Source: a virus
IMG/VR virus record: IMGVR_UViG_3300037524_000649
DNA: 64,000 nucleotides
Strand: one strand, 5' to 3'
Part shown: piece by piece, positions 1 through 64,000 of the stretch
Position numbering within the stretch: the stretch's first letter is position 1
Layout: every line of letters starts with the position of its first letter
Translations under genes and position numbers: made by a program
Notes under the pieces: model-generated
The model's database searches: none
The model's input: only the letters and a program-made list of their open reading frames with translations
Told to the model about the DNA's origin: nothing

Positions 1-36
1 CGACCTTTTGCGGGTCTGTCTCTCTGTAATATTCGC

Positions 37-210
37 TCATTTCTCCTCCGTCGCTTTCTTTGCTGTGCGGACAAGTTCTTGCAATTCGCCTGGGTCGTCA
101 TCTTGGAGCCAGTGCGTCAGTACTCTGTTGAGCATTTTGCGCAGCCGCTCGATCTCGGCTCGCATTTCGGCAACTTCTTGCCGCTTGATCTCATCCCAGG
201 TTTCACTCAT
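37..210 (-). CDS. small hypothetical protein (57 aa, MSETWDEIKRQEV...)
   Basis: Hand-translated ORF below the track cutoff. It overlaps the neighbouring start and stop codons as expected in a coupled operon. Confidence 0.6.
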   Translation of the reverse strand: MSETWDEIKRQEVAEMRAEIERLRKMLNRVLTHWLQDDDPGELQELVRTAKKATEEK

Positions 211-598
211 AACCCACCGCCTCCCTAGAAGCGTCTATCGCTTTGTCGGCTTCATCTAGCGAAAGAACCTCCAGGTTCCCGTTCACTATGTAGACGCCCA
301 AACCACCAATGTCTTGGCGAATGAACCTGTATCTGGCGGCATCTATGCGCAGCCGCTCGATTTCTATGTAGAGCTGGTATAGCTGGTCGCGCAGTACTTC
401 GATCTCGGTTTTTTGTTTGAATATGTGGACGGCGTCTCTTTCGAAGGCGCTGTGGTACTGTTCTACCCGGTTTTTCTCGAGGGTGAGCTGGCGCTCTAGT
501 CGGTGCAGCTCTTCCGCTGCAGCAACGTAGCTGGTCCAGATACCGTCTGGGTCGAGCTTCATGCCGTCGGTTGTGGTGTGCTTGAAGCGAGCTAGCAT
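203..598 (-). CDS. hypothetical coiled-coil protein (MLARFKHTT...)
   Basis: 3' part of ORF 203..844. The ATG at 598 overlaps the upstream stop (TGATG). Confidence 0.65.
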   Translation of the reverse strand: MLARFKHTTTDGMKLDPDGIWTSYVAAAEELHRLERQLTLEKNRVEQYHSAFERDAVHIFKQKTEIEVLRDQLYQLYIEIERLRIDAARYRFIRQDIGGLGVYIVNGNLEVLSLDEADKAIDASREAVGYE

Positions 599-879
599 CA
601 GATCACCGCCCGCAGCGCAGCGCGCAGCTCTTCGCACTGGTAGCTGAGAATGACCTTTTCTTTCACGGCGTCCCACACGTAGGCGGCTTGCTCGGGTGTG
701 AGTGGCGTCGGCGTGTGCTGGTCGATGAGCATTGCACGCTTGTTGAACGTGAACGTGCCTTCGCAGCAGTCCTGTACGACCGTAGCGAGGACCTCCCAGT
801 TCTTTTCGGTCGTCGTCCAGCCGGGCAGGATGATGCAGCCGCACTGGGCGCGGTAGAGGCTGGGTGTGTTGGGGTCCAT
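598..879 (-). CDS. hypothetical protein (MDPNTPSLYRAQCGC...)
   Basis: ORF 598..891, with the ATG at 879 coupled to the upstream stop. Confidence 0.6.
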   Translation of the reverse strand: MDPNTPSLYRAQCGCIILPGWTTTEKNWEVLATVVQDCCEGTFTFNKRAMLIDQHTPTPLTPEQAAYVWDAVKEKVILSYQCEELRAALRAVI

Positions 880-1196
880 CACTCGCTCCATTCCCAGTAC
901 CAGATGTTGCCGTCGCTCATCTCAGCCTCTTCGCCTTTCGGCAGGAGCGTCACGAGGAATTTCAGTTCTGCAATCGCATTGGCTTTTGTTTGTTCGCAGC
1001 CCCACGTCGTGTATGGAGATCCGTAGCAGTAGGTGTCCATGGTTTCGATCGCGACGGGACAGCCTATACAGTCGTCGGTCCAGAACAGGCCGCAGAGTGG
1101 GCAGTTGTTGATGCCGTCATCCATGCCGCTGTGGTAGGCGATGTCGTGCCACTTCTGGATAGAGCCTTTCAGGGCGATCAGTGTGGCTTTGTTCAT
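879..1196 (-). CDS. small Cys-rich phage protein (CPLC...CxGCP...C)
   Basis: ORF track. The Cys pattern suggests metal binding. Confidence 0.65.
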   Translation of the reverse strand: MNKATLIALKGSIQKWHDIAYHSGMDDGINNCPLCGLFWTDDCIGCPVAIETMDTYCYGSPYTTWGCEQTKANAIAELKFLVTLLPKGEEAEMSDGNIWYWEWSE

Positions 1197-1306
1197 CGCC
1201 GGATCCCCAGGACCACGATCATGGCGAGCAGGGCAAGGGCGAAGGGAAGCAGAGCACCGACGACGCCGGTGATCTGGATAAGGTCGTTGAGGGTGTCAGG
1301 GTGCAT
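1193..1306 (-). CDS. 37-aa single-pass membrane protein (MHPDTLNDLIQITGVVGALLPFALALLAMIVVLGIRR)
   Basis: Hand-translated. Hydrophobic stretch, AGGAG RBS and ATGA overlap with the next gene. Confidence 0.55.
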   Translation of the reverse strand: MHPDTLNDLIQITGVVGALLPFALALLAMIVVLGIRR

Positions 1307-1526
1307 CGGTTGTTCTCCTTTCGTTTTCTTCTGGGGCGGTGGGCGTGACTCGCACGCCGGCCTCGCAGAAACGACGCCAGTGGGGCACGATCTTGGCCGG
1401 CATGAAGTCCTCGGCGAAGCGGATCAACGCGGCCTGCTGGTAGATCCTGTCGATGAGCATCTCGGCCAGCATGCGGTCGCTGTACCACCAGGCATGGGTC
1501 TTGGCGCGGTCGAGGAGGTCATTCAT
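1296..1526 (-). CDS. hypothetical protein
   Basis: ORF track. Coupled to its neighbours. Confidence 0.55.
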   Translation of the reverse strand: MNDLLDRAKTHAWWYSDRMLAEMLIDRIYQQAALIRFAEDFMPAKIVPHWRRFCEAGVRVTPTAPEENERRTTDAP

Positions 1527-1734
1527 CGATGTAGTACTCCGGTTCGGGGGCGGGCTCGAAGTCGTAGGTGGGCTCGGCGTCTTCTTCCAGCCAGATAGAC
1601 CACTTGGCTTGGGTCTTGGGGTCAGCCCAGGAGTGCTGGAGGTACTTGAGGGCCTGGCGGAAGCCGTCGAAGTCGATGGCGTCGACTTGGTATGGGATCG
1701 TGTAGGTGATCGTGCCTCGGTAGGACTTGTTCAC
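1519..1734 (-). CDS. hypothetical protein
   Basis: ORF track. GAGG RBS, and it lies downstream of a GCAGCCCC promoter motif. Confidence 0.6.
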   Translation of the reverse strand: MNKSYRGTITYTIPYQVDAIDFDGFRQALKYLQHSWADPKTQAKWSIWLEEDAEPTYDFEPAPEPEYYIDE

Positions 1735-1765
1735 GGTTGCCTCGTGCTGGGTGCGAAGTGCGAGG

Positions 1766-1793
1766 AGCTTGGTACTGGGTGGGGTGGGGCTGC
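1766..1793 (-). promoter_or_regulatory. GCAGCCCC-box promoter (box-N14-CAAGCT)
   Basis: Intergenic, sense orientation, matches the genome-wide motif. Confidence 0.55.
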
Positions 1794-1811
1794 ACTGGGA
1801 GCGGAGGTGAC

Positions 1812-1909
1812 CAGTGCTCAGTGCTCAGCACTCAGTGCTCGGTGCTCGGTACTCGGTACTCGGTACTAGGTACTCGGTACTAGGTACTCGGTACTAGGTG
1901 CTCGGTACT
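1812..1909. repeat. tandem array of 14 heptamers (C/A)(A/G)G(T/C)(A/G)CT, e.g. CGGTACT/AGGTACT/CAGTGCT
   Basis: Read directly from the sequence. Confidence 0.9.
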
Positions 1910-1939
1910 GCGGAGGGCCAGCGCACGCTCGAACGGCGG

Positions 1940-2370
1940 TTGGCGTTACGATCTTGAGGGGCTTGTTACGATCCACTAAAACAGTCGGGAATACCTAAGC
2001 CTTTGATTTATAAACTGGTATTTTACCTGTTACGATTGTTACGATATTTAAGTACTTTTACTTGTAGACACACCGCAAATTAGCTTTTAGCTACTTTGGG
2101 GGTTTTTCGGGGAATTTCCCCCGGCGGCAGGCGGTGGGGTGGGTGCACTCAGCAGCGCACACAAAACACTCCACAGCGAAAACAGGAAAAATATCGTAAC
2201 ACTTTGGGGCAAAAACAGGGTCGAAAAGGCTTATAGATCAGGGGTTTAGGGTCGTTTTAGGAATTAAAGTATATCGTAACAAACCGCGTAAGCCCTTGAT
2301 TTATAAGGGCCTCTTGTTACGATCTTTCTCCAAAGATCGTAACAGTGGGCCCAAAGATCGTAACGTTTCC
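1940..2370. other. AT-rich non-coding region with 9 GTTACGAT/ATCGTAAC motifs; putative replication origin
   Basis: Motif copies at about 1945, 1965, 2029, 2038, 2193, 2273, 2316, 2336 and 2357, in both orientations. TAAGCC(T/C)TTGATTTATAA occurs twice. No plausible ORF. Confidence 0.6.
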
Positions 2371-2380
2371 TGCCATTTTG

Positions 2381-2941
2381 TCAGTTTGGGTGCAGAATCT
2401 GGTGGCAGTGCTGCACCATGAGGGCCTGGCGGATGGCGTCGTCCAGGGCGTTGTGCGCGGTGCCGACGCCGATTTTGGGTTCGTTCCCTTCGGGGTAGGC
2501 TAGCTCGGTGGCGGTTCGGACGTCCCGGCTGTTCCAGAATTTGAAGGGCCAAACTTCATTCAGCTGGTCGAAGGCGTGTTTCAGGATGACCACGTCGAAC
2601 TCTGGGCTCTTGGCCCAGACTCGGTCGGCGCGGGGGGTAAGGTTGCTGGCCCACATGCGGAAGGTCAGGATGGCGGTGCGCAGGGCCAGCTCAGCCTGGA
2701 GGAGTTCGTTCCTGGCGGAGTCGGTCTGCCCCAGCCACCACTTCACGGTGCCGGCGCTCATGGTCCGCCCTTGGGCGGTGTTCGAGTCCAGGCTGATCCG
2801 GGCATAGAAGGTTCGTTCGGGGGTCCGAAGGGTCTCCTCGGTGTCCTGGCCGAATGGGTCGAAGTGCACGGCACCGATTGTTAGGATCGCCGCACTTGGT
2901 GCGACATCCATTGTCTCTAGGTCGAGCATCACGGCATTCAT
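2381..2941 (-). CDS. DEDDh 3'-5' exonuclease (Rv2179c / exonuclease VIII-like)
   Basis: Motifs MLDLET, WAKSPEFD and HNALDDA. The start at 2941 is favoured over 3013 because a promoter motif lies between them. Confidence 0.85.
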   Translation of the reverse strand: MNAVMLDLETMDVAPSAAILTIGAVHFDPFGQDTEETLRTPERTFYARISLDSNTAQGRTMSAGTVKWWLGQTDSARNELLQAELALRTAILTFRMWASNLTPRADRVWAKSPEFDVVILKHAFDQLNEVWPFKFWNSRDVRTATELAYPEGNEPKIGVGTAHNALDDAIRQALMVQHCHQILHPN

Positions 2942-2977
2942 TGGGGGGTAGACCCTTCTGCTGCGGGGGGAACCCGC

Positions 2978-3004
2978 AGTTTGCCGTGGCGGTTTCGGGG
3001 CTGC
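2978..3004 (-). promoter_or_regulatory. GCAGCCCC-box promoter (box-N13-CAAACT)
   Basis: About 30 nt upstream of the exonuclease ATG at 2941. Confidence 0.6.
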
Positions 3005-3019
3005 CTTGGTCATGGGCGT

Positions 3020-3409
3020 CTACCTGTTGAGCATGTCGATGCCGTGCTTGTGTGCCTCGTACCAGACGTCGTCGGAGCTTGATGTGAGCATTAAGTCTTT
3101 GGTGATGATGAAGCCGCCGCCACCAGCCTCGTTGATTCGTGGCTTGCTGCAGTAGGTCGCCCACGACATGAAGATGCCGCCGTCGATGTCGAAGTGTCGT
3201 AGGTAGGCTTGGATGAAGTCTGCGGCTAGATCTGGAGTGCCGAATTCTTCTGTGTGCAGCCAGACGCCGTCTTCACGGAGGTCGATGGGGAAGTCGAGTT
3301 CATCTTGTGGGTCGGGGCAGGAGTAGTTTTCGATGAAGTTGGCTACTTCCGCGGCATTTGTTTCTGGTGGCGGTAGCAGAACGCTGAATTCGAGGTAGTG
3401 GTTGGCCAT
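3020..3409 (-). CDS. hypothetical protein
   Basis: ORF track. AGGAG RBS. Confidence 0.7.
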   Translation of the reverse strand: MANHYLEFSVLLPPPETNAAEVANFIENYSCPDPQDELDFPIDLREDGVWLHTEEFGTPDLAADFIQAYLRHFDIDGGIFMSWATYCSKPRINEAGGGGFIITKDLMLTSSSDDVWYEAHKHGIDMLNR

Positions 3410-3424
3410 GTGGTGGGCTCCTGG

Positions 3425-5230
3425 TTATTTGCTGTAGTTGGTTGCGTAGCCGCCCTCGGCTGCGAGCGGTAAGTCCGGTGCCCAGGTCGGTGGCTCGCTG
3501 AAGATGCAGAGCATGGCGTTGAGTACGAAGTCTGCTGCCCAGCGAGGGCAAATGCCGATGCCTTCGTCGTGCGTGGAGCTGACAAGCTGGAAGCCGGTGT
3601 GTTCGTGTAACCAGTTCTCGGTAGCTAGCATCTGTTCAGCGACGATGATGCGGGCCAGGGCCTGTACGATGTTTTCGAGCAGCAGTGCACCGTACAGTTT
3701 GGTCCTCCCCTCGGTTGTCTCGTAGCTCCAGTTGCCCTGTTCGTCGATGTCGAGCTTGGGGTACTGGAGCGCCATGCCGTTGGGTAGCAGGCACTCCCCG
3801 GGAATGAACTTGACGCATTTCCAGACCAGGGGTTCTGGGTTCTTGCCGTGCATGTAGGTGATGGCAGTGTCGTTCAGCCACTTCCACTTCGCTTTGATGT
3901 TGTTATGGCCGGTGCGGTATTTGGTTACGGCTGCCCGAGACTCGTCTTGGGTCAGGACTACGGGCGGCGTTCCCATGATTCCGATGGCAGCCTGGGTTCG
4001 GAACTTGTCGTCTCCCATACCGTAGCCCAGGGCGAGTTCGAGCGCTTTTCCGAAGAACCGCTCTGGCATCTTCTTGGTGACGTGGTAGCCGAAGTGCTCC
4101 GTTGCGGTGTGGCTGTAGATGTCGTCGCCGTTACGCAGGATCTTGAGCGATGATTCCTGGTTGCAGAACCAGGCGTTGACGCGCAGCTCGATCTGCGAGC
4201 TGTCCGCGACAACGACGACCTGACCTTCGGGCGCTTCGATTGCCAGGCGTGTGGCGGACTTGCGCTCCAGGTTCTGGACGTTGAGCCCGCCGGCTCCTGA
4301 CCAACGTCCCGTGTGCGCCCCGTAGTAGTTGAGGGGCATCACGATGGTTGGTTTGGTTTCCGTCGCGGCTAGAAACCGCTGGATTCTGCTAATGGTGGTG
4401 TTGCTGTTGGCGGCGATGCGTCCGTTCCAAATGTGCCGGTGTTCTGGGTGGTCGGCAATCAGGCGCACGAACTGGAGGTCGTTCTTGGCCAGCGCGTACG
4501 CGGTGTCGCCTTTTGGGTTGGTCTTGGTTGGCGGTTCGATTCCCAGCGAGCGGACAATTTCCGGGAACTGCTTCGCGCTGCGTAGCTCGGTCGCGCTGTA
4601 GCCGCTGGCAGCGATCGTGTCCGCGCGGCGTTTGGTTTCCTGCGCCAGGGCAGAGTGGAGGAGTGCGCGGTTTACTCGTAGCGCGTCCACTGTGCCCCAG
4701 CGGATGGTCATGGACATTAGATCTCGCTCGACTGTCGGCAGTGAAGGGTATAGGGCCTGCAGTACGCCGTAGGTTAGCTCGATGTCGTTCTGCGAGTACG
4801 CTGCGATTTGATCCATGATGTCGGGCGGCAGATCGATTAGCCCCTTGGCTAGTTCGAGTTCCTTGCCCTTGGTGCCTAGCTTCAGAAACTGGGCGAGTGT
4901 GGCGAGATCAGATGCAAGGTTGGGTGGCAACAGCGCGCGGGCGAGCCCCACGGTGTCGACCCAGGTGGCGGGCTTGCACCCATAGATCTCGTGGAGAACG
5001 AGGCCGTCGAACAAGGCGTTGTGGGCATACGCCGTGATGTCCGACCAGGGGAAGTCGCGCAGCGCGCATTTCAGCTCGCTGTCGTTTAGCCAGAATGCCG
5101 GGGTGTCGTTGATCTTCAGCGCGGCACCGTGGACCTTGAACCGTGGATCTCGCACATAGAGGAGTGGGGGCAGGGTCTTTAGGGTGAATTTCGGGGCGAA
5201 GTACGTCTCGAAGTCGATGCCGAGCAGCAT
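3425..5230 (-). CDS. family A DNA polymerase with N-terminal 3'-5' exonuclease (Leu762 type)
   Basis: ExoI GIDFET, ExoII HNALFD, motif A ADSSQIELR, motif B RFFGKALELALGYG and motif C THDE. Confidence 0.93.
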   Translation of the reverse strand: MLLGIDFETYFAPKFTLKTLPPLLYVRDPRFKVHGAALKINDTPAFWLNDSELKCALRDFPWSDITAYAHNALFDGLVLHEIYGCKPATWVDTVGLARALLPPNLASDLATLAQFLKLGTKGKELELAKGLIDLPPDIMDQIAAYSQNDIELTYGVLQALYPSLPTVERDLMSMTIRWGTVDALRVNRALLHSALAQETKRRADTIAASGYSATELRSAKQFPEIVRSLGIEPPTKTNPKGDTAYALAKNDLQFVRLIADHPEHRHIWNGRIAANSNTTISRIQRFLAATETKPTIVMPLNYYGAHTGRWSGAGGLNVQNLERKSATRLAIEAPEGQVVVVADSSQIELRVNAWFCNQESSLKILRNGDDIYSHTATEHFGYHVTKKMPERFFGKALELALGYGMGDDKFRTQAAIGIMGTPPVVLTQDESRAAVTKYRTGHNNIKAKWKWLNDTAITYMHGKNPEPLVWKCVKFIPGECLLPNGMALQYPKLDIDEQGNWSYETTEGRTKLYGALLLENIVQALARIIVAEQMLATENWLHEHTGFQLVSSTHDEGIGICPRWAADFVLNAMLCIFSEPPTWAPDLPLAAEGGYATNYSK

Positions 5231-5240
5231 GGCAGAGTCC

Positions 5241-5561
5241 TTAGTAGTAGTTGTTGCTCTCGTTTCGCACCTCGTCGTTGTCGTCGTCATAGTCGACCGG
5301 GGAGAGTGTGTCGATGTCGCGGTAGGTCTTTTCATACACGGCGCGGCATTCTTCGACGAAGGCGAGTGCGGAGCGCAGATCGATCTTGAGCAGATCGCGG
5401 GTCCACCGGATGCAGCTCACCTTGTTGACCGATGGATTCCCCATGAGGCGCATGAGTTCGCCCACCTGGTAATCACCCATGGCGACGTTGAACTCGACCT
5501 CGCCGCGGGCGTTGTTGATCTTGATGTTGGTCTGAACGATGGGGTTGATCGCGAAGGACAT
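5241..5561 (-). CDS. hypothetical protein
   Basis: ORF track. AAGGAG RBS before the ATG at 5561. Confidence 0.65.
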   Translation of the reverse strand: MSFAINPIVQTNIKINNARGEVEFNVAMGDYQVGELMRLMGNPSVNKVSCIRWTRDLLKIDLRSALAFVEECRAVYEKTYRDIDTLSPVDYDDDNDEVRNESNNYY

Positions 5562-5590
5562 GGTGACTCCTTGGTTGTGCACCGGTGGGT

Positions 5591-5618
5591 GTTATGCCCC
5601 GGACGCGCCCGGGGCTGC
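5591..5618 (-). promoter_or_regulatory. GCAGCCCC-box promoter (box-N14-CATAAC)
   Basis: Intergenic, downstream of a terminator and upstream of the polymerase operon. The last base of the -10 hexamer deviates from consensus. Confidence 0.55.
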
Positions 5619-5732
5619 GCGAGTGAGTTGTGGCTTGGCTGCGTTGTGCCTGGTGTCGTTGTCTCCTTGTGGGCCCGCACCCCATGTAAGCTCCTAGCCC
5701 GTGCGTAGGGTGGGTTCCGCTAACGGGCTGGC

Positions 5733-5768
5733 AAAAAGGGGGCCCGAGAGCCGAAGCCCCCGGGCCCC
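5733..5768 (-). terminator. Rho-independent terminator
   Basis: GGGGCCCG...CGGGCCCC stem followed by a T-run on the - strand, just after gene 5775..6701. Confidence 0.8.
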
Positions 5769-5774
5769 TATCGG

Positions 5775-6701
5775 TTACCCGCCGCGCAGGTTAACCATGA
5801 GCGCGTCGAACTCGTCGTCACCGAGGCTGCCGTTCTCGTGCGCGGCCTCGAGTGCGGCGACCTGGTCCTCGTAGGAGGGAACCAGGCTGTCGTGCTCGTT
5901 GACGTCGAACTCCACCGTGCTCGCGTCGACGTCGTGCACCGGCTCCTCCTGCGCGGGCTCCTCCTGCGCCGGCAGCTGCCGATCGGCGCGCTCTTCGCAC
6001 GCCTTGAGCAGCAGCAGGGTCGCGCGCGCCTCAGCGAGGTTATTGCTATTGCGCACCGCCTGCAGCCGCGCCGACTTCAGGCTGTCGAGGTACATGTCCT
6101 TGAAGTCCTCCGGCGTGTAGTGCGGGTCCGGCTGGGTCTTGCCGATGACCTGCATCGCCTTGGCAGCGGTGGTCAGGATCCACTGCACCTGGCCCTGCCC
6201 CTTGGCCGCCCTGGCCTTGCGGATTTCCCCGATGGGCAGGCCCGACTCCGCCGCGAGCGCGGTGATCATTGCCTCGTCGTTGGCGTTCTTGGCTGCCTGC
6301 TCGGCCCGCCACTTGAAGTGCTCGACGAAGCTGCCGACCTTCACGCCGCGCTGCTTGAGCAAATTGCGTGCGTGGAGGAAACCGGCGATGGCCTGCTCGT
6401 GGGTTTCGTTGCTGCCGAACTCGCCCTCGACCTCGGCCCCGAGCGCGTCGAGCTGGGACATCATTTCGCTGAACTTGTCGATGCCGTCGAGGCCCTCCTT
6501 CACTTCGCCGGTGTCGGTGTCGATCAAGGGCCGCTCCAGCGCGGTGATGCTGGCGATGGCGTGCTTGGCGATAGCCGCCGTGAGCTTGCCGCCGAGGGAG
6601 AAGCCGTAGCTCCCGGCACGCCCGTTCACGACGTCGTCCGGGTCGTCCAGGACGATGTTGGTATCGAAGGAGTACTTGGTGTTGTTGGTCTGCGTGTGCA
6701 T
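5775..6701 (-). CDS. probably abundant early protein, acidic C-terminus with SHOCT-like end
   Basis: Very strong C/G-ending codon bias, AGGAG RBS and its own terminator. Confidence 0.8.
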   Translation of the reverse strand: MHTQTNNTKYSFDTNIVLDDPDDVVNGRAGSYGFSLGGKLTAAIAKHAIASITALERPLIDTDTGEVKEGLDGIDKFSEMMSQLDALGAEVEGEFGSNETHEQAIAGFLHARNLLKQRGVKVGSFVEHFKWRAEQAAKNANDEAMITALAAESGLPIGEIRKARAAKGQGQVQWILTTAAKAMQVIGKTQPDPHYTPEDFKDMYLDSLKSARLQAVRNSNNLAEARATLLLLKACEERADRQLPAQEEPAQEEPVHDVDASTVEFDVNEHDSLVPSYEDQVAALEAAHENGSLGDDEFDALMVNLRGG

Positions 6702-6735
6702 TGTTTGCTCCTGGTGTGTTGGTGTGGGTGTCGGG

Positions 6736-6945
6736 TCAGCCACGGAAGCTGACCTGGTCGTCGAACGCTCCCGACTGGAGACGGCGTTCAACGGTGACCT
6801 CGTATGCCGAGAGGTCTTCGGCTAGGCCGTGGATGATGTCCTTGGCCAGTTTATGGGCGCGCGCCCTGGCATCTCGCCGGGTGTTGCCACCCACGAAGCG
6901 CAGGACGCGGCCGTCTTTGCGGGTGATGCGGTAGAGCGTTCTCAT
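6736..6945 (-). CDS. hypothetical basic protein
   Basis: ORF track. Confidence 0.55.
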   Translation of the reverse strand: MRTLYRITRKDGRVLRFVGGNTRRDARARAHKLAKDIIHGLAEDLSAYEVTVERRLQSGAFDDQVSFRG

Positions 6946-6953
6946 CCTTGTGA

Positions 6954-7064
6954 CTAGCTCCTGAAGATGAAGGCAATGAAGGTGAACGCGCCGAAAATGG
7001 CGATCATCAGTTCCTCAATGGCGGCCTGATCGCCGTTCCATACGCGGTTGAGCCAGGCTTTCAT
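6954..7064 (-). CDS. 36-aa membrane protein (MKAWLNRVWNGDQAAIEELMIAIFGAFTFIAFIFRS)
   Basis: AGGAGGA RBS and hydrophobic C-terminus. Confidence 0.6.
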   Translation of the reverse strand: MKAWLNRVWNGDQAAIEELMIAIFGAFTFIAFIFRS

Positions 7065-7078
7065 GGGGCAAATCCTCC

Positions 7079-7149
7079 TGTTGCAAAATGCAACGGCTAG
7101 GAAGTAAATTCTCCCTAGCCTTGTCGGCGGGTTGTTGCAAAATGCAACA
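7079..7149. promoter_or_regulatory. two palindromic operator-like sites GTTGCAAAATGCAAC flanking an inverted repeat
   Basis: Identical 15-bp palindromes at 7080-7094 and 7134-7148, with GGCTAGG...CCTAGCC between them. Confidence 0.7.
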
Positions 7150-7150
7150 C

Positions 7151-7363
7151 TCAGCGGGTCGTCCACCACGGCAGCGAGTCCCGCCACCCCGTCCGTTGCC
7201 GCCCCACAACCTCCTGCACCCACCCCGGCGTCCTGGCCGTAGTAGCTGCGACCCGAGTAGCCACGTACTGGGCTTCCTCGTAATCACCGCCGAACACCTC
7301 AGCAACGAGTTGCTGAGTACGCGGGCTGAGCCCCACTCGCCGCATCGTGTTGTTCGTTTCCAT
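7151..7363 (-). CDS. hypothetical protein
   Basis: ORF track. GGAG upstream of the ATG. Confidence 0.4.
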   Translation of the reverse strand: METNNTMRRVGLSPRTQQLVAEVFGGDYEEAQYVATRVAATTARTPGWVQEVVGRQRTGWRDSLPWWTTR

Positions 7364-7410
7364 CGCTGTACTCCGTCACTGATTCGGAACACCCGAACCT
7401 TCGCTAATCG

Positions 7411-7425
7411 CTTCATGCCGAAGGC
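7411..7425 (-). repeat. 15-bp leader repeat GCCTTCGGCATGAAG, copy 1
   Basis: Identical to 8080..8094. Confidence 0.75.
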
Positions 7426-7483
7426 ACCGAGCCGCAGCACCCTCGTGCTCTCACGGCCACCGGGGGTTTGCTAGCGGGCAGGC

Positions 7484-7526
7484 AAAAAGAAAGCCCTTAG
7501 CACCGCGTGCGCAGTGCCAAGGGCTT
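7484..7526 (-). terminator. Rho-independent terminator
   Basis: AAGCCCTT.GCAC/GTGC.AAGGGCTT stem followed by TCTTTTT on the - strand. Confidence 0.75.
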
Positions 7527-7530
7527 GGAC

Positions 7531-7710
7531 CTAGTTGGTGAGCAGGGCGGCAACCATCGCCGCCAGCCCACCCACGATCGCCTTGACCGAAGCCTCGACG
7601 AAGAACGCGGGATCAAACCCGCCGAAAGCCACCAGGCCGAAGCCCAGCAGCCAGAGCGTGGTGCCGACCACCACAGCGAGCAACCCGCAGTGTGCAAGAA
7701 AGCTAGACAT
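7531..7710 (-). CDS. small membrane protein (two hydrophobic segments)
   Basis: GGAGG RBS and hydrophobic sequence. Confidence 0.65.
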   Translation of the reverse strand: MSSFLAHCGLLAVVVGTTLWLLGFGLVAFGGFDPAFFVEASVKAIVGGLAAMVAALLTN

Positions 7711-7721
7711 AACCACCTCCG

Positions 7722-8024
7722 TTACGCCTTGGCACTACGTGCGCGGCGCTTGGTTTCCAATGCCTCCAACCTGGCGTTCAGCCCGTCGAGGACGTGGTTT
7801 ATCTTGGACAGAGCGTTGAGGATCTGTTCACGCTCTTCGGCCTGCGCCGACTGCACCGGCGTGCGGTTCGTGGACTGGGCGCGTGCGACGGCACCCACGG
7901 TCCAGAACTTGCCATCGTCGCGAACGACGTCGACCGGACGCTGCAGCGCGATGGCTGCAGCCTTGGCGGCCGCCCAAGAGTCGAACGAAGAAGCGATACC
8001 GGCGATGGTGAAGGAGTGCGACAT
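7722..8024 (-). CDS. hypothetical protein, first gene of the leftward early unit
   Basis: GAGG RBS. ORF track 7722..8042. Confidence 0.65.
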   Translation of the reverse strand: MSHSFTIAGIASSFDSWAAAKAAAIALQRPVDVVRDDGKFWTVGAVARAQSTNRTPVQSAQAEEREQILNALSKINHVLDGLNARLEALETKRRARSAKA

Positions 8025-8079
8025 GACTGTTACCTCGTACAAAGTGCAGAGCGCGGAAGGGCGCCTGCTTCGACCAAGA

Positions 8080-8094
8080 CTTCATGCCGAAGGC
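8080..8094 (-). repeat. 15-bp leader repeat GCCTTCGGCATGAAG, copy 2
   Basis: Identical to 7411..7425. Confidence 0.75.
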
Positions 8095-8243
8095 TCGACA
8101 ACGTAGCTAAGGGCACGACGGGGTTGGGGCGCGGGGCCCAGTCGGCGAGGTAAGCGATTGGCACTTCGGGCGGTGCGAAGTGAGTAGGAACGGGGCTACG
8201 TGAAAAGCACTGGGGTAGAGGAACAGTTGAAGTGGAAGTAGCA

Positions 8244-8263
8244 AAAAATTTTGCAAAATTTTT
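8244..8263. repeat. perfect 20-bp AT-rich palindrome AAAAATTTTGCAAAATTTTT upstream of terS
   Basis: Read directly from the sequence. Confidence 0.85.
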
Positions 8264-8275
8264 CTGGGTACCGTT

Positions 8276-8302
8276 GCAGCCCCATGCGTTGATAGAGAAA
8301 GT
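8276..8302 (+). promoter_or_regulatory. GCAGCCCC-box promoter (box-N13-GAAAGT); predicted +1 is the A of the terS ATG (leaderless)
   Basis: The -10 T at 8302 places +1 at 8309. There is no SD upstream of the ATG. Confidence 0.65.
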
Positions 8303-8308
8303 GCCGGT

Positions 8309-9082
8309 ATGGCAAAACCACCGAAGGCCCCTCCGGTCCAGGGCTCGCAGCTCGCGTTCAACGACGCCAAGCAGACCACTGCCGACTGCTTCGCAAACAT
8401 GACCGAGAAGCAGCGGCTCTATTGCGAAGCCCGACTAACCGGGCTCGTCCCACTGCGCGCCGCACTGCGTGCCGGGCTCGCGGACCCGGAAGTTAATGCC
8501 TACCGGATGGAGCGCCACCCGAAGGTGCAAGCGGCGCTCGCGGCAGCCCGGCGCATGGTCGTCGAGAAGTTCGACGTATCCCGCGAGGACGTGCTCCGAG
8601 GCATGTTCGACGCCGTTCAGGCGAGTGGGAACGCTACCGAGCTGGTAGCCGCGTGGCGTGAGATTGGCCGAATCGTTGGTGCCTACGAGGCCCTCAAGGT
8701 CGACGTGATGCACCGCATCGAGGACGTGACCCTCGACAAGCTCCAGGCGCTGTCTACTAAGGAGTTGATCGAGCTGTCGGCCGGGAAGGACTTCATCGTC
8801 GAGGCTGAGGACGACGCCTATGGCGATGAGTACGACAAGATCCGCGAGGCCCTTGGCAGACCGGCCTACCCACGCAAGCCCAGGAAGAATGATGGCGACG
8901 ACGGACGAGACGGAGACGACGGAGACGACGGAGACGCCGACGGATACGACGACGACGACGGAATCGACCCGGCCGACTATCCGAGCGAACCCGCAGAAAG
9001 GGGAGTGGAAGTACACGGAGGACCATGTCCCGACCCCGAAGACGTGCCGGGTGTGCGGGACGACCTACCCGCGGTCGGGTAA
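8309..9082 (+). CDS. terS: terminase small subunit with acidic DGDDG tail
   Basis: N-terminal HTH-like segment (TEKQRLYCEARLTG...AALRAG), positioned before terL. Confidence 0.8.
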   Translation: MAKPPKAPPVQGSQLAFNDAKQTTADCFANMTEKQRLYCEARLTGLVPLRAALRAGLADPEVNAYRMERHPKVQAALAAARRMVVEKFDVSREDVLRGMFDAVQASGNATELVAAWREIGRIVGAYEALKVDVMHRIEDVTLDKLQALSTKELIELSAGKDFIVEAEDDAYGDEYDKIREALGRPAYPRKPRKNDGDDGRDGDDGDDGDADGYDDDDGIDPADYPSEPAERGVEVHGGPCPDPEDVPGVRDDLPAVG

Positions 9083-11834
9083 GCCGTACTTCAATGGCGG
9101 CCGTATGGCGGTGTGCAACACCTGCGTCTCCGCGCGCTCTGGGGACGTCATGGCAGCCAAGCTGGAAGAGCGTCGGATCAAGAAGCTGGCCTCCGAAGAG
9201 CGCAAGAAGCTGAAGCAGGAAGCCCGGCTGCAGCGCAAGCGCGACCTCCGCAAGCGCAAGGTGCGCGAGGCGGAGAAGGCAAAGGAGGTTGCGAAGGAAG
9301 ACCGCCGTGCTTCGTTCCAAGTGGCTCGTGGCCGGCGCCGGGTGAATCTCGTAAAGCGCGAGTTGGCGGCGCGGACGTTGGCGCAGCGGCATCTCATGGC
9401 GTTCGTGATGCGACAGCACCGCGGCTACCAGGCCGGGCTGTTCCACCGCGACGTGTGCCGCCGGCTGGACAAGTTCGCCAAGGACGTGATCGCCGGCAAG
9501 AGCCCGCGGCTGATCCTCCAGGCGCCGCCACGCCACGGCAAACAGATCGCGGACGACACCCCGGTGCTGACCACAAAGGGGTGGACCACGCACGGAGCGC
9601 TGCGTACTGGGGACGAGGTGTTTGGCCCCGATGGCGTGCCCACGCAAGTCGTGGCCGTGGGCGAGCCAGCCCTCCAGAACTGCGAAGTGGAGTTCACGGA
9701 CGGGTCGGTTGTCCGTACCCACGAGAACCACGAGTGGACGGTCTACGATCGGTGTGGAGATTCGGGGTGGAGGACCGTCGAGACCAAATACCTGGAGCAG
9801 CGGACCCTGTGGTCGGGGCCGCGCGGCAAACGGGGCGGCAGGGCCGCCCTGCAGTTGCCACACGTTCACGCCCTTCAGTTGCCCGAGGCCGCCCTGCCGC
9901 TGGATCCCTACGTGCTCGGAGTTTGGCTCGGCGACGGGCGCTCCTGCAACGCCGACTTTTGCTGGCACGCCGACGACGCAGCCGTGGCCGTGGCGGTCAA
10001 CGAGGCGCAGCCGATAACTCGGCGCTGGGTACATCGCACCACGGGCGTGAACTACGGGTTCATGGCGGGGGTAAAGCCCATTTTGCGGCGGCTGGGGGTG
10101 CTGAACGCCAAGCACGTTCCGGCAGAGTACGAGCTGTCGAGCATCGAGCAGCGGTTGGCGCTTCTCGCTGGCCTGATCGATACCGACGGGCACGTAGAGC
10201 TTGGTACTCAGCGCGTGCGCATAGCGACCGTCAGCGACGTGCTGGCCAGCGGGATCGAGCGCCTGGTCCGCAGTCTCGGGTGGCGAGCCAACCGTTACAC
10301 GCAGCAGCCGGCGCTGTCGACCAGTGGCGTGCAGGGGCGGCATCCGGTGCACTACGTGTCATTTACGCCAGATCGCGCCATACCGACACGCCTGCCGCGC
10401 AAGCGCATCGTTGCCCGTGAGAGTTCACAGCGTCGCCTCGGCATCGCGGCGGTGCGCCGCGGTGCGCCGGCCATCGGTCGGTGCATTCAGGTCGCGCGCG
10501 CAGACGGGCTGTATCTGGTGGGGGAGCAGCTGATACCCACCCACAACTCGCTCCTGGCAAGCGTGTACTTTCCGGCGTGGTTCCTCGGCAACAACCCCGA
10601 CAAGGAGATCATCGCCACCAGTTACTCCGGCTCGCTGGCCCTGACGTTCAGCCGCAAGGTGCGCGAGCTGCTGCGCGAGCAGACGTATCAGGCGGTCTTC
10701 CCGCGCGCCGTACTGGACAAGGACAACCAGAACGCCGAGGGGTGGATGACGACCCGCAAGGGCGGGTACGTGCCGGCAGGTGTCGGCGGCGCCATCACCG
10801 GCAAGGGCGCCCACATCCTGGTGATCGACGACCCGCTGAAGAACGCCGAGGACGCGTCCTCGACGCTGATCAAGGACAGCATCTGGGAGTGGTACACGTC
10901 GACCGCGTACACGCGCTTGGCACCGGGTGGCGGGGTCATCGTCATTGCGACCCGGTGGGCTGAGGACGACCTCTCCGGTCGGCTCGAAGCACTGAGCGAG
11001 AGTGGCGAGGGGGACAAGTTCCAGATCATTAGATACCCCGCCATCGCCACCGAGGACGAGCCGTACCGCAAGGCTGGCGAGGCGCTGCACCCCGAGCGCT
11101 ACTCCGTCGAGCAGCTGCGCAAGATCGAGCGGGCCGTCGGCCCGTCGGTGTGGCAGGCGCTGTACCAGCAGCAGCCCATGCCCGACACGGGCAGCTACTT
11201 CACCAGGGACATGTTCCGCTGGTACACGGGCGCGGCGCCCGGCCGGCTGGCCGTCTACGCCGGGTGGGACCTGGCAATCGGCAAGGGGGACCGCAACGAC
11301 TTCACGGCCGGTGTGGTGGTCGGCATCGACCAGGACGACGGCATGTGGGTGCTCGACGTGCGGCACGGGCGGTGGGACAGCTTCGAGATCGTGGAGCAGA
11401 TGCTGGACGTCCAGCGCGTGTGGAAGCCCGAGGTCCACGGCATCGAGAAGAGTCAGGTGTCCATGGCCATCGGCCCGTACCTTGAGCAGCGCATGTACGA
11501 GGACAAGGCGTATGAGATGGTGGTGCGAGACTTGCCTCCGGGCCGTCGTGACAAGGAGCTGCGGGCACGCGCGATCCAGGGTCGCATGCGCCAGGGTCGT
11601 GTGCAGTTCCCCAAGGACAAGCACTGGGCCGACGGGATCTACGCTGAGATGCTCAAGTTCCCCAACGGGGCACACGACGACCGTGTCGATGCACTGGCTT
11701 GGATCGGACTGATGCTCCAGGAGATGAACGTGCCGCTGGAGCCGCGCGAGCCGGAGTACGCCAAGGGCTCGTGGAAAGAGAAGCTGGAGAAGCTCGTCAA
11801 CAACCCAACCAAGCGCGGCTCGATGGCCGCGTAG
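8892..11834 (+). CDS. terL: terminase large subunit precursor with intein and an N-terminal CxxC..CxxC extension
   Basis: Walker A PPRHGK|S split by the intein, Walker B LVIDD, RNase H-like nuclease (GWDLA, HDDRVDA). Start is uncertain (8820, 8889, 8892 or later). Confidence 0.92.
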   Translation: MATTDETETTETTETPTDTTTTTESTRPTIRANPQKGEWKYTEDHVPTPKTCRVCGTTYPRSGKPYFNGGRMAVCNTCVSARSGDVMAAKLEERRIKKLASEERKKLKQEARLQRKRDLRKRKVREAEKAKEVAKEDRRASFQVARGRRRVNLVKRELAARTLAQRHLMAFVMRQHRGYQAGLFHRDVCRRLDKFAKDVIAGKSPRLILQAPPRHGKQIADDTPVLTTKGWTTHGALRTGDEVFGPDGVPTQVVAVGEPALQNCEVEFTDGSVVRTHENHEWTVYDRCGDSGWRTVETKYLEQRTLWSGPRGKRGGRAALQLPHVHALQLPEAALPLDPYVLGVWLGDGRSCNADFCWHADDAAVAVAVNEAQPITRRWVHRTTGVNYGFMAGVKPILRRLGVLNAKHVPAEYELSSIEQRLALLAGLIDTDGHVELGTQRVRIATVSDVLASGIERLVRSLGWRANRYTQQPALSTSGVQGRHPVHYVSFTPDRAIPTRLPRKRIVARESSQRRLGIAAVRRGAPAIGRCIQVARADGLYLVGEQLIPTHNSLLASVYFPAWFLGNNPDKEIIATSYSGSLALTFSRKVRELLREQTYQAVFPRAVLDKDNQNAEGWMTTRKGGYVPAGVGGAITGKGAHILVIDDPLKNAEDASSTLIKDSIWEWYTSTAYTRLAPGGGVIVIATRWAEDDLSGRLEALSESGEGDKFQIIRYPAIATEDEPYRKAGEALHPERYSVEQLRKIERAVGPSVWQALYQQQPMPDTGSYFTRDMFRWYTGAAPGRLAVYAGWDLAIGKGDRNDFTAGVVVGIDQDDGMWVLDVRHGRWDSFEIVEQMLDVQRVWKPEVHGIEKSQVSMAIGPYLEQRMYEDKAYEMVVRDLPPGRRDKELRARAIQGRMRQGRVQFPKDKHWADGIYAEMLKFPNGAHDDRVDALAWIGLMLQEMNVPLEPREPEYAKGSWKEKLEKLVNNPTKRGSMAA
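9543..10547 (+). mobile_element. class 3 intein (Gln1, WCT motif) with LAGLIDADG homing endonuclease, 335 aa
   Basis: Starts QIADDTPV and ends IPTHN|S. Block B THENHEW, block F GRCIQV, LAGLIDADG motifs VLGVWLGDG and LLAGLIDTDG. Confidence 0.92.
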
Positions 11835-11845
11835 GAGGACGTACC

Positions 11846-12082
11846 GTGTGTGAGATCACTGGTGGACCGATGCAAGTCTGCGCTGTGCCCGACGTCGTGT
11901 CGTATGGCTGCGTCGGCGACTGCGGCTGCTCCGGCTGCGACCTGTTGCTGATGCTCTGGGCGCTCCTCATGCTTCTCCTCGTACTGGGTACTGCGCTCTC
12001 AGTACTCAGTGCGTCGCGCCGAGTGTCGCGTGTCGAGCGTCGTCTCGATCGCCACGTCACCCGGTACGTGGACAAGGGGTAG
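11846..12082 (+). CDS. Cys-rich single-pass membrane protein
   Basis: AGGAGG RBS, GTG start and hydrophobic segment. Confidence 0.55.
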   Translation: MCEITGGPMQVCAVPDVVSYGCVGDCGCSGCDLLLMLWALLMLLLVLGTALSVLSASRRVSRVERRLDRHVTRYVDKG

Positions 12083-12095
12083 GAACGAGATTCCC

Positions 12096-12209
12096 ATGGA
12101 CTTCTACCTCCTCCCCGTCGAGCCCTGGCTGGTGCTGACCCTGTTGTGGTTTGTCGGCACGCCGCTGTTGATGGCGTTCATCTTCTATGTGTGCCGTCGC
12201 TGCGATTGA
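12096..12209 (+). CDS. 37-aa membrane protein
   Basis: Hydrophobic ORF with a start just after the previous stop. Confidence 0.5.
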   Translation: MDFYLLPVEPWLVLTLLWFVGTPLLMAFIFYVCRRCD

Positions 12210-12210
12210 T

Positions 12211-12237
12211 GCAGCCCCGGCAAACACCACAGAGAAT
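12211..12237 (+). promoter_or_regulatory. GCAGCCCC-box promoter (box-N13-GAGAAT); predicted +1 is the ATG at 12244 (leaderless)
   Basis: Intergenic, with canonical -7 to +1 spacing onto the ATG. Confidence 0.65.
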
Positions 12238-12243
12238 CCCACG

Positions 12244-12543
12244 ATGCTCGAATACACCGAAGACAGCTTTTTCGAGGGGATGGAATTCCGTCCCTTTGTC
12301 CTCAGCGCGGAGCCAATCGCGGCCAAGCTCATGGACGAGCCGTTCATGGTGTCCAACGGCGACGCCTACCACGCGGCGTTCGCGGCCGGTGACTATCTGT
12401 GCATCGGCGTGGACGGCCCGTTCGGCATGGCGGCCGAGCAGTTCGTGAACCGGTACAAGCCCGCCGAGCGGTTCTATCTCAGCACCTACCGGATGTACCA
12501 CAACGGCGAGGGCGAGATCTACATGGAGCCGGTGGACGACTGA
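12244..12543 (+). CDS. hypothetical protein ([10 protein letters not shown]...)
   Basis: Strong codon bias within ORF 12187..12543. Confidence 0.7.
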
Positions 12544-12644
12544 TGAACGACTTCGACCCGGATCCCTTCTACGACTGCCTGGTCATGGCGGTGGGCGCGT
12601 TCCTGATCGCGTTCCTCCTCGCCCATGCCGTCCATTCCCTGTGA
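12543..12644 (+). CDS. 33-aa membrane protein
   Basis: TGATG coupling and hydrophobic sequence. Confidence 0.55.
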
Positions 12645-12658
12645 CGCAGCGGAGTCCC

Positions 12659-13123
12659 ATGAGCTACAAGTACAACGCTACCCTGCCCCTGGCCATCAAG
12701 CGGCTGCCCAACGCGGCCGACATCGACGTGCCGGTGTACGCCACGGACGGCGCTGCCGGCTTCGACCTGAGTGCTGCGCTCGACGCGCCGATCCAGTTGT
12801 TCCCCGGTGATCGTGCCTTGGTGCCGACGGGCTTCGCCTTCGCGGTGCCGCCTGGGTACGAGGTGCAGATCCGGCCGCGGAGCGGCGCAGCGCTGCATCG
12901 GGGGCTTACCGTCCTCAATACCCCGGGCACGATCGATAGCGACTACCGCGGCGAGGTCAAGGTGCTGCTGTTCAACGCCGGCTTCGACGCGATCGAGGTG
13001 ACGACCGGGGATCGCATAGCGCAAGGCGTCCTGTGCCCAGTACTCAGGGCTAGGTTCGAGGTCGTGCCGGATCTCAACGAGACGGCGCGTGGTGATGGCG
13101 GGTTCGGCAGCACTGGAGCGTGA
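12659..13123 (+). CDS. dut: trimeric dUTPase
   Basis: Motifs [27 protein letters not shown] and [10 protein letters not shown]. Confidence 0.96.
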
Positions 13124-15390
13124 TGGATATGGCCACGGACGGCGTCGCGAGCAAGGATCAGGTCGCTCAGGACAACTGGGACTCCTATGTAAAGGACCGC
13201 GACGCCGGGCATTCCGACTACGTTGAGGAGGCGGAGAAGTACGACCGCTTCTACGTCGGCGGCGGTGGCCAGTGGGAGGAGGACGTCCGGCAGAAGCTGG
13301 AGGCCGAGGGGCGACCGGTGCTTGAGATCAACATGATCCTGAGCACGGTCAACGCCATGCTCGGCGAGCACTCGACGCAGCGCGGCGAGATCATCTACAA
13401 GCCGCGCGTCGACGCGTCCGAGGAGACGGCGGCGGCGCTCACGCAAGTCGCCATGTACGTGCAGGACGACAACCGGTACGAGTTCGTCGAGCACCAGCTG
13501 GTGGCCGACGGGCTGATCCAGGACCGCGGCTATCTCGACGTTCGGGTCAACTTTGACAACAACCTGCTGGGCGAGATCGAGATCACGGTCAAGGACCCGA
13601 CGCAGATCGTGCTCGACGCAGATGCGAAGGACTACGACCCCAAGACGTGGAACCGGGTCACTGAGACACGGTGGCTGACGCTCGACGAGGTGGAGATTCA
13701 GTACGGCAAGGAGGCGCGCAAGGAGGTCGAGTCGCGGTCGTACGGCGGCGCAGCCACGTACGGGGCGGACAGTGTCAAGTACGAAGGACGCGGTACGACG
13801 TTCGGTACGACGGGCGCGCCGGTCGACGACACCTCGCCGAGCAGCGGCGCGGTCAAGTACGCACGCCTGATCGAGCGGCAGTGGTACAAGCTCGGGTGGC
13901 AGAACTTCTTCGTCGACAACGCGACGGGCGACCAGCGGGCGGTTGACGACGAGCTGGACAAGACGCGCATGGAGGCCCTGGCGCAGGCGCTCAACCTGAG
14001 CATCGTGCGCCGGCTGACGCGCCGCGTGCGCTGGACCGTGTCGATCGACAACTACGTCGTCTCGGACGACTGGTCGCCGTACCGCACGTTCACCATCATC
14101 CCGTTCTTCCCGTATTTCCGCCGCGGGCGCCCGTTCGGCGTCGTGCGCAACCTCGTGTCGCCCCAGGAGCAGCTGAACAAGATCGAGAGCCAGAGCCTGC
14201 ACGTCGTGAACACCACGGCGAACAGCGGCTGGGTCGTCGAGTCGGGCTCGCTGCAGAACATGACGACGGAGGAGCTGGAGTCGCGCGGGGCCGAGACCGG
14301 CCTCGTGCTGGTGTTCCGCAGCGGCAAGCTGCCGCCGCAGAAGATCCCGCCCAACCAGATCCCCAGCGGGCTGGACAACGCGGCGATGAAGAGCGCGCTG
14401 CACATCAAGACCATCAGCGGCGTCAACGACTCGATGCTCGGGACCGACAAGGCCGAGGTGAGCGGCGTCGCCATGGACCGCAAGCTGAGCCGCGGGTCGA
14501 CGCAGCTCCAGGTGCCGTTCACCCACCTGGGGCTCACGCGCCAGCTGCTGGGCGAGAAGCTGCTGGAGCTGATCCGCGAGTTCTACACGGAGGAGCGCAT
14601 CTTCCGCGTGATCGACTACAAGGACCCGCAGCAGCGCGAGGTGCCCGTGGCGATCAACCAGCCGCAGCCGGACGGGTCCATTCTTAATGATGTGACCGTC
14701 GGCACGTACCGGGTCGTCGTCAGCGTGGCTCCGCCGCGCGACAACTTCATGGAGACGCAGTTCGCCGAGGCGCTGCAGATGCGCGAGGTGGGCGTCTACA
14801 TCCCGGATGACGTGGTGATCAGTAACTCGCACCTGGCACGCAAGAACGACGTCGCGCAGCGCGTGCGCGAGATGCAGGGCATGGGCGACCCGACGCCCGA
14901 GCAGATGCAGATGCAGCAGATGCAGCAGGAGATCATGGTCCGCATGGCCATGGCCGAGCTGAGTCAGCTGGAGGCCAAGTCGTCCAATCTGCAGTCGCAG
15001 GCCATGCTCAACCAGGCCAAGGCAGGCCAGGTGGCGTCCGACACCGAGGTCGGCATGCAGGAGCTGCAGGCCGACATGATGCTGGAGATCCAGAAGCTCA
15101 AGCAGAAGTGGGCTGAGAAGCTGCTGGACCTTGAGTCGAAGATGCAGCTGGCGAACGTGCACACCGACGCCAAGATGCAGCAGGTGATGTACCAGAACAC
15201 CGGTCAACGGTTCATGGAGGAACTGTCCCGGAAGCACGAGGACCGGCAATCGGCCTTCGATGCCATGGTCAAGATGGCGTTGGAGAGGGAAAAGGGTACG
15301 CAGAAGGCCCGTTCTGACGCCATGGCGCTGATGAAAGAGGCCAACAAGGCCACCAACACGGCGAAAAACCCGAAGAAAACGTCGAAGTGA
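13120..15390 (+). CDS. portal protein (P22-like)
   Basis: 756 aa, located between terminase and scaffold. Motifs [16 protein letters not shown] and SGVND. C-terminal Q/M-rich coiled coil. Confidence 0.88.
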
Positions 15391-15464
15391 CCCCCTTTAT
15401 GGCTTCGTCTCGGCCATTTCGAGACGTATAACCGCCGAAAAACGGCGAAAAACGGAGATTTTTC

Positions 15465-16403
15465 ATGCCCGATGACACCAAAACGCTCGACCCCGTGGTT
15501 TTTGCTGGCGGGGAGCCCGATCCGATCGATTCTGAGGCCGTTTCTGGCGATCGGGGCGACACATTCGTTGATCCAGAGGCTAATCAGAGTCCCGCAACCC
15601 CCGTTGTGGATCACGAGACCCCCAAAAGTGAGCCACAAGCACCTGAAACGCCGGCGGCAGAGCCCGCTGCAGCTCCCGAGCCGGAGGTTGAGGCCGCGGA
15701 GACCGAGACCGCCGAGCCGCGCATCCCGAAAAGCCGCTTCGACCAGGTAAACGAGCGTCGGAAGATCGCGGAACAGCGTGCGCGGGAGCTTGAGGAGCAG
15801 CTCGCGGCGCAGAAGCGCGCTGCGCAGCCCGCGGTGGACTTCGACTTCGACGCGGCTGAGCAGCGGTACATGGAAGCGGTCGTCGACGGCGAGTTCGACA
15901 AGGCCAAGTCGCTTCGCGCTGAGATCCGCGCAGCCGAGCGCCAGGCGGTGGCCATCGAGACCAGCCGCATGCGCGAGCAGGCGAGCGAAGCCACGCTGGC
16001 GCGCCTCGACTTCGACAAGACGGTCGCAGAACTGCAGACCATGTTCCCCGTCTACGACCCCGAGGGCAGCAGCTACGACGACGTGCTGACGTCGGAGGCG
16101 CTTGAGATCCACCAGGGTCTGATGGCGACGGGCAAGTACTCCCCGGCACAGGCGCTGCGCAAGGCAGCCGAGACGGTGGCCAAGGCCAACGGCGTCGTCC
16201 CTGCCGGCACCGCACCGAAAGCGCCAGCGCGCGAGACCAAGCCCGACTATGCGAAGAAAGCGGCTGCGGCCAACGCACAGCCGCCGAAGCAGGTGGTCGG
16301 GAGCAAGGGCGACAGCGTGCCCAACGTCCGCGACATGAGCGAAGAGGAGTTCAGTGCGCTCCCCGAGTCGACACTGCGGAAGTTGCGCGGTGATTTGATG
16401 TAG
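15465..16403 (+). CDS. capsid scaffolding protein
   Basis: Acidic and Pro-rich N-terminus, IPKSRFDQVN motif, coiled coil, position before the capsid gene. Confidence 0.8.
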   Translation: MPDDTKTLDPVVFAGGEPDPIDSEAVSGDRGDTFVDPEANQSPATPVVDHETPKSEPQAPETPAAEPAAAPEPEVEAAETETAEPRIPKSRFDQVNERRKIAEQRARELEEQLAAQKRAAQPAVDFDFDAAEQRYMEAVVDGEFDKAKSLRAEIRAAERQAVAIETSRMREQASEATLARLDFDKTVAELQTMFPVYDPEGSSYDDVLTSEALEIHQGLMATGKYSPAQALRKAAETVAKANGVVPAGTAPKAPARETKPDYAKKAAAANAQPPKQVVGSKGDSVPNVRDMSEEEFSALPESTLRKLRGDLM

Positions 16404-16432
16404 TTCGTCGCGCGAATCACGGTACTGCGTGC

Positions 16433-16452
16433 AAGGGGGCGAAAGCCCCCTT
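16433..16452 (+). terminator. hairpin AAGGGGGC-GAAA-GCCCCCTT, probable terminator
   Basis: GNRA-loop stem followed by CTTATT, after the scaffold gene. Confidence 0.6.
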
Positions 16453-16468
16453 CTTATTGGTGATAGAC

Positions 16469-16495
16469 GCAGCCCCGGAATTAAGCACATAGGAT
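16469..16495 (+). promoter_or_regulatory. GCAGCCCC-box promoter (box-N13-TAGGAT) for the capsid gene
   Basis: Intergenic. Shares CATAGGATC with the copy at 59528..59555. Confidence 0.7.
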
Positions 16496-16627
16496 CTGAA
16501 TATCGCTACCGAGAGCGGATACTCGGCGCGCCGAGCAGCGTCACGGGCTCGCAGCACACACGCCGGAGCGGCGAACAGCTCAACAGGTAATCGTTGATCT
16601 AACTGCCATCCAAGGAGGGATTACCCC

Positions 16628-17716
16628 GTGGCAACTACCAATTTCGGCGCGCTGCTTTCCGAGCAGCGGCTCGTCTGGGCCAAGGACCTGTGGAAGCAGG
16701 CCCGCAACATCTCGTTCATCAACAAGTTCGCTTCTGGCGGCATCAACAGCATGGTGACTCGCGTTACCGAGCTGACGAAGTCGGAGAAGGGCACCCGCGC
16801 GATCATGACGCTGGTTGCCGACCTCGAAGGCGACGGCGTGGTTGGCGACAACCAGCTGGAGGGCAACGAGGAGGCGATCAAGGCGTACGACGAGACGATC
16901 ACCATCGATCAGCTCCGGCACGCCAACCGCAACAAGGGTCGCATGGCTGATCAGGCCACCGTCATCAAGTTCCGCGAGACGTCCAAGGACGTGCTGGCGT
17001 ACTGGCTGGCGGACCGCATGGATCAGCTGGCGTTCCAGACCCTCGGCGGCATCGCTTACTCGCTGAAGCCTAACGGCGTGGCGCGTGATGCCAGCTCGCA
17101 GCTGCCGTCGCTCGACTTTGCGGCCGACGTCACTGCGCCTTCGACCAACCGCTACCTCGTGTGGGATGAGACCGGTTTCGGCGTGAACACCGCCAACACC
17201 TCTCTCGTTGCGGCGGACACCCCGACGTACGAGATGCTCGTGCTCGCGAAGGCTGCGGCCAAGGAGCGGTTCATCCGCGGCGTGCGGTCCACGTCGGATG
17301 GTGAGGAGTACTACCACGTCTTCATGACGCCGCAGGGCCTCGCCAAGCTGAAGCTGGATGCTGATTATCTGGCCAACCTGCGCAACGCTGGCGCGCGCGA
17401 CATGAAGAACCCGCTCTTCTCGGGTGGTCAGGTCACGCTCGACGGTCTCGTGATCCACGAGTTCCGCCACGTCCCGCGTTCGGCTACTTGGGGTGCCGGT
17501 ACCGTGGCTGGGCAGCGCGTGCTGCTCTGCGGTGCGCAGGCCCTCGGCATGGCCGACCTCGGTGCGCCGGAGTGGGACGAGAAGGAGTTCGACTACGGCA
17601 ACAGCCAGGGTATCGCTATCGCGAAGATCTTTGGCCTGCTGAAGCCGCGCTTCCACTCGCAGTACCACGGCACGGTTGAGGACTTCGGCGTCCTCGCCAT
17701 CGACACTGCCATCTAA
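16628..17716 (+). CDS. major capsid protein (N4-gp56 / DUF4043-like)
   Basis: AAGGAGG RBS, GDNQLEGNEE and DQLRHA motifs, extreme codon bias. Confidence 0.9.
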   Translation: MATTNFGALLSEQRLVWAKDLWKQARNISFINKFASGGINSMVTRVTELTKSEKGTRAIMTLVADLEGDGVVGDNQLEGNEEAIKAYDETITIDQLRHANRNKGRMADQATVIKFRETSKDVLAYWLADRMDQLAFQTLGGIAYSLKPNGVARDASSQLPSLDFAADVTAPSTNRYLVWDETGFGVNTANTSLVAADTPTYEMLVLAKAAAKERFIRGVRSTSDGEEYYHVFMTPQGLAKLKLDADYLANLRNAGARDMKNPLFSGGQVTLDGLVIHEFRHVPRSATWGAGTVAGQRVLLCGAQALGMADLGAPEWDEKEFDYGNSQGIAIAKIFGLLKPRFHSQYHGTVEDFGVLAIDTAI

Positions 17717-17722
17717 CGGATA

Positions 17723-17746
17723 GGGGGCGGGGGTATCCCCGCCCCC
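17723..17746 (+). terminator. GC hairpin after the capsid gene (weak T-tract)
   Basis: GGGGGCGGGG-GTAT-CCCCGCCCCC. Confidence 0.5.
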
Positions 17747-17771
17747 ACTTGACGCCAAGGAGGAACTACCC

Positions 17772-18170
17772 ATGGCATTCGTGAAAGACTCTGGCCGTCA
17801 GTATCCGAAGGTGGCGATTGCTACCATTTCGTATGCTGACTTCCCGGTTGGCACCACGGACAAGGAGACTATCGACCTCCCCGCCGGCGCCATCGTTATC
17901 GGTGGTTATGTCGAGTGCGTCGCGGCCTGGGCCACGGCTACCTTGCCGACCATCGATCTGCAGATCGGCGATGTTTCGTACGTGTCGGCGCCGGTGGCGC
18001 TGGCTGCCGGTACTGGTGCCGCGCTCGTTCCGACGGGCACCAAGCTGACCGCCAACGACTCGGTGGACGTCACCATCGGCGGTTCCGGCTCGGCTGCGAC
18101 GGCCGGCTCGGCGCGCATCATCGTCGAGTACGTGGTCGACGGTGCTGCGAACGAAGTGTTCGACAAGTAA
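17772..18170 (+). CDS. probable capsid decoration/cement protein
   Basis: Beta-rich 132 aa directly after the capsid gene, with strong codon bias and RBS. Confidence 0.7.
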   Translation: MAFVKDSGRQYPKVAIATISYADFPVGTTDKETIDLPAGAIVIGGYVECVAAWATATLPTIDLQIGDVSYVSAPVALAAGTGAALVPTGTKLTANDSVDVTIGGSGSAATAGSARIIVEYVVDGAANEVFDK

Positions 18171-18180
18171 GAGCAGAGTT

Positions 18181-18209
18181 GGACTCCCCGGCGTAGGGCC
18201 GGGGAGTCC
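18181..18209 (+). terminator. hairpin GGACTCCCCGGC-GTAGG-GCCGGGGAGTCC
   Basis: 12-bp perfect stem after the capsid operon. Confidence 0.6.
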
Positions 18210-18236
18210 TTGCTGCCCAACCGATAGGAACTTCGC

Positions 18237-18590
18237 ATGCCGTTGTTCAAGTCCGACAAGCCGGTTCGCATCGCTTCGCTGACTGGCTACATGGTCACTT
18301 TCGTCCCGGGGGAGCCGCAAAACATCCCGGAGGTACTCATTACGGAGGCCCTCGCACTCGGCTGCACCCCCGTGACTGGTACGTACGTCAACTCTGACGC
18401 CAACCTCTCTGCCGACGAGCGCGAGGCTGAGCTGAAGACGATCATCACTGCCCTCATCGCCAAGAACGACCCGAAGGATTTCAACCACGACGGTTCCCCG
18501 CGCGTTCACGCGGTACGTCGTGCGGCGTCGTTCGCTGCTACTGGCGAGGAGATTCGTAACGCATTCGAGGCGCTTTCTCTCGGAGGCTGA
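18237..18590 (+). CDS. hypothetical head-associated protein
   Basis: ORF track and position. Confidence 0.7.
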   Translation: MPLFKSDKPVRIASLTGYMVTFVPGEPQNIPEVLITEALALGCTPVTGTYVNSDANLSADEREAELKTIITALIAKNDPKDFNHDGSPRVHAVRRAASFAATGEEIRNAFEALSLGG

Positions 18591-18593
18591 CGC

Positions 18594-19211
18594 GTGGCGC
18601 TGCATGTCGACGATCTTCTCGAACGTGCGAGCCGCCTCCTCAACGACGAGTCGCGCGTGCGTTGGACGTCGACGGAACTCATTGAGTGGATCAATGACGG
18701 CCAGTACGCCATCTGCGCACGCTACCCCGCAGCGTACTCCAACGACGCTGCCGTCTCGTTGGTGGCTGGGGTGCGGCAGACCTTGCCTTCTGGCGCGACT
18801 CGATTGCTTAGTGTGGAGTGCAACGGAACTGATGGAGCTACTGTTACGGCGTGTGATCGGACGGCGCTAGACGCTGCGATCCCCGACTGGCGCTCCGCAG
18901 ACTACGCCGACACCACGGTCGTGCATTACATGTACGACCCGATCGCGCACCCACGCGAGTTCCTGATCTTCCCCGCGCAGCCCACCGGGACGACTGCGAC
19001 GCTTACTGCGGTCCTGGCGATGGATCCGCCCAGTGCGACGGCTGCCACCACGCTTCCGCTGGAAGAGAAGTACCGCGACTCGCTCGTCAACTACATGCTG
19101 TTCCGCGCGCTGTCCAAGGATGCTGAGGAGGGAAGCGGCGCAATGGCGACTGGGTATTTCCAGGCGTTCGAACTGGCCGTAGACAAGGCATCTGGCAATG
19201 TTGCTAAGTGA
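18594..19211 (+). CDS. head-tail adaptor-like protein
   Basis: RASRLLND..RWT..ELIEWINDGQ N-terminus typical of podophage adaptors. Confidence 0.7.
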   Translation: MALHVDDLLERASRLLNDESRVRWTSTELIEWINDGQYAICARYPAAYSNDAAVSLVAGVRQTLPSGATRLLSVECNGTDGATVTACDRTALDAAIPDWRSADYADTTVVHYMYDPIAHPREFLIFPAQPTGTTATLTAVLAMDPPSATAATTLPLEEKYRDSLVNYMLFRALSKDAEEGSGAMATGYFQAFELAVDKASGNVAK

Positions 19212-19833
19212 TCTGCGCCCATACATTCGAGTGATGGTGCCGGGGGCCCCGGATCCCGTCATAGACCAGGCTGTGGTGGACGCGGCGCGCGAGCTGTGCC
19301 GCACGACCAACGGATGGCGCTATGAGCTGGAGTCGAGCGACCTGAGCAAAGAAGGGTCGCTCGTCGTCATGTCGGCACCGGAGAACACCGTGCTGCTGCG
19401 TCCGTACTCCGTGTCGTACGGAGACAATGGTGCGCTGGCGCCGATGTCGCGGGAGAAGCTGACGCGACTGAACTCGCGCTGGCGCTCTGACGTCGGCGAC
19501 CCATCCTTCTACGTGTTCGTCGCACCTGACAAGTTGCTGCTGACGCCGTGGCCGACGACCCTGGTGATGCGCGACTTAATCGTAACGGTGTCGCTCATGC
19601 CGGCGCTCGGCGTGACCGAGATCGACGATCACCTCGCCACGCGGTTCAGCGAGCACATTCGCAACGGCGCGCTTGCACGCCTGTTCATGATGCCCAAGCG
19701 CTCGTGGTCAGACCCGCAGCTGGGTGCTGCGCACTTGGCGCTGTTCGCCATGGCCATGGCCAGCATCGAGGAAGAAGGCACTGACAGCGGTGTACGCAAT
19801 CTGCCGCGCTCAGTGCGGTACGGGGGGTACTGA
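19198..19833 (+). CDS. adaptor / tail tubular-like protein
   Basis: ORF track, position and coupling. Confidence 0.65.
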   Translation: MLLSDLRPYIRVMVPGAPDPVIDQAVVDAARELCRTTNGWRYELESSDLSKEGSLVVMSAPENTVLLRPYSVSYGDNGALAPMSREKLTRLNSRWRSDVGDPSFYVFVAPDKLLLTPWPTTLVMRDLIVTVSLMPALGVTEIDDHLATRFSEHIRNGALARLFMMPKRSWSDPQLGAAHLALFAMAMASIEEEGTDSGVRNLPRSVRYGGY

Positions 19834-20192
19834 TGGCTAACCCGGTCACCAAGATCAACCTGTCGATCTACAAGAACTCGGTCTATACGCACCGGTTCAA
19901 CATCAACGATGCGAACGGCGTTCCCGTCAATCTTACCGGGTTCACGGCACTGCTCGACATGCGCGCCTCCAGCTCGGCTGATCCCGTGCTGTACCAGGCC
20001 ACGTCGTCGGATGACATCACCGTCAACCCAGCGGGGTACGTGGTGCTGGAGATCCCAGCTACGACGATCGAGGCGTGGGACTTCGACTCGGCGCAGTACG
20101 ACTTGGTGCTTCAGCCCGCTGGCGTCGCAGCAGACTCTGTGTGCGTAGCGCGCGGTAGCGTGGTCATTTACGGCAACATCACGGACATTTGA
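19833..20192 (+). CDS. virion structural protein (paralog of 23777..24148)
   Basis: Shared pattern Y..S..THRF...D..G....LTG..A.L..R and ARG.V. Confidence 0.7.
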   Translation: MANPVTKINLSIYKNSVYTHRFNINDANGVPVNLTGFTALLDMRASSSADPVLYQATSSDDITVNPAGYVVLEIPATTIEAWDFDSAQYDLVLQPAGVAADSVCVARGSVVIYGNITDI

Positions 20193-20429
20193 ATGGACAT
20201 CATCGCACTCAGCGAGTACCCGAGAGAGAAGTACAGCGCGTACTGGGAAATCGCCATCGATCGCGCAACAAGCATGTGGTCAGCCCGAATCTACGACTAC
20301 GCGACCAACACCGTTATGGTCGCGCAGACCGCGGTGGCACCGTCGTACGAGGTTGCTCGCAGCGCGTCGCAGACCTGGGTCAAGAGTCAGATGGAACTGT
20401 TCGCGCGGCCTTCGGGCGGCAACCCTTAA
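20193..20429 (+). CDS. hypothetical protein
   Basis: ORF track. Confidence 0.55.
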   Translation: MDIIALSEYPREKYSAYWEIAIDRATSMWSARIYDYATNTVMVAQTAVAPSYEVARSASQTWVKSQMELFARPSGGNP

Positions 20430-20444
20430 TAGGAGGAGCCAGGG

Positions 20445-20846
20445 ATGGCACTTGGATATAGCACCACCATCCGCACCAACCGGATGCAGGATGTTGCCGA
20501 TGCCATCAATGGCGGCAGCGGCGCGGGGAAAATTCGCATCTACGACGGCTCGCGACCGGCGACCGGCGGCACAGCAACCACGTTGCTGGCAGAGCTGACG
20601 TGCTCCGATCCGTGCGAGGACACCGTCACGGCCGGGGTGCTCACGTTTGACACGATTACGCCGGACTCTTCGGCCAACGCCAACGGCGTGGCTACGTGGT
20701 TCCGCATCGTCGATTCGGCGGGTACGTTCTGCGTCGATGGTAGCGTCGGAACGTCTGGGGCGGATCTCATCCTCAACTCGACGAGCATAAGCACCGGGCA
20801 AGAGGTAGCGATCACGTCGGCTGTTATCACTGAGGGCAACGCGTGA
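20445..20846 (+). CDS. virion structural protein (G/S/T-rich beta protein)
   Basis: AGGAGG RBS and structural-cluster position. Confidence 0.75.
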   Translation: MALGYSTTIRTNRMQDVADAINGGSGAGKIRIYDGSRPATGGTATTLLAELTCSDPCEDTVTAGVLTFDTITPDSSANANGVATWFRIVDSAGTFCVDGSVGTSGADLILNSTSISTGQEVAITSAVITEGNA

Positions 20847-21337
20847 TGGATTACGCCGCTCTGCGCAACGAGATTCTGGCGGGACCGCACGCCGCTGCGT
20901 GCGCGCCCCACGTCATCAATTACGACGCGCCGAAGACTCCTGGCGCGCAGCAGCGCGATCAGGCCATTGCCGATGTTCTCAATTCGGCTGAGGGCGGCGT
21001 CGTGTACCGAGAGCGGTTCGTCACGGCGCGTACGCTGCTGGCAGAGCTGGATCCGTTCGTGGCTGCGGCGATCCTGGATAAGCTGGAGGCCGCGGCGCAG
21101 GTGAACAGCGTCGTGAAGTGGGCGATGCGGTACGTCACCACGGATGGCATTGACATCGGTCACTCCGCGACACACTCCCTGCTCGACCTGGTGCTGACTG
21201 CGGATGAAGCGGCGGCGGTGAAGGCGCTGGCGGCCAAGTCCGTGGGCCACGCCCAGCTAGTGCTCGGCGCTCCGGTCACTGCCGCTGATGTGTCTATCGC
21301 ACTGCGCGGTAACGCAGTGTTCGATCCGAGGGTCTGA
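20843..21337 (+). CDS. hypothetical structural-cluster protein
   Basis: ORF track, GTGA overlap. Confidence 0.7.
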   Translation: MMDYAALRNEILAGPHAAACAPHVINYDAPKTPGAQQRDQAIADVLNSAEGGVVYRERFVTARTLLAELDPFVAAAILDKLEAAAQVNSVVKWAMRYVTTDGIDIGHSATHSLLDLVLTADEAAAVKALAAKSVGHAQLVLGAPVTAADVSIALRGNAVFDPRV

Positions 21338-21339
21338 CC

Positions 21340-21768
21340 ATGGCTAGCAGCAGAAACCAGACGCAAGTTACCTGGAGCAGCGCGACGTCAGTCACGCTGT
21401 CTTCTAACAACACGCGCTCGACGAGCGACGCGATCTCCTTCAACGTCGAGGACTGGGAGGCCGACATCCATCTGCATGCCGACAACTCCGGTACCCCGGC
21501 GACTGGTGACACGGTTAGCTTCTACATTCACTACTCGACGGGTGATCTGAACGCCGACGCGAGTGACGACTACGCGACTAACGAGTTCGCCGAGCACCTG
21601 TGTACCCTGGACACGTACTCGACTAACACGCCCGGTGAAGATCCGGCGTCGAAGGTCATTCCGATCCGTACGACCAGCGGCAAGTTCAAGATTTCCTGCG
21701 AGGGTCCGCAGGTAGCTTCGCGCAACATCGTTTGTCGGGCGAGGATCGAGACGCGCCGGCCGCAGTAA
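21340..21768 (+). CDS. hypothetical beta-rich structural protein
   Basis: ORF track. Confidence 0.7.
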   Translation: MASSRNQTQVTWSSATSVTLSSNNTRSTSDAISFNVEDWEADIHLHADNSGTPATGDTVSFYIHYSTGDLNADASDDYATNEFAEHLCTLDTYSTNTPGEDPASKVIPIRTTSGKFKISCEGPQVASRNIVCRARIETRRPQ

Positions 21769-21829
21769 TGGTCGCCCCGTACTCGGAAGCCACCTCTTGT
21801 GCTGAGTCCGAGTAGCTGAGGATCGTGCT

Positions 21830-23767
21830 GTGCGCAGCTTTTGGGGCGGTGACCCGCACTACAGCAACGTAATACTGCACCTGCCGCTTCAGGAGCACAC
21901 GCGCGACGTGTCTCCGCGGCGGTGTCCAGTCACGCAGACGGGCGGCGGCGTGTTTTCGGGCGCTGCGTATCGTCCTCCGGCCCTGAACGACGCCAGGGGG
22001 TCGTACCTCTACGACCCGACGACCGATTACCTGACTGTCACTGCTCCCTCGATCGGTTTCGCCCCGTGGACTATAGAGTTCTGGGCGAAGTCGCCTAGTT
22101 CTGCCGGCACGACCGGTATCAATTTCGACTGCCGCGCTGGTGATAACGATTACTATGGGTTCGCGTTGTATTTTCGCAGTACTGGTAAGTACGCTATCGG
22201 CGGCGACAACCCGTTTGCAGCAACCGAAAGCTCGCTTAGCTGGGCTACCGATACCTGGTATCACGTTGTTGCAGTACAGCGCGGCAGCAATATCTTCATC
22301 TACATCAACGGCAAGCTGGAGATAACTCGTGCCTGGAGCTACGAGTTACAACGGACGAGCTGGAGAATTGGCGCGCAGCACGACGCGGCGGAGTCCAGCA
22401 ACGGGGCTCTTGCAGACTTACGCGTTACTAAGGGCATCGCTCGCTACACGGCTGACTTTGTCCCGCCGACGTCTCTCTATCCTACCCACGGCGTTTCGAT
22501 CCTAAGCCGTTTCGTCCCCCTGCCGAGGAACAAGCGCCCGCCGATGCTGATTCGGCGTGCGTACCGCGGGGATCAGTACTTCGATCGCGTCGACGCGCAG
22601 CTTCCGCTCCGCGCCAATTTCATCGACGAGAGCAGATTGCTTACCGCGGTGACGGTCAACGGCGATGCGAAGATCGTCAACGACGCGGCGTATTTCGATG
22701 GTTCTGGCGACACCCTAACGGGCATACCTTTCTCTGCCTCAGCGGCGGAGTACTTCACGCTAGAGCTGTGGCACAAGCTCACGACGTCGGGTGACATATA
22801 CCAGGATCCGTTCAACAAGTACCCTCACGGCATGCGGTACGGCAACGCCGGGTTCGGGTACAAGCTGCAGGTGTCGCTCAACTTCAACTACGCCCCCGAG
22901 ATCTGCTCCTGCGCCGTTACGCAGCAGGATAACGTGGACAAGTGGGTGCACCTCGCTTTCGTGTGTGGCCCGCAGGGGTTAGGGTTGTTCGTAGGCGGCG
23001 TGCAGCAGATGCTCGGCCTCGGGGTCAACCCGAGTAGCTATCCGTATCTGTGGGTAGGATCTGCGGTAGTCAATCTGGGCGCTTTCTCTGGCACTGCCAC
23101 GGTGGCAGGCAACTCCTACACTGGATACGTCAGGGACGTTCGTTATACACGCGGCGTGGCGCGTTATCTGACGAACTTCACGCCCCCGCCAAACCTGCCC
23201 CCGCGCGGAGTGTACAGTGCCCCGCGCGTGCTGGCTGCGCCTGAGTACCCGCCGACCACGCTGGACGTCATCACCGGTACGTGCGACGCACTTGAGTCTC
23301 ACGACACGGCTGCGGTAGCCGCGCTGTTGCGCGCCACGGGCATATTGACCGCCACTGATGCGGTGGATCTCGGTGCGCTTGCGGGGCTCTTGGCCGGCTT
23401 TGTTGCACTTGAGGGCGGCGACGTCATGGCCGCCAGCGGCAAGCTCATTGCTGCTGGTAACCTGTCGGCGACGACCGCAGCCGATCTGATCAGCGCGGTT
23501 GGCAAGCTGACCATCCGCGGCGTGCTCAACACCACGGAATTCGATCGAGACGAGCTGGTCGCTCTCGGCAGCATTGTGCCCGCGCTGTATCACGTCGTGC
23601 ACACCAGCGTGGTCCTTAGCAGCCCCGTTACGACTCTGGCACTCTCAAGCCCGGAATCCACGTTAGGGGGCTTTCCGCCTGTGGTCGAGACGGATACCAC
23701 GTACGACGCGCCGGCCACGTTGGGGGTCTTCCCACCCGTCGTGGTCAGCGACATCACTATGTCTTGA
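21830..23767 (+). CDS. tail fibre / receptor-binding protein with two LamG (ConA-like) domains
   Basis: Two repeated units, each starting GD.xy..V...LPL, containing W/FTxExW and WxHxA, and ending RxTxGxARY..xF.PP. Confidence 0.75.
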   Translation: MRSFWGGDPHYSNVILHLPLQEHTRDVSPRRCPVTQTGGGVFSGAAYRPPALNDARGSYLYDPTTDYLTVTAPSIGFAPWTIEFWAKSPSSAGTTGINFDCRAGDNDYYGFALYFRSTGKYAIGGDNPFAATESSLSWATDTWYHVVAVQRGSNIFIYINGKLEITRAWSYELQRTSWRIGAQHDAAESSNGALADLRVTKGIARYTADFVPPTSLYPTHGVSILSRFVPLPRNKRPPMLIRRAYRGDQYFDRVDAQLPLRANFIDESRLLTAVTVNGDAKIVNDAAYFDGSGDTLTGIPFSASAAEYFTLELWHKLTTSGDIYQDPFNKYPHGMRYGNAGFGYKLQVSLNFNYAPEICSCAVTQQDNVDKWVHLAFVCGPQGLGLFVGGVQQMLGLGVNPSSYPYLWVGSAVVNLGAFSGTATVAGNSYTGYVRDVRYTRGVARYLTNFTPPPNLPPRGVYSAPRVLAAPEYPPTTLDVITGTCDALESHDTAAVAALLRATGILTATDAVDLGALAGLLAGFVALEGGDVMAASGKLIAAGNLSATTAADLISAVGKLTIRGVLNTTEFDRDELVALGSIVPALYHVVHTSVVLSSPVTTLALSSPESTLGGFPPVVETDTTYDAPATLGVFPPVVVSDITMS

Positions 23768-23776
23768 GGAGGCGCC

Positions 23777-24148
23777 GTGTTCCCGCTGGTAGATCTTCAC
23801 CTCTACGAACGGTCGATGTTCACGCACCGTTTCTATGTCTACGATTGCGACGGCGCCGCAGCCGATCTGACGGGGCACTCAGCGCGCCTTGAGGTTCGCC
23901 GCGCCCCTGACCTCACGGTCCTCGCTACCGCTACGTCGGCCGATGCGCTGGTCGTCAATGCGGGTGGGTACGTCGACCTTACGTGGACGGGGGCTGAGAC
24001 AGAGGCCATGGGTGGGTTTGGTCCAGCGCTCATGTACGACCTGTTCATCTTCCCGGATGGCGCTCCAGACAACGCCGTGGTCATTGCTCGCGGGCACGTC
24101 GTCACGCGTAAGAACATCACCATCCCGGTTGCACCAAGTGGCGGCTAA
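23777..24148 (+). CDS. virion structural protein (paralog of 19833..20192)
   Basis: GAGGAGG RBS and internal similarity to the paralog. Confidence 0.7.
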   Translation: MFPLVDLHLYERSMFTHRFYVYDCDGAAADLTGHSARLEVRRAPDLTVLATATSADALVVNAGGYVDLTWTGAETEAMGGFGPALMYDLFIFPDGAPDNAVVIARGHVVTRKNITIPVAPSGG

Positions 24149-25209
24149 TGCCTGCCTCTAGCCCAACACCGCCGCTGCTAAAAGCCCGTTGGCCGCTCCA
24201 GGACGCGGCCGACGCGACTGTGTTTGCTCAGACTGTAGCGCTGACTTCGATCGAATCCGCGTACGGTCCTTTCGTAGCAAAAGACGTCCCCGACATGACG
24301 ATGTTCCCCGTGTCTGGTGCGCAGCGCCCGGTGCGTGTTGACGGCCCTGCGCCCGGTACGTACGGATGGCGGTTCCCGGAAACGCCGTACAACACTACGT
24401 GGCCGGACATCGGGGCGCCGTTTGCATCTAACTATCCAGAGTCTCTCGGAGACGGGCTCGGCCCAACGTGCTGGGGGTTCGGGTATTACCCGTCTCCTGA
24501 CTTGTCGATGTCGATCTTTTTCCGCCGCTCCACAGTCAATTCACAAGCGCGGGCAATTTTTGGCATCGGACCAATTTACGACGCTCTGGATGGCGGGGCG
24601 GGTAAGTGGAACTACCAGGTTCCCGCGGTAGGATTTTACTTCGGGAACGACGGCCACCTTCGCGTGTTCATCGCGGGCGTGTCTGTGTTTTCTACTCGCT
24701 CGGATGGCATGGACAGCGGGGGGACCTATGCCGACGGGCAGTGGCACCTGGCCACGGCTCGGTTCTTCTACGACGACGTTAACTTCGACCCAACAGCTGC
24801 GCGCTTTGCCGCGGAGCTGTACGTCGATACTGTTCTCCTAGACTCGTGGTTTGCGCCACCCGACTGGACGCTGCCTCAGTTTGGCAATCCGTATACTCCG
24901 TGGTTCCTCGGCGGCGGCAAGCTGTACCGCGATACCATGAGTACGCACTTCCCCAGCACGTCGTATGACGGGAACGGCAACCTCGGCGCGTGCGGGGCAG
25001 ACCTGTACGACGCCAGGGTGTACTGCGGGCTGGTCTCCGCTGAAGACATTTACTACGAGGTGTTCGATCCGCCGCCGCCGACCGTTGACCCGCCGCTCAT
25101 CGTTGGTTCGTGCCACGAGCCGTCTCTCATTCGCCCGTGTCGCGCGACGTCAGAGTTGCTGCGGTGCACGCCAAACTCAGGCGTGCGCTTGATCCCGAGT
25201 AATCGGTAG
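24148..25209 (+). CDS. LamG-like tail-associated protein
   Basis: YADGQWHLATA and ELYVD motifs. Confidence 0.6.
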   Translation: MPASSPTPPLLKARWPLQDAADATVFAQTVALTSIESAYGPFVAKDVPDMTMFPVSGAQRPVRVDGPAPGTYGWRFPETPYNTTWPDIGAPFASNYPESLGDGLGPTCWGFGYYPSPDLSMSIFFRRSTVNSQARAIFGIGPIYDALDGGAGKWNYQVPAVGFYFGNDGHLRVFIAGVSVFSTRSDGMDSGGTYADGQWHLATARFFYDDVNFDPTAARFAAELYVDTVLLDSWFAPPDWTLPQFGNPYTPWFLGGGKLYRDTMSTHFPSTSYDGNGNLGACGADLYDARVYCGLVSAEDIYYEVFDPPPPTVDPPLIVGSCHEPSLIRPCRATSELLRCTPNSGVRLIPSNR

Positions 25210-25218
25210 GACGCTCCT

Positions 25219-26856
25219 ATGGCCATGCTCAAATTCCTGAACTTCCGCGGCGAGCGCCCCATACTGAGCCCGCACAAGCTGGACGCGCTGACTGCGCAGG
25301 TTGCCCAGTCGTGCCGGTTCGAGGGTGGCATCCTCAAGGCCATCCGTACCAACACGACGGTACAAGCAGCACCTGGCGGTTCAGCGGTCGACACCATCTT
25401 CTACTATCCGCCCAACGATGTTTGGCTGACGTGGACTTCCGACGTCGACGTGCAGCGGTCCATGATCGCCAATGACAGCCACAACCGCGTTTACTGGACT
25501 GGTGACGGAGCGCCCAAGTTCGCCACGGCGACGCTGATCGGTTCGACTACTGGGCCTTTCCCGAACGACTCGCTAACGCTCGGGATACCGGCACCAACGC
25601 TGACGCCCGACGTGGTCGTGTCTGGCACGCCTACGGATCCGCTGGCGCTGCCCGATTCCAGGTACTACATCTTCACGTACGTCGATGTGTACGGTTCCGA
25701 GGGCCCGCCGTCTCCGGTGAGCGCCATGGTGCAACCGATCGACGACCAGATAGTGACGGTGTCCAACATGGGTACGGTCGCTCCGGTGGGCGACTACGCC
25801 ATCACCAAGAAGCGCATCTACCGCACCAACACGGGTTCGCAGGGAGCCATCTACCAGCTCGTCGCCGAGATCGACCTCGCCACTTCGAGCTACGATGATT
25901 CGACCATGGCTGAGTACCTCGGCGATGAGCTGTCGACGGCTGAGTACGACATGCCCGACCCGAACATGTACGGGCTGCTGGCGCACCCTGGCGGGTACTA
26001 CGTCGCGTTTGCCGGCACTGCCATTTACATGTCTGAGCCTGGGTATCCGTATGCCTGGCCGGTCAAGTACCAGATAGGTGTCGACTACAACATCGTCGGC
26101 GGCGCCGTGTTCGGCGACACTGTCGCGATCCTGACCACAGGTACTCCGTACCTGATGGCTGGCAACCACCCGTCCGCCACCTCGCTACGGCGCATCGAGG
26201 AGAACCAGGCGTGCTTGGCCAAGCGGGGCATCGTCGACCTGGGTTTCGCGGTCTGCTACCCGAGCCCCGACGGACTGATGATGCTGTCCAACCAGGGCAT
26301 CAAGAACGTCACCGAGCAGGTGTTTACCCGCGACCAGTGGATCGCGCTGAAGCCGAGTTCGTTCGTCGCCACGATGTGGGAGGGCAAGTACCTGTGCTCG
26401 TACGACACGGGTACCGTCTCTGGTACGTTCGCCATCAACCCGAGCAACCCGGAGAGCGGCGTCGTGTACTACGACACCGTCTTCGGGGCTGCGCACAACT
26501 ACCTGATCGACGACTACCTGTACCTGCGCGTCGGCGCCAACATCGTCTCCTGGGACTCGACCGGCGTGTTCGCGCCGTACACTTGGCGATCGGGCAAGCT
26601 CCAGGCGCCGCGGCCAATCAACTTCGGCGTGGCTCAGGTGCGGGCAAATACGTATCCGAGCGGGGACACCACACCGCTGCGCATGACGCTGTACGCCGAC
26701 GGCGTGCGGCGGTGGAGTGGCTTCATCTTCGACGACAAGCCGTTCCGCCTGCCAGCGGGCTATCGCGCATCGCAGTGGGAGATCGAACTGGTCGGAGCGG
26801 CCGAGGTGTACGAACTTCTCCTCGGCGAAACCTCGCAGGACTTGAAGGGCGCCTGA
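25219..26856 (+). CDS. tail nozzle / DNA stabilisation protein (beta-propeller, podophage tail tubular B-like)
   Basis: 545 aa, FRGERP N-terminus, IYMSEPGYPYAWP repeat, position before the ejection genes. Confidence 0.7.
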   Translation: MAMLKFLNFRGERPILSPHKLDALTAQVAQSCRFEGGILKAIRTNTTVQAAPGGSAVDTIFYYPPNDVWLTWTSDVDVQRSMIANDSHNRVYWTGDGAPKFATATLIGSTTGPFPNDSLTLGIPAPTLTPDVVVSGTPTDPLALPDSRYYIFTYVDVYGSEGPPSPVSAMVQPIDDQIVTVSNMGTVAPVGDYAITKKRIYRTNTGSQGAIYQLVAEIDLATSSYDDSTMAEYLGDELSTAEYDMPDPNMYGLLAHPGGYYVAFAGTAIYMSEPGYPYAWPVKYQIGVDYNIVGGAVFGDTVAILTTGTPYLMAGNHPSATSLRRIEENQACLAKRGIVDLGFAVCYPSPDGLMMLSNQGIKNVTEQVFTRDQWIALKPSSFVATMWEGKYLCSYDTGTVSGTFAINPSNPESGVVYYDTVFGAAHNYLIDDYLYLRVGANIVSWDSTGVFAPYTWRSGKLQAPRPINFGVAQVRANTYPSGDTTPLRMTLYADGVRRWSGFIFDDKPFRLPAGYRASQWEIELVGAAEVYELLLGETSQDLKGA

Positions 26857-26857
26857 C

Positions 26858-27292
26858 GTGGCGAGGGCAAGACTACCAGCCATCCCGCAGCTACCGCCCG
26901 GCGCAGATCCGATGCTGCGCCAGGCATTCAACGCCATGCGCGAGGTTATCCTCGCCATGCAGGGCGTGCGCGGCGATGAGCGCGACTCGCGAGCGACGGC
27001 GGAAGAGCTGAGCAGCCTGTACAACCGCATCTTCGTTCTGGAGCGCGAGGCCGTCGTTCTGCAGCAAGAGGTGGACAACTCCCGCCGTATCTCCGGGGCT
27101 ATCGACGCTGCTGGCGATGGGGACCAGAGTAACGCCGTCGGGTTTGTCTACGACGCGGGGGATTACACGGGCGTGATGGCTACGACGGACGACGACGACA
27201 CCGCCGTGTTGTCCGGTACGGTGCGCACATCCGGTACGATTTCGCTGACTACGCTTGGTGATTCCAGCAGCATAACCGCCACGGTCAGCTGA
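26858..27292 (+). CDS. hypothetical tail protein
   Basis: ORF track, coupled to the nozzle gene. Confidence 0.65.
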   Translation: MARARLPAIPQLPPGADPMLRQAFNAMREVILAMQGVRGDERDSRATAEELSSLYNRIFVLEREAVVLQQEVDNSRRISGAIDAAGDGDQSNAVGFVYDAGDYTGVMATTDDDDTAVLSGTVRTSGTISLTTLGDSSSITATVS

Positions 27293-27297
27293 TAGTC

Positions 27298-27324
27298 GCA
27301 GCCCCCGGCGCCAGGCACGAAAAT
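27298..27324 (+). promoter_or_regulatory. GCAGCCCC-box promoter (box-N13-GAAAAT)
   Basis: Intergenic, upstream of the ejection-protein operon. Confidence 0.65.
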
Positions 27325-27349
27325 CGGAGCTACTCTGCGAGGGCCTCCG

Positions 27350-27820
27350 ATGTCGTCTCTATCCCCCGGCTCCAGCTATCGGACCTCGATAGCGAACTAC
27401 CAGAACCCGTACGCCAACGACGAGCGCTTCCTTGCTGGTGCGCCCGAAGGCTACGACATGTTTGACGACGGTGGCTGGTTCCGTATGCAGCACGACGCGA
27501 GCTGGGGTGCGGGCGATACGCGCTCGTGGAAGGACTACTGGGGCGGAGTCCCGGGTACTCCGCCGGCAACTCCAAGTGCGCCGCCGCAAGGCATCGGCGA
27601 TCCGCCTCCGACGACGCAGACCCCACCGCCGGCGCGGCCTCCGCCCCCGGTGCAGCCTCCGCCGCGGACGGTGGGGCCGCCGGGCACGTACGACTTCCCG
27701 CCCGGTCTGTTGGCCGGGCGCAACTACATCGGCGACATCTCCTCGGGCTGGGGCGTCGGCGACCGCAACCGCGGTACCGGGCTGAGCGCAGCCAGCAAAC
27801 TTACCGCGGCCAAGTGGTAA
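27350..27820 (+). CDS. Pro/Gly-rich hypothetical protein
   Basis: ORF track. TAATG coupling to the next gene. Confidence 0.6.
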   Translation: MSSLSPGSSYRTSIANYQNPYANDERFLAGAPEGYDMFDDGGWFRMQHDASWGAGDTRSWKDYWGGVPGTPPATPSAPPQGIGDPPPTTQTPPPARPPPPVQPPPRTVGPPGTYDFPPGLLAGRNYIGDISSGWGVGDRNRGTGLSAASKLTAAKW

Positions 27821-28287
27821 TGCGTGACGATCAGCGAGAGTTCCTGCAGTACGCGCTGCGCGGCAACGTACCCGCAGTGGAGTTCTGCGAGCTGCTTGGG
27901 CAGATCACCCAGGTGTGGGACGACATCATAGACGGGGACAACCCCGAGCTGACGCACGAGGACATCAACGCAGCGTTCTGGAATCTGTTCATCGCGCTAC
28001 CGAACAACGTCTTCTACCAGCAGAACTTCCACACGCTCAGTCCGCTGCTGCAGGCAGCCATCGTGGACTGGTGGGACAGCAACGAGTTGGTGAAGGGCGG
28101 GGTCACTGAGAAAGCCGCCGCCTATGTGTTGCGCGATACGCTGACCACGATCGTTATTCACTGCGCGCGGATCATCGGCGGCTACGCCTGGATGCGCGAG
28201 GTCAGCATGGAAGTCCGCAAGTTCCTCTACACAGAGGATCTGCTTGAGTTCATGGAGGAACACAGTGGCGAGCATCGGCGGGAGTAA
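27820..28287 (+). CDS. helical protein with DDxxD motif (isoprenoid-synthase-like fold candidate)
   Basis: 3' part of ORF 27526..28287. QVWDDIIDGD motif, ATG coupled to the upstream stop. Confidence 0.7.
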   Translation: MRDDQREFLQYALRGNVPAVEFCELLGQITQVWDDIIDGDNPELTHEDINAAFWNLFIALPNNVFYQQNFHTLSPLLQAAIVDWWDSNELVKGGVTEKAAAYVLRDTLTTIVIHCARIIGGYAWMREVSMEVRKFLYTEDLLEFMEEHSGEHRRE

Positions 28288-29131
28288 GTCATCGAGTAGT
28301 TCTAGCGGGGGCACCAGCTCCGTACCGCGCGCTCCTGCGTCTCCGCAGGAGACGATGCTCACGGACGTCGCGCGCGAGCAGTGGGCGGATTACCAGAACC
28401 GCTTCATGCCGCTCAACCAGCAGGTGCTCGATCAGGTTCGGGCGCGGTATGGTCGCGACGTCAAGCCGGCGATCGGTCGCGCCGAAGCCGACGTCCGCAT
28501 GTCGCTTGAGGGGCAGGATCGCGCGGCAGCGCAGGGTGCGATGCGCGGACTTGGTCGCGCGGGCTCCGGGCGCGGCCTGATGGCGCAGCTGGACAAGAAC
28601 CTCATCAAGGGCCAGGCGCTCGGCGAGGCGCAAGGTGGCGCGTTCCGCGGCGCCTTCGACCAGGAGTTCGCTGGGCTGACCAAGCTCGCCGCGCAGGGCC
28701 GCGGCATTCAGCACGACGCGATGCTGTCGACTGCCGAAGCGGGCAACGCCGCGACGCGCGCCGCGGTTGCCAAGGCTGGGCACTCGGGATCGCGTACGGA
28801 GAACTTCTCTCGCTCGAACGGCGGCTACGACCCGTGGAGCGACATCGGCACCATCATCGGCGGCGGTGCGCGCTTGTTTGGCGTTGGCCAAACCCCGGCG
28901 CCGAGTTGGGAGTCCGGCGTCACCCCTGGTAATAAGACGTCGCACCTCGGGGGGCTGTACACAACGACGTACTACGACCCTGCGAATGACTACAACGCGC
29001 CAGCCACTAAAAGCTCCAGTGGCGGTTTCTTCGGTGGAATATCCGATGCAATAGGTGGTTTCTTCGGCGGCGGCGGCGGCGGCGGCGGTAGCAGCAGCGC
29101 CGGGTTCTCCAACCCGTTTAACGTCTACTGA
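28265..29131 (+). CDS. probable internal virion (ejection) protein, G/S/A-rich
   Basis: GGAGG RBS before the GTG at 28265, low-complexity composition, position. Confidence 0.7.
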   Translation: MASIGGSKSSSSSSGGTSSVPRAPASPQETMLTDVAREQWADYQNRFMPLNQQVLDQVRARYGRDVKPAIGRAEADVRMSLEGQDRAAAQGAMRGLGRAGSGRGLMAQLDKNLIKGQALGEAQGGAFRGAFDQEFAGLTKLAAQGRGIQHDAMLSTAEAGNAATRAAVAKAGHSGSRTENFSRSNGGYDPWSDIGTIIGGGARLFGVGQTPAPSWESGVTPGNKTSHLGGLYTTTYYDPANDYNAPATKSSSGGFFGGISDAIGGFFGGGGGGGGSSSAGFSNPFNVY

Positions 29132-29141
29132 GGGTAGTCAG

Positions 29142-29750
29142 ATGTCTTTGGAAACTGCTGCCGCGATCGTCGGCATTGCGAGCGGGGTCAACAGCCTGGT
29201 CGGCGGTGGCGGCGGCACGTCGGGCTCGACCACCACGACTACCAAGCGTACGTACGCGCCTTTTGAGACACGGGCGAACGATGCGGCCAACGAGATCACC
29301 CGCGGTCAGTGGGATTACGCCAAGCAGTTTTACTCCCCACTGGAAAACGAGCTGATTGCCAAATCGAGCGCCAACGACGAGGAGCAGACCTACTGGCGCG
29401 GACACATCGCCGAGCACGGCACCAACCGGGCGTTCGACGGCAACAACCGCGATCTGATGCGCCAGGGTGTGACCATGTCCGGTCAGCAGCAGCAAGTCAT
29501 GGATCGCCTGCGGCAGCTCGGCGTTTCGCAGAACCGCGCTGCGGCACAGAACACCGATCGACTGCAGCAGTACGAGCGCAACAAGAACACGCTGGCGACG
29601 TTGGCCGGCTTCGGGCGTAGCAATCTGCAGGAGGCTAACGCCGCTGCGGGTGCTGCCGCCGGGATGGAAACGCAGCGCAACATCAGCGGTGGGTACACGG
29701 ACACGTCGACGTCCACCACCAAGAGCAAATCAAAGAGCGGGAGCCTCTGA
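29142..29750 (+). CDS. probable internal virion (ejection) protein
   Basis: Gly-rich hydrophobic N-terminus and Q/N-rich helical body. Confidence 0.7.
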   Translation: MSLETAAAIVGIASGVNSLVGGGGGTSGSTTTTTKRTYAPFETRANDAANEITRGQWDYAKQFYSPLENELIAKSSANDEEQTYWRGHIAEHGTNRAFDGNNRDLMRQGVTMSGQQQQVMDRLRQLGVSQNRAAAQNTDRLQQYERNKNTLATLAGFGRSNLQEANAAAGAAAGMETQRNISGGYTDTSTSTTKSKSKSGSL

Positions 29751-29752
29751 TC

Positions 29753-32320
29753 ATGACGGGTTTCTTCGACGGCTTTTTCCGCGGCTATGACTGGGTCGAT
29801 CAGCTGGAGGATCGCAAGCGTCGCCGCGAGCGCGAAGACCGCGACATGGCGTACCAGGACGAAGTACGTTCCCGTCAGCGCGGTGACTGGCAGTATCAGG
29901 ACAAGGTGCGTGAGCTGGAGGACGACGCTCGGGCCGCGGCCGAGGCTACGCGGATCTACGACTCAGTGATGCTCAATCCCGACGGGCGCACGTACAGGTC
30001 GTACGACGATCTACAGAAAGACCCCGAAGCCGCGAAGACCGTGCAGACTCTGCTCAACAGCCCGCACTTCGAGAAGTGGCGAAACGCGAACGGCCGCAAC
30101 GTGCGGATCGTCGGGGCGCGCGGAAGGGGGGATACGTTCGCCCTTGAGGCTGAAGTCACCGATCCGCAGACCGGGGAGGTCGTCAGCCGCGGCGCTGTGT
30201 CTGAGAATCGGGCGACCAACGTCGAAGACCCGAAGGGCAAGGATCGCGTGCGTTGGTACACGACTGGTGGCGTCGGTGAAGATCTGCGCTCGGAAGCGCA
30301 GGCCAAGCGCCAGCAGCTTGAGGAATACCGCACGTACCTGGCGGCCAAGAACCCGTCGTTCGCCAACGCGTACGCTGCGTCGCGGGCGAACCAGTACAAA
30401 GACGACGCGGTTGAAAAGGGCATGGAGGTGTTCGGTAAGCCGGTTGCGCAGCCTACTGCTCAGCCAGGTACCCAGTCTGCTCCTGATGACGCCCCGATCC
30501 CCAAGGACTGGCAGGCCCGTGCTGCGGCTGCTCCCGCCGGCGCTCCGTCTGCTCCTGCTGGCGCAATTCCAGGGGCGTCTGACAACTACCTGCGGACGTT
30601 GTGGGCCATCGAGAGTGGCAGCGGGAAGAATCTCAGGAATCCCAATTCGTCGGCCAGGGGACACTTCCAGTTTGTTAACGGGACGGCGCGAGCATACGGG
30701 CTGCTCGGCGACGGGTTCGACAAGCGCGGAGACCTGGAGGCTGAGACGGCGGCAGTCGTCCGTATGGCGCAAGACGATGCTGCAGAGCTTCAGCGCAACG
30801 GCTTGCCTGTCAACGACGCTACGCTGTACCTCGCGCATCAGCAGGGTCGCGGCGGTGCGGTTCGGCTACTGAAGGCTGCCGCTTCCGACTCGCCGACTGT
30901 GGACAAGACCACGCGGCAGAACATGATCGCCAACGGCGGCATTGGCATGACGCCGCGCGAGTTTGTCGATTTCTGGTCGCGGAAGGTCGAGGCCAAGTCG
31001 CAGTCGTCGCCTGTTGCTCGCCCCTCGCTCGCGGATGGCGCGCCTACGCAAGCGGTTGCACAAGCGCCTGCGCAGGCAGCGCCGCAACCTCCGGCCGCGC
31101 CGGAGCGGAATCCGCTTGTTCTGGATCGGGAGGCGCGCGCGCAGCGTCGCGGTCAGCTGAACTCCATCCCGCCGACTGGCGGCGAGGATATGCACGTCGA
31201 CGAGCGCCGCGCACTGGACGCGTGGGACAGCGTTCCCGACGACCAGAAGTCGCTGCTCGAACTGAAGCGCACGATCTTGTCGCGCGGTCAGCCAGGCGCG
31301 CCTCTCTCCGATCAGATGACGCGGCTTCGCTATTCCGAAGAACACCTCCCGGTCATAGACGAAAAACTGGCGGCGATAGCTGCTCGTAGCTCCCGCCCGT
31401 CCGCGCCCGCTCAGAGAGCAGCCCAAGCGCCAAGTGCTCCGTACGGAGCACGTCAGGACGCCGCAGCTGCCGAAGAGCAGGTATCGACTCCACCGGCTTC
31501 GCAGCAAGCGCCGGGGGCGCCGGGGGCGTCTGAGGCGCCGGCAGAAGGAACTACGTTCCCATTGCGCCCCTCCTCGACCCTCTCCCCCGAGCAGGTGGCG
31601 GAGCAGCGCAGTGCGTTGCGGCAGCTGTACAAGGCCGGCGTCATTACGTTCAAGGAGTCTGTCGACGCCGCCAAGACTGGCGAGCTGTACCACAAGGACG
31701 ACAAGCTGCAGATCGTCAGCGACGGGCTCGGCGGGTACTACGTCGTCAACAAGGAGAGCGGCGAGCAGCTGCGTCACGTAGAAAACCCCACCATGCGCGA
31801 GATACGGCGCAGCCAGGGTAAGGGGCGCAAATCAGGCGAAGCGGACGCCACGAAGTACGCCGACAAGCGCATCGAGTCGTTCAGCAAGCTGTATACCCCG
31901 CCCTGGGCGGAAGTAAAGGGTAAGCACGAGCCAGAGGCAGTTGCGGACGACATCCGCCGCACCATAGCGCTGGAACGGCCGGCGCTTGCTCAGGCCGGCT
32001 TCCCCCCGGATCACACAGACTGGGACGAGGGGGATTGGGATAAGTTCCTGGAGCTGTACCGTCAGTCGCGGCAGGGCGATAAGAATGAGGAGACGTTTTG
32101 GTCGAAATGGATCCCGGGGTACGAGGCGCGTGACGTAGTCGATACGCGTGGGACGGTTGATCGCTCCGTCCTACGTGGTGCCGGTCCCCAGGAGCCGTTC
32201 GTCCACCTGCCCAACGGCAAGCGCGTTGATCTGGAGAAGCTGGTTGCGCAGGGAGTGGCACCCGACATCGAAACTGCGCGCCAGATCGTCGAGCAGGAGC
32301 TGCGCGCGAGGCCGCGGTAA
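29753..32320 (+). CDS. internal virion protein with lytic transglycosylase (SLT-like) domain
   Basis: LWAIESGSG, SSARGHFQF and LYLAHQQG motifs. Confidence 0.85.
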   Translation: MTGFFDGFFRGYDWVDQLEDRKRRREREDRDMAYQDEVRSRQRGDWQYQDKVRELEDDARAAAEATRIYDSVMLNPDGRTYRSYDDLQKDPEAAKTVQTLLNSPHFEKWRNANGRNVRIVGARGRGDTFALEAEVTDPQTGEVVSRGAVSENRATNVEDPKGKDRVRWYTTGGVGEDLRSEAQAKRQQLEEYRTYLAAKNPSFANAYAASRANQYKDDAVEKGMEVFGKPVAQPTAQPGTQSAPDDAPIPKDWQARAAAAPAGAPSAPAGAIPGASDNYLRTLWAIESGSGKNLRNPNSSARGHFQFVNGTARAYGLLGDGFDKRGDLEAETAAVVRMAQDDAAELQRNGLPVNDATLYLAHQQGRGGAVRLLKAAASDSPTVDKTTRQNMIANGGIGMTPREFVDFWSRKVEAKSQSSPVARPSLADGAPTQAVAQAPAQAAPQPPAAPERNPLVLDREARAQRRGQLNSIPPTGGEDMHVDERRALDAWDSVPDDQKSLLELKRTILSRGQPGAPLSDQMTRLRYSEEHLPVIDEKLAAIAARSSRPSAPAQRAAQAPSAPYGARQDAAAAEEQVSTPPASQQAPGAPGASEAPAEGTTFPLRPSSTLSPEQVAEQRSALRQLYKAGVITFKESVDAAKTGELYHKDDKLQIVSDGLGGYYVVNKESGEQLRHVENPTMREIRRSQGKGRKSGEADATKYADKRIESFSKLYTPPWAEVKGKHEPEAVADDIRRTIALERPALAQAGFPPDHTDWDEGDWDKFLELYRQSRQGDKNEETFWSKWIPGYEARDVVDTRGTVDRSVLRGAGPQEPFVHLPNGKRVDLEKLVAQGVAPDIETARQIVEQELRARPR

Positions 32321-34023
32321 TGGCACTCAACCTCGACGACTTCATTGTCGATGGGCCGCAGTCTGCTGCGCCCGCGTTCAACCTCGACGACTACATCGTC
32401 GATGGCGGGCCGCAGACGGCAAACCTCGTCAGCGACTCAGGGCGATGGGTCGTCGAGGACGGCGACACGATCATCAACAAGGCGTCTGGCGAAGTGTTCC
32501 GTCTCGATGGAATGAACACGCCGGAGACGGTGCACCAAGAGAAGGGTTGGCGCAGCAACGAGTACGGGGCGACCGACGCTACGCGGCGCACGCTGGACTT
32601 CATCAACCGGGCCGAAGCCAACGGCGAGCTGAAGCTGGAGACGCACGGCCAGGACTCGTACGGACGGACGCTGGCGCGGATCCCCGGGCACGTCGAGGAG
32701 ATGATTCGCTCGGGCAACGCCGTAGTCGAGAGCAGAACGCAGGACCCCAACATCAATCGCGCCCGCCTGGAGCGCATGCTCTCCGACGAGCCGCTGCCGG
32801 CAATCCCGCCGGACGCAGCGCGTGCTGCTGGGCAACGGCTGGACGAGAACCTGCGCGCTCGCGCACATGCTCGGCCTACCGAGCGCATATCGGGCACGGG
32901 TACGTTCGGCCGTGCGTTCGAGCGAGGTGTCGATCAGACCAAGGGGCTTGCGGGCGCCGGGCTTGAAGTGCTCGGTCAGCTGACCGGGTGGGAAGGCGGC
33001 GAGAAGATGGGCCGCGAGATTGCCGACGCTGCCGAGCGCGAGCAGCGGGCAAACCCGGCGGAAGTCCCGACCTGGGAAGATGTGCACAGTATCGGTGACT
33101 TCGGCACGTACGCGCTGGAGAAGGTCGGCGAGCAGGTAGCTAACCTGGCGCTCATGGCGGCGGGCGGCGGCGTTGGCGGCGCAGTTGCCAAGCGCGGCGT
33201 TGCAGCCGCAGTCGAGGGGCTCGGCGTACGCGAGGCGGCGACCCTGGCAGCGCGGCGCGCAGCAGCCGGTCGCATGACCGGCATGACGGCGTCCAACATG
33301 CCGGTGTCCGTCGGCGAGGTGCAGCAGGAGCTGCACGAGGGCGGCATCCGCGCACCGGGTACTGCGCTTCTGGGCGGCACGGTCATCAGCGGCATGGATG
33401 CGCTGGGCCTTGAGGCTGTGCTAGGCCGCTTCTTCGACCCTGCCAAGCGCGTAGTGGCCAAGAACTTCGCCGAGGCGCTGGCCAAGGAAGTGCCAAAGGC
33501 CATGGGCTTTGGTGCGCTTGCGGAGGCGCCCACTGAGTACGCGCAGGAGATCGTAGCCGTCGCTGCGCGTGCCATGCACGACCCGACGTACGAGATCTTC
33601 TCCGAGGAGAACCTCAAGCGCTTCCGCGAAGCGGCTTTCGCTGGCGGCATCGTCGGTGGTGCGCTTGGTGGCGCGGGCGGTGCGGTCAAATCGATCGGAT
33701 ACGAGCGACCCGCTGGCGCGCCGTCGCCTGATGGCGCACAACCGCCTGCTGGTACGCCGCCGCCTGCGGGCGACGCAGCGCCTTCGACGATGCCGGATGG
33801 CCGCCCGGTCCCACCGCCAGCAGATGGGCCCGAGGTCGACCAACCGAGGTCGACCAGGCCGTGGTACGACGCGCTGCCGGACGACTTCGAGGTGGAGCTA
33901 CCGATCACTGTAGCCGAGACCGGCGAGCAGGGTACTGCGCGCATGCCGGCGAAGCAGGCGGCCTCAGAACTAAGTGCTCAGCGCGAGGCGTATGAGCTGC
34001 TGCGGGAGTGCCTTACGCGATGA
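32320..34023 (+). CDS. probable internal virion protein with N-terminal staphylococcal-nuclease-like domain
   Basis: EDGDT, FRLDGMNTPET.H..KG and DSYGRTLA align with SNase motifs. Gly/Ala-rich hydrophobic middle region. Confidence 0.8.
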   Translation: MALNLDDFIVDGPQSAAPAFNLDDYIVDGGPQTANLVSDSGRWVVEDGDTIINKASGEVFRLDGMNTPETVHQEKGWRSNEYGATDATRRTLDFINRAEANGELKLETHGQDSYGRTLARIPGHVEEMIRSGNAVVESRTQDPNINRARLERMLSDEPLPAIPPDAARAAGQRLDENLRARAHARPTERISGTGTFGRAFERGVDQTKGLAGAGLEVLGQLTGWEGGEKMGREIADAAEREQRANPAEVPTWEDVHSIGDFGTYALEKVGEQVANLALMAAGGGVGGAVAKRGVAAAVEGLGVREAATLAARRAAAGRMTGMTASNMPVSVGEVQQELHEGGIRAPGTALLGGTVISGMDALGLEAVLGRFFDPAKRVVAKNFAEALAKEVPKAMGFGALAEAPTEYAQEIVAVAARAMHDPTYEIFSEENLKRFREAAFAGGIVGGALGGAGGAVKSIGYERPAGAPSPDGAQPPAGTPPPAGDAAPSTMPDGRPVPPPADGPEVDQPRSTRPWYDALPDDFEVELPITVAETGEQGTARMPAKQAASELSAQREAYELLRECLTR

Positions 34024-34217
34024 GGATCCAACGCGATCGACTGGAGCAACTCGAACGCGGCGGCAAAGCGCGCGTTGCGAAGCCGCCGTCCGCAGTGGCA
34101 GCCCCAGTCGCGCGCAAAGATACTCAGCAGGCGCCAGTGGAAAAGAAGAAGTGGCGGTTCGACGTGAACCGCGACTACGACGGCTACATCACTAACGTGG
34201 TCGCCACGGAATTGTAA
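34020..34217 (+). CDS. small hypothetical protein (...KKWRFDVNRDYDGYITNVVATEL)
   Basis: ATGA overlap with the upstream gene. Confidence 0.6.
   Translation: MRIQRDRLEQLERGGKARVAKPPSAVAAPVARKDTQQAPVEKKKWRFDVNRDYDGYITNVVATEL
34098..34124 (+). promoter_or_regulatory. internal GCAGCCCC-box promoter (box-N13-GATACT)
   Basis: Sense orientation, about 110 nt upstream of the next gene. Confidence 0.55.
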
Positions 34218-34231
34218 GGGGATCATTCCTG

Positions 34232-34678
34232 ATGCTCACCTACGGCTGTTGGTTCTATTCGGACGAAAAGCCGGCTCCGCGCCGTCGGCTCAAGTCCCGC
34301 TTCACCGTGCATCTCAACGGCGCAACTTTGACCTTCACAGGAGACTTTTCTATGCTGCTTCCCATCGACAAGCAACTGCTCGGCTGCACCATTTCCTACG
34401 TCGACGCCGCTGGCAACGCCGCTCTTGTAGATGGCGACCCGGTGTGGGCGACCGATCGCCCCGATCTGCTGTCTCTGGTTCCGGCCGAGGGCGGCATGGG
34501 TTGCGACATCATTCCGGTTGGCCCGCTTGGCTCCGCTCAGATCACCGTCACTGCTGACGCCGACCTCGGCGAGGGCATGAAGGAAATCCTCACGCTCGGC
34601 ACCATCGAGTGCGTGGCTGGCGAAGCCGTTGGCGGCGTCATCAACTTTCCTGAGCCGACTCCTGGCGTGGCTCCGTAA
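34232..34678 (+). CDS. Ig-like beta-sandwich structural protein
   Basis: ORF track. An alternative start at 34352 has an AGGAG RBS. Confidence 0.65.
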   Translation: MLTYGCWFYSDEKPAPRRRLKSRFTVHLNGATLTFTGDFSMLLPIDKQLLGCTISYVDAAGNAALVDGDPVWATDRPDLLSLVPAEGGMGCDIIPVGPLGSAQITVTADADLGEGMKEILTLGTIECVAGEAVGGVINFPEPTPGVAP

Positions 34679-34689
34679 CCGGCTGTAGT

Positions 34690-34718
34690 GGGCGCGGCCC
34701 CGTCGTGGGGCCGCGCCC
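34690..34718 (+). terminator. 12-bp GC hairpin (no clear T-tract)
   Basis: GGGCGCGGCCCC-GTCGT-GGGGCCGCGCCC. Confidence 0.45.
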
Positions 34719-34763
34719 GTCAGCGAATGCGCTAAATGCTGACCCGTCACATCACCAACGTGG

Positions 34764-37460
34764 TTGCTACCGAGCTATAAGATGGCCTACGTCGCAGGCG
34801 TTGCATCCTCGCAGGAAGCGGTCGCTACGACCACGTTCACCATGGCTACCCCCGGTGGCGTGCAGGTCGGTGATCTGCTGGTCGCCATGTGTTCTCGTGA
34901 TGGCACCACTACGGCGATCACCTCGAACTGGACGATCCCATCCAGCGGGGAATACACGGCGGGCTCGATTCGCATGGCCGTCGCGTACACCAGGGTTACT
35001 GCCCTGCCTGTTACGCCATGCACCTTCACCGGAGCGAGTGAAGAGTGGGCCGGGTGCGTCTTCATCGTCCGTGATTACCACTACGTCTCGGCAGCCTCCG
35101 ACTGCGTCGACGTGGTCGGCAACAACAACGACACCGCTGGCCCGCCCTACTCCGCATCGGGCCTTGCGGTCAACTACGCCAACTCTCTGATCCTGGTCGC
35201 GGTCGGCGTGGACGGCACGGTGAACCCCGTCCCTTCCGGCGGCAACTTCGTGGTCGAGGACGCGCAGGACAACGGCGCCTGCTCGTTCCTCGCCGGCTGG
35301 TCGGTGGAGCCGACTGACGGCACGTCGGATGCCATCGACTTTATTGGCACCCTGACGAACAACAGCCTCGTCTTTTTGCAGCTCGCCATCCGCAACGCAG
35401 TGGGCGGACGGGTGCCTGTCGTTGCGTCGGCCACGATCCATGACGTGATCGACACTGGATACCACCGGGAGAGATCTGCCGCCTATACCAACGAGACGAA
35501 CACCAACAACTTCCGCGGCTGGGACGTGCGCGACCCCGACTACGTCTACCAGGACGACGGCGGCGTCTTCACCGACCTGACCACGGCGGCGACCAATGAC
35601 ACCGACGCGGACGTGGCGTATCCGTCCTCCGAGGCGATTGGCGACGCGATCTACATCGGCGACGCGGCGCAGTTCTCTTCGCTGATCCTGGACCGCGCGG
35701 GCTGCACGGCGGGCGTGGCGGGCGTCATCGCGGTTGAGTACTACAACGGCACCGCGTGGGCCGCCGTCCCGAAGAAGCTCGACCTAACGTCGAACCTCAC
35801 TGCGACGGTTGGTGACAACCAGGTAATCCAGTGGCGCGTTCCGTCCAACCAGGCGACAACCACCGTCAACTCGGTGTCGGCCTACTGGATCCGGCTGCGC
35901 TGCACCACTGTCTGGTCGACCAACCCGACCATCAGCCGCATCCGCGTGGCCGAGGCGGGGCTGGTGTACGACGCCTATGGTGCGGTGGCGGACACGGGCA
36001 TTAACGCCTTCTGGTCTACTAACGCTGTATCCCCCGCAAACACCTACATCGGGTGTCATACGGGCATGATTCGTGACCTTGGCACGACCATCGACCTCGA
36101 CATAGCGGAGCGCTACCTCGTCGGGACGTACCAGTTCACTTCTCCGCGTGAGTATTACGACTCGGGCGCCGCTGACCTCGGCTATGGCGTCAGGCTCCCG
36201 CTGCTGGACTCATCCAACAACTATAAGTCGTGGGTAATCGGCGGGTTCGCTTACCCGCAGTGCGCGGGCGACAAGCGCGTGACGTGGGCAATCCAGCCGT
36301 CGCAGACGACCGATACCTCGCACAGCGTCAGCGGTACGGCGCCGGACTTCAACAACGCCCGCAAGTGGGTGATCTCGCAGGGCTCCTACGCCGACGAAGT
36401 CGCCAACATCTACCACTCGTATATGGCGTTCGCCAACCGGGCGATCATCCAGGGTGGAAGTGCGGCTAACTGGTCTGACATCAAGCGGGCGCTTAACGGG
36501 ACTCTGTTTCCCTACTACAACGCTGGGCAGATCTACATCCCCGTCCAATTCGGTGGTACCAAGGCGTGCGACGTTGACTGCAACCTCGCTACGTTCGACT
36601 TCGTCACAGTCGCTGGGTCTAAGTACGGCGGCATGTTCCACGTCGACGCGGGTGTGCTTGGCGTCATCATCAAGGCGTCGTCTGGCGACACGATCTATAT
36701 TCGGAACAGCACGATCACCTCCGAGTCGCTGATCCGCTTCGAGGTGGACGCAGCATCTAGCGGGTCGGCAAACTACGATTTCACCGGTACGACAGTCGTC
36801 AATGCTACGGTCACGTTGCAGGACGTCGCCGTGTTCATGGGCATGAACTTCATCAACTGCCCGACCTTTACGCAGAACGGCGCGTATTTGGGGAACTCGA
36901 CGTTCGCGAACACCAAGGTCGATGTTGATTCGCCAATAGACCTGGGGAATATCGTAGATTGCGCCTTCACTTCTGGCGGCTCAGGGCACGCGATCGAGAT
37001 AAGCGGTACGGCCTCGGGCGAGGAGCCGGTTCCGCTGGTGGGATGTACCTTCACTAACTATGCGACCGAGAACGGATCCACCGGAGACGAAGCGATCTAC
37101 GTCAACATCGCCAGCGGCACGGTCGTGATACAGGTTTACAACAGTACGGAAGTGCCTTCGATTCGTACCGCGGGTGCGACGGTCTTGATCTTCAACCCGG
37201 TAATGCTGGAGATCTCTAACATCGAGATCGGCTCAGACATCGTGATCCTTGAGTCGGGCACGGACACCGTACTGGACAGCGGTGACGCCGTCGCAGAGTC
37301 ATCGTTCTACTTTGCCTACGAGTACGTGTCTAACACCTTTGTAGACATCTGTGTCTACCAACAGGGATTTGTCCCGTACGTTATCAGGGGCTTCCAGCTA
37401 AGTAGCAGCAACGCGGTGCTGCCCATCACGCAAACTTTTGACCGCAACTTTACGCCATAG
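34764..37460 (+). CDS. large beta-rich virion surface protein (spike/fibre-like, probable beta-helix)
   Basis: 898 aa, T/S/G/V-rich, with repetitive short beta strands in the C-terminal half. Confidence 0.7.
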   Translation: MLPSYKMAYVAGVASSQEAVATTTFTMATPGGVQVGDLLVAMCSRDGTTTAITSNWTIPSSGEYTAGSIRMAVAYTRVTALPVTPCTFTGASEEWAGCVFIVRDYHYVSAASDCVDVVGNNNDTAGPPYSASGLAVNYANSLILVAVGVDGTVNPVPSGGNFVVEDAQDNGACSFLAGWSVEPTDGTSDAIDFIGTLTNNSLVFLQLAIRNAVGGRVPVVASATIHDVIDTGYHRERSAAYTNETNTNNFRGWDVRDPDYVYQDDGGVFTDLTTAATNDTDADVAYPSSEAIGDAIYIGDAAQFSSLILDRAGCTAGVAGVIAVEYYNGTAWAAVPKKLDLTSNLTATVGDNQVIQWRVPSNQATTTVNSVSAYWIRLRCTTVWSTNPTISRIRVAEAGLVYDAYGAVADTGINAFWSTNAVSPANTYIGCHTGMIRDLGTTIDLDIAERYLVGTYQFTSPREYYDSGAADLGYGVRLPLLDSSNNYKSWVIGGFAYPQCAGDKRVTWAIQPSQTTDTSHSVSGTAPDFNNARKWVISQGSYADEVANIYHSYMAFANRAIIQGGSAANWSDIKRALNGTLFPYYNAGQIYIPVQFGGTKACDVDCNLATFDFVTVAGSKYGGMFHVDAGVLGVIIKASSGDTIYIRNSTITSESLIRFEVDAASSGSANYDFTGTTVVNATVTLQDVAVFMGMNFINCPTFTQNGAYLGNSTFANTKVDVDSPIDLGNIVDCAFTSGGSGHAIEISGTASGEEPVPLVGCTFTNYATENGSTGDEAIYVNIASGTVVIQVYNSTEVPSIRTAGATVLIFNPVMLEISNIEIGSDIVILESGTDTVLDSGDAVAESSFYFAYEYVSNTFVDICVYQQGFVPYVIRGFQLSSSNAVLPITQTFDRNFTP

Positions 37461-37469
37461 GGGGACAGC

Positions 37470-38858
37470 ATGGCCAAGATCACGGACGGCGACGATCTCA
37501 ACGTCGGCACGGAAATCACGCTCGACACGTCTGCCAAGACGTTCACGCTCGTCGCCGCAGGCAACCTCGTGGCGAAGGACGGCGTGACGCTGCAGGCGCT
37601 CTACTCCAAGTTCATCAAGCTGTGGGAGTCGAGCACCTACAACAAGTACCCCTTCCCGATGTACGCGATCGACGCCCTGTCCGGTCAGTTCCAGTTCGGC
37701 ACGGACGGCGGTTCGCCAAACGGCTGGAAACCGTCTGGAGACACCACGCGGCAGATGCTCAGGGACGGCGGCTGGTCTGAGTACAGCAATGCCGGAGTAC
37801 TCAACCGCCAGTACGTCGGCATCGTCGCGCTGGCCTCTGGCTTCCCCTCTGGTGCGCAGTTCTACTACCAGAAGGATTCGGGCGGCGCGGCGGCGAACTT
37901 CACCTTCACGGATGCGCCCAACGAGGGCATTCAGGTCTACGGTGACAGCACCAACGGCAACTTCGACAACCGGACCTACTTCAAGCTCTTCTGTCGCGAG
38001 CCGAATTACACGTTCGACGACGCAGTACTCGGTGACGTCGGTCTGTCCGCCACTGGTGCGTTCAAGGTCTCGCTGCCTATTTCCGTCGGCACCGACCTCA
38101 AGACTTACTCCAGCGGCTCGCCGATCCTCGACGCGGCCATGTCTGGTGCGCCGTACTCCAGCCTGTCACTGACGTGGTACGCGACTGACCAGAACAAGAC
38201 GATCGGTTCTGGCAGCTACCCGTTCCGCATCATCGTCGACAACACGACGGCGAATGCAACGCTGGAGCAGATCTATACCTGGATCCAGTACAAGCTGCGC
38301 CAGAACTCCGACATCGACGCCGGCTCGGGCACCGTCAACGGCAAGACCCAGGCGTCGCTCATGAGCTTCACCGGCGACACCTTGTACTGTTCGCAGGACG
38401 TGTTCATCGATGGCGTGCTGTCCGCCGACCTGAACCGCATCTACTTCATCGACCACAACGCGGTGCAGCGGTACTACCCCTATGCATCGGCTGGCGTGCT
38501 CAACTTCAACAGCTTCCTCACGCAGGGCGGCACCGGCTACTACCGCATGTACTTCACCAACGACGACGCCGGCGACAACGCGGGCGACGACTACGGCACG
38601 GCCAACGCCATCACGGTGAACGACAAGGACACCAACCCGATCGCTGGGTCGATCAGCTCGGGCTCGATCAGCTTCTCCTACGACTACGACGGTAACGTGC
38701 AGCGCGGTACCGGCTCCGACGGGGAAGACGCACCAGTCACGGTGGTGGCGGGCAACAAAGGCATCGCGAAACCGGTGGTGGCCACGGGCACGATCAGCCG
38801 GTCGAAGGGCATCTCCATCTCGCTCGTCGCCGAGCAGGATCGCGCCTACACCGCCTGA
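37470..38858 (+). CDS. probable virion structural protein (462 aa)
   Basis: Strong codon bias and beta-rich sequence. Confidence 0.75.
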   Translation: MAKITDGDDLNVGTEITLDTSAKTFTLVAAGNLVAKDGVTLQALYSKFIKLWESSTYNKYPFPMYAIDALSGQFQFGTDGGSPNGWKPSGDTTRQMLRDGGWSEYSNAGVLNRQYVGIVALASGFPSGAQFYYQKDSGGAAANFTFTDAPNEGIQVYGDSTNGNFDNRTYFKLFCREPNYTFDDAVLGDVGLSATGAFKVSLPISVGTDLKTYSSGSPILDAAMSGAPYSSLSLTWYATDQNKTIGSGSYPFRIIVDNTTANATLEQIYTWIQYKLRQNSDIDAGSGTVNGKTQASLMSFTGDTLYCSQDVFIDGVLSADLNRIYFIDHNAVQRYYPYASAGVLNFNSFLTQGGTGYYRMYFTNDDAGDNAGDDYGTANAITVNDKDTNPIAGSISSGSISFSYDYDGNVQRGTGSDGEDAPVTVVAGNKGIAKPVVATGTISRSKGISISLVAEQDRAYTA

Positions 38859-38870
38859 TAGGAGAGCCGT

Positions 38871-39377
38871 GTGGCTATCACCTTTGATGGCGCTACCAAA
38901 CGGATCATCCTCGACTCGACCTCCGTCACTGCGGCGGAGGTCTGGTCGAGGTGGTGCGATTGGCTGGATGACGACACCGACAACGGGCGGTGGCTCCCGG
39001 CGTTCCGTCAGGTAGGTGGCGACGACCTCGGCAGCGGGCTGTCAATTCCGCCCTACATCTTCCTGCTCAACGGCTGGCGGGTGCGGCCGATGGAGCAGAA
39101 CCACAACCTAACGATTACCGGCAACCTCTTCGTCGATGGCGGCGGCACTCCCGTCGTCGCGACGCTCGGGACGTACCAGGTCAACGTCGCCTACGTCGTG
39201 CCGGTCCAGGCGCAAGGCATCAGTACCTCCGGCTCATCCGGGCCGACCCCGTCTGACATCGCCGACGAGATCATGGCGCGGCTGCTCGCTGCGACGATCC
39301 CTGTCGACGTCAAGAAGATCAACGCCATCACCGTGGAGGGCTCCGGCGTCACGGGCGATGAGTGGGGGCCGGTGTGA
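38871..39377 (+). CDS. hypothetical structural-cluster protein
   Basis: AGGAG RBS, GTG start. Confidence 0.7.
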   Translation: MAITFDGATKRIILDSTSVTAAEVWSRWCDWLDDDTDNGRWLPAFRQVGGDDLGSGLSIPPYIFLLNGWRVRPMEQNHNLTITGNLFVDGGGTPVVATLGTYQVNVAYVVPVQAQGISTSGSSGPTPSDIADEIMARLLAATIPVDVKKINAITVEGSGVTGDEWGPV

Positions 39378-39601
39378 ACTTGGTCGCGTGGCTCCCGGGC
39401 ACTTGGCGCGCGGGGGCTTGGCGCGACGGGGCCTGGCTAGCGCAGCCCGATGAGCCGCAGCCCATCACGCGGTTTACGCTCTCGGCGGGCGGCTTCGAGC
39501 GACGTGTTGCGGAGTTGCGTCGGGCGGCGTTGGAGCGGGACGACGAAGACTTGTTGGTGATTCTCCGGGCAGTGCTGGAGTCAGGAGTCATGGATGGCTA
39601 G
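39374..39601 (+). CDS. small hypothetical protein (WxxGxW repeats)
   Basis: GTGA overlap. Confidence 0.55.
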   Translation: MNLVAWLPGTWRAGAWRDGAWLAQPDEPQPITRFTLSAGGFERRVAELRRAALERDDEDLLVILRAVLESGVMDG

Positions 39602-42600
39602 GTACGACGAGTGCTTGGGTAAGCTGGGCGACAAGGCGCAGTACCTTGAGACTGACCTGATCAAGTCGCTGGTCGATAAGTTCGGCGAGGCTGGCATGAA
39701 CAGCCGCGTCGCTCATCGTTCTGCCATCGAGCACATCCTGTCGGGCATCGACGAGGACCTCGGGCGCATCAAGACGCAGGCGCAGGAGTTCCTCGCACCG
39801 AGTGCTGAGCGCCAAGCGGCTGGTGGCCTGGCTACCGCAGCGCCCGCGGAGTCCACTGAGCCCGCAGCACCGAGTGCTGCGTCCCCCGCACCGGTTGCCA
39901 ATCCGAATGCCGTTCGTGAAGAGCGCGTGCGGCGCGTGCTGCGCCAGGCTCAGCTCTCAGCACTCCGTACTCAGCGCCAGGAGGAAGGGCCGCCGGCGCT
40001 GACCGACGAAGAGATCGATCGTCAGTCTGCTGGGATGGCGCCGACCGAGGACGCCGCGCCGGCTGCCGACGAGGGCATGGACAAGATCCCGCACTCTAAG
40101 GAAGAGCGCGCGGATGCGTGGAAGCAGCTGAGTGTGTTGCGCAAGCGCTTGAGCGAGGCAGAGGCAGCTGCTGCCAAAGAGGGGCGCGCGCTGTCGGTGA
40201 AAGACCGTGAGTTGGTCCACCACATCGTCCGCCTGCAGACGGTCGCGCACAGTGACAAGCCCATCGCCTGGCTCAAGGGCATGGTCACCAAGAAGGTGGA
40301 GAAGGCGAACGGGTACCTGAAGGCTTCGGAAGGCAACGGCAACTCCTGGGATGCTAGAGACCGCAGGCAAGCGGAGTCCCTGCGCTCCCTTGCGTACCTG
40401 ATCATGGAAGAAGCGCGCGGCTTCGCTGGCGTGATCAAGAAGCGCACTGGGGAGGTCGTGCCCACCGCTTGGTCTTCCGAGCGTCGTCCGGCGTCGTCCC
40501 GCGAAGCGGACGCGATGATCACGGCGCAGGCCGAGCAGGAGGGGGCGCGAACCGCGAACCAGCGCCCCAATCCGGTGTTTGCCGCCCGCGGCGAAGACGC
40601 TTACCGATGGGATGTGTTGCTTACTCGGCTGGATGACTTGCACAGATTGTGGGACATCCAGATCCCACGAGGTCACGGCGGCGGTCAGAAGTCGTACGAA
40701 ACCATCGCAAAGCACCTCGATGAGTATGACCAAATCCTCGCAGAAGAGCTGCCAGGGATAATACAGCAGCTTGAAGAGAGCGGTACTGGGACGGCCCGCG
40801 ATAAGCGGGCGCTTGAGGAAGCGAAGCTCGCCGTGCGGCGAGATCCTGAGTTTCATCGTCGGCGCGACCCACATAGGTATGACGCTAATATCCGGCGGGG
40901 AGACGAGATACGGCAGTACGCACGGCAGCAGCAAGCCGCTTCAGTAACCTCCGGTCAGCCCTCCGTCGCGCAGGACGGCACCGTCGCTGAGCCTGAGCAA
41001 GACATCCAGGCAGCGATGCAGGCGGTGCTTGACGGCCGCAAGCCCGCAGCGTACGACGCCACGGGCAAAGCCAAAGCGCTGAAGGGGCTCGTCACTGTCA
41101 AGGTCGATGGGGCGAAGTACTTCTACAAGGCCGGCGGTCCGTTCAAGCGCAACGACATCCTCCGGCTGCACGCCGAGGGCAAGCAGGCCGAGATCCTCGG
41201 TTACGAGCAGAACAAGGACGAAGTCCGCGACCCGGACAACTCGCCTGTCGTCAGCGCCATCGACGAGACGGGTGCGCACGTCAGCGATCAGCTCGTCGAC
41301 CCCGAGCGCGTTGAGGACGCTGCTGCGTCTGCGCAGGAGCAGGCGGGCGAGGGCGGTTCCGTTGAAGTCAGTACAGCGGATGAAGCTATTCGCCAGCGGC
41401 TTGCCCGCATGTCTGCGGAGGAGCTGGCTACCCCCGCGGTAGGGCGCTCTGGTCCCGTCACCGTTCAGGGTCCCTCGGTCGTAGCAGACCTAGAAGACGC
41501 ACCGCTCCGTGTTGGCAATGCTTACAGCGTGCTTGTGGTGCAGCCCAACCCTGATTACATCGTCTTTCTGCTCCGTAATGCGGCAGGGAAGGAAGCCCTT
41601 CTTGCCGGAAAGCCATCAAAAGACGGCGGCTACCGTTGGGATCTTGGCCCAGCCGAGAGAAGCAAGACCGGTGGGTTCCAGTCGGCGGGGGTGAGTCGCA
41701 ACATCTCGTCAGACCGGCTTGCGGAGCTTCTCGGTCCCGAGTTTGGCCCCAGGTTAGCCAACTTGGAAGAGACGGCTAAAGACCTTGAGGACATGCAGCG
41801 GGGCATCCTTAGTCTGGTGTCCCCCAATTTAGCAGCGCACTACGATGCTGCTGCGAATGACTTCGTCGAGCAAGTAGACCTCCGTCTTTACTCTCGTGGG
41901 TCGCTTGAACCTAAGAGGCTAGCTGCGTGGGCGGATCTTCGAGATCGTGCGAACTCCGTGCCCCCCGACGATGCGCTGGTAGACCAGGGGAATACGCTGA
42001 GTACCGGGCAGCGGGGCGCAGCTGTCGAACCTTCACAGGAGACTACCGATGAAGGGCAAGGGCAAGAAGAAGGGCGGGGGCGGCAAGAAGCGCTGCTAGC
42101 CGATGGGGCCGTGGGAGACCTCGCCGCGTGGCGCGAGCACGGCGAGGCTCTCCTGCGGTTGTATCACAACTACAAAGACCAGCCGGTGTCGGAGCTGGCT
42201 AAGCGCTTTGCGGATTCCACCAAAGAAATCCTCCGAAAAGTATTCCCCGGTGCTAAGAGCTTCGCACAGCGTATTGGGCTACTCAAGGCGCTGTACGACG
42301 TTCAGTTCGAGCAGGATGAACAGGGCCTGGACGCCGCTGTAAATGACCAGCAGACGACGACCGAGCGCGAAGCGCCGGCACCAGTCACTGTGCGGCTCAA
42401 CAAGAAGCGCGCGCGTGGCGGCGAGGCTCCGCTGACGACGAGCGAAGTTCGTGGCGTGGTCGCCGCGCTTCGCCAGCTCATCCCCGGCGTTACGCTGACC
42501 GAACTGCCGAATGGCGATTGGGACATCACCATTCAGGTGACGAACGACGAGCTGCAGCTGTTCCCGCAGAAGTCGGTGACGCAGTCCGTAGCACCGAGTG

Positions 42601-45600
42601 CTGGGCTCGACGCGCAGGATCTTCAGAAGGCGCTCGACGCGCTCGTGAACTCCCTGGCGACCGGCTTCAATAAGACGGAGAGTCGGCTGGAGGTCAAGGC
42701 GCGCGAGAAGTCCACCGAGGACAACTACACCGTCGCGCGGTTCAACCTGCCGGGCCTGGTCAACTTCGGCCGACAGCTGCTTGGGTACTACAAGCCGGCG
42801 GATCAGGCGACGCAGAAGCACGTCAGCGAAGCACTCGGTGCTGCGCTCGGGTTCATCAGCGAGAAGTACGTGCTGCCGGTCAAGAAGGCTTTGGCTGCTG
42901 GTAAGGCGCAGCAGGAGCAGCAGAGTACTACGCCGTCGATCAACAAGTCTCGCAACGCCACCGAGCTGGACATCCCCGACGACACCATCGTCTACACGAC
43001 GAAGAACGGCGAGGGCACGCTGACGTGGGACGACGTGCGCCAAGAGTCGCGCGGCTCCACCCAGCTCGACATGAACGAGGAGATCGAGGCCAAGGAGCCC
43101 GGTCTGCTGGCCAAGATCAAGGAGACCAACTCCGAGCGCGCTCGCATTGGTGCCTGGCTCGATGAGCTGAAGGCCGTCGAGAATCGCACGGCGCAGCAGA
43201 ACACCGAGCGCTCGATGCTGCTCGCTAAGATCAAGAAGCTCAAGGCCGAGAGCGAGGATCTGTACGCGCGGAAGAAAGCGGCGCGCAAAGCGGTCAACCG
43301 TGAGTGGATAAATCGCCGCGGGAAGGACGGCGAGGTAATTCGGGGCAAGCAGCGTACGGCAACAGAAGTTGACGACGTCGTACTGGAGAAGTACCAAGCA
43401 CTCAGTGCTGCGGTCGACGCGGCAGTCGCGGAGCAGCGCGCCGCCGAGGTTGCCGTAACGCGCGAGGAAGATGGCTTCGGAAGTGAGCCGAAGACGGTCG
43501 AGCGGCTGGCCAAGGCCAAGATGGCAGTGCAGCGCGCGGAGAGGGCGCTTGAGACCTATGTCGAGAAGATCGGCCTAGAGCGCTACGCGACCGAGACTGT
43601 CAGCGTCGACGGCACGATCGAAAACGAATTGATGACGCTTGCTGAGGAGCGCGGCATCCTGCACCAGATGGAAGCAGGCGTCGATCACATCGAGAACATG
43701 GAGGAAGACACCCAGGCGGAGCGCGAAGACGCCAAGCAGTCCGCCCTGGCGCGCGGAGCGCGCAACAAGAAGCCGCTGACTGAGGCGGAGAAGAAGGCGC
43801 GTGAGCGTGTGCAGGGGTACTTCGACGGCGAGCAAGTCGAGGCACTCGGTGGGGAGTCGATCAAGACGTTGGCCGGCGTAGTCCGCGGCGTGCTCAAGAC
43901 GCTCGGGCTGCAGACGCGGATTCGGCTGGTCGACGAGGCCGGGCTCGACCAACTCATCGCTACGTACAAGGACGTGGTCGACGCGAGCGAAGGCACGCAC
44001 GAGTCAGCCCAGTGGGCTCACGACCTGTTGCTCAGGATGCGCACCAAGGGCACTGGGTTCGGCTACTTCACTGCCATGGACATCATGTCGACTATGGAAG
44101 ACCGCATGCCGGTCATCTATATCAGCGACACGATAAAGATGGACAAGGGTGGCAAGCCGCGCGATATGCGCGACATGCGCAACAAGCTGAAGGTCCTAGC
44201 GCACGAGCTTGGGCACCTGATCGAGTTCACGTATCTGGACCAGGTGCGCAAGATGGCCAAGCACCAGGATCCGAAGGTGGCCGCAGAGGCCAAGGAGATG
44301 CTCGGCGGTCTTCAGGAGGCGTGGCTGCAGTCCGGGCAAAACCCAGAGGCGTTCTCTGAGTGGATGGCCAATCAGTTCGTTGCGTACGTCGCCAGCAGGG
44401 ATAGCAAGCTGCGCCGCACGTTCGAGGACGCGGGCAAGGTGACTGACAACAAGGGCGTGCGTGCGTTCCTTGAAGGACTGTACGACAAGATCCAGGAGCT
44501 GTGGGAAGTTCTGACGAAGAAGTACCGCCTGAGCCAGACGTATGACGACTTCATCACTGGCGTCATCGCGGAGATGCGTGGACGTAGCGAGGGGCGCACC
44601 GTCACGGGCGAGTACGGACGGCGCTTTGCGCGGGTAGCCGCGGAGTTCACGACCAGTCCGTACATGGAGCACTACAAGAACGCGCCATCGCGGAAAGAGA
44701 TGCTGGCGTTCACCCCGCCGATGCAGCGTCGCGCACGCTCGCTCATCGACTACGTGAAGCGCAACCCGCACGTCGTCAACGCGCGTGGCTGGGCCAGCGC
44801 CATGCACCGCTTCGGCACGCAGAGCATGGACAGCTATCTGCGCTCTCTCGGCCTGGATGACATCGCGGACATCTTCAACCACAGGCCAGGCGTAGACCGG
44901 CCGGGCGGCGTCGAGCCGATCGATCGCGAGCTGCGCCGGAGCTATGCCGAGTGGCACCGCAAGGCGAACACCCTGCTCGGGCGGTTCGCGGAGAAGAAGT
45001 GGTACCACGGCGCGCTCGGTTTCAAGGACGGTACGCTGAATACCGAGTCGGCGGTCTACAAGGACGTCGTCAGGGCACTGATCGGGCAGTACGATCCGCC
45101 GGCGGGCCCCGCTCGTGAAGCGGTGATGGAGATCCGCGCGTACTTCGAGGAGTTGTACAAGTACTTCCAGCAGATGGGCCTTGAGTTCCCGCACCGCAAG
45201 AACTTCTTCCCGACGATGTACCGGTCGAGCGAAGTCATCAACCGTGAGCGGGAGTTCATCCAGACGCTGCTCGATTTCGGGCTCTCCCGCAAGCAGGCGT
45301 TCGACATGTTCCGCACCGTCACGCACTCGGACGGTTCGATGATCTCTCCCGGGATCGGGTTCGGGCACATGAAGCACCGGCAGCTCAACCGCCAGGAGCT
45401 GAAGGTGCTGCACGACAAGGGATTCCTCGAAAGCGATCTGTCCACTGTGATGCTGCGCTACGCAGACCGCGGCATTCACAAGGCAATCGTGCAGCGGCAC
45501 TTCGGCAAAGAAGTGCTGCAGGACGACGGCTCCACGACCATCGAGCCGTTGGGCAAGCTCATGGAGCGCCTGAACAAGGCCAGGGCCAACGGCGACCTCA

Positions 45601-46796
45601 CGGCGTCCGAGCACGAGCGGGTGATGAACGTGATCATCCCCGGCCTGTTCGGGCAGCTGGGCGTCGACATGGACCCGCGCTGGAAGCGCTTCGAGGCGTT
45701 CGCTATCACCCTGGAGAACTTCCGCCTGCTCGCCGGCGCCACGCTGTCGTCTCTGCCCGACATCGCAGGCGTCTTTGTCCGCGGCGACTGGGACGCGCTC
45801 CAGTCTGGCATGCGCAAGATGCTCAGCAAGATGGATCGCGCGCAGATGCGCGAGCTGGCCGAGCGCCTCGGCGTGATCCGCGACGACTACACCACGCATG
45901 CGTTCAACGACGGGGTCGTCGACCAGTACATGGGAAGCGGATTCCGGCGGTGGAACGAGGCGTTCTTCCGCGCGATCGGCATGCACCACTGGACCAACTT
46001 CACGCGCATCGCGGCGTTGGCGTCCGCGGTCGACTTCATCAAGGCGAAGAGCGCCGCAGCGAAGACGAGTGACGCAGAGGCCAAGCAGCTGATGACGGAG
46101 CTGGGGCTCACCCCCGAGCAGGTGGACCGGTGGCTCGCGGACGGAGCACCGCCCCCGGCCGAGTGGGGCACCGAGTCGTTCGGCGAACATCGTGCTGTGT
46201 ACTCAGCGCTGAGCCAGTTCGTGGACGAGGCCATCATGCGGCCCAACGCATCCATTCGCCCCTGGTGGGGCAACGACCAGCGGCTGGCGGTGTTCTTCCA
46301 CCTCAAGAGCTTCATCTGGAACTTCCAGGAGGTCATGCTTCGGCGCCTGTGGTCCCAGGTCAAGACCGCCAAGGGCATGCACAAGGTCGCCCCCGTGGTT
46401 GCCTTCGCGGTTCCCTACATGCTGCTGGCTGCGCTCGGCTACGAGATCCGCCGCTGGCTGTCCTGGGGCGGCGAGCCGCCGAAGGGCAAGGAGGGCGGGG
46501 ACTACTGGTTCGAGGTGCTGCAGCGCTCCGGCGGCCTTGGCGTGTTCCAGCTGATGGTCGATTCGGAGGAGGCTGCGGACCGCGGCAAGCTCTGGCTGCT
46601 GGCGCCGCTTGGCCCCACGGTTGGGCATCTGGAGGAGTTCATCACGCAGCCGTTCTACGACTCGTTCCCGCGGTCTATTCCCCTGGTGGCCCAGAGCCCA
46701 GCACTCAAGGCTGCGCTGCAGAACACGTTTGAGGACGTCGGACTGTGGGATTTGCCAGCGGGTAAGCGGACCTACAACGACAAGCTGCTTCGATAG
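39594..46796 (+). CDS. giant (2400 aa) internal virion / polyvalent-type protein with HExxH zincin motif
   Basis: Uninterrupted ORF, LAHELGH at 44202-44216, helical C-terminal region with hydrophobic segments. Confidence 0.8.
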   Translation: MARYDECLGKLGDKAQYLETDLIKSLVDKFGEAGMNSRVAHRSAIEHILSGIDEDLGRIKTQAQEFLAPSAERQAAGGLATAAPAESTEPAAPSAASPAPVANPNAVREERVRRVLRQAQLSALRTQRQEEGPPALTDEEIDRQSAGMAPTEDAAPAADEGMDKIPHSKEERADAWKQLSVLRKRLSEAEAAAAKEGRALSVKDRELVHHIVRLQTVAHSDKPIAWLKGMVTKKVEKANGYLKASEGNGNSWDARDRRQAESLRSLAYLIMEEARGFAGVIKKRTGEVVPTAWSSERRPASSREADAMITAQAEQEGARTANQRPNPVFAARGEDAYRWDVLLTRLDDLHRLWDIQIPRGHGGGQKSYETIAKHLDEYDQILAEELPGIIQQLEESGTGTARDKRALEEAKLAVRRDPEFHRRRDPHRYDANIRRGDEIRQYARQQQAASVTSGQPSVAQDGTVAEPEQDIQAAMQAVLDGRKPAAYDATGKAKALKGLVTVKVDGAKYFYKAGGPFKRNDILRLHAEGKQAEILGYEQNKDEVRDPDNSPVVSAIDETGAHVSDQLVDPERVEDAAASAQEQAGEGGSVEVSTADEAIRQRLARMSAEELATPAVGRSGPVTVQGPSVVADLEDAPLRVGNAYSVLVVQPNPDYIVFLLRNAAGKEALLAGKPSKDGGYRWDLGPAERSKTGGFQSAGVSRNISSDRLAELLGPEFGPRLANLEETAKDLEDMQRGILSLVSPNLAAHYDAAANDFVEQVDLRLYSRGSLEPKRLAAWADLRDRANSVPPDDALVDQGNTLSTGQRGAAVEPSQETTDEGQGQEEGRGRQEALLADGAVGDLAAWREHGEALLRLYHNYKDQPVSELAKRFADSTKEILRKVFPGAKSFAQRIGLLKALYDVQFEQDEQGLDAAVNDQQTTTEREAPAPVTVRLNKKRARGGEAPLTTSEVRGVVAALRQLIPGVTLTELPNGDWDITIQVTNDELQLFPQKSVTQSVAPSAGLDAQDLQKALDALVNSLATGFNKTESRLEVKAREKSTEDNYTVARFNLPGLVNFGRQLLGYYKPADQATQKHVSEALGAALGFISEKYVLPVKKALAAGKAQQEQQSTTPSINKSRNATELDIPDDTIVYTTKNGEGTLTWDDVRQESRGSTQLDMNEEIEAKEPGLLAKIKETNSERARIGAWLDELKAVENRTAQQNTERSMLLAKIKKLKAESEDLYARKKAARKAVNREWINRRGKDGEVIRGKQRTATEVDDVVLEKYQALSAAVDAAVAEQRAAEVAVTREEDGFGSEPKTVERLAKAKMAVQRAERALETYVEKIGLERYATETVSVDGTIENELMTLAEERGILHQMEAGVDHIENMEEDTQAEREDAKQSALARGARNKKPLTEAEKKARERVQGYFDGEQVEALGGESIKTLAGVVRGVLKTLGLQTRIRLVDEAGLDQLIATYKDVVDASEGTHESAQWAHDLLLRMRTKGTGFGYFTAMDIMSTMEDRMPVIYISDTIKMDKGGKPRDMRDMRNKLKVLAHELGHLIEFTYLDQVRKMAKHQDPKVAAEAKEMLGGLQEAWLQSGQNPEAFSEWMANQFVAYVASRDSKLRRTFEDAGKVTDNKGVRAFLEGLYDKIQELWEVLTKKYRLSQTYDDFITGVIAEMRGRSEGRTVTGEYGRRFARVAAEFTTSPYMEHYKNAPSRKEMLAFTPPMQRRARSLIDYVKRNPHVVNARGWASAMHRFGTQSMDSYLRSLGLDDIADIFNHRPGVDRPGGVEPIDRELRRSYAEWHRKANTLLGRFAEKKWYHGALGFKDGTLNTESAVYKDVVRALIGQYDPPAGPAREAVMEIRAYFEELYKYFQQMGLEFPHRKNFFPTMYRSSEVINREREFIQTLLDFGLSRKQAFDMFRTVTHSDGSMISPGIGFGHMKHRQLNRQELKVLHDKGFLESDLSTVMLRYADRGIHKAIVQRHFGKEVLQDDGSTTIEPLGKLMERLNKARANGDLTASEHERVMNVIIPGLFGQLGVDMDPRWKRFEAFAITLENFRLLAGATLSSLPDIAGVFVRGDWDALQSGMRKMLSKMDRAQMRELAERLGVIRDDYTTHAFNDGVVDQYMGSGFRRWNEAFFRAIGMHHWTNFTRIAALASAVDFIKAKSAAAKTSDAEAKQLMTELGLTPEQVDRWLADGAPPPAEWGTESFGEHRAVYSALSQFVDEAIMRPNASIRPWWGNDQRLAVFFHLKSFIWNFQEVMLRRLWSQVKTAKGMHKVAPVVAFAVPYMLLAALGYEIRRWLSWGGEPPKGKEGGDYWFEVLQRSGGLGVFQLMVDSEEAADRGKLWLLAPLGPTVGHLEEFITQPFYDSFPRSIPLVAQSPALKAALQNTFEDVGLWDLPAGKRTYNDKLLR

Positions 46797-46799
46797 ACC

Positions 46800-46825
46800 C
46801 AGCCCCCGAGGGCCCCGGGTATTGT
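46800..46825 (+). promoter_or_regulatory. variant-box promoter (CCAGCCCC-N13-TATTGT) for the holin operon
   Basis: Intergenic, 7 of 8 box bases, strong -10-like hexamer. Confidence 0.55.
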
Positions 46826-46890
46826 AGCCACATCAAGGATGATGTTGCGGGCAGGGACGCCCCCCTTTCCTGGTAAGGACACCGCCCTCA

Positions 46891-47274
46891 GTGCATGACG
46901 ACGTGCAAAAGGACGTGCAAATCCACATCCACGAGCATGTAGGACCCCTCCGCGAGCGGGTCTCGAAGCTCGAAGGGCGTCTGGATGTGCATGATCGCGA
47001 GCTGTCCTTGCTACGGCAGGGTCTGGATTCACTGCGAGACCGCATTGACCAGACCAGAGAGGCGGTGTTGGACGCAATATCGACGCACGCCGCTAACGAG
47101 GTGGGCAAGCACGATGCCGTCGACAAGCGCATCTCGTGCTTGGCCGAGGCGGCAGCCGAGACAAAAGAGCAGATCCGGTCGGTCAAGGCGTGGATCGTGG
47201 GTATTGGTCTTGGCGCCGGCAGCGTAATCGCTGCGCTTACCCTCCTCGAAAAGTTTGGTGTCTTCCACCGCTGA
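46891..47274 (+). CDS. coiled-coil protein with C-terminal transmembrane helix (lysis-associated?)
   Basis: ORF track. AWIVGIGLGAGSVIAALTLL is hydrophobic. Confidence 0.7.
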   Translation: MHDDVQKDVQIHIHEHVGPLRERVSKLEGRLDVHDRELSLLRQGLDSLRDRIDQTREAVLDAISTHAANEVGKHDAVDKRISCLAEAAAETKEQIRSVKAWIVGIGLGAGSVIAALTLLEKFGVFHR

Positions 47275-47285
47275 CCGGAGGCCCT

Positions 47286-47720
47286 ATGGCTGTCCCGCTC
47301 CTCATAGGCGCGATGCCTGCGATTCTTGATGTCGGCCTGAAGGTCATCGATAAGCTCTTCCCGGATCCCAAGGCGGCCGAGTCGGCCAAGATGGAGCTGC
47401 TTCGCATGCAGCTCGACGGGCGTCTGGCCGAGCTAGCGGCGGAGACCAAGATCGCCGAAGCGCAGACGCAGACCAACAACATCGAAGCGACCAGCGCCAA
47501 CATCTGGCAGGCCGGCTGGCGCCCCGGCGCCGGTTGGGTGGGTGTCTTCGGGCTGGCATACGCCGCGGTTGTCCAGCCGTTCTTGAGCTGGTTCTCCGCC
47601 AGTCAGGGGTGGCCCCTGCCGCCGACGCTCGACGACTCGTTGCTGGGGTTCATCCTGACCGGAATGCTGGGTCTTGGCGCCTACCGCAGCTTCGAGAAGA
47701 CCAAAGGGGTCGCGTCGTGA
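47286..47720 (+). CDS. holin (3TM / GTA-release type)
   Basis: IDKLFPDP and WQAGWRPGAGW motifs, MLGLGAYRSFEK terminus. Confidence 0.8.
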   Translation: MAVPLLIGAMPAILDVGLKVIDKLFPDPKAAESAKMELLRMQLDGRLAELAAETKIAEAQTQTNNIEATSANIWQAGWRPGAGWVGVFGLAYAAVVQPFLSWFSASQGWPLPPTLDDSLLGFILTGMLGLGAYRSFEKTKGVAS

Positions 47721-48079
47721 TCGAGCAGTTGCGGATCCTCGGCAAGACCTACCAGATCGTCCGCACCGAGCACGTCGACGGCCTGTCGGCAGGCGAGTAC
47801 TTCGGCTCCTGCGATCACACGCGCAGCATCCTGACGATCAACGCCCGGCAAGAGATCCAGCAGGAGCGCGATACCGTGCTGCACGAGGTGCTGCACGCGA
47901 TTGACTACACCATGCAGCTCGGCCTCAAGGAGCGCCAGGTCCACGCACTTGGGTCTGGGCTCCTGGCGGTGCTCACCGACAACCCCGAGCTGGCGTTCTA
48001 CCTGGCCGGGCATCTGGTTGAGGTCGTCGACGAGAAGCCGGCGACCAAGAAAACGCAGCGACGCCGCAAGGCTACCTAG
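47717..48079 (+). CDS. small zincin-like metallopeptidase-domain protein
   Basis: DTVLHEVLHAI followed by a downstream E in ERQV. Confidence 0.75.
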   Translation: MIEQLRILGKTYQIVRTEHVDGLSAGEYFGSCDHTRSILTINARQEIQQERDTVLHEVLHAIDYTMQLGLKERQVHALGSGLLAVLTDNPELAFYLAGHLVEVVDEKPATKKTQRRRKAT

Positions 48080-48107
48080 CGACCGGGCCGGTTGGGGCTC
48101 CGGCTTT

Positions 48108-48131
48108 GGCCCGCTTAGGCGGGCCTTTTTT
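48108..48131 (+). terminator. Rho-independent terminator ending the late arm
   Basis: GGCCCGC-TTAG-GCGGGCC-TTTTTT. Confidence 0.85.
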
Positions 48132-48226
48132 CTGTTCCGCGCACTCCGCTAAGATCTTGTTCGGAAAAGGCCGAAATGTATGCTCGTTGCGGAACAAATA
48201 CTAACGAAGTCGTTGGTTATTAAGGC

Positions 48227-48379
48227 TTACCCCGAGGACTGCAAATCCGTGCACCTCGGTTCGATTCCGGGCTCAGAGCCTAGCGGGATTTCCTTTCGCG
48301 GGCGTCCGCCCGCGTCGTAGTAGTAGAAGACCTTCTTACCGCGCGGCCGAGCACGGAGCCGAGGTGGGAGTGACGACAT
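48227..48379 (-). pseudogene. int: truncated tyrosine integrase (arm-binding N-terminus only) reading into the att fragment
   Basis: MSSLPPRLRARPRGKKVFYYYDAGGRPRKEIPLGS then EPGIEPRCTDLQSSG*, the latter being the reverse complement of tRNA sequence. Confidence 0.8.
48236..48271 (+). other. tRNA-Cys(GCA) fragment (anticodon arm to T-arm), attP-like remnant
   Basis: GGACTGCAAATCC-GTGCAC-CTCGGTTCGATTCCGGG. No pairing acceptor stem and no D-arm. Confidence 0.8.
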
Positions 48380-48560
48380 CGGGTGACCAGGTGGTCTGGG
48401 GAGCATAGGCTGCTCCCGTTACCTGGTCTTTTGCAACTACTGGATGCCCGCGACCGTTCACGCGATAGGGTATTCTCATCGCTTTGAGCTGATCGATCTG
48501 CCTTTTTGCCTGCTTGTAGCCGGTCAGCTCGGCCAGCTCAAGGCGGGTGAGGAATATCAT
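48336..48560 (-). CDS. excisionase-like protein (DUF4224-type)
   Basis: FLTRLELAELTGYKQAKRQIDQL...IPYRVNGRGHPVV. Overlaps the integrase start. Confidence 0.85.
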   Translation of the reverse strand: MIFLTRLELAELTGYKQAKRQIDQLKAMRIPYRVNGRGHPVVAKDQVTGAAYAPQTTWSPDVVTPTSAPCSAAR

Positions 48561-48700
48561 GCGAAGCGTAGCTCCTGCGGAACGATGATGAACTGCGGGG
48601 GCGGGGGCGGGGCCAGGTACGCGTTGTAAATCCACCCAGCCAGCAGATTCCCGAGCGCAGCACTCAGTACTAGGGACAGCGCGAAGACAACAGCCCTCAC
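48557..48700 (-). CDS. 47-aa N-terminal-TM protein (MRAVVFALSLVLSAALGNLLAGWIY...PPPPP)
   Basis: Hand-translated, with GTGA and ATGA coupling on both sides. Confidence 0.6.
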   Translation of the reverse strand: MRAVVFALSLVLSAALGNLLAGWIYNAYLAPPPPPQFIIVPQELRFA

Positions 48701-49260
48701 GCGAGCCCCCGGAGCAGTTCGAGCGCGTCAGTCAGGTGCTGCGTTACCTGCACGAGCGCTGTACTCGGCTCGGGTTGCTCTGTACCGACCGTCTCGACCG
48801 CGGTAGCCCAGCACTCGCCCCAGGACTCGGGGTGCGGCTTGCCGGGACGCCAGTTGCGGATGTAGTACGCCCAGCCCTCTTCCTGAGTGCGCGGCAGCGG
48901 GCCGTTGTCACTGTAGATGAGCAGACGCGCGAAGCCTGCAGCCAGCAGATCGTTGTGCGGGAACACCTGCCACAGCTCATCCGGGTCGTTCGGCAGGTTC
49001 AGCTCCTCGACGAGCTGGCTGGCCATGAGGCTGGTGCGGGTGTGCCGGAGCACGCCCTTGAAGCCGCCGTTGAACTCGAACTGCCAGTACGAGCGCGCCG
49101 GTCCGCGGATCTGGGCCCGGTGCGTTGCGCGCGATTCCTGCAGAGCGATTGCCAGGCTCAGCGTCTCTGCCGGCGCACCGCCAAGCTCCCGATCGGACAG
49201 GAGGCTCAGTACTCGGTGCGCCGGCCTGATCGCCGCGTTCAGCAGGAGTTCTGGTGACAT
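48697..49260 (-). CDS. lysozyme-like endolysin
   Basis: IALQESR..HRAQ.RGPARSYWQFE, D.LAA.FARLL and WRPGKPH motifs. Confidence 0.75.
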   Translation of the reverse strand: MSPELLLNAAIRPAHRVLSLLSDRELGGAPAETLSLAIALQESRATHRAQIRGPARSYWQFEFNGGFKGVLRHTRTSLMASQLVEELNLPNDPDELWQVFPHNDLLAAGFARLLIYSDNGPLPRTQEEGWAYYIRNWRPGKPHPESWGECWATAVETVGTEQPEPSTALVQVTQHLTDALELLRGLA

Positions 49261-49406
49261 TTCGCAGCTTCCTCGGTGAAGAACTTGCGGTCAGCGTGTT
49301 CCTGCTGCTTGCCCACGTTCCACGAGGACACCGGGCGGTGGTATCCCATGACCCTGGACCAAACTTCGCAGCGCGTCCTCTCTTCGTCTTTCAGCTGAGT
49401 CGTCAC
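49239..49406 (-). CDS. 55-aa stand-alone NrdD C-terminal (glycyl radical loop) mini-protein
   Basis: Hand-translated MTTQLKDEERTRCEVWSRVMGYHRPVSSWNVGKQQEHADR. Coupled GTG start and GGAG/GAAGG RBS. Confidence 0.8.
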   Translation of the reverse strand: MTTQLKDEERTRCEVWSRVMGYHRPVSSWNVGKQQEHADRKFFTEEAAKCHQNSC

Positions 49407-49849
49407 GTACCTTCTCCTTCTGTGTAGAACTCCACGATGACGCCGGCTTCGCCGAAGATCCGCCCCGCGACTTCGAAGCTGGTTGCCCAGCGTCCTTCAT
49501 CCTCGGGGAGCGGGGCGTAGACCTTGCGAATTCCGGCCTGGACAATCGCTTTTGCGCACTCGTTGCACGGGTGGAGTGCCGTAACCAGCAGAGAGCACCC
49601 CTCAGTGCTTACCCCGGAGCGCGCGGCGTTGCAGATCGCGTTCACCTCGGCGTGCACGACGAACTTGTACTTGGTCGGCTTGTCGTGCCACCGTGCGGGG
49701 TCGTCGGACACGTCCCGCGGAAATCCGTTCCATCCCGTCGCACGAATCTCGTTCGCCGGGCCGATGATCAGGGCGCCGACCTTGGTGCTTGGGTCTTTGG
49801 ACAGGGCAGCGACTGCTTCGGCGATCCCTACGAGGGACAGCGGGTTCAT
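49403..49849 (-). CDS. dCMP deaminase
   Basis: SKDPSTKVGA, GWNGFPR, HAEVNAI and HPCNECAKAI. Confidence 0.92.
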   Translation of the reverse strand: MNPLSLVGIAEAVAALSKDPSTKVGALIIGPANEIRATGWNGFPRDVSDDPARWHDKPTKYKFVVHAEVNAICNAARSGVSTEGCSLLVTALHPCNECAKAIVQAGIRKVYAPLPEDEGRWATSFEVAGRIFGEAGVIVEFYTEGEGT

Positions 49850-50100
49850 TTGAAGTTCCAGTCGTACAGGTGGTGTTCGCCGGTTTGGGTGGCGACAGTT
49901 CCGATCCAGGACATGGTCGGGACGAGGCGAGGCGACGGCTCGCCTTCGGGGACCAGGGGCATATCCGGGTGCCCGGAGAGCCACAGGGTGACCATCCCCC
50001 CCACCGGGTCCATCTGGATGCCCCGCACGGTCACCTCGGGCGGCAATTGCAGCAACTCGACCAGCTGTGCGTTGGACAACTCGACGTAACCACCTTTCAT
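49846..50100 (-). CDS. hypothetical protein
   Basis: ATGA coupling. Confidence 0.6.
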   Translation of the reverse strand: MKGGYVELSNAQLVELLQLPPEVTVRGIQMDPVGGMVTLWLSGHPDMPLVPEGEPSPRLVPTMSWIGTVATQTGEHHLYDWNFK

Positions 50101-50297
50101 GATGTGGGCCTCGTTATGACGTTGGTGCTGCTCTGGTTGCCGGGCGAAGAGGCGCAGCGCGAAGTACTTCGTGCTAAGCACGAAGTGACGGCGACAGCGC
50201 TCGGTGCATGCCCGCGGAATGACGCAGCGGCCGGTACTTCGCGCTCGGCATCGGTCGAGTGCTCCACGGGGACCGTATCGGTCTGCTGAGTGGTCAT
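50097..50297 (-). CDS. hypothetical protein
   Basis: ATGA coupling at both ends. Confidence 0.45.
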   Translation of the reverse strand: MTTQQTDTVPVEHSTDAEREVPAAASFRGHAPSAVAVTSCLARSTSRCASSPGNQSSTNVITRPTS

Positions 50298-50542
50298 CCG
50301 ATCAGCTCCACTTGCCGCGTTCTGAGCCGGACGGTTAGCACCAGCTGCTCGTTGGGGTCGAAACCGAGCGCCCAGTTCAGCGGCACGTCGTTGTGGGGGA
50401 TGAACGGGACGTGGTGCATCACGTCCGCTTGTAGCTCGGGGGCGCCAGCGAGGATTTGCCTGACGATGCGTTTCGCCTTATCCACCTGGCGCGGATTGCA
50501 GCGGAACTCTGCTAGCTGCGGGCCGAGGCTGTCTTCGTCCAT
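50294..50542 (-). CDS. hypothetical protein
   Basis: ORF track. Confidence 0.6.
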   Translation of the reverse strand: MDEDSLGPQLAEFRCNPRQVDKAKRIVRQILAGAPELQADVMHHVPFIPHNDVPLNWALGFDPNEQLVLTVRLRTRQVELIG

Positions 50543-50544
50543 GG

Positions 50545-50937
50545 CTACTTCTGCACGGTGGCGTTGTTGAGCATCAGTTCGAGTCGCGCAAGTGCGTTCC
50601 ACGCACTATGTGCGGCGTGGAGAAGACCAGAGTCTTCGTCCAGGACATCACCCGCGCCTTCGGCGAGTAGATGCCGCAGCATGGCGTCGGTGTACCGGTC
50701 GATGCCTGCTGGAACTTGCTTCCAGCCGTTGTCGCTGTATTTCGCTGCGCCAAAGGTGCCGACCTCCGTGACGGCTTTAAGTGCGCGGGCGAAGCCGAGC
50801 AGCACCAAGCCGGCGCGGGGTTTGCCCTTGTCGAGCTTGGCGCCTGCGTCGTGCGCCGCGCGGCCGGTGGGGTCGATTTCGCCAAACATGGCCGTGAGGT
50901 ATTCCTGCGTTGGGGTGTTCAGGCTGCTGGGGCTCAT
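50545..50937 (-). CDS. dATP/dGTP diphosphohydrolase-like protein (DUF5664-type)
   Basis: GAKLDKGKPR, FGAAKYSDNGW, YTDAMLRHL and DEDSGLLHAAHSAWN. Confidence 0.85.
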   Translation of the reverse strand: MSPSSLNTPTQEYLTAMFGEIDPTGRAAHDAGAKLDKGKPRAGLVLLGFARALKAVTEVGTFGAAKYSDNGWKQVPAGIDRYTDAMLRHLLAEGAGDVLDEDSGLLHAAHSAWNALARLELMLNNATVQK

Positions 50938-51251
50938 GTGTTATCCGTGTCGGTGAAAAAAGCGGGCTGCGGGATCGTGACCATTGGGCCGTTGGCGGTT
51001 ATGACGCGCCCCTGGCGTCCGCCTTCGCCCCAGCCACGCATCCATTTGATTCCGTGGCTACGCAGGTGTGCCGCGAGCAGCGTCAGCAGCTCTTCGGTAA
51101 GTACCAAGCGCTGAGTGGGCGTGATCCAGGCGGTTTCGTCCGAGTCGAAGAGGATTTCCACGTTGCCCAAAATGTGGGCACGCCCTGACGGCAGCCGCGT
51201 CGCCACGGCCAGCTCTTGGCGGAGGGGGAGAAGCTCCAGGGATTCAGCCAT
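50934..51251 (-). CDS. hypothetical protein (possible GNAT-like remnant, MRGWGEGGRQGR)
   Basis: ORF track. The ATG coincides with the predicted +1 of the upstream promoter. Confidence 0.65.
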   Translation of the reverse strand: MAESLELLPLRQELAVATRLPSGRAHILGNVEILFDSDETAWITPTQRLVLTEELLTLLAAHLRSHGIKWMRGWGEGGRQGRVITANGPMVTIPQPAFFTDTDNT

Positions 51252-51257
51252 TGGAGC

Positions 51258-51284
51258 ATGGTGCCGATGACGTGTTGGGGCTGC
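51258..51284 (-). promoter_or_regulatory. GCAGCCCC-box promoter (box-N13-CACCAT); predicted +1 is the ATG at 51251 (leaderless)
   Basis: Intergenic, canonical spacing onto the ATG. Confidence 0.65.
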
Positions 51285-51307
51285 ATCACCCGCACCCCAT
51301 TCCGCAC

Positions 51308-51577
51308 TTAGTTTTGTCGCACGGTGAATTCTGGCCGGAGGCTGTCTTGGATGGAGTGAAGTAGGTTGTGAATCGAGTCGGTGTGGTGGGTTGATTTGCG
51401 GCGGATGGCGAAGCGCTGACGGGTCTTGGCGATGTACCAGCCCGTCAGCGCGTCTTCTAGGGTCTTGTGGTAGCTGAGATAGATTACTAATCCCTGTTTG
51501 TATACTCGTACCCGCCAGCGCTGCCGCGCCGCTTCGAAAAAGATGCCTTTCGGGAGGATCTTCGGCGACTCATCCAT
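51308..51577 (-). CDS. stand-alone AP2-like DNA-binding protein
   Basis: LPKGIFF...RWRVRVYKQG..IYLSYHKTLEDA matches the AP2 three-strand-plus-helix pattern. Confidence 0.7.
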   Translation of the reverse strand: MDESPKILPKGIFFEAARQRWRVRVYKQGLVIYLSYHKTLEDALTGWYIAKTRQRFAIRRKSTHHTDSIHNLLHSIQDSLRPEFTVRQN

Positions 51578-51589
51578 TCCGGTTCCTCC

Positions 51590-52141
51590 TTAGAGCCTGG
51601 TGCAGGACCGAGCAACAGAGCGAGAAGAACGATGGTGATGACTATCAGCAACAAGACATCCATTTTGTATGGCCTCAAGTGTCATGGTTTTGTGCTGTTG
51701 CCAGAGCGGGCTGGGGAGATTCAGCGCGACCATTGCCAAGTCGAGCATGGTTAGGCGGGCACCAGCGAGGAAGGGGCCGACACGGACGAGGTCGGCCGTT
51801 AGTGCGTGGAGGACTGGGGGCTTTGTTTCGACTTGGTTGTCGAAGAGCGTGGAGATGATTTGCTCGGTTGCCATGCGCACCATGGCGCGGCGTTCGGGTG
51901 TGTCGAGACAGAGCGGTGGTTCGGGGTACTGGTCTTCGAGGTATGCGAGGATGTGGTGTATGCCGTAGATCGACAGGCCGCGGTCGACGATCGCGGGTTT
52001 CTTGGGTGTGCGGAATGCGGCGAAGGCGCCTGTGACTTTGCGGCCTTTGGCTTGGCAGACGAGTTCGAGGAAGTTGAACGTGGCTTCGTCACTGGTTGCA
52101 ATGACGATGGGGCCGAGGACATCGTTTGCTGCGTGATCCAT
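51590..52141 (-). CDS. degenerate GST-fold protein, SspA-like
   Basis: PAIVDRGLSIY...ILAYLEDQYPEPPL...PERRAMVR and PFLAGARLTMLD resemble GST N- and C-domains. Confidence 0.7.
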   Translation of the reverse strand: MDHAANDVLGPIVIATSDEATFNFLELVCQAKGRKVTGAFAAFRTPKKPAIVDRGLSIYGIHHILAYLEDQYPEPPLCLDTPERRAMVRMATEQIISTLFDNQVETKPPVLHALTADLVRVGPFLAGARLTMLDLAMVALNLPSPLWQQHKTMTLEAIQNGCLVADSHHHRSSRSVARSCTRL

Positions 52142-52485
52142 GAAACAAGCTCCGGCTTGGATAGTAGAACGGGTTGGTTTGTCTTCTCGTTCCAGCTTCC
52201 ATGCGTGAGGACGCAGGACCCCATGGGCGATGCCACGACCACTGCCACGGCACGACCTTCGGCGTAGCGCTCGTTTAGCCAGTTGCGCTGCTTGGTCGAC
52301 AGCCTGGGCTTTACAGCCTTTGGCATTTTGGGGACCCACTTGTATTCGACCCAGAGATCCGCAGCCGGGCCGGAGTACCAGGCGTCGGGGACGCCTATGG
52401 CGAAGCGGGCTGAGATCTTCCAAACGTAAACTCCGACCTTACGAAGGGCAGAGTTTACTGAGCTTGTGAAGGTGGCCTCGCGCAC
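51799..52485 (-). CDS. VRR-NUC (PD-(D/E)XK) nuclease / Holliday junction resolvase-like, with long low-complexity tail
   Basis: GVPD, LWVEYK and LSTKQRNWL. The homologous part ends near aa 120 and the rest overlaps the GST-like gene. Confidence 0.8.
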   Translation of the reverse strand: MREATFTSSVNSALRKVGVYVWKISARFAIGVPDAWYSGPAADLWVEYKWVPKMPKAVKPRLSTKQRNWLNERYAEGRAVAVVVASPMGSCVLTHGSWNEKTNQPVLLSKPELVSWITQQTMSSAPSSLQPVTKPRSTSSNSSAKPKAAKSQAPSPHSAHPRNPRSSTAACRSTAYTTSSHTSKTSTPNHRSVSTHPNAAPWCAWQPSKSSPRSSTTKSKQSPQSSTH

Positions 52486-52560
52486 CGGCTGATCTTGCGC
52501 GCGGAACAGGGTTTTGTCAAGGATCTGCGGCTTTTTGGGGGTTTTCGTTCTGCTTTGCGC

Positions 52561-52586
52561 CGGAGTGCGGAATACTCCGCACTCCG
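52561..52586. other. 11-bp perfect hairpin downstream of the SSB-like gene
   Basis: CGGAGTGCGGA-ATAC-TCCGCACTCCG. Confidence 0.6.
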
Positions 52587-52596
52587 GGTGGGGTTG

Positions 52597-53262
52597 CTAG
52601 TTCGCGGTGGGTTCGCGGTCGAGGGCCATCTGGGCTCGCTCGCGGAGCTTCCACACTTCTTCGAGCCGATCGTGAGCGTGGAGGGCCTTGAATACGAGCG
52701 TCGGGAAGGTCTCGTTGGGGTTGAAGGCGATCTCCGTGACGATCTGTGCCGGGATCAGGTTGTTGGCGTGGAGGTCTGCGACGAGTGTGGAGAAGGACTT
52801 GATTCCCGTCGGGCTCACCGTGATCAGCATCGGGTGCGTGTCCGCGGTGAAGTTGGCCGGGACGATCGCGAGGCGGATCGAGTTTTTGCACGCCTTGCCT
52901 TTCCCGCCACCCGGGGCGCTGTGCCATGCGTCGAACGGACATTCAGCGCAGGTTTCGGCGTTGGGGTGCCTGGCGTTGGGACTCGGTGCGAGGTCTTCGA
53001 GCTGCTTGGCGATGGCAAAGCACTCGGGGCTTTCCAGCTGGTTGGGGTTGTACTGCCCCTTGTAGTACGTGCGGATGTTTCTTGTGTCGAGGATGATCGC
53101 CTGCATCGGACCTGGTGAAGATTGTCCGTTCGGAAGGGTGAAGACTTTGCCCTTCAGACTGATCGACATGCCGGCGGGGGCCGGGACAGTGCCCGCTAGT
53201 GCGGCGAGTTCTGCCTGGATCTGGGCTTTGAGATCGACGAGTGCAGTGGAAGCGGTTTGCAT
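52597..53262 (-). CDS. putative ssDNA-binding/annealing protein with Zn-binding motif
   Basis: C...CAECP..W.SA..GKGKACKN..RLA pattern, located in the replication module. Confidence 0.6.
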   Translation of the reverse strand: MQTASTALVDLKAQIQAELAALAGTVPAPAGMSISLKGKVFTLPNGQSSPGPMQAIILDTRNIRTYYKGQYNPNQLESPECFAIAKQLEDLAPSPNARHPNAETCAECPFDAWHSAPGGGKGKACKNSIRLAIVPANFTADTHPMLITVSPTGIKSFSTLVADLHANNLIPAQIVTEIAFNPNETFPTLVFKALHAHDRLEEVWKLRERAQMALDREPTAN

Positions 53263-53274
53263 AGTAGTAGTCCT

Positions 53275-53652
53275 TTAGATTTTGCGGAGGGAGATGGAGC
53301 GCTTAACGAAGCTGGTGATTCCGGGCACTTCCTCGCCCATGGCTTTCAGCTCCTTGATGGCGTTGCTGGCGGGGCGTCTCTGCACGAGGTGCCACGCCTG
53401 GTTATCGGCGAGGTAGCGGAAGAAGTTTTCCGCATCGCCAATCTGGAAGACCTCCTGTTCGGAGATCGAAGCGGAGCCGCGCTGGCCACGCGCCATGGAG
53501 GAGCCCACTTCGTCGAGCTTCAGCTGAATCAGACGATCGAAGGCTTCGAGCTGTTCGCTGACGGTCTTCAGCTGGGCTTCGAGCATGCGCTTGTCTTCGC
53601 GGAGGTCGTACATGGCGTCGATGAGGTCACCGAGCTTAGTGGTTTCTTGCAT
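53275..53652 (-). CDS. conserved phage coiled-coil protein
   Basis: ORF track, GAGG RBS. Confidence 0.7.
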   Translation of the reverse strand: MQETTKLGDLIDAMYDLREDKRMLEAQLKTVSEQLEAFDRLIQLKLDEVGSSMARGQRGSASISEQEVFQIGDAENFFRYLADNQAWHLVQRRPASNAIKELKAMGEEVPGITSFVKRSISLRKI

Positions 53653-55097
53653 TTGGGTTCCTCGAGAGTTGTCTTGAGAATTGCGAGCATTTCGTTCAGG
53701 CCGGAGATCTTGCCGGTGAGGACGTCGTAGACGCGCTCGTCCACGGTGTCTTCTGCGGCAATCATCAGGGTCTCGGTCTTACGCGTCTGACCGGCGCGGT
53801 AGATGCGTCGGTTGAACTGCAGGAATCGTTCGGCGTCGTAGGTTGGCGAGACCCAGATAGTCGTGGTGCCCTTGGTTAGCGTGAGTCCGTGCGAAGCACT
53901 CTGCGGCTGGGCAAACAGGACTCGTATCTTGCCCCGTTGAAATTGTTCGACTATTTCTGGCAGTTCCTTTGCTTTTGTCTGGCCGTCGATCACGGCGTAG
54001 CTCAGCTTCGCTTTCTTTGCGAGGTCGACGAGGATGTCTCGCTGGTGCTTCCAGTTGAAGGCAACGACGCACTGCTCGCGTTCGTCGATCAGCTGCATGA
54101 CTAGCTCGTATCGTTCCGAGTCGACCAGCACGGCGTTTTTGTTGGAGTCGTACACAGAGCCGGCGGCTACCTGCAGCAGCTTGGTGGTGAGGGCTGCGGC
54201 GTGGACAGCGTCGATGACACCGGTTGTGTCTGGCAGGGTTAGGAACGACTCTTCTAATAGCGTGTCGTAGATGTCTCGGTGCACGCTATCCAGCGTGAAG
54301 CAGATGGTGCGCTGCGTGTGTTCTGGGATGTCTACGCACTCTTCGAACTTGTGCCGCACCGTTATCCAGCGCAGTGCATCGGCAACGGCTTCGCGTGCGC
54401 CTGGCTTCTCTACCCAGTTGACCATCCCTGCGCCTGGACCGACCTGAACTGGGTCGCAGGTAGCCATGCGGAACTTGTAGAACTGCGTTCCTAAGCTGAT
54501 GCCGTCGTCGAGCAGGAGCGCTTGGTGCCAGATGTCCAGCAGGTGATTCGCGATGGGGGTTCCGGTCAAGCCACCGCGGCGGGGGAACAGGCGAACGATG
54601 TTGGCGAGGGCCTTCGATCGCTGCGATGTGTGGTGCTTATACGCAGTGATCTCATCGATGATGATGAAGTCGAATTCCTTCAGGTAGCGCTGATTCTCTG
54701 CGAGCCATTTGGCGGCGTCGTGATTCGTGAGCACGATGTCGGTTGGCGCGAGGAACGCACGTTCGCGCTTCGGAGCTGTGGCGATCGAGTAGGAGAGCGA
54801 GGGGGCGAAGGTCTTGATGTCCTTGCCCCAGCTCGGTTCCAGGATGGCTTTCGGCGCGAGCACCAACACGCGCTTGCCGCCTTCTTTGCGGTGTTTGATG
54901 ATCGCGTCGAGCGCGGCCCGCGTCTTGCCCGTGCCAGGATCGGAGGTGTCGAAGACGCGTGTGTGGCTGTTGTAGAACGCTGTTGTGTAGGTCTGGTGTT
55001 CGAACGGCGGAGGGACCGGTTTGAAGAAACTAGGCTGCGGCGAAGCCACAAGCTCCAGTTCCTTTTGAATTTCCATAGTCGCAGTATTGGCACGCAT
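53568..55097 (-). CDS. SF2 (SNF2-like) helicase
   Basis: DPGTGKT, IIIDE, LTGTP, SHGLTL and QFNRRIYRAGQ. Confidence 0.92.
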   Translation of the reverse strand: MRANTATMEIQKELELVASPQPSFFKPVPPPFEHQTYTTAFYNSHTRVFDTSDPGTGKTRAALDAIIKHRKEGGKRVLVLAPKAILEPSWGKDIKTFAPSLSYSIATAPKRERAFLAPTDIVLTNHDAAKWLAENQRYLKEFDFIIIDEITAYKHHTSQRSKALANIVRLFPRRGGLTGTPIANHLLDIWHQALLLDDGISLGTQFYKFRMATCDPVQVGPGAGMVNWVEKPGAREAVADALRWITVRHKFEECVDIPEHTQRTICFTLDSVHRDIYDTLLEESFLTLPDTTGVIDAVHAAALTTKLLQVAAGSVYDSNKNAVLVDSERYELVMQLIDEREQCVVAFNWKHQRDILVDLAKKAKLSYAVIDGQTKAKELPEIVEQFQRGKIRVLFAQPQSASHGLTLTKGTTTIWVSPTYDAERFLQFNRRIYRAGQTRKTETLMIAAEDTVDERVYDVLTGKISGLNEMLAILKTTLEEPKCKKPLSSVTSSTPCTTSAKTSACSKPS

Positions 55098-55755
55098 ATT
55101 TGGATGGCTTCGGGAAGAAGTGAGTAGCAGTCGTGAGCTTGAGCGCGCGGTCAGTCAGTCGCTGCGCGAAGTGTGCGGCGTCGTGCCTGGAGTACTGGGT
55201 GAGCTTGCCCTTCTTGCCTTCGTCGAGGTACCACATCTGCACGGCAGCGGTTACTAGCTGCGGGTAGCGATGAAAGGCGCCTACGGCGTAGGTTTGTCCT
55301 TGTGCTGTGTGCGGGACTTCGTTACCCCAGCTCTTGCCAGTTTTGTGGTCGATGATGGTTAGCGTCGTCTCGTCGTTCCAAAGCTGAACGTCCAGTTTCA
55401 TTCGGCACCACACGTCGTCGGCTGACCAGTCGACGGTGTTCCACAGGATGTCGAAGCCCCACTCTTCTTCAATCTTGACGTGGCCTGCGGCGAACTCGTC
55501 GCGTAGCTCGATGAAGTCGTGCTCTAGCTTCACCAAGGAAACGGGCAATTCGTCTAGTTCACCGCGTACATAGCGTTCAGCTTCGAGGTGACTGCGAGAG
55601 CCGCGTTCGAGCGGATGGTTTTCGTCGCGCTCAGGGCCTGGTTCTCTGGCTACTTTTGCCAAGTAGATCGAGTAAGGGCACTTCTCGAACTGCTTCAGGC
55701 TTGAGTACGACCACGCTGTGACGGGTGGAGATTCTAGGAGTTCATCGTCATTCAT
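55030..55755 (-). CDS. PD-(D/E)XK exonuclease (RecB/Cas4-like)
   Basis: WSYSSLKQFEKCP, MKLD, IIDHKTG and C-terminal CQYCDY. Confidence 0.85.
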   Translation of the reverse strand: MNDDELLESPPVTAWSYSSLKQFEKCPYSIYLAKVAREPGPERDENHPLERGSRSHLEAERYVRGELDELPVSLVKLEHDFIELRDEFAAGHVKIEEEWGFDILWNTVDWSADDVWCRMKLDVQLWNDETTLTIIDHKTGKSWGNEVPHTAQGQTYAVGAFHRYPQLVTAAVQMWYLDEGKKGKLTQYSRHDAAHFAQRLTDRALKLTTATHFFPKPSKYACQYCDYGNSKGTGACGFAAA

Positions 55756-55951
55756 CGGCGTCGGGGAACACCTCGTCTTTGGGGGCCCAGAGCCAGGCGT
55801 GTACCCAGAAGCCGGTGTCTGATTCGTGGACTTCTGGGACGTCGTCTAGTTCGATGTCATCGTTGCTTGGCTGTGCGTAACGGCGGTTGATGTATCGGAT
55901 GATGGGGCCGTATCGTGGGTCGTTGTTTGGGATGTTGTAGGGATCATCCAT
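55748..55951 (-). CDS. acidic hypothetical protein
   Basis: ORF track, coupled. Confidence 0.6.
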   Translation of the reverse strand: MDDPYNIPNNDPRYGPIIRYINRRYAQPSNDDIELDDVPEVHESDTGFWVHAWLWAPKDEVFPDADE

Positions 55952-56138
55952 AGTGGTTGCAGATCTCCATGAGCCACTTGCCCTCTGCGATGATGTCGGG
56001 ATCGGTTTCTGCGAGCATCAGACCGCGCAGATAGCTGCGGCGTTGTTCGGGAACCCAGCGTTTCCAGGCGAGCTGTACCAGTTCGAGGATGTTCGGCTTG
56101 GCTTCCAGGGCAGCGGTTACTTTGCTTCGGCGTTTCAT
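55944..56138 (-). CDS. hypothetical protein (MKRRSKVTAAL...)
   Basis: ATGA coupling. Confidence 0.55.
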   Translation of the reverse strand: MKRRSKVTAALEAKPNILELVQLAWKRWVPEQRRSYLRGLMLAETDPDIIAEGKWLMEICNHYG

Positions 56139-56836
56139 GCGACGTTCTCTTGAAAGCGCTGTTGCTTCCATTGGGCCCCGTGGACATTGGCGGTGACGTG
56201 TTTCCCCGCGGTGGCTGTGCCTGTGCAGAGGCGGCAGTTGTTGCACTGAACTCCGTGCGTTTGGTTGGGGCACTGAACTTCGTTCGGGAGAATTGGGGCG
56301 TTGCTGTGTTTGACGCGGAAAGTTCGCCATCCAGCTTCCTGTGCTTCAGCGGCTTCGGCCTCTGTGTCTACAGAGGCCATGCAATAGGCCCGCAAGTCTT
56401 GATCGCAAGTTCGCCAGAGATGGGTGTACCCCAAGTGAAAGTCGAACTTGTTCGTTATACGGTGCCAAAAGCCGGTTGGGGCTGCACCGGGATCTCCGTA
56501 GGCACCGAGGCGTAGTCCGCGGTGCGCAGCGATAAAGCGCAGCGGGCTGTCGATCCAGGCGTCGTTTACTTCTTGCTTGGCCGCGGTCCATGCGGCTTTG
56601 GGCCCTTGGAAAGTTAGGACGTAGCAGCTGCCGTTTCGGTGCGGGCAGGTTCCGCAGATGCTGTGGTCTTCCTTGCGGCGGACTGCTTCAGATGGGTCGA
56701 GGTCTTTGCGAAGGATGTACGCCTGTACCATCGGGCCGGTTTTCTTGTTGGTCGACAGGGTGTCTACCCCTGTTAGCGAAACGACAATGGGCGCGCCGTC
56801 GATTAACGACGGCCCGCTATAGGCGAGCATCGGCAT
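56135..56836 (-). CDS. Cys-rich, radical-SAM-like phage protein of unknown function (DUF7227/Gp88-like)
   Basis: CGTCPH...CY, LRLGAYGD, GYTH, ASVD and C-terminal CP....CNNCRLC. Confidence 0.7.
   Translation of the reverse strand: MPMLAYSGPSLIDGAPIVVSLTGVDTLSTNKKTGPMVQAYILRKDLDPSEAVRRKEDHSICGTCPHRNGSCYVLTFQGPKAAWTAAKQEVNDAWIDSPLRFIAAHRGLRLGAYGDPGAAPTGFWHRITNKFDFHLGYTHLWRTCDQDLRAYCMASVDTEAEAAEAQEAGWRTFRVKHSNAPILPNEVQCPNQTHGVQCNNCRLCTGTATAGKHVTANVHGAQWKQQRFQENVA
56459..56485 (-). promoter_or_regulatory. possible internal GCAGCCCC-box promoter (box-N13-CACCGT)
   Basis: Sense orientation inside a CDS. Could be chance. Confidence 0.35.
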
Positions 56837-56969
56837 GGTGGGCTCCTGGGAAGTGGCCCCGTGACGTGGGGCAAGGCGGCCGAATCACTAAACGAGAGCT
56901 GACCGTGGAGGCGCTTTAGCTTCGGCTGCGGGTGTTACTAGCGCCACCGCCCGCTGGGCGCTTGCGGTA

Positions 56970-57176
56970 TCAGTGCAGGGGGAAGCTGTTTAGCTTTTGC
57001 TGCGCGGCGACGCGTTCAGCGAGGGAGAGGTTCAGGTTCAGTAGCTTCGATGCGTGGCTGAAGGCTAGTTCGGGGATGCCTGGCGAGGAGGGATCTACTG
57101 CTGTGTTGCTGAGTATGGTGATCATGATGTCGGCGGACAGGTTCATCAGCAGTTCGAGATTTGCTTCAGCTGGCAT
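56970..57176 (-). CDS. hypothetical protein
   Basis: ORF track. Confidence 0.5.
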   Translation of the reverse strand: MPAEANLELLMNLSADIMITILSNTAVDPSSPGIPELAFSHASKLLNLNLSLAERVAAQQKLNSFPLH

Positions 57177-59478
57177 AGGCGAGGCTCACTATGTTGGTTT
57201 GGTCGAACAGGTCGTTTACGGCTTCGGGGTGTTCTGTTCGCCAAGTGATCAGGAACCCGCGTTCGATTTTGCCGTTTACCCGGTGGGGCTGTATGTCGAG
57301 CTTGTGTCGCTTGCACATCGAGGTGAACTTGTTCGGTGATATGCGAGTGTTCTGCAGATAGCTGTAGACTGCAGCGGCTTCGTCACGGCTCACGGCGAGC
57401 TGCCGATTGATGGCCGCACTCCATCGGCGTATGGCGCGCTCGTAGTCGAGGTATGCGTTGTCAGGTGTGATGGGTGGCTTGTCGCGGAGGAACTGGATGA
57501 AGAAGTCCAGGTCTCCGTCAGCAAGGCTGCGGAAGAAGCGATCGACGCTGTTCTCCGCGGCGGCGATCATCAGGCTTCGCGCTTCGTTGAGGAGGATGCG
57601 TTGTGCCTTGTGCTCGTCGACGGTGTAGTCGCGCAGGAAAGCCGCGAAGGAATTTAATTCCTGCGCGATCATGTCCAGATCGCTTTGCTCGATGTCGATC
57701 GGGGTCTGTTGTGCCGGAGCGACGTTGAAGCGCCGGTCCCTGTCGTCCAGGGGATATGGATCCGCGTGGTTGGTGGCGATGATGAGGTTGTTGTACAGGG
57801 TGCGCTGCACCGGGTTGCGGCGCATAGCACGGATCATCACCGTGTCTTCTGTGATGAGGTTTTTGATTTTGTTCAGCAGGCGGCTCTCGCCTCGCGAGTC
57901 GTCGAGGTGGAACTCATCGATCCACTGGATGAGGCACTCTTCGAGGTTGCCGTTGAACGTGTCGTCCATGCTGGTGGTGGTGTACTCCTGCACATACCTC
58001 GGCCCCAGTAAGGGCGCGAGGATGTGCGTGAGTAGAATGCCTTTGCCGGTTCCGTTGGTGCCGTGAAAGATCCAGGCGGTCTTGGTCTTGCGCCGGGTCT
58101 GGAAGATGAAGGCCAGCCAGTTGAGGAAGTAGTTAGTGGTCTCGGTGTCGTCGCCGCAGACGGAGCGTAGGACGCGGCGGATCGTCTTTGGAACCGTAGT
58201 ACTCGGTGTCTCGTTGTCGCGTAGGTATGACGTGGCGACGAAGCGGTTGGCCCACTTGGCGTCTATGTCGACTACGCGCAGGTTGGTTGGGTCGAAGCTG
58301 TAGGTCCAATCCGGGATCGGATCGGGCATGAGCGCGTTGTAATTGGCTGCGAAGTCGCGCAGCTTCTCTTTCGAGGACGTAGGACTCAGTACCAAGCTCT
58401 GCGTCGACTCGGTGTAGAGGCCGTTGTAATAGGTGTCCGTCATCCAGTCGCGGAAGATGACTGGGATCGTGTTCTCGGCACTCTGCTCCGGGCTTAGCTG
58501 TTTGTAGAAGTCCGGTGCGATGTCGATCAGGCGAACGATCGGCTCGCCTTTGAAGTTGTAGAGAAGCTCGGGCTTGTCGTCTGGGAAGAAGTAGGCCCAG
58601 GAGTCGCCGCCGTTCAGGTTGAGGTACGTGTAGCCGCGCGCTTGGCGGACGCCAGTCACTGTTGCGCGGTCTGGGTTGAGGAGGATCTCCTCCCCATTGA
58701 GGATCCGGTATTTGCTCTTGCGTTTCTTGAGCCCCATCGTCTTGCGTAAGTCCTCGACCAGGGCATCGGTCTGGTCGCGGATGATCTGGGGCGAGGTGGC
58801 GAAGTTGATGGTCGCTAGCTCGTTGCTCTTAGCACGCAGTACGAAGCGCTCGGGGATCGGGTCTTCGAGACCGAGAAGGTAGGGCGGCGCGATGTAGATC
58901 AGCTTGTCGTTCTGGCACGTCGTGACGTCGAGCGGCCAGCGGAGGGCGTGTCCGCTCGCAGTCAGGGTCAGCTGATCGCGCAGGGCGGGGATGGTCAGGT
59001 TGCAGTGCATCAGCCACGACTTGATGATCGGTGCCGGGACGGCGTCTGCCAGGCGGATGAAGATGTGCCCGCGCAGGCCGGGGGCGCCCTTGACGCCGGC
59101 ACTCGTGGAGTGCTGGAAGATGTAGCTGGTGTCTGCCAGTGAGGGGTGGAGCTGGGTCAGGAAGTCGTCGATGCTAGCGAAGCCGCTGGCAAAGTCGAGG
59201 TCCAGGACGAGGTAGTCGGTGACTCCGGTGGCGATGGTCTGGCTAGCTCGGCTCTCGTTCACGATGGGGCGGGCGAGGGTGCCCTTGAGCAGGCAGGCGC
59301 CTGCTTCGGCCTGGGCACGCAGCACGTCGTACGCAGTACTCAGGTCTGGGCAGTCCACCTGGGTGCTGGTGAACTTGGAGACCATTGGGTAGGAGCTGAT
59401 TTCGAGCTGTTTCGAGTCTGGATCTTGGACGATCGTCTTGGTTAGCCGGACGTCCGCGGCCAAGAAAGTCAGGAGCAT
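57166..59478 (-). CDS. primase-polymerase / SF3 (D5-like) helicase fusion
   Basis: N-terminal LDLD and H.F motifs of AEP type, Walker A HGTNGTGKG, Walker B WIDE, IATN and DRRF. Alternative start 59511. Confidence 0.88.
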   Translation of the reverse strand: MLLTFLAADVRLTKTIVQDPDSKQLEISSYPMVSKFTSTQVDCPDLSTAYDVLRAQAEAGACLLKGTLARPIVNESRASQTIATGVTDYLVLDLDFASGFASIDDFLTQLHPSLADTSYIFQHSTSAGVKGAPGLRGHIFIRLADAVPAPIIKSWLMHCNLTIPALRDQLTLTASGHALRWPLDVTTCQNDKLIYIAPPYLLGLEDPIPERFVLRAKSNELATINFATSPQIIRDQTDALVEDLRKTMGLKKRKSKYRILNGEEILLNPDRATVTGVRQARGYTYLNLNGGDSWAYFFPDDKPELLYNFKGEPIVRLIDIAPDFYKQLSPEQSAENTIPVIFRDWMTDTYYNGLYTESTQSLVLSPTSSKEKLRDFAANYNALMPDPIPDWTYSFDPTNLRVVDIDAKWANRFVATSYLRDNETPSTTVPKTIRRVLRSVCGDDTETTNYFLNWLAFIFQTRRKTKTAWIFHGTNGTGKGILLTHILAPLLGPRYVQEYTTTSMDDTFNGNLEECLIQWIDEFHLDDSRGESRLLNKIKNLITEDTVMIRAMRRNPVQRTLYNNLIIATNHADPYPLDDRDRRFNVAPAQQTPIDIEQSDLDMIAQELNSFAAFLRDYTVDEHKAQRILLNEARSLMIAAAENSVDRFFRSLADGDLDFFIQFLRDKPPITPDNAYLDYERAIRRWSAAINRQLAVSRDEAAAVYSYLQNTRISPNKFTSMCKRHKLDIQPHRVNGKIERGFLITWRTEHPEAVNDLFDQTNIVSLAYAS

Positions 59479-59527
59479 GGAAGGTCCTTCTCGAACGACG
59501 GGGTCGCGCAAGCTAGCGTGGGATTCG

Positions 59528-59555
59528 ATCCTATGCCTGGCGGTTCTGGGGCTGC
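59528..59555 (-). promoter_or_regulatory. GCAGCCCC-box promoter (box-N14-TAGGAT) for primase-helicase
   Basis: Intergenic. The 17-mer CCCTCGCAGCCCCAGAA is identical to the copy at 63944..63960. Confidence 0.7.
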
Positions 59556-59677
59556 GAGGGGAAAGCGCCCCGGGGATTGCCCCCGGGGCGAGAATGCGGC
59601 CTTGTGGTTGCTATTGGTGGCCGCGGGAAGTCGTACTAATCAACTTAGTTCGACCATCGTTTCTCCTCCTTCTTGTG

Positions 59678-60643
59678 TTAGTGCATGTACACGCCGCAGT
59701 CGTGGCCGAGCAGGCGGAGTGCGTCGCGGTCGTTGAGGGCGCTTTCCAGGGTGTAGTACCGGGTACTCAGATATGCTAGCGGGGCCCATCTTTTGTCGTC
59801 GTGGTCCCAGAACTGATTTCCGTTGGAGTGTTCAATTGTCCAGTATGTGGGGTTTCCTTCCTCCTCCTTCTCCTCTTCTTCCTCCTCTTCCTCGACATTG
59901 TCGTAGCTGTAGATGGGGGTGTTCCACGCCGGCTTGACGAGCGCTCTGTCGAGTTCCGCGACCACACGCATCTTGGCGCAACGGAGCTTTGTGTCGTTGT
60001 AGTCGGCGGGGATCGCGACGACATCGGCCGGGTCGATCTCGACGACGATGAGTCGGTCGCCGTTGAAGTGGGCCAGGTACTCCAGGGAACACGCGTGGAG
60101 GCCGAAGCTGCAGGTAATGCTTCGGTCGCTGTCGACCTTGCGGCGGGGCATCTCGACGATCTTCCCCATGCTGTAGTCGACGGTTCCGCTGTGGACGTCG
60201 GTGTAGTTGTCGCGCACGAGCTTGTAAGCGAGGAAGCGTCCTTCCGGGGTTATCGGGAGGTTGCCGCGGTCGAGGAACGAGAGGAGGTGCTCGACGACCT
60301 GGCTGTCGGGGTTGTCGTAAAGCCGCGTGATGAAGTTGGTCAGTGCGTTGGTCGGGAGGTTGTGCTCCATCAACGAGAACAGGCGCTTGGCGAAGAAGTC
60401 GGGGAGCTTCTCGCCGTGGTAGAAGATCTCGTCGTTCTCGATCGTGAATCGGCGGTCCTCGGTGAGGTACTTGCTCAGCGGTTTGACGGGCGTAGCGAGG
60501 GTGACGAAGTCATCCCACCGTCCGTTGCGAATGTAGTCCAGCGCCTTGCTCCACTGAGGGTGGGAGCTGACGATGGTGTGCGGGGCGTTGTCGTAGAAGA
60601 GGACGATCGAGTTGTCGGAGATGAGGTAGGAGGGAGTGGTCAT
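59678..60643 (-). CDS. rIIB: rIIB-like protein
   Basis: LPITPEGRFLAYK, TDVHSGT, CSFGLH and IDPADVVAIPADYN..KLRC. Confidence 0.92.
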   Translation of the reverse strand: MTTPSYLISDNSIVLFYDNAPHTIVSSHPQWSKALDYIRNGRWDDFVTLATPVKPLSKYLTEDRRFTIENDEIFYHGEKLPDFFAKRLFSLMEHNLPTNALTNFITRLYDNPDSQVVEHLLSFLDRGNLPITPEGRFLAYKLVRDNYTDVHSGTVDYSMGKIVEMPRRKVDSDRSITCSFGLHACSLEYLAHFNGDRLIVVEIDPADVVAIPADYNDTKLRCAKMRVVAELDRALVKPAWNTPIYSYDNVEEEEEEEEKEEEGNPTYWTIEHSNGNQFWDHDDKRWAPLAYLSTRYYTLESALNDRDALRLLGHDCGVYMH

Positions 60644-62817
60644 GAGAACGGATCCTGCTGGGTATCCAGCTGTTTGAGATACTGCATGAAGGCGAAGGTC
60701 GAGAACACAGTGGGGAAGTCGTACTGGTATCTCGGTCGGGTAATGTAGATGTCGAGATCTGCTTCGATCAGCGGGTAGTGCAACAAGGTGTCGGGAATCT
60801 GCTCCAGGACGCTGTCGAAGTAGGGGTCGTGCTCGATGGGCTCGACAGCAAGTACGGCAGCTTCGTTGAATAACGAGTAGTATTTCCACAGCTCTCTTGC
60901 GTGCGCTTCGGCCTCTCGTACAGCAGCACACAAGTCGCGTAGGGCCAGTGGCTGCTTGTAGTAGTAGTTGGTCGCTTCAAGTTCTGTTGCATACATGAGC
61001 ATGTAGCGCACGTTAATGGACTGTAGGAACGCTTGCGCGGCCTTTGCTCGCGCGGGGTTGAGGTAGGTGTCGGTGAGAGCAATAAAGCGCTCGCGCAAGA
61101 CGTCGTCTCGTGACGGGCACTGAATGTCCGCGAGAGTCTTCTTGTGGTGCTCGGGGATCACGACGACTCGCATGTTGTTGAGCAGAAGCGGGTCTGCTAG
61201 CTGCTCTATGAGGTAGTTCACGTGTTTCGAAGAGTTCTTGTACTTCACGATGTAGCACGTATTTGCCAGCGGCTGATTCAGCGGGATCTGTTCGAGGTCT
61301 ACGCAAAGCTGGCCGTCGGTGTGCAGGGTATACACGTCTAACGGGGCGAAGCGGGTGGTCTTGCGTGGACCAGCGGAACCCGACGAGTTCTTAGCAGTCT
61401 GCTGCGGAGCTGGCGGGGCTGCGAGCGACGAGAACGGAATGATGGTTGCTCGGTCGTCAAACAGCAGGCGGATGTTGACCAGCTGTGCCGGGGTCACGTC
61501 CTTCACGACGATCGCAGCGTCTGCGTTGCCGAGGATCGCGTTTCGGTTGTGCTTCAGTGTGGCTATGAAACGGGTGTTCGGTATCGACTTGTCGACGTGG
61601 ATGATGGTCGGGGCCTTGAAGTTGTTCAGCCCAGGCGACCATTCGTAGTCTCTGGTGAAGGTTAGCTTTGCAGCGCGACCGCGGCCGTTATAGAAGGAAC
61701 TGGTCAGGTCAGCCGTAAGCCCATACTGCCAGGCGATTGCGTGGTACAGCGGCTTCCCGCGCCAAGTGAGGTCTTCGCTTGGTTCCCGCGAGGCGATGAA
61801 TGCGAAGGAAGAGACGCGGTTTAGCGCTCTGCGGGTCAGGTACGCGTCGAACATGCACTCGCACCGATCGAGTTGGTCTTGCACGTCGTCGCGAATGCGG
61901 TCGGCGGTAGTTATGAGCAGCTCGACGATCTTTGCAATCGACTGCTTGTCGTAGCTCAGGCTCTCCCGACTCGGTGTGATGTCTACGCTACCGATTGGTG
62001 CGAAGAGGCACAGGCCGGAGGTAGCGAACAAGCTCCTGACTTTGCGGAGCGCCTCATCATCCTGCTGCCGCACCAGGGCTTCTTCTATGAGCGCCAGGTT
62101 CAGTGGGTACGCGATGGGGCCCATCAGGACGTGCACAGCGCGGTAGCCGCCATTTGCACGGATTCCGTAGTAGTCGGTTTTGGTGAGCCAGGTCAGCGCG
62201 CTGATTGGGGTGTTGATGATCGGCCGGGGCTCGAACCAGTAATAGGTCGTGGTGGCGGCGTTGATGAACGTCGATCTGTCGTTCGCGTGCACCGCCATGG
62301 AGATCTCAACGCCGGTCTCGTTGCCGCAGGGTTCGCAAGTGACCGGGCCGTTGATGGCCGGCGTACCCTGCGGGTCGAGGAAGGCGATGTAGGTCTTCTT
62401 CTCGCCGGCGTACCAGGAGGTGACCTGGAACGTGTCGGCATATGCGAGTGGCGTCTTGCTCCCCAGGCCCAGGCCGCCAATGTCGTCGTTGTTGTCGTTC
62501 TTCGAGGAGTCACCGTAGCTGTTGTAGCGAGCCATGATGAACTCTTCGCTCATTCCCGTGCCGTAGTCACGAATGCGCAGCGATGAGTCGAGCGACGTTG
62601 GGAGGTGTACGTGAAATGGTTGATCAGCCTTGCCCGCCGCGCGGTGAGAGTCCACGGCATTGGCGCCCAGCTCTCGGAGGATGGCGACGGGTTTGTTGGA
62701 GTACAGCTGGTTGGAGAAGATCTGGAAGAACTTTGCCGACGCAGTGAACGTGAAGCTGCTGGTCTTGCTGGTGTCGAGGTTGGTCGTGAGATTGTTGCTA
62801 CGGTGAACGAGCTGCAT
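60640..62817 (-). CDS. rIIA: rIIA-like protein (N-terminal GHKL ATPase)
   Basis: LYSNKPVAILRELGANAVDSH, IRDYGTG, GGLGLGSKTP and VDITPSRESLSY. Adjacent to rIIB. Confidence 0.92.
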   Translation of the reverse strand: MQLVHRSNNLTTNLDTSKTSSFTFTASAKFFQIFSNQLYSNKPVAILRELGANAVDSHRAAGKADQPFHVHLPTSLDSSLRIRDYGTGMSEEFIMARYNSYGDSSKNDNNDDIGGLGLGSKTPLAYADTFQVTSWYAGEKKTYIAFLDPQGTPAINGPVTCEPCGNETGVEISMAVHANDRSTFINAATTTYYWFEPRPIINTPISALTWLTKTDYYGIRANGGYRAVHVLMGPIAYPLNLALIEEALVRQQDDEALRKVRSLFATSGLCLFAPIGSVDITPSRESLSYDKQSIAKIVELLITTADRIRDDVQDQLDRCECMFDAYLTRRALNRVSSFAFIASREPSEDLTWRGKPLYHAIAWQYGLTADLTSSFYNGRGRAAKLTFTRDYEWSPGLNNFKAPTIIHVDKSIPNTRFIATLKHNRNAILGNADAAIVVKDVTPAQLVNIRLLFDDRATIIPFSSLAAPPAPQQTAKNSSGSAGPRKTTRFAPLDVYTLHTDGQLCVDLEQIPLNQPLANTCYIVKYKNSSKHVNYLIEQLADPLLLNNMRVVVIPEHHKKTLADIQCPSRDDVLRERFIALTDTYLNPARAKAAQAFLQSINVRYMLMYATELEATNYYYKQPLALRDLCAAVREAEAHARELWKYYSLFNEAAVLAVEPIEHDPYFDSVLEQIPDTLLHYPLIEADLDIYITRPRYQYDFPTVFSTFAFMQYLKQLDTQQDPFS
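61396..61422 (-). promoter_or_regulatory. possible internal GCAGCCCC-box promoter in rIIA (box-N13-CAGACT)
   Basis: TCGCAGCCCC context, in a low-complexity linker, upstream of rIIB. Confidence 0.45.
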
Positions 62818-62862
62818 TGGCTGCCTCCAGGCAATAGGGGAGCGCAGCGCTTAGGACTAAGC

Positions 62863-62890
62863 GCTCAGTGCTAGGTGCTAGGTGCTAGTA
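62863..62890. repeat. short heptamer array CTCAGTG-CTAGGTG-CTAGGTG-CTAGTAG
   Basis: Same unit family as 1812..1909. Confidence 0.6.
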
Positions 62891-62920
62891 GGAAGTAGAG
62901 ACTTTACGAATGACCTTCGG

Positions 62921-63130
62921 TCATTCAGGTTCGGTGGGGTAGTAGCCGTAGTCCTCGTCGGTGCCCCAGCCTGCGGAGGCGAGGACATCGGCGTCGGCTT
63001 CGGCGTCGGAGATGTACTGGTCAGGTTCGACAGGAGCGAACAGGAGGCGATCCAGCTCGGCGTGCAGATCCAGCTGGTCGTCGAAGGGCAAGCGGCGGAT
63101 TGCTTCGAGTATGGTGTCGTAGTCCATCAT
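62921..63130 (-). CDS. acidic hypothetical protein
   Basis: ORF track. Confidence 0.65.
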   Translation of the reverse strand: MMDYDTILEAIRRLPFDDQLDLHAELDRLLFAPVEPDQYISDAEADADVLASAGWGTDEDYGYYPTEPE

Positions 63131-63345
63131 ATGTCACACAGGGGTTTGGCGTGGAAGAACCAGGATGAGTCGATGGTGATGATCGGCTTGGTCTCGGCAA
63201 ACCCACCGTTGTCGGTAGAGATGGCCCAGCCGCTGGAGAAGTCGTTGTTTCGGCGCACGTCGGTGACGGTGCGGATCAAGTCACCCTGGATTGGATCCCA
63301 AGGGCTTGTTACGTGGTCGCCTACTTTGAAAGGTGCGTCGTCCAT
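63127..63345 (-). CDS. hypothetical protein (FKVGDHV, SH3/KOW-like start)
   Basis: ORF track, coupled. Confidence 0.6.
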   Translation of the reverse strand: MDDAPFKVGDHVTSPWDPIQGDLIRTVTDVRRNNDFSSGWAISTDNGGFAETKPIITIDSSWFFHAKPLCDI

Positions 63346-63557
63346 TACCAGAGGTCCGTCAGGTTGCGCTTGAGGAGGCGTGCTTCTTCGAACTGCTCGA
63401 TGCGCTTACGCACCGATGTGTGCTGCTTCAGGCCGTTGGGGTCTTCCTGCAGTATGTGCAGTTGATCGTCCGTGTCTCGGTAGACCAGCGTGATCTGGTT
63501 CTTCTTTAGGGCTGGTTGGCGGAACAGCCAGTTGTGGTATGTCGGGTTGTGAGCCAT
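63345..63557 (-). CDS. hypothetical protein
   Basis: ORF track, coupled. Confidence 0.65.
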   Translation of the reverse strand: MAHNPTYHNWLFRQPALKKNQITLVYRDTDDQLHILQEDPNGLKQHTSVRKRIEQFEEARLLKRNLTDLW

Positions 63558-63562
63558 GGTGG

Positions 63563-63781
63563 TTAGCCGGGATAGCGAGGGTCGGTCTTGTGCCTGGCCT
63601 GGGCCAACAGATCATTCAGCACGTCGTACGAGTACGAGTTGATCATGTGGCAGAAAACCTCTTCCACGGATTCGAGGAAAGCATCTGCTTCGTCCGGGCC
63701 GAGCTGAGGGCTGAGGTATCGGACGTCGTCGGAGTTCCAGGCGAGGGTGACTTTGTACGCAGTGCTCGGGGATGAAAGCAT
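63563..63781 (-). CDS. hypothetical protein
   Basis: GGAG RBS before the ATG at 63781. Confidence 0.55.
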   Translation of the reverse strand: MLSSPSTAYKVTLAWNSDDVRYLSPQLGPDEADAFLESVEEVFCHMINSYSYDVLNDLLAQARHKTDPRYPG

Positions 63782-63882
63782 GGCTCGCTCCAGTGAATGT
63801 GGTTGCACTCGGTGCAGATGGAGATGCGGGGGGACAGCTGTTTGTACTTGTGGATACCGAAGAGGCAGCGGATGGATTTCAT
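63643..63882 (-). CDS. small Cys/His protein (CLFGIHKY...CTEC)
   Basis: Zn-ribbon-like N-terminus. The long overlap with the next ORF lowers confidence. Confidence 0.4.
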   Translation of the reverse strand: MKSIRCLFGIHKYKQLSPRISICTECNHIHWSEPCFHPRALRTKSPSPGTPTTSDTSALSSARTKQMLSSNPWKRFSAT

Positions 63883-63927
63883 CGGATGAGGTCTCGGTTC
63901 TGGCAGCCGGGTGCGACGTCGGATTGA

Positions 63928-63955
63928 AGTATCCGACGGTGGCTTCTGGGGCTGC
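63928..63955 (-). promoter_or_regulatory. GCAGCCCC-box promoter (box-N14-GATACT)
   Basis: Intergenic. The -10 hexamer lies inside the GTCGGAT...ATCCGAC inverted repeat. Confidence 0.65.
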
Positions 63956-64000
63956 GAGGGTCTTTACGTGGTAGAGGCGGCGCGAAGTTTGCGGACGCGT

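What the first reader, a model, noticed from the sequence alone, without database searches (positions are those of the whole stretch)
16469..16495. Genome-wide phage promoter family: GCAGCCCC box replacing -35, with leaderless starts
Seen: scanning by eye found 15 GCAGCCCC copies plus one variant. Thirteen are in the sense direction of local transcription (box 5' coordinates 1786-, 2997-, 5611-, 8276+, 12211+, 16469+, 27298+, 34098+, 51277-, 56478-, 59548-, 61415-, 63948-), as is the CCAGCCCC variant at 46800+. Most are intergenic. All but 5611 (CATAAC) have an nAnnnT hexamer exactly 13-14 nt downstream (TAGGAT, GAGAAT, GAAAAT, GATACT, TATTGT, CAAACT, CACCAT and others). The two antisense copies (996, 26485) fail this test. 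Taking the hexamer as -12..-7 puts +1 exactly on the A of an ATG three times (8309 terS, 12244, 51251). Established: a box overlapping the -35 position with a sigma70-like -10 is the architecture of activator-dependent phage promoters such as T4 MotA boxes. Inference: this is the phage's main promoter class, used on both arms. No RNA polymerase or sigma gene is visible, so host RNA polymerase is probably redirected.
Basis: partly seen in the sequence, partly recalled or inferred. Interest (0 to 1): 0.85.

Follow-up and report, generated by a model that had tools for sequence, protein, structure and literature searches.

The report
Phage promoter box replacing the -35
An uncultured wetland phage carries about 15 copies of an 8-base box (GCAGCCCC) set 13-14 bases before a weak -10 element, a phage-specific promoter class shared with related phages that all encode the same SspA-like plus AP2-domain gene pair, the likely factors that steer host RNA polymerase to the box.

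Summary
GCAGCCCC occurs 16 times (4.2 expected). Fourteen copies are in the sense of local transcription and 11 are intergenic. Thirteen of the 14 sense copies have nAnnnT 13-14 nt downstream, against 6 of 98 one-mismatch boxes. Three ATG start codons sit exactly 7 nt after the hexamer T.

The same architecture is the top-scoring k-mer signal in two related phage contigs. One of them is a prophage of Allochromatium humboldtianum DSM 21881. A weaker form occurs in four further contigs with GC of 42-67%. At the same position upstream of the capsid gene, other relatives carry TTGAC-N16-18-nAnnnT. So the box stands in for a -35 element of a host sigma70-type promoter.

Pfam found no RNA polymerase, sigma, MotA or AsiA. 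An earlier scan note pointed to an SspA-like gene (51590-52141) next to an AP2 gene (51308-51577), and both identities were confirmed here. The pair is adjacent in all 10 contexts examined. It is present in all 7 box-enriched genomes and absent from 6 that are not enriched.

Binding and transcription start sites remain untested. This is a new variant of activator-dependent phage promoters.

The parts
16469..16495 (+). Flagged promoter: box 16469-16476, 13-nt spacer, hexamer TAGGAT 16490-16495. Predicted +1 is about 16502, with a 126-nt leader to the capsid gene (16628-17716). It sits just after terminator hairpin 16433-16452.
   Evidence: Metatranscriptome contigs begin at 16518 and 16524, and none spans 15643-16517.
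8276..8302 (+). Promoter: box, 13 nt, GAAAGT. +1 falls on the A of the terS ATG at 8309 (leaderless).
   Evidence: terS has a Pfam Terminase_2 match. The orthologous G002 site is box-15-TACAAT-6 nt-ATG of terS.
12211..12237 (+). Promoter: box, 13 nt, GAGAAT. +1 falls on the ATG at 12244 (leaderless 99-aa ORF).
23619..23645 (+). It lies inside the 3' end of gene 21830-23767, 125 nt before gene 23777.
27298..27324 (+). Promoter: box, 13 nt, GAAAAT. Intergenic, 19 nt before gene 27350.
34098..34124 (+). Promoter: box, 13 nt, GATACT, upstream of gene 34232.
46799..46825 (+). Variant box CCAGCCCC, 13 nt, TATTGT, upstream of the lysis cassette (46891-48079, which includes a holin).
51258..51284 (-). 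Promoter directly after the AP2 gene: box 51277-51284, 13 nt, CACCAT. +1 falls on the ATG at 51251 (leaderless).
59528..59555 (-). Promoter: box, 14 nt, TAGGAT, upstream of primase (57166-59478) and after a terminator hairpin.
   Evidence: G001 has box-13-TAGGGT before its primase.
63928..63955 (-). Promoter: box, 14 nt, GATACT, upstream of the small genes that lead into rIIA/rIIB.
56459..56485 (-). Promoter: box, 13 nt, CACCGT preceded by TGn, upstream of a conserved roughly 100-aa ORF ending at 56135.
61396..61422 (-). Sense copy inside rIIA: box, 13 nt, CAGACT. Possibly an internal promoter; function least certain.
2978..3004 (-). Promoter: box, 13 nt, CAAACT, upstream of the exonuclease gene 2381-2941.
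1766..1793 (-). Promoter: box, 14 nt, CAAGCT, at the edge of the origin-like region and upstream of gene 1519-1734.
5591..5618 (-). Deviant copy: the hexamer CATAAC lacks the T. The box's CCCC pairs with a downstream GGGG in a -20.8 kcal/mol hairpin. Lies upstream of gene 5241-5582 and the DNA polymerase gene.
57266..57292 (-). Candidate variant ACAGCCCC, 13 nt, CAAAAT, in the 3' end of primase and upstream of gene 56970-57176.
996..1003 (+). Antisense copy inside a gene with no hexamer; taken as chance.
26485..26492 (-). Antisense copy inside a gene with no hexamer; taken as chance.
51590..52141 (-). SspA-like (GST-fold) gene, 183 aa: candidate co-activator that binds RNA polymerase.
   Evidence: With phmmer the top solved relatives are SspA and MglA. 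With a profile of 5 phage homologues the top 8 PDB hits are 6 chains named SspA, the SspA homologue RegF and one GST-related protein, best E = 1.2e-12. P-x-P is invariant: PEP here, PHP in 3 of 5.
51308..51577 (-). Stand-alone AP2-domain gene, 89 aa: candidate protein that binds the box.
   Evidence: The profile finds 541 homologues. Of the top 50, 18 match Pfam AP2. The AF2 model has pLDDT 86 and a beta-beta-beta-alpha fold. The best Foldseek PDB hits are plant AP2 domains bound to DNA.
52487..52515 (-). TTGACA-17 nt-CAAGAT. This is the only intergenic, sense-oriented match in the window with TTG and at most one mismatch to TTGACA plus a -10-like hexamer. It lies upstream of the ORF52142-52485 / SspA-like / AP2 operon and is a candidate host-dependent early promoter.
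   Evidence: Canonical sigma70 matches elsewhere are not above chance.

Best explanation
GCAGCCCC is the upstream element of a phage-specific promoter class. The box covers about -33/-34 to -26/-27. It is followed 13-14 nt later by a weak sigma70-type -10 hexamer in which only A(-11) and T(-7) are kept. Transcription starts about 7 nt after that T, and in three cases this is the A of an ATG, giving leaderless mRNAs.

The enzyme is most likely the host sigma70 holoenzyme. The box replaces the -35 hexamer as the anchoring contact.

The proposed readers of the box are two adjacent phage genes. The 89-aa AP2-domain protein (51308-51577) would bind the asymmetric 8-bp box as a monomer. The SspA-like protein (51590-52141) would bridge it to sigma region 4 and RNA polymerase. 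This would parallel host SspA with phage P1 Lpa, or MglA-SspA with PigR in Francisella, and the geometry resembles T4 AsiA/MotA.

In this phage the operon that holds the pair is preceded by the only good TTGACA-N17 promoter in the window. That would let host polymerase make the factors first.

Shown here: the motif statistics, its conservation, the gene identities and the co-occurrence. Inferred: the start sites, DNA binding by AP2, the polymerase contact by the SspA-like protein, and activation rather than repression.
For: Motif statistics in the window:
- Enrichment, strand bias, intergenic bias and a fixed-distance hexamer, each with controls.
- The box is not a hairpin element, except at 5611.

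Leaderless starts:
- ATG at +1 at 8309, 12244 and 51251 without a Shine-Dalgarno sequence.
- Across 7 genomes, 10 of 51 sites have an ATG-led ORF 6-9 nt after the T, against 3.5% for all such hexamers.

Conservation:
- (G)CAGCCCC is the top k-mer for the box-spacer-hexamer pattern in G001 (7 of 11, p = 3e-7) and G002 (CAGCCCC 11 of 26, p = 4e-7).
- G003 and G004 keep box and hexamer at orthologous sites while the spacer sequence diverges.
- Contigs with 43% GC carry the box with a 15-nt spacer.

A role equivalent to -35:
- At the orthologous capsid-upstream position in 97 distinct relatives, 10 have the box type (all among the closest, 60-63% capsid identity), 36 have TTGAC-N16-18-nAnnnT and 51 have neither.
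- The hexamers average about 3.2 of 6 matches to TATAAT and only 2 of 13 have a TG extension, so they should need help.

No phage polymerase or sigma:
- No RNA polymerase, sigma, MotA or AsiA by Pfam in about 90 ORFs.
- Canonical sigma70 promoters are not above chance.

Candidate factors:
- SspA homology, E = 1.2e-12.
- AP2 family membership and fold.
- The two genes are adjacent in 10 of 10 contexts, three of them picked by AP2 similarity alone.
- The pair is present in all 7 genomes with box enrichment: the window (13 of 16 boxes carry the hexamer) and six relatives with pattern/control counts of 8/1, 12/1, 4/2, 4/0, 6/2 and 6/0.
- The pair is absent from 6 genomes without enrichment (1/0, 0/1, 0/1, 1/1, 1/1, and KPP25 3/1).

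Expression:
- Wetland metatranscriptome contigs at 100% identity pile on the capsid transcript (15 of 21 pieces). Their left edges are 16 and 22 nt after the predicted +1.

Precedent:
- SspA acts as co-activator with the DNA-binding protein P1 Lpa (PMC1891329).
Against: - No transcription start site was mapped. The metatranscriptome evidence is low-depth contigs, which cannot define 5' ends.
- No binding evidence exists. The complex prediction for the SspA-like and AP2 proteins gave no answer.
- The fold model of the SspA-like protein was poor (pLDDT 47).
- The window's SspA-like protein has PEP where SspA has PHP.
- Co-occurrence is not corrected for shared ancestry; there are about three sub-lineages.
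- G003 and G004 carry the pair but have only 4 sites each.
- In G002, G004 and L220 the pair's own operon is preceded by a box rather than a TTGACA promoter. How the factors are first made there is unexplained.
- Known phage AP2 proteins (CasPRs) are repressors.
Confidence: 0.55

Rival explanations
1. The box is an operator for a repressor rather than an activator site. The AP2 protein (or another phage protein) would bind GCAGCCCC over the -35 region of every phage promoter and shut them off, for lysogeny or for temporal control. This would resemble the oriented, asymmetric stoperators of cluster A mycobacteriophages or the CasPR AP2 repressors. The promoters themselves would fire with host polymerase alone.
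For: - The box is asymmetric, oriented with transcription and mostly intergenic, features I recall for stoperators.
- The lineage is temperate: G002 is a prophage, and L220 has an integrase and an excisionase next to the module.
- Characterised phage AP2 proteins repress transcription.
Against: - The promoters have no usable -35. The position holds nnGCAG.
- The -10 hexamers are weak and mostly lack a TG extension, so they should be nearly silent unaided.
- Relatives place a consensus TTGAC at the same position, which argues that the box supplies promoter strength.
- An SspA-like partner fits co-activation.
- Stoperators, as I recall them, have no fixed distance to a -10.
Confidence: 0.15
2. 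A highly diverged phage sigma factor, or a non-canonical phage RNA polymerase such as a domain of the 2400-aa virion protein, reads the box and the hexamer directly.
For: - An invariant 8-bp element plus a spaced downstream element resembles promoters of alternative sigma factors.
- Many ORFs have no Pfam match.
- A giant virion protein is conserved in the family.
Against: - No sigma or RNA polymerase domain by Pfam in about 90 ORFs.
- The 2400-aa protein has no RNA polymerase match in Pfam or the PDB, and no D-x-D-x-D motif (the pattern searched, which would include the DxDGD polymerase motif) or T7-type motif B. It does carry an HExxH motif.
- Keeping only A(-11) and T(-7) is the signature of group 1-3 sigma factors such as the host's (established knowledge).
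- Relatives use plain TTGAC/-10 promoters at the same site.
Confidence: 0.1
3. A host-encoded factor (a host activator or alternative sigma) recognises the box, and the phage SspA-like/AP2 pair does something else, such as host takeover or anti-defence.
For: - Host SspA-dependent phage promoters exist in P1.
- The probable hosts are beta- and gammaproteobacteria, groups in which SspA is known (my recollection).
Against: - The same box occurs in phages of 42-67% GC from wetland, marine and other samples. A shared host factor is therefore unlikely.
- Box enrichment tracks the presence of the phage gene pair: 7 of 7 against 0 of 6.
Confidence: 0.1
4. Chance or compositional artefact of a GC-rich genome.
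For: GC-rich 8-mers are common at 62% GC, and two copies (996, 26485) do look like chance.
Against: - 0 of 100 shuffles reach 16 copies.
- Intergenic p = 2e-9 and hexamer association p = 7e-14.
- Only 6 of 98 one-mismatch boxes have the hexamer.
- The box is conserved at orthologous sites.
Confidence: 0.01

Closest known systems
Phage T4 middle promoters (MotA box with AsiA, 'sigma appropriation')
   Same: A conserved box centred near -30 replaces the -35. A sigma70-type -10 lies about 12-14 bp downstream. Host polymerase would be redirected by a pair of small phage proteins, one binding DNA and one binding sigma region 4 (the T4 details are from my own knowledge).
   Different: The box sequence is unrelated (GC-rich GCAGCCCC against the AT-rich T4 box). 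No MotA or AsiA homologue was found by Pfam in any ORF. The candidate proteins have other folds (AP2 and GST/SspA). The class serves both replication and structural genes rather than a middle class only.
Phage P1 late promoters (Lpa plus host SspA)
   Same: A -10 element plus a phage-specific upstream element in place of a -35. An SspA-family protein acts as co-activator between RNA polymerase and a phage DNA-binding protein (PMC1891329).
   Different: Here the SspA-like protein is encoded by the phage itself and is shortened (140-185 aa). The DNA-binding partner is an AP2 domain, not Lpa. The box is asymmetric and lies near -30, whereas the P1 element is, as I recall, a 9-bp inverted repeat near -22.
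Francisella MglA-SspA with PigR
   Same: SspA-family proteins sit on the sigma70 holoenzyme and serve as the docking site for a small sequence-specific DNA-binding activator (PMC1891329, PMC4382096). MglA is among the solved relatives of the phage protein.
   Different: That is a cellular virulence regulon. PigR is not an AP2 protein. Whether a heterodimer forms here, for example with host SspA, is unknown.
Cluster A mycobacteriophage stoperators; CasPR AP2 repressors
   Same: Short asymmetric sites are repeated through a phage genome in one orientation relative to transcription. Phage AP2-domain proteins can act on transcription by binding short GC-rich motifs.
   Different: Those act as roadblocks or repressors and have no fixed distance to a -10. 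CasPRs also carry a CapR zinc domain and target host cas genes in Bacillota. The protein here is a bare AP2 domain in phages whose relatives point to proteobacterial hosts.

Membership tests
sigma70-type (-35/-10) promoter | -10 hexamer with A at position 2 and T at position 6 | tested here: met
   13 of 14 sense boxes have it at a 13/14-nt spacer, against 6 of 98 one-mismatch boxes.
sigma70-type (-35/-10) promoter | -35 hexamer resembling TTGACA, 16-18 bp upstream | tested here: not met
   The position holds nnGCAG. Consensus scans find no excess of canonical promoters. Relatives do carry TTGAC at the same position.
T4 MotA/AsiA sigma appropriation | Activator box centred near -30 in place of the -35 | tested here: met
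   The box spans about -33/-34 to -26/-27 if the hexamer is -12..-7. The T4 position is from my own knowledge.
T4 MotA/AsiA sigma appropriation | MotA and AsiA homologues encoded by the phage | tested here: not met
   No Pfam match to MotA or AsiA families in about 90 ORFs.
P1 Lpa/SspA-dependent late promoters | SspA-family co-activator | tested here: met
   The phage's own SspA-like protein: the profile gives E = 1.2e-12 to SspA structures, and the top 8 hits are 6 chains named SspA, the SspA homologue RegF and one GST-related protein. Its function was not tested.
P1 Lpa/SspA-dependent late promoters | Lpa-type activator and a palindromic element near -22 | tested here: not met
   The box is asymmetric and lies 13-14 nt from the hexamer. 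No Lpa-like match was noted in the Pfam scans. The P1 element is as I recall it.
SspA / MglA family (GST fold, RNA polymerase-associated) | Sequence homology across the GST N- and C-domains | tested here: met
   The phage proteins are shorter than cellular SspA: 140-185 aa against about 212.
SspA / MglA family (GST fold, RNA polymerase-associated) | Surface P-H-P motif needed for activity (my recollection of E. coli SspA) | tested here: inconclusive
   P-x-P is invariant. The motif is PHP in G001, G003 and G004, PEP in the window and PYP in G002.
SspA / MglA family (GST fold, RNA polymerase-associated) | Binding to sigma70 region 4 and RNA polymerase | not testable with these tools
   The host is unknown. 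The fold model was poor.
AP2 DNA-binding domain (PF00847) | Match to the family profile | tested here: inconclusive
   The window protein itself has no Pfam hit at E <= 0.05. Of its 50 best homologues, 18 match AP2, best E = 4e-8. Membership therefore rests on transitive homology.
AP2 DNA-binding domain (PF00847) | Three-stranded sheet packed on one helix, with Arg/Trp-rich strands | tested here: met
   The AF2 model has pLDDT 86 with strands 12-15, 20-27 and 30-37 and helix 40-56. Top Foldseek hits are WRI1, TEM1 and AtERF1 AP2 domains (prob 0.90-0.99, weak E-values). The R-W/Y-R-V-R strand is conserved.
Mycobacteriophage-type stoperator | Asymmetric site, one orientation relative to transcription, many copies | tested here: met
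Mycobacteriophage-type stoperator | Bound by the immunity repressor to block elongation; no fixed link to a -10 | tested here: not met
   The fixed 13-14-nt link to a -10-like hexamer and ATG at +1 do not fit. Repressor binding cannot be tested here.

The most novel reading that the evidence does not exclude
A clade of temperate and lytic podophages related to KPP25 carries its own two-protein promoter-switching device. A phage-encoded, shortened SspA homologue docks on host sigma70-RNA polymerase. It presents a bare AP2-domain protein that reads GCAGCCCC near -30, re-aiming the host enzyme to about 15 phage promoters per genome, many of them leaderless. As far as I could find, this would be the first AP2-domain promoter activator described in bacteria or phages, the first phage-encoded SspA, and an independent invention of sigma appropriation.
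Probability: 0.4. Interest if true: 0.85.

Novelty: new variant of a known kind. Interest (0 to 1): 0.72.

Why it matters
Phage promoters that swap the -35 for an activator box are known from only a few model phages, such as T4 and P1. Here the same logic appears with a new box and a new candidate protein pair, in a widespread environmental phage clade for which transcription has not been described.

If the SspA-like/AP2 pair reads the box, three things follow:
- AP2 domains, famous as plant and apicomplexan transcription factors, would also serve as promoter activators in the bacterial world.
- The many orphan SspA-like and AP2 genes in phage genomes would gain a function.
- A compact, portable 8-bp promoter switch would be available for engineering.

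The conserved leaderless starts also give precise, testable start-site predictions. One relative is a prophage in a cultured strain, Allochromatium humboldtianum DSM 21881, so the idea can be tested directly.

Tried and rejected
- Complex prediction of the SspA-like with the AP2 protein gave no answer (score 0.25, below the 0.32 mark). It is not evidence either way.
- The AlphaFold model of the SspA-like protein from a 5-row alignment was too poor to use (pLDDT 47).
- The AP2 profiles A1 and A3 found no solved structure by sequence. The fold search was needed.
- The word-index homologue search for the AP2 protein returned only itself.
- The 2400-aa virion protein as an N4-like or crAss-like virion RNA polymerase: no Pfam or PDB match and no polymerase motifs, only an HExxH motif. 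Rejected as unsupported, not excluded.
- The 308-aa early-arm protein (5775-6701) and the conserved 221-aa protein (52597-53262) as candidate factors. The first has no detectable relatives and a poor model. The second belongs with Pam3 gp34-like proteins beside a gp33-like/Gp157-like gene, probably a recombination module.
- Megablast against cultured phages found nothing. The nearest cultured relatives (KPP25, phiR18, phiA008) share only about 37% primase identity.
- A consensus structure for the long capsid-gene leaders found no consensus pairs; the alignment was too divergent.
- The box as a terminator arm: true in some relatives, where the CCCC closes a hairpin before the capsid promoter. 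In the window this holds only at 5611.

Full report
**What the window is**

The window is a 62% GC phage genome from wetland metagenomes. The full contig is about 64,996 bp. Genes run leftward in 1-8100, rightward in 8300-48100 (terS, an intein-bearing terL, portal, capsid, tail and ejection proteins, a 2400-aa virion protein, lysis genes), and leftward in 48300-64000. The two leftward arms carry replication and nucleotide-metabolism genes (DNA polymerase A, primase, helicase, rIIA/rIIB). The nearest cultured relatives are Pseudomonas phages KPP25 and phiR18 (genus Kochitakasuvirus) and Aeromonas phage phiA008, at only about 37% primase identity.

**The observation**

GCAGCCCC occurs 16 times, against 4.2 expected, and no shuffle reaches 16.

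- Fourteen copies are in the sense of local transcription, and 11 lie in the 10.8% of the window that is intergenic.
- It is the most intergenic-enriched sense 8-mer (p = 2e-9).
- Thirteen of the 14 sense copies are followed by nAnnnT after 13 nt (10 sites) or 14 nt (3 sites).
- Only 6 of 98 one-mismatch boxes have such a hexamer, which is the chance rate.
- Among all 8-mers scored for this architecture, GCAGCCCC ranks first (13 of 16, p = 7e-14).

ACAGCCCC at 57285 is a further candidate. The box is not a hairpin element, except at 5611, which is also the one site without a proper hexamer. At 16469 and 59548 a terminator hairpin sits directly upstream, giving compact terminator-promoter units.

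**Start sites**

If the hexamer is -12..-7, then +1 falls on the A of the ATG at 8309 (terS), 12244 and 51251. None of these has a Shine-Dalgarno sequence, whereas other genes do.

Pooling the window with six related genomes or loci gives 51 box+hexamer sites. Ten have an ATG that opens an ORF of at least 50 codons 6-9 nt after the hexamer T, seven of them at exactly 7 nt. The rate for all nAnnnT hexamers is 3.5%. The terS case is orthologous in G002: box, 15 nt, TACAAT, 6 nt, ATG.

Metatranscriptome contigs from the same wetland series match at 100% identity and concentrate on the capsid transcript (15 of 21 pieces). Their leftmost edges are at 16518 and 16524, against a predicted +1 near 16502, and nothing crosses 15643-16517. 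This is consistent with the prediction but weak, because contigs cannot define ends.

**Conservation**

About 100 distinct relatives of the capsid gene (53-63% identity) were fetched.

- The box-spacer-hexamer unit recurs in many of them, almost always on the coding strand.
- In whole contigs it is the top k-mer signal in G001 (7 of 11) and G002 (CAGCCCC, 11 of 26).
- G002 is a prophage of Allochromatium humboldtianum DSM 21881.
- G003 and G004 (51% GC) keep (A/G)CAGCCCC and the hexamer at orthologous sites while the spacer sequence diverges.
- Contigs of 43% GC carry CAGCCCC with a 15-nt spacer.

At the orthologous position upstream of the capsid gene, 10 of 97 relatives have the box type; these are all among the closest, at 60-63% capsid identity. 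Another 36 have TTGAC-N16-18-nAnnnT and 51 have neither. So the box occupies the functional slot of a -35 element in what is otherwise a host-type promoter.

**Which enzyme**

Pfam finds no RNA polymerase, sigma, MotA or AsiA in about 90 ORFs. The giant virion protein shows no polymerase signature. Canonical sigma70 promoters are not above chance. The hexamers are weak (about 3.2 of 6 matches to TATAAT) and mostly lack a TG extension, so they should need an activator. Keeping only A(-11) and T(-7) is the hallmark of group 1-3 sigma factors (established knowledge). Host holoenzyme plus a phage factor is therefore the most economical reading.

**Candidate factor**

I tested both claims.

- SspA-like gene. 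Its best solved relatives are SspA and MglA. With a profile of five phage homologues, the top eight PDB hits are six chains named SspA, the SspA homologue RegF and one GST-related protein, best E = 1.2e-12. P-x-P is invariant, and PHP is kept in three of five.
- AP2 gene. The 89-aa protein has no direct Pfam hit. However, its profile finds 541 homologues, and 18 of the best 50 match Pfam AP2. Its model (pLDDT 86) has a beta-beta-beta-alpha fold, and the best structural matches are plant AP2 domains bound to DNA.
- Adjacency. The two genes are adjacent, in the order SspA-like then AP2, in all ten contexts examined. Three of those were chosen by AP2 similarity alone.
- Co-occurrence. The pair is present in the seven genomes with box enrichment and absent from six without, including complete KPP25, G011 and G012. 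This is not corrected for shared ancestry.

An asymmetric 8-bp GC-rich site suits one AP2 domain. SspA-family proteins are known co-activators that link RNA polymerase to a DNA-bound partner, as with P1 Lpa and Francisella PigR.

In the window, the operon holding the pair is preceded by TTGACA-17-CAAGAT at 52487-52515. This is the only intergenic, sense-oriented match of that quality, so host polymerase could make the factors first. In G002, G004 and L220 a box sits there instead. That would imply autoregulation and leaves the first round of synthesis unexplained.

**Rivals**

- A repressor-operator reading (stoperator-like or CasPR-like) fits the orientation bias and the temperate lineage. 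It does not fit the missing -35, the weak -10 hexamers, or the TTGAC at the same slot in relatives.
- A hidden phage sigma factor or polymerase is not excluded, but nothing supports it.
- A host factor is unlikely, given the 42-67% GC spread of the phages that share the box.
- Chance is excluded.

**Verdict**

The kind of system, an activator box replacing the -35 of a host-type promoter, is known. The box, its clade-wide conservation, the systematic leaderless starts and the candidate phage-encoded SspA-like/AP2 reader pair are new. I found no paper describing any of them in the searched library.

Noticed in passing
window 1814-2370: Origin-like non-coding region. It has tandem heptamers (GTACTCG/GTGCTCA type, 1814-1909), nine GTTACGAT/ATCGTAAC copies in both orientations (1945-2364), and duplicated AT-rich 'TTGATTTATAA' blocks. 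A similar short heptamer run lies at 62847-62886, upstream of rIIA. An earlier scan note (e1-5325383) described the same region.
   Followed up: partly
window 8889-11834: The large terminase is 981 aa. A LAGLIDADG/homing-endonuclease insert (about residues 410-482) lies ahead of the terminase ATPase domain (Terminase_6N, residues 557-776), so this is an intein-bearing TerL (Pfam; PHROG hits in two stretches).
   Followed up: partly
window 52142-52485 (-): A 114-aa ORF with a PD-(D/E)XK-like 'GVPD...EYK' pattern seen by eye; it has no Pfam hit. It precedes the SspA-like gene here and in G001, G002 and L220. Its reading frame stays open to 51799, overlapping the SspA-like gene in another frame.
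   Followed up: partly
window 49239-50937 and 12659-13123: Nucleotide-metabolism set: dATP/dGTP diphosphohydrolase N-domain (MazZ-like, 50545-50937), dCMP deaminase (49403-49849), a 55-aa NrdD C-terminal glycyl-radical mini-protein (49239-49406), and dUTPase placed between terL and portal. No PurZ was detected.
   Followed up: no
window 39594-46796: 2400-aa virion protein with an HELGH (HExxH) motif near residue 1537. Only its C-terminal 400-500 residues are shared with the KPP25, phiR18 and phiA008 giant proteins. G001 and G002 have 2348-aa and 2828-aa counterparts.
   Followed up: partly
window 16502-16627 and the capsid-upstream regions of loci L004-L163: The capsid mRNA would have a 126-nt leader. 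Relatives also have 130-200-nt gaps between promoter and start codon, and a marine subgroup shares long sequence blocks there. One attempt at a consensus fold failed.
   Followed up: partly
window 59678-62817 (-): rIIA-like (725 aa) and rIIB-like (321 aa) genes in a 65-kb podophage of the KPP25 type (PHROG).
   Followed up: no
window 32320-34023: A staphylococcal-nuclease (SNase) domain at the N-terminus of a probable ejection protein (Pfam E = 5e-4), as an earlier scan note said.
   Followed up: partly
window 48336-48635 (-): A DUF4224 (excisionase-like) gene at the convergent junction of the two arms (Pfam E = 1e-13). Relatives G002 and L220 are clearly temperate (prophage, integrase, Exc). 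Whether this phage still integrates was not examined.
   Followed up: no
loci L008/L084, L013, G003 64170, G004 66365: In several relatives the CCCC of the box is also the descending arm of the terminator hairpin that ends the preceding gene. In the sigma70-type relatives the TTGACA lies in the loop of such a hairpin. These are very compact terminator-promoter units.
   Followed up: partly

What the first reader, a model, noticed from the sequence alone, without database searches (positions are those of the whole stretch)
48227..48560. Lysogeny module decapitated: integrase N-terminus fused directly onto a tRNA-Cys attP fragment
Seen: downstream of an intact DUF4224-type xis, an ORF begins like a tyrosine-integrase arm-binding domain (LPPRLRARPRGKKVFYYYDAGGRPRKEIPLGS). 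Near 48272-48280 it switches abruptly into the reverse complement of a tRNA-Cys T-arm and anticodon arm, then stops. The tRNA 3' acceptor end and the whole catalytic domain are absent, and no repressor gene was recognised. Inference: one deletion of roughly 1 kb removed the integrase core and part of attP, turning a temperate ancestor that integrated at tRNA-Cys into an obligately lytic or extrachromosomal phage. The retained xis and 50-aa arm-binding peptide might interfere with resident prophages. The fragment also gives a handle for host prediction.
Basis: partly seen in the sequence, partly recalled or inferred. Interest (0 to 1): 0.7.

Follow-up and report, generated by a model that had tools for sequence, protein, structure and literature searches.

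The report
Phage integrase stump fused to tRNA-Cys
An uncultured phage of about 65 kb keeps an intact excisionase gene, but only the first 44 codons of its integrase, and these are joined directly to 41 bases of a bacterial tRNA-Cys gene, which is the scar of a deletion of about 1 kb that removed its ability to integrate; this is a well-documented example of a known way for temperate phages to become lytic.

Summary
An intact DUF4224 excisionase gene lies at 48336-48560 (-). A 59-codon ORF at 48227-48406 (-) overlaps its end. Codons 1-44 of that ORF are the N-terminus of a lambda-type tyrosine integrase, 76% identical to an intact 333-aa integrase (database-wide E 2e-13). At 48272-48277 the ORF runs into 41 nt (48236-48276, +) that are identical to positions 28-68 of a tRNA-Cys(GCA) gene from a gammaproteobacterial MAG.

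- **No catalytic domain.** No integrase catalytic domain was found in the 64 kb window or in the next 1 kb.
- **Intact relative.** A syntenic metagenomic relative has the full integrase in exactly this position.
- **Relatives' layout.** Relatives show xis, then int, then an arm of about 60-80 nt, then an antisense tRNA 3' fragment. This is the layout a single deletion needs.
- **Not a mis-assembly.** The junction is base-identical in three assemblies, and two more contigs cross it.
- **Phage type.** The phage resembles Pseudomonas phage KPP25, a group regarded as lytic. A related 68.7 kb prophage with its own int and xis sits in a bacterial chromosome, so temperate ancestry is credible.

Lysogeny-module decay of this kind is known, so interest is modest.

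The parts
48336..48560 (-). Intact excisionase gene (xis, DUF4224, 74 aa). AGGAG lies 12 nt upstream of its ATG.
   Evidence: Pfam PF13986 E 6.6e-14. PHROG excisionase phrog_8896 E 3e-17. Full-length alignment with 3 homologues at 57-66% identity. The homologue in phiBtTUL1a lies directly upstream of int.
48275..48406 (-). Integrase remnant: codons 1-44 of a lambda-type tyrosine integrase (part of the arm-binding N-domain). The start codon and a GGGAG Shine-Dalgarno sequence are retained, and the ORF overlaps the xis 3' end by 71 nt.
   Evidence: 35/46 identical to intact integrase P0007, database-wide E 2.1e-13. tblastn of two full integrases against the window matches only their residues 10-46, at 48263-48373.
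48227..48274 (-). Tail of the 59-codon ORF (EPGIEPRCTDLQSSG, then stop), produced by reading the tRNA fragment in antisense. It is not integrase sequence.
   Evidence: Translation. Homology to integrases ends at S44. These bases are identical to the tRNA-Cys gene.
48236..48276 (+). attP core remnant: 41 nt identical to tRNA-Cys(GCA) positions 28-68 (anticodon stem-loop, variable loop, T arm, and 5 of 7 nt of the 3' acceptor strand).
   Evidence: The 34-nt sub-pattern scanned across the genome-contig collection (one genome for each of 185,579 bacterial and archaeal species) matched exactly in only one of them. ARAGORN calls that gene tRNA-Cys. Identity is 41/41. There is a single copy in the window and none in shuffles.
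48272..48277 (.). Deletion junction. tRNA identity ends at 48276. The Ser44 codon of int occupies 48275-48277. Up to 4 nt (TCAG) could be microhomology.
   Evidence: Read directly and the alignment. The microhomology assumes the ancestor had a GAC Asp codon and is not shown.
48132..48235 (.). Retained attP arm on the anticodon side of the core. It carries the candidate Int arm-type site TTGCGGAAC (48187-48195), inverted variants at 48134-48141 and 48144-48153, and GGTTATTAAG at 48215-48224.
   Evidence: The same 9-mer family, TTGCGGA[AG]C, lies about 45-55 nt from the core in L096, and the motif lies about 55-60 nt (by eye) from the core in phiBtTUL1a. It also occurs beside int in L095, L132 and Xfas53. 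Function as binding sites is inferred.
48108..48135 (+). Intrinsic terminator that closes the rightward late/lysis operon.
   Evidence: A 7-bp all-GC stem followed by a T run.
47717..48079 (+). Last gene of the late operon (phrog_1233 family, 120 aa), convergent with xis and the int stump.
   Evidence: PHROG E 1.5e-15. Gene calls on the identical contigs L039 and L040.
48697..49260 (-). Conserved early-operon gene upstream of xis (phrog_3108, 187 aa). It is the synteny anchor shared with the relative that has an intact int.
   Evidence: PHROG E 2.2e-32. A 191-aa gene occupies the same position on the relative's contig.

Best explanation
The window is almost the whole genome (at least 65 kb) of an uncultured KPP25-like podophage whose ancestor was temperate.

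Ancestral state (inferred). The ancestor carried an integration cassette at the point where the early (leftward) and late (rightward) operons converge. The cassette read xis, then int, then a P' arm, then an attP core that copied the 3' part of the host tRNA-Cys gene in antisense to int, then a P arm.

The event (inferred). One illegitimate recombination event of about 0.95-1.0 kb joined int codon 44/45 to tRNA position 68. It happened either in replicating phage DNA or as an aberrant excision from the prophage; the two cannot be told apart from the product. It removed about 290 codons of int (core-binding and catalytic domains), the P' arm, and the last 6 nt of the tRNA-derived core.

What remains. 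The xis gene is intact, a 59-codon ORF can probably still be translated, and the core remnant and P arm survive. Without a recombinase and without one arm, the phage cannot integrate or excise on its own, so it most likely replicates lytically.

Shown versus inferred. The anatomy, the homologies, the intact allele in a relative and the reproducible junction are shown. The ancestral layout, the deletion size, the mechanism and the lifestyle are inferred.
For: - **Stump and xis.** The stump matches integrase N-termini, and xis is a full-length DUF4224 protein.
- **No catalytic domain.** None was detected in the window by tblastn with two full integrases. Only small ORFs lie in the 1,003 nt past the window end.
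- **tRNA identity.** 41/41 identity to a real tRNA-Cys gene.
- **Intact allele.** A syntenic relative has a 333-aa PF00589 integrase overlapping the xis end, followed by 310 bp and convergent genes.
- **Layout.** phiBtTUL1a and L132 read xis, int, an arm of about 60-80 nt with TTGCGGA sites, then an antisense tRNA 3' end with CCA nearest int. Convergent int/tRNA pairs also occur in L114 and L093/L094.
- **Arm motifs.** The retained arm has the same motifs in the same relative positions as L096 and phiBtTUL1a.
- **Reproducible junction.** It is 100% identical in L039 (an NCBI MAG contig) and matches L040 (a JGI metagenome) apart from a single mismatch in 8,813 nt. By their coordinates, two Logan contigs extend 89 nt past xis, to 48247, and so cross it.
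- **Temperate kin.** Genome G209 carries a syntenic 68.7 kb prophage. Its major capsid protein is 62-64% identical. It has a lambda-type int and an Exc-like xis at the end of the early operon, abuts leuS, and is bounded by a 17-bp direct repeat.
- **Recent event.** The stump and the core show no decay: no frameshift or stop, and 41/41 identity.
Against: - DNA of the closest relative could not be fetched, so the breakpoints are not mapped against an intact allele, and the size and the microhomology are estimates.
- One tRNA-Cys element with a related integrase (L096) has the other layout, with int on the anticodon side and in the tRNA sense. If the ancestor had looked like that, an inversion plus a deletion would be needed.
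- All contigs carrying the junction seem to come from one or two related sample series, so they are not independent populations, and no read data could be examined.
- DNA beyond the window start could not be seen.
- KPP25 itself has no cassette at this position.
Confidence: 0.85

Rival explanations
1. Assembly artefact or minority variant. The real, dominant phage has a full integrase and a complete attP, and the contig shows a chimeric join or a defective sub-population.
For: Two Logan contigs stop at 48247, so their last 31-mer is 48247-48277 (coordinates). This means the assembly graph branches inside the tRNA core. An intact-attP variant of the phage in the same sample would cause such a branch. 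All junction-bearing contigs appear to come from related samples.
Against: The join shares at most 4-5 nt between its two sides, which is far too short for a k-mer assembler to jump across. The same junction appears in contigs from three sources (the window's own record, an NCBI MAG and JGI), and the two Logan contigs cross it. The host tRNA-Cys gene explains the graph branch equally well.
Confidence: 0.05
2. Secondary acquisition. A strictly lytic KPP25-like lineage picked up an already truncated xis/int'/att fragment by recombination with a resident prophage or an attR junction at the host tRNA-Cys locus. On this reading it did not lose int from its own cassette.
For: The cultured relatives KPP25, phiR18 and CRPAP1904 have no int or xis. 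KPP25 has only 160 bp at the convergence point. PMC13340246 calls them lytic because they lack an integrase. TP-778L shows that truncated int genes can arise through recombination with prophage remnants (PMC3952083).
Against: The relative with the intact cassette shares the flanking early genes in the same order. A related prophage has int and xis at the same genome position. Both facts indicate that the cassette position is ancestral in this sub-clade. The attP arm next to the late-operon terminator is of the phage type, not host flank.
Confidence: 0.05
3. Retained on purpose. After the deletion, xis, the 59-aa arm-domain peptide and the arm sites are kept by selection as a working module. 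Possible roles are forcing or blocking excision of resident prophages or satellites that use a cognate integrase, or letting the phage borrow such an integrase in trans.
For: The xis gene is intact with a good ribosome-binding site. The stump keeps its start codon and a Shine-Dalgarno sequence and shows no decay. The arm-type motifs are retained.
Against: Lack of decay is equally expected for a recent deletion. The stump has only 44 of the roughly 60-65 residues of a lambda-type arm-binding domain and gives no Pfam hit. The P' arm needed for a functional attP is gone. No comparative data show conservation of the truncated form in diverged phages, since only near-identical contigs carry it.
Confidence: 0.05

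Closest known systems
xis-int-attP(tRNA) cassettes of Burkholderia phage phiBtTUL1a (Stanholtvirus) and Xylella phage Xfas53
   Same: The integrase family is the same: 47-50% identity to the intact relative P0007, with N-termini that align with the stump. In phiBtTUL1a, a DUF4224-like xis lies directly upstream, int is followed by a short arm with TTGCGGA-type repeats, and an antisense tRNA 3' fragment follows.
   Different: Those phages have a complete integrase and a complete attP, and they have unrelated virion modules. Here only 44 codons, one arm and 41 nt of the core remain, and the target is tRNA-Cys.
Virulent derivatives of temperate phages made by damage to the lysogeny module (S. thermophilus TP-778L with a truncated int, PMC3952083; Oenococcus phage OE33PA, PMC6256464)
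   Same: A phage that propagates lytically carries a broken or incomplete integration module that betrays a temperate ancestor.
   Different: TP-778L arose by homologous recombination between a complete int copy and a remnant int copy. OE33PA keeps int but lacks attP. Here a single illegitimate deletion joins the int N-terminus to the inside of the attP core, in a Gram-negative environmental podophage, and no culture data exist.
Pseudomonas phage KPP25 / Kochitakasuvirus
   Same: Genome size is about 64-65 kb. Both have convergent early and late operons and related capsid, portal, terminase, polymerase, helicase and primase genes. The major capsid protein is 57% identical.
   Different: KPP25 has no xis, int or att at the convergence point. 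The window phage is too distant for DNA-level matches, and it carries rIIA/rIIB genes that were not found in the related G209 prophage.
Lambda Int arm-binding domain (Pfam PF09003) and P/P' arm-type sites
   Same: The motif pattern L-P-P-x-L...Y-Y-Y-x-x-x-G-x-x-x-E-x-x-L-G matches the N-terminal arm-binding region of lambda-type integrases. Repeated 9-mers flank the core, like arm sites. The resemblance to lambda Int rests on general knowledge. The G209 prophage integrase does hit PF09003.
   Different: The stump itself gives no Pfam hit and is shorter than the domain. Binding to the repeats is untested.

Membership tests
Tyrosine recombinase / phage integrase (PF00589) | C-terminal catalytic domain carrying the R-K-H-R-H-Y active-site residues | tested here: not met
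   There is no Pfam hit for the 59-aa ORF. tblastn of two full-length relatives against the whole window matches only their residues 10-46. The ORF ends 15 codons after the homology stops.
Tyrosine recombinase / phage integrase (PF00589) | N-terminus homologous to that of bona fide family members, in the position downstream of xis | tested here: met
   76% identity over 46 aa to P0007, a 333-aa PF00589 protein, with database-wide E 2.1e-13. The same overlap between xis and int is seen on the relative's contig.
DUF4224 excisionase (PF13986) | Full-length match above the Pfam gathering score, with the gene located immediately upstream of an integrase gene | tested here: met
   52 bits against a cutoff of 22, covering profile positions 1-43 of 45. 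PHROG excisionase families also match. Homologues sit upstream of int in the P0004/P0007 contig, L095, L132 and phiBtTUL1a.
tRNA-gene attP (identity block running from the anticodon region to the 3' end of a tRNA gene) | Exact identity to the 3' part of a host tRNA gene, starting at the anticodon stem-loop | tested here: met
   41/41 identity to tRNA-Cys positions 28-68 of MAG JALORY010000001.
tRNA-gene attP (identity block running from the anticodon region to the 3' end of a tRNA gene) | The block reaches the tRNA 3' end so that integration restores the gene, and the core is flanked by two arms | tested here: not met
   Identity stops at position 68, so the final CCTCCA of the tRNA gene is missing. 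The sequence beyond that point is int coding sequence, so the second arm is absent.
KPP25-like podophages (Kochitakasuvirus and relatives) | Shared virion and replication gene set and genome architecture | tested here: met
   The major capsid protein is 57% identical to those of KPP25, phiR18 and CRPAP1904. The convergent operon layout matches KPP25. There is no nucleotide-level similarity, so this phage is not a member of the genus itself.

The most novel reading that the evidence does not exclude
The deletion product is not junk. The intact Xis, a translated 59-aa arm-domain mini-Int and the retained arm sites may form a selected module. A now-lytic phage could use it to manipulate the excision or integration of resident prophages or satellites that use the cognate integrase. 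Alternatively, the phage could borrow such an integrase in trans at tRNA-Cys.
Probability: 0.06. Interest if true: 0.7.

Novelty: new member of a known kind. Interest (0 to 1): 0.35.

Why it matters
- **Loss of lysogeny, pinned down.** This is a clean molecular snapshot of how a temperate phage loses lysogeny. A single deletion has both endpoints located to within a few bases, and an intact allele exists in a relative.
- **Lifestyle of KPP25-like phages.** The KPP25-like group is regarded as lytic, and its cultured members are being characterised as antibacterial agents. This case shows that the group has temperate and recently ex-temperate members that carry interchangeable int/xis cassettes. 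That matters when lifestyle is inferred from genus membership.
- **Host prediction.** The 41-nt tRNA-Cys fragment gives a specific host lead for an uncultured phage. Its 34-nt core was found in only one of 185,579 species representatives. The related prophage lies in a genome of the same bacterial order as that MAG.

Tried and rejected
**Searches that found nothing useful**
- blastn of 47000-50000 against GenBank phages gave no match.
- Rfam scans of the region, including a cut-out of the fragment alone, did not call a tRNA. ARAGORN finds no tRNA in the window. The identification therefore rests on direct identity to an ARAGORN-called gene.
- IMG/VR scans with xis and with the core found nothing.
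- The 35 IMG/VR loci holding phrog_3108 homologues are distant and not syntenic. Only L005 and L007 have an int/xis pair, and there it is on the opposite strand.
- The metagenome scan with a xis alignment gave only homologues at 56% identity or less.
- Integrase P0007 has only two weak homologues in 380 genomes of the putative host order.
- The relative's convergent 150-aa gene is not a phrog_1233 homologue, so it could not be used to measure the deletion exactly.

**Data that could not be obtained**
- DNA of the key relative's contig and of several Logan contigs was not retrievable.
- Contigs reaching past the window start were not found.

**Hypotheses rejected**
- A prophage/host junction, or an SSV-type split integrase. 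Both flanks are phage genes, the core is single-copy, and no tRNA 5' half is present.
- An Int-catalysed deletion at the core. The join lies in the acceptor stem, outside the anticodon loop and the T loop, where such crossovers occur according to general knowledge of tRNA att sites.
- The bases CCT just after the join as leftover tRNA 3' end. They belong to the conserved Leu-Gly-Ser codons of int.

Full report
**What is in the sequence.** Three features lie between the last late gene (47717-48079, +, phrog_1233) with its terminator (48108-48135) and the early operon on the minus strand.
- A 74-codon gene at 48336-48560 (-) is a full-length DUF4224 excisionase. It scores E 6.6e-14 in Pfam (52 bits against a cutoff of 22) and E 3e-17 in PHROG excisionase families. 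It aligns end to end with its three closest homologues.
- A 59-codon ORF at 48227-48406 (-) overlaps the xis end by 71 nt. It has its own GGGAG ribosome-binding site.
- On the plus strand, 48236-48276 is a 41-nt block that looks like tRNA.

**The ORF is an integrase stump.**
- tblastn against GenBank phages hit only annotated integrases, those of Xylella phage Xfas53 and four Burkholderia Stanholtvirus phages. In the Burkholderia phages the xis homologue sits directly upstream of int.
- A search of 5.8 billion proteins for longer relatives returned six proteins, all PF00589 integrases of 328-387 aa. The best is P0007, with 35 of 46 residues identical and E 2.1e-13.
- Homology runs from the start codon to ...EIPLGS (residue 44). 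Every relative continues with D-Y/F and about 290 more residues. The window ORF instead continues with EPGIEPRCTDLQSSG and a stop.
- tblastn of two full integrases against the whole window matched only their residues 10-46, at 48263-48373. Nothing resembling the catalytic domain was found anywhere else.

**The 41 nt are a tRNA-Cys 3' fragment.**
- A 34-nt sub-pattern has one exact match in the genome-contig collection, which holds one genome for each of 185,579 bacterial and archaeal species. The match lies in a gammaproteobacterial MAG (JALORY010000001), inside a gene that ARAGORN calls tRNA-Cys(GCA).
- Identity is 41/41 over tRNA positions 28-68. This covers the anticodon stem-loop, the variable loop, the whole T arm and the first 5 of the 7 bases of the 3' acceptor strand.
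- The tRNA gene ends CTCAG-CCTCCA. The window reads CTCAG-AGCCTAGC, where AGA-GCC-TAG is the complement of the conserved Leu-Gly-Ser codons of int. The join therefore lies at 48272-48277. At most 4 nt (TCAG) could be microhomology, and only if the ancestor used GAC for the next Asp codon.
- The block occurs once in the window and never in shuffles. ARAGORN and Rfam do not call it, because it is only part of a tRNA.
- tRNA-Cys genes of the MAG's relatives, and of genome G209 (see below), share the same T arm and acceptor stem. They differ at 2-3 positions in the anticodon stem and variable loop.

**Is it a deletion?** The best evidence is a syntenic relative.
- The closest xis (66% identity) lies on a 7,028-bp JGI contig with the same gene order as the window: dGTP diphosphohydrolase, dCMP deaminase, a small NrdD-like gene, a phrog_3108 homologue, a small ORF, then xis. 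Next comes the intact 333-aa integrase P0007, which overlaps the xis end by about 60 nt. It is followed by 310 bp and convergent genes. That contig's DNA could not be fetched, so the breakpoints cannot be mapped base by base.
- The layout needed for a single deletion is documented in relatives. In phiBtTUL1a and in Logan contig L132, xis and int are followed by about 60-80 nt carrying repeated TTGCGGA-type sites. After that comes the 3' end of a tRNA in antisense, with its CCA end nearest int. Convergent int/tRNA pairs also occur in L114 and L093/L094.
- The arm kept in the window (48132-48235) carries TTGCGGAAC about 45 nt from the core, plus inverted variants further out. This matches the corresponding arms of phiBtTUL1a and of the tRNA-Cys element L096.
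- Removing about 290 codons, an arm of about 80-110 nt and 6 nt of the tRNA gives roughly 0.95-1.0 kb. This is an inferred figure.
- One caveat: L096, the only other tRNA-Cys element in hand, has int on the other side of attP. If the ancestor had looked like that, an inversion would also be needed. The two relatives in which xis and int are followed by the attachment region (phiBtTUL1a and contig L132) argue against this.
- The join lies in the acceptor stem, outside the loops where integrases normally cut tRNA att sites (general knowledge). Illegitimate recombination, in the phage or during an aberrant excision, is therefore more likely than an Int-catalysed event.

**Artefact?**
- The junction region is 100% identical in an NCBI MAG contig (L039) and matches a JGI contig from another sample (L040) apart from one mismatch in 8,813 nt.
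- Two Logan contigs end 89 nt after the xis stop, at 48247, so they cross the junction (coordinates).
- Their common end means the last 31-mer is 48247-48277. The assembly graph therefore branches as soon as a k-mer lies wholly inside the tRNA block. Some other molecule with the same core must be present in those samples. It could be the host tRNA-Cys gene or an intact-attP variant, and I cannot tell which.
- All these contigs look like one sample series, so population-level fixation is untested.
- A contig that extends 1,003 nt beyond the window end has only small ORFs. DNA before window position 1 could not be seen.

**Context.**
- The phage encodes rIIA/rIIB, a VirE-type primase, a helicase, DNA polymerase A, exonucleases, terminase, portal and capsid proteins. 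Its capsid protein is 57% identical to those of Pseudomonas phages KPP25, phiR18 and CRPAP1904. These phages are regarded as lytic because they lack an integrase (PMC13340246). KPP25 has only 160 bp at the equivalent convergence point, and no KPP25-like GenBank phage carries this int or xis.
- Genome G209, in the same order as the tRNA-matching MAG, contains a syntenic relative in its chromosome. The capsid is 62-64% identical, and many early and late genes are 40-60% identical. A lambda-type integrase (PF09003 plus PF00589) and an Exc-like excisionase sit at the end of the early operon, abutting leuS. A 17-bp direct repeat lies 68.7 kb apart; about 5e-4 such repeats would be expected by chance.
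- Temperate members of this clade therefore exist, and the convergence point holds int/xis cassettes of different families in different members.
- Twenty unassigned ORFs from the early (- strand) side of the window phage and its divergent control region gave no repressor-like Pfam domain. This scan was not exhaustive.

**Comparison with what is known.** Lytic derivatives of temperate phages with damaged integration modules are well documented. TP-778L has a truncated int produced by recombination with a remnant (PMC3952083). OE33PA keeps a lysogeny module but has no attP (PMC6256464). This case is another member of that kind. What stands out is the precise int-to-attP-core join and the phage group in which it occurs. 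The intact xis and the undecayed stump fit a recent event. A selected function for xis plus the stump peptide is possible but unsupported.

**Verdict.** Novelty is low to moderate. The finding's main uses are as a host-prediction handle and as evidence that KPP25-like phages include temperate lineages.

Noticed in passing
G209:C1:348272-416981 (loci L127-L131): A prophage of about 68.7 kb, syntenic with the window phage, lies in a bacterial chromosome. Its capsid is 62-64% identical. It has a lambda-type integrase and an Exc-like excisionase next to the 3' end of leuS, and it is bounded by the 17-bp direct repeat CTGCTCAATCTGGTCGT. KPP25-like phages are regarded as lytic because no integrase is found in their genomes.
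   Followed up: partly
G209:C1:368600-382700: The G209 prophage has about 14 kb between the polymerase gene and the 338-aa gene homologue. This stretch has no counterpart in the window phage. It includes ORFs of 550 and 1021 aa and a stretch of lower GC3. Conversely, no rIIA/rIIB homologues were found in the prophage.
   Followed up: no
window 48247 (ends of two Logan contigs from SRR12684590 and SRR12684591): Both contigs stop exactly where the next 31-mer would lie wholly inside the tRNA block. This implies that a second molecule with the same core, either the host tRNA-Cys gene or an intact attP, is present in those samples.
   Followed up: partly
L096:1058-7237 (GCA_040395795.1, JBEBPS010000037.1): An element of about 6 kb is integrated at a tRNA-Cys gene. 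It is bounded by the full gene and a 3' partial copy. Its related integrase (P0012) lies on the anticodon side of attP, which is the opposite arrangement to phiBtTUL1a and L132.
   Followed up: partly
window 8820-11834: The terminase large subunit ORF is 1004 aa, and its PHROG matches are split into two stretches, which is consistent with an inserted element such as an intein.
   Followed up: no
window 49239-49406; G209:C1:398030-398176: A 55-aa gene has a precomputed PF13597 (NRDD) hit. It is conserved at 65% identity in the G209 prophage, but at a different genome position.
   Followed up: no
window 48557-48700: A 47-codon hydrophobic ORF with a PPPPP tract lies between the phrog_3108 gene and xis. 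The relative's contig has a 61-aa gene in the same slot.
   Followed up: no

Follow-up and report, generated by a model that had tools for sequence, protein, structure and literature searches.

SspA-type proteins, which have a GST fold, are RNA polymerase factors of the bacterial host, and phage P1 exploits that of its host. They are carried by beta- and gammaproteobacteria. A -10 element combined with an activator box, without a -35 element, is the architecture of the T4 middle promoters, which use MotA and AsiA, and of the P1 late promoters, which use Lpa together with host SspA. The dependence of P1 on host SspA has been documented (PMC7515715), and in E. coli SspA the residues R65, R82, F83, P84, H85, P86 and Y92 contact region 4 of sigma70 and the zinc-binding domain (ZBD) of beta', with the His of the PHP motif inserting into sigma70 region 4 (PMC7515715). 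The SspA homodimer is formed via alpha3/alpha4, through R73, E77, Y78, E81, R96, G97, R100 and L101 (PMC7515715). P1 Lpa-SspA, Francisella MglA-SspA-PigR (PMC4382096), and T4 MotA-AsiA each bring together a small DNA-binding activator and an adaptor for RNA polymerase or sigma70 region 4, at promoters with a -10 element and no -35.

Here we analysed a 64,000-nt stretch of viral DNA (IMG/VR record IMGVR_UViG_3300037524_000649; hereafter the window), in which the gene for a small SspA-like protein, termed mini-GST, lies side by side with the gene for an AP2-like protein, and in which a GCAGCCCC box appears to replace the -35 element. The pair can be likened to the Lpa, PigR, MotA, and AsiA systems as putative functional analogues; no homology to any of these four proteins was found. 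However, P1 takes its SspA from the host, whereas the SspA-like protein described here is encoded by the phage. No phage-encoded SspA homologue was described in the literature that we searched.

The phage and its mini-GST gene

The mini-GST gene (P0001) occupies 51590..52141 on the minus strand and has 183 codons, for a protein of 183 aa, with its ATG at 52141. A Shine-Dalgarno sequence, GGAG (52150..52153, minus strand), can be read from the sequence 8 nt 5' of this ATG, and the N-terminus, MDHAAND..., is called alike in the homologues P0004, P0006, and P0011. Residues 1 to ~160 (52141 to ~51662) form a conserved and ordered core. The remaining ~24 residues (~160-183) are a non-conserved tail with low model confidence, produced by read-on that overlaps a small hydrophobic ORF; the homologues stop at ~150-160 aa.

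This small ORF (51487-51663, minus strand) lies between the mini-GST gene and the AP2-like gene, overlaps both, and encodes a hydrophobic helix together with a GPAP-x-x-KEE-x-x-W motif that is conserved; it may be a membrane protein. We saw it in two GC-rich relatives only, the window and the locus L001. The mini-GST gene of the window runs 24 codons into it, and its counterpart in L001 (728-883, plus strand) starts at the mini-GST stop (ATGA).

The phage genome is roughly 65 kb in size, and mini-GST is also encoded, as the same protein, on a contig of 64,996 bases. The window encodes rIIA/rIIB, a DNA polymerase, a primase, an SNF2 helicase, exonucleases, and a dCMP deaminase, as well as a large terminase, a portal protein, and a virion protein of 2400 aa, and the AT skew divides minus-strand early and replication arms from a plus-strand structural arm. 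The first-pass annotation had called mini-GST phage-encoded, which is borne out by the rIIA/rIIB, DNA polymerase, primase, helicase, terminase, and portal genes. As judged by the portal protein, which is 34-38% identical, the hosts of the nearest cultured phages are Pseudomonas, Acidovorax, Aeromonas, Ralstonia, and Burkholderia, all beta- or gammaproteobacteria, and the hosts of this phage are likely to be proteobacteria as well.

Two of the large genes have features of their own. The terminase ORF (8820-11834, plus strand, 1004 aa) matches terminases in two separated blocks, and its residues 217-372 give a DnaC/helicase-loader-like match, which together suggest an insertion, either an intein or a fused domain. 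The giant ORF at 39594-46796 (plus strand, 2400 aa) had no Pfam match, and its one match, at the C-terminus, was to a 'virion structural protein' PHROG; the ORF is of a size reminiscent of the giant virion proteins known from Bcep22-like and N4-like podoviruses. A Pfam search of the large proteins of the window, the 2400-aa protein included, found no phage RNA polymerase; a divergent enzyme is possible.

Overlap with an upstream nuclease gene

The mini-GST gene sits in a replication/recombination module together with genes for the SNF2 helicase, a PD-(D/E)xK exonuclease, and a Gp157-like protein. Directly upstream is an ORF for a VRR-NUC/PD-(D/E)xK-like nuclease (51799..52485, minus strand; phrog_35651 at E 1e-16, and phrog_2165), whose domain spans ~52485-52120 and whose PD...ExK residues are invariant in the family alignment (A4). 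No stop codon closes the nuclease ORF where its domain ends; the ORF stays open, in a different frame, for 343 nt of the mini-GST gene, and the read-on gives a Ser/Thr/Pro/Lys-rich tail of ~105 aa. The ORF is likewise open through the mini-GST gene in a 47%-identical relative (L001, 1-609), and the nuclease of other phages ends after 4-73 nt of the mini-GST gene. Overall, the nuclease gene overlaps the mini-GST start at nine of ten loci, by 4 to 343 nt, with a conserved junction that reads WITQQTM in one frame and MDHAAND in the other. This short ancestral overlap would account for the very conserved N-terminus of mini-GST.

An alternative frame that stays open for 343 nt arises by chance in 6% of the stretches sampled from the genes of this phage and in 7.5% of codon-resampled versions of the mini-GST gene, so the read-on of the nuclease is probably accidental. 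A frameshift fusion or functional overprinting of the two genes was rejected on the basis of this chance frequency (6-7.5%), the early stops in other phages, and the Shine-Dalgarno sequence and ATG that mini-GST has of its own.

The same junction would fit a mini-GST that serves the nuclease, or the recombination/replication module at large, as an accessory or regulatory subunit: the overlapping genes would ensure production in a fixed ratio, and mini-GST would modulate or target the nuclease. We consider this unlikely. The conservation of the overlap and the helicase, exonuclease, and Gp157-like neighbours speak for it, but one locus (L089) has the mini-GST and AP2-like pair and no nuclease, and gene overlap in phages does not by itself indicate a complex. 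Overlaps between adjacent phage genes are common, and we know of no nuclease-GST complex.

A pared-down GST fold

An exhaustive search of 1.84 billion representative proteins returned 34 relatives of mini-GST, almost all 140-180 aa long, and 26 of them, 140-183 aa in length, were used for the family profile and alignment (A1). The family is phage-restricted, and it is absent as such from Pfam, PHROGs, BFVD, and the GenBank phages. P0001 matched no Pfam family, and across the family each GST_N or GST_C model is touched by only 2-4 of the 26 members. BFVD had no matching viral structure, none of the 50,697 GenBank phage records gave a tblastn match to P0001, to the L003 homologue, or to P0010, and megablast of the mini-GST region found no relative among cultured phages. 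The sole PHROG touched is phrog_9684 (5/26 members, best E 3.9e-6; P0001 at E 1.2e-3), which is also phage-encoded and GST-like and carries no functional annotation; its profile of 215 positions has full GST length, unlike mini-GST, and the matches to it are weak and partial.

The AF2 model of mini-GST, built with the A1 alignment as input, has a pLDDT of 84.7 and a pTM of 0.81. Foldseek matched it to GSTs at a probability of 1.0, with the SspA-like 4dej at the top (E 4e-7), and VIA alignments gave Z of 13.3-14.7 over ~150 residues at an rmsd of ~3 A, with the GST classes tied. The model, the two structure searches, and the family profile agree on a thioredoxin-like N-domain followed by an all-helical C-domain, as in the GST superfamily. 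In order, the modelled protein has an N-terminal helix (residues 3-9), b1, a1, a short b2, and then b3-b4-a3 directly, with no alpha2; a conserved linker, Y-P-x-P-x-L, follows a3 and leads into four helices that end at about residue 159. The cis-Pro of the loop that precedes beta3, P49, is present in 18/26 members. At helix 6 an N-capping box is formed by S/T131 (22/26) and D134 (26/26).

Several claims that had been made from the letters of this gene could be followed up at this level. The proposed GST fold is upheld by the profile, the AF2 model, Foldseek, and VIA, and the structure search against SspA that had been suggested as a check did return that fold, with an SspA-like protein first. 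The VDR signature said to be kept is V52-D53-R54, and the alleged C-domain capping motif is T131-x-x-D134 within FLAGARLTMLD, that is, the helix-6 N-capping box with its invariant D134.

Loss of the glutathione site

In the phmmer alignment, G60-I61 of P0001 stand opposite the Glu-Ser of SspA, and the replacement extends to the family: the glutathione-site (G-site) Glu has become Gly in 25/26 members, and the Ser has become hydrophobic. No residue is conserved at positions 16-20, the N-terminus of alpha1, and no catalytic Ser, Cys, or Tyr is conserved across the 26 members, of which five contain no Cys at all. The glutathione site of other GSTs is thus missing alpha2, the Glu-Ser pair, and the catalytic Ser/Cys/Tyr. 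The first-pass annotation had read the gene as a degenerate, non-enzymatic GST whose Glu-Ser pair was replaced by GI; the GI is confirmed, and with the pair lost in 25/26 members, alpha2 absent, the catalytic residues unconserved, and five members Cys-free, mini-GST is most likely non-enzymatic. It appears to be an intact GST fold stripped of its chemistry, with a core of ~150 aa.

Loss of Glu-Ser is not peculiar to the phage family, since cellular SspAs with Tyr-Gly-Thr have also lost the pair. Tyr-Gly-Thr stands where Glu-Ser is expected in a group of metagenomic cellular SspAs (L007, L009, L011, L012, L039, and L045) that are ~204 aa long and have the PHP motif.

Could mini-GST nevertheless be an active, unusual zeta-like GST or isomerase with a non-canonical thiol or substrate site? 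The best profile scores of the family are to maleylacetoacetate isomerases, and the MaiA model TIGR01262 is weakly matched by 23/26 members. However, P0001 reaches 19.8 bits on that model against a cut-off of 171.05 and has no SSC-type motif, and the family lacks Glu-Ser and alpha2 and includes members free of Cys, which makes an enzymatic function very improbable.

Kinship with SspA and GST-zeta

Against the PDB, the family profile scored highest with GST-zeta/MAAI (E 1.4e-15 to 6e-15; 60.6 bits for zeta), followed by the SspA-like 4dej (E 8.9e-14) and the SspAs (E 1e-12 to 5e-10; 54.7-43 bits), with no other GST class above 36 bits. MglA chains (E 1.4e-5) came under both SspA and zeta, and FzlA (5nr1) was matched at E 1.9e-7. 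With P0001 alone, phmmer aligned residues 48-95 to SspA 3mdk (E 8.7e-4; also 3lyp, 1yy7, and 7c97), and reached MglA 5u51 at E 2.4e-3 and GST-zeta/MAAI 2cz2 at E 2.8e-3. The alignment with a segment of SspA that had first been drawn by eye was in this way recovered, through phmmer over residues 48-95 and through the family profile (E 1.4e-15 to 5e-10).

Among NCBIfam models, the SspA model NF007016 was the best match for P0001 alone, at 23.5 bits against a cut-off of 314 (E 3e-5, residues 48-96 only). Full-length relatives that carry a name in a search of 5.8 billion proteins were all 'stringent starvation protein A / RNA polymerase-associated protein', in a search whose candidates were picked by shared 5-residue words and which is therefore biased toward SspA. 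A metagenome scan with YL(E/D)(E/D)(R/K)YP(E/H)P recovered almost only full-length cellular SspAs, useful as an outgroup, and not mini-GSTs.

SspA (E. coli 7C97/6WMU, Y. pestis 1YY7, SspA-like IL0419 4DEJ) and mini-GST share a GST fold without transferase chemistry and a common pattern, cis-Pro-x-x-VDR ... YL(E/D)(E/D)(R/K)(Y/F)P-x-P-x-L ... P-x-x-R(A/G)-x-x-R, and several residues of the alpha3/alpha4 dimer helices of SspA are conserved in the mini-GST family. They differ in that the mini-GST core has ~150 aa, whereas SspA has ~210, with alpha2 deleted and the C-domain shortened; the family, at 140-183 aa, stays below the ~205-215 aa of SspAs. They also differ in their genetic setting, mini-GST being phage-encoded with an AP2-like gene as its partner, whereas that of SspA is sspB. 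The zeta/MaiA proteins (1FW1, 2CZ2, 8E8P) have the highest profile scores (E 1e-15), within a match limited to profile positions 22-110, and the top VIA Z of 14.7, a tied value. Their stretch YLEE-x-x-P-x-P-x-LLP-x-x-P-x-x-RA-x-VRM is nearly identical in mini-GST, which nevertheless lacks the Ser-Ser-Cys catalytic motif, Glu-Ser, and alpha2.

At the positions that in SspA contact RNA polymerase (R65, R82, F83, P84, H85, P86, and Y92), P0001 has R54, Q71, Y72, P73, E74, P75, and T81, and so departs from the PHP motif and from the contact residues at R82, F83, and Y92. In the family, Arg or Lys stands at the R82 position in 18/26 members, an aromatic residue at F83 in 21/26, and Pro at P84 and P86 in 25/26 and 26/26, respectively. 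The His of PHP is found in only 6/26 members, so that the motif is variable in the family, and the equivalent of Tyr92 in none of the 26. P73-E74-P75 does stand opposite PHP, as the change from PHP to PEP noted earlier would have it. By contrast, the dimer-interface residues are some of the most strongly conserved in the family: I58 (25/26), Y/F67 (24/26), E/D70 (24/26), R/K85 (24/26), a small residue at 86 (25/26), and R89 (19/26). The equivalents of SspA Y78, E81, R96, G97, and R100 are thus kept in 19-25 of the 26 members, whereas those of R73 and E77 are unconserved. Because the conserved residues are shared with GST-zeta, the conservation of the linker and of alpha3/alpha4 may reflect a constraint of the fold rather than an SspA-like function.

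Membership in either known family was ruled out, SspA by 23.5 bits against 314 and PEP in place of PHP, MaiA by 19.8 bits against 171.05 and the lack of a conserved Ser/Cys before alpha1. Alpha2 is missing, Glu-Ser is lost, and the catalytic Ser/Cys is unconserved, and mini-GST therefore belongs to neither. Of the initial statement that the protein resembles SspA, what stands is that SspA is among the closest relatives by profile and fold; the protein is not a member of SspA, and zeta is equally near by Z. The caution that kinship with GST-zeta/MaiA might be closer was well placed, with zeta at 60.6 bits, SspA at 54.7-43, and structural Z tied. The nearest cellular relatives of the mini-GST family appear, by profile and by model, to be SspA and GST-zeta.

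The dimer helices also bear on a reading in which mini-GST is a dominant-negative mimic of SspA that works apart from the AP2-like protein. It would either pair with host SspA in a heterodimer of the MglA type or compete for the SspA site on RNA polymerase, and would thereby switch off SspA-dependent host responses such as stress, sigma-S rewiring, and CRISPR adaptation. MglA-SspA heterodimers have been described and provide a precedent (PMC1891329, PMC4382096), and SspA has been reported to promote CRISPR adaptation (PMC11879090). The conserved dimer-helix residues and the probable proteobacterial hosts agree with such a mimic, but the same residues are conserved in GST-zeta and the obligate pairing with an AP2-like gene is left unexplained, and we give this reading little credence.

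GST folds are versatile binders, and mini-GST might instead bind another host target or a small ligand, for example FtsZ (as FzlA does), a translation factor, or a nucleotide or redox metabolite. FzlA is weakly matched, both by the profile search above and by the NCBIfam model NF050814, which is touched by 12/26 members and on which the score is 15.4 bits against a cut-off of 300; a nucleotide ligand would agree with the cluster downstream of mini-GST, which holds a dGTP diphosphohydrolase-like gene, the dCMP deaminase, and an NrdD fragment. Yet FzlA and the other classes score far under SspA and zeta, the G-site is destroyed with no conserved Cys or catalytic residue, and the AP2-like pairing again finds no explanation. 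We judge such a role to be improbable.

An invariable AP2-like neighbour

Directly 3' of the mini-GST gene lies a gene (51308..51577, minus strand) for a predicted small AP2-like DNA-binding protein of 89 aa. The mini-GST gene was followed immediately by the AP2-like gene at all ten loci examined (the window, L001, L003, L004, and L085-L090), three of which were reached via the AP2-like protein alone. The order of the locus is SNF2 helicase, Gp157-like protein, a protein of ~220 aa, VRR-NUC-like nuclease of ~129 aa, mini-GST, and the AP2-like protein of 70-106 aa; in L089 the nuclease is absent and the pair is kept. Some carriers of the pair encode integrases, and the pair is therefore not tied to one lifestyle.

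The AP2-like proteins share the motif G-[IL]-[YFW]-x-E-x-x-R-x-RWRVRLY, beyond which a variable linker leads to a C-terminal helix that is conserved (alignments A3 and A5). The Pfam AP2 family (PF00847) is recorded for five homologues; the protein of the window has no Pfam match itself. Its AF2 model (pLDDT 89.9) shows three strands and a helix, strand-strand-strand-helix, plus the C-terminal helix. In Foldseek its best matches were the AP2 domains of TEM1, WRI1, and ERF1, at a probability of 0.9 and weak E values of 0.07-0.7, and the weak matches comprised plant and Plasmodium AP2 domains and the DNA-binding domain of lambda Int. The family profile reached the TEM1 AP2 domain in the PDB at E 0.3.

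When two copies of mini-GST were co-folded with the AP2-like protein, the ipSAE was 0.43 compared with 0.20 for the best control, a weak pass that, by its own calibration, would more often be wrong than right unless the prior is high. The runs agreed in at least 37% of their contacts, and the pLDDT of the partner was at least 59. In the calibration, 58 of 80 solved complexes and two of 110 mismatched pairs came up to that mark; passes with values of 0.60 or less came from only seven of the 80 solved complexes and from both of the mismatched pairs that passed. Since mini-GST always adjoins an AP2-type gene, the two proteins may constitute a new phage device that steers host transcription.

Promoters with a box in place of the -35 element

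The GCAGCCCC box occurs 16 times in the window, compared with 4.2 expected. At 13 of the 16 sites, against a background of 6%, it is followed after 13-14 nt by a -10-like hexamer, nAnnnT, in which the two fixed letters are the two most conserved positions of the sigma70 -10 hexamer. This spacing puts the box at about -34 to -27, the place of a -35 element. An unbiased scan of 7-mers returned CAGCCCC as the sole outlier (15/21, p 4.7e-14). Examples of the box are found at 8276, 12211, 16469, 27298, and 34098 on the plus strand and at 5618, 51284, 59555, and 63955 on the minus strand; 14 of the 16 are oriented along local transcription, about nine are intergenic, and several come right after terminator-like hairpins. 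One of them separates the AP2-like gene from the gene that follows, whose ATG is at 51251; there the box (51284-51277), 13 nt, and the hexamer CACCAT together span 51258..51284 on the minus strand.

A relative known from a 1.67-kb fragment (L097), with an AP2-like protein 53% identical to that of the window, has two intergenic boxes, each with a -10-like hexamer, and one of them is placed as is that at 51284, right after the AP2-like gene. In a distant phage that bears the family (G001), no comparable combination of a box and a -10 stood out among the k-mers, and the link between the pair and the promoters is therefore lineage-specific and circumstantial. On this pattern of sites, the phage appears to have a class of promoters that lack a -35 element and consist of a box and, downstream of it, a -10-like hexamer.

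Discussion

We tentatively propose that mini-GST is an SspA-like adaptor that acts with the AP2-like DNA binder on the RNA polymerase of the host, a reading that we regard as possible rather than probable. The AP2-like protein would recognise phage DNA, plausibly at the GCAGCCCC box found in place of the -35 element. Mini-GST would dimerise, probably through its alpha3/alpha4 helices as SspA does, and would connect the AP2-like protein with either the sigma70 RNA polymerase or the SspA of the host. We infer, with the same reserve, that mini-GST and the AP2-like protein bind each other, that the host partner is RNA polymerase or SspA, and that the box is read by the AP2-like protein.

The first-pass annotation had put forward two hypotheses on function, an RNA polymerase regulator and the dominant-negative SspA mimic, and both keep that status. 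An adaptor of the kind proposed here is favoured by the SspA-type residues of the dimer helices, by the obligate AP2-like neighbour, and by promoters without a -35 element. Several equivalents of the RNA polymerase contacts of SspA are conserved, co-folding lends weak support, and the likely hosts belong to groups that carry SspA. Against it, the His of PHP that is diagnostic of sigma70 binding is mostly lost, being Glu here, Tyr92 is never conserved, and the GST classes, all tied at Z 13.3-14.7, cannot be told apart by structure. In addition, the site in a replication module and the overlap with a nuclease gene indicate a role in DNA metabolism equally well.

A more specific form of this proposal is that the two proteins are a self-contained phage pair for the appropriation of sigma, with the AP2-type protein on GCAGCCCC near -30 and mini-GST on RNA polymerase or SspA. 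Mini-GST would bind either sigma70 region 4 together with the beta' zinc-binding domain or host SspA, and would recruit or remodel the host RNA polymerase. In this specific form we find the proposal rather unlikely. If it holds, the phage would itself supply a version of the co-activator, SspA, for which P1 relies on its host.

What appears to be new, judging from the genes, is a reduced GST/SspA-like architecture and its genomic partnership with an AP2-like gene. From a biological perspective, the two-gene unit and the box promoters without a -35 element are a testable candidate for a new way of redirecting the sigma70 polymerase of the host. Even without a role in transcription, the family would represent a GST fold that has been pared down to ~150 aa, without alpha2, and that is still under selection. 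Should the pair indeed act as an adaptor and a DNA binder on host RNA polymerase, this would be the first function for the stand-alone AP2 proteins of prokaryotes and viruses.
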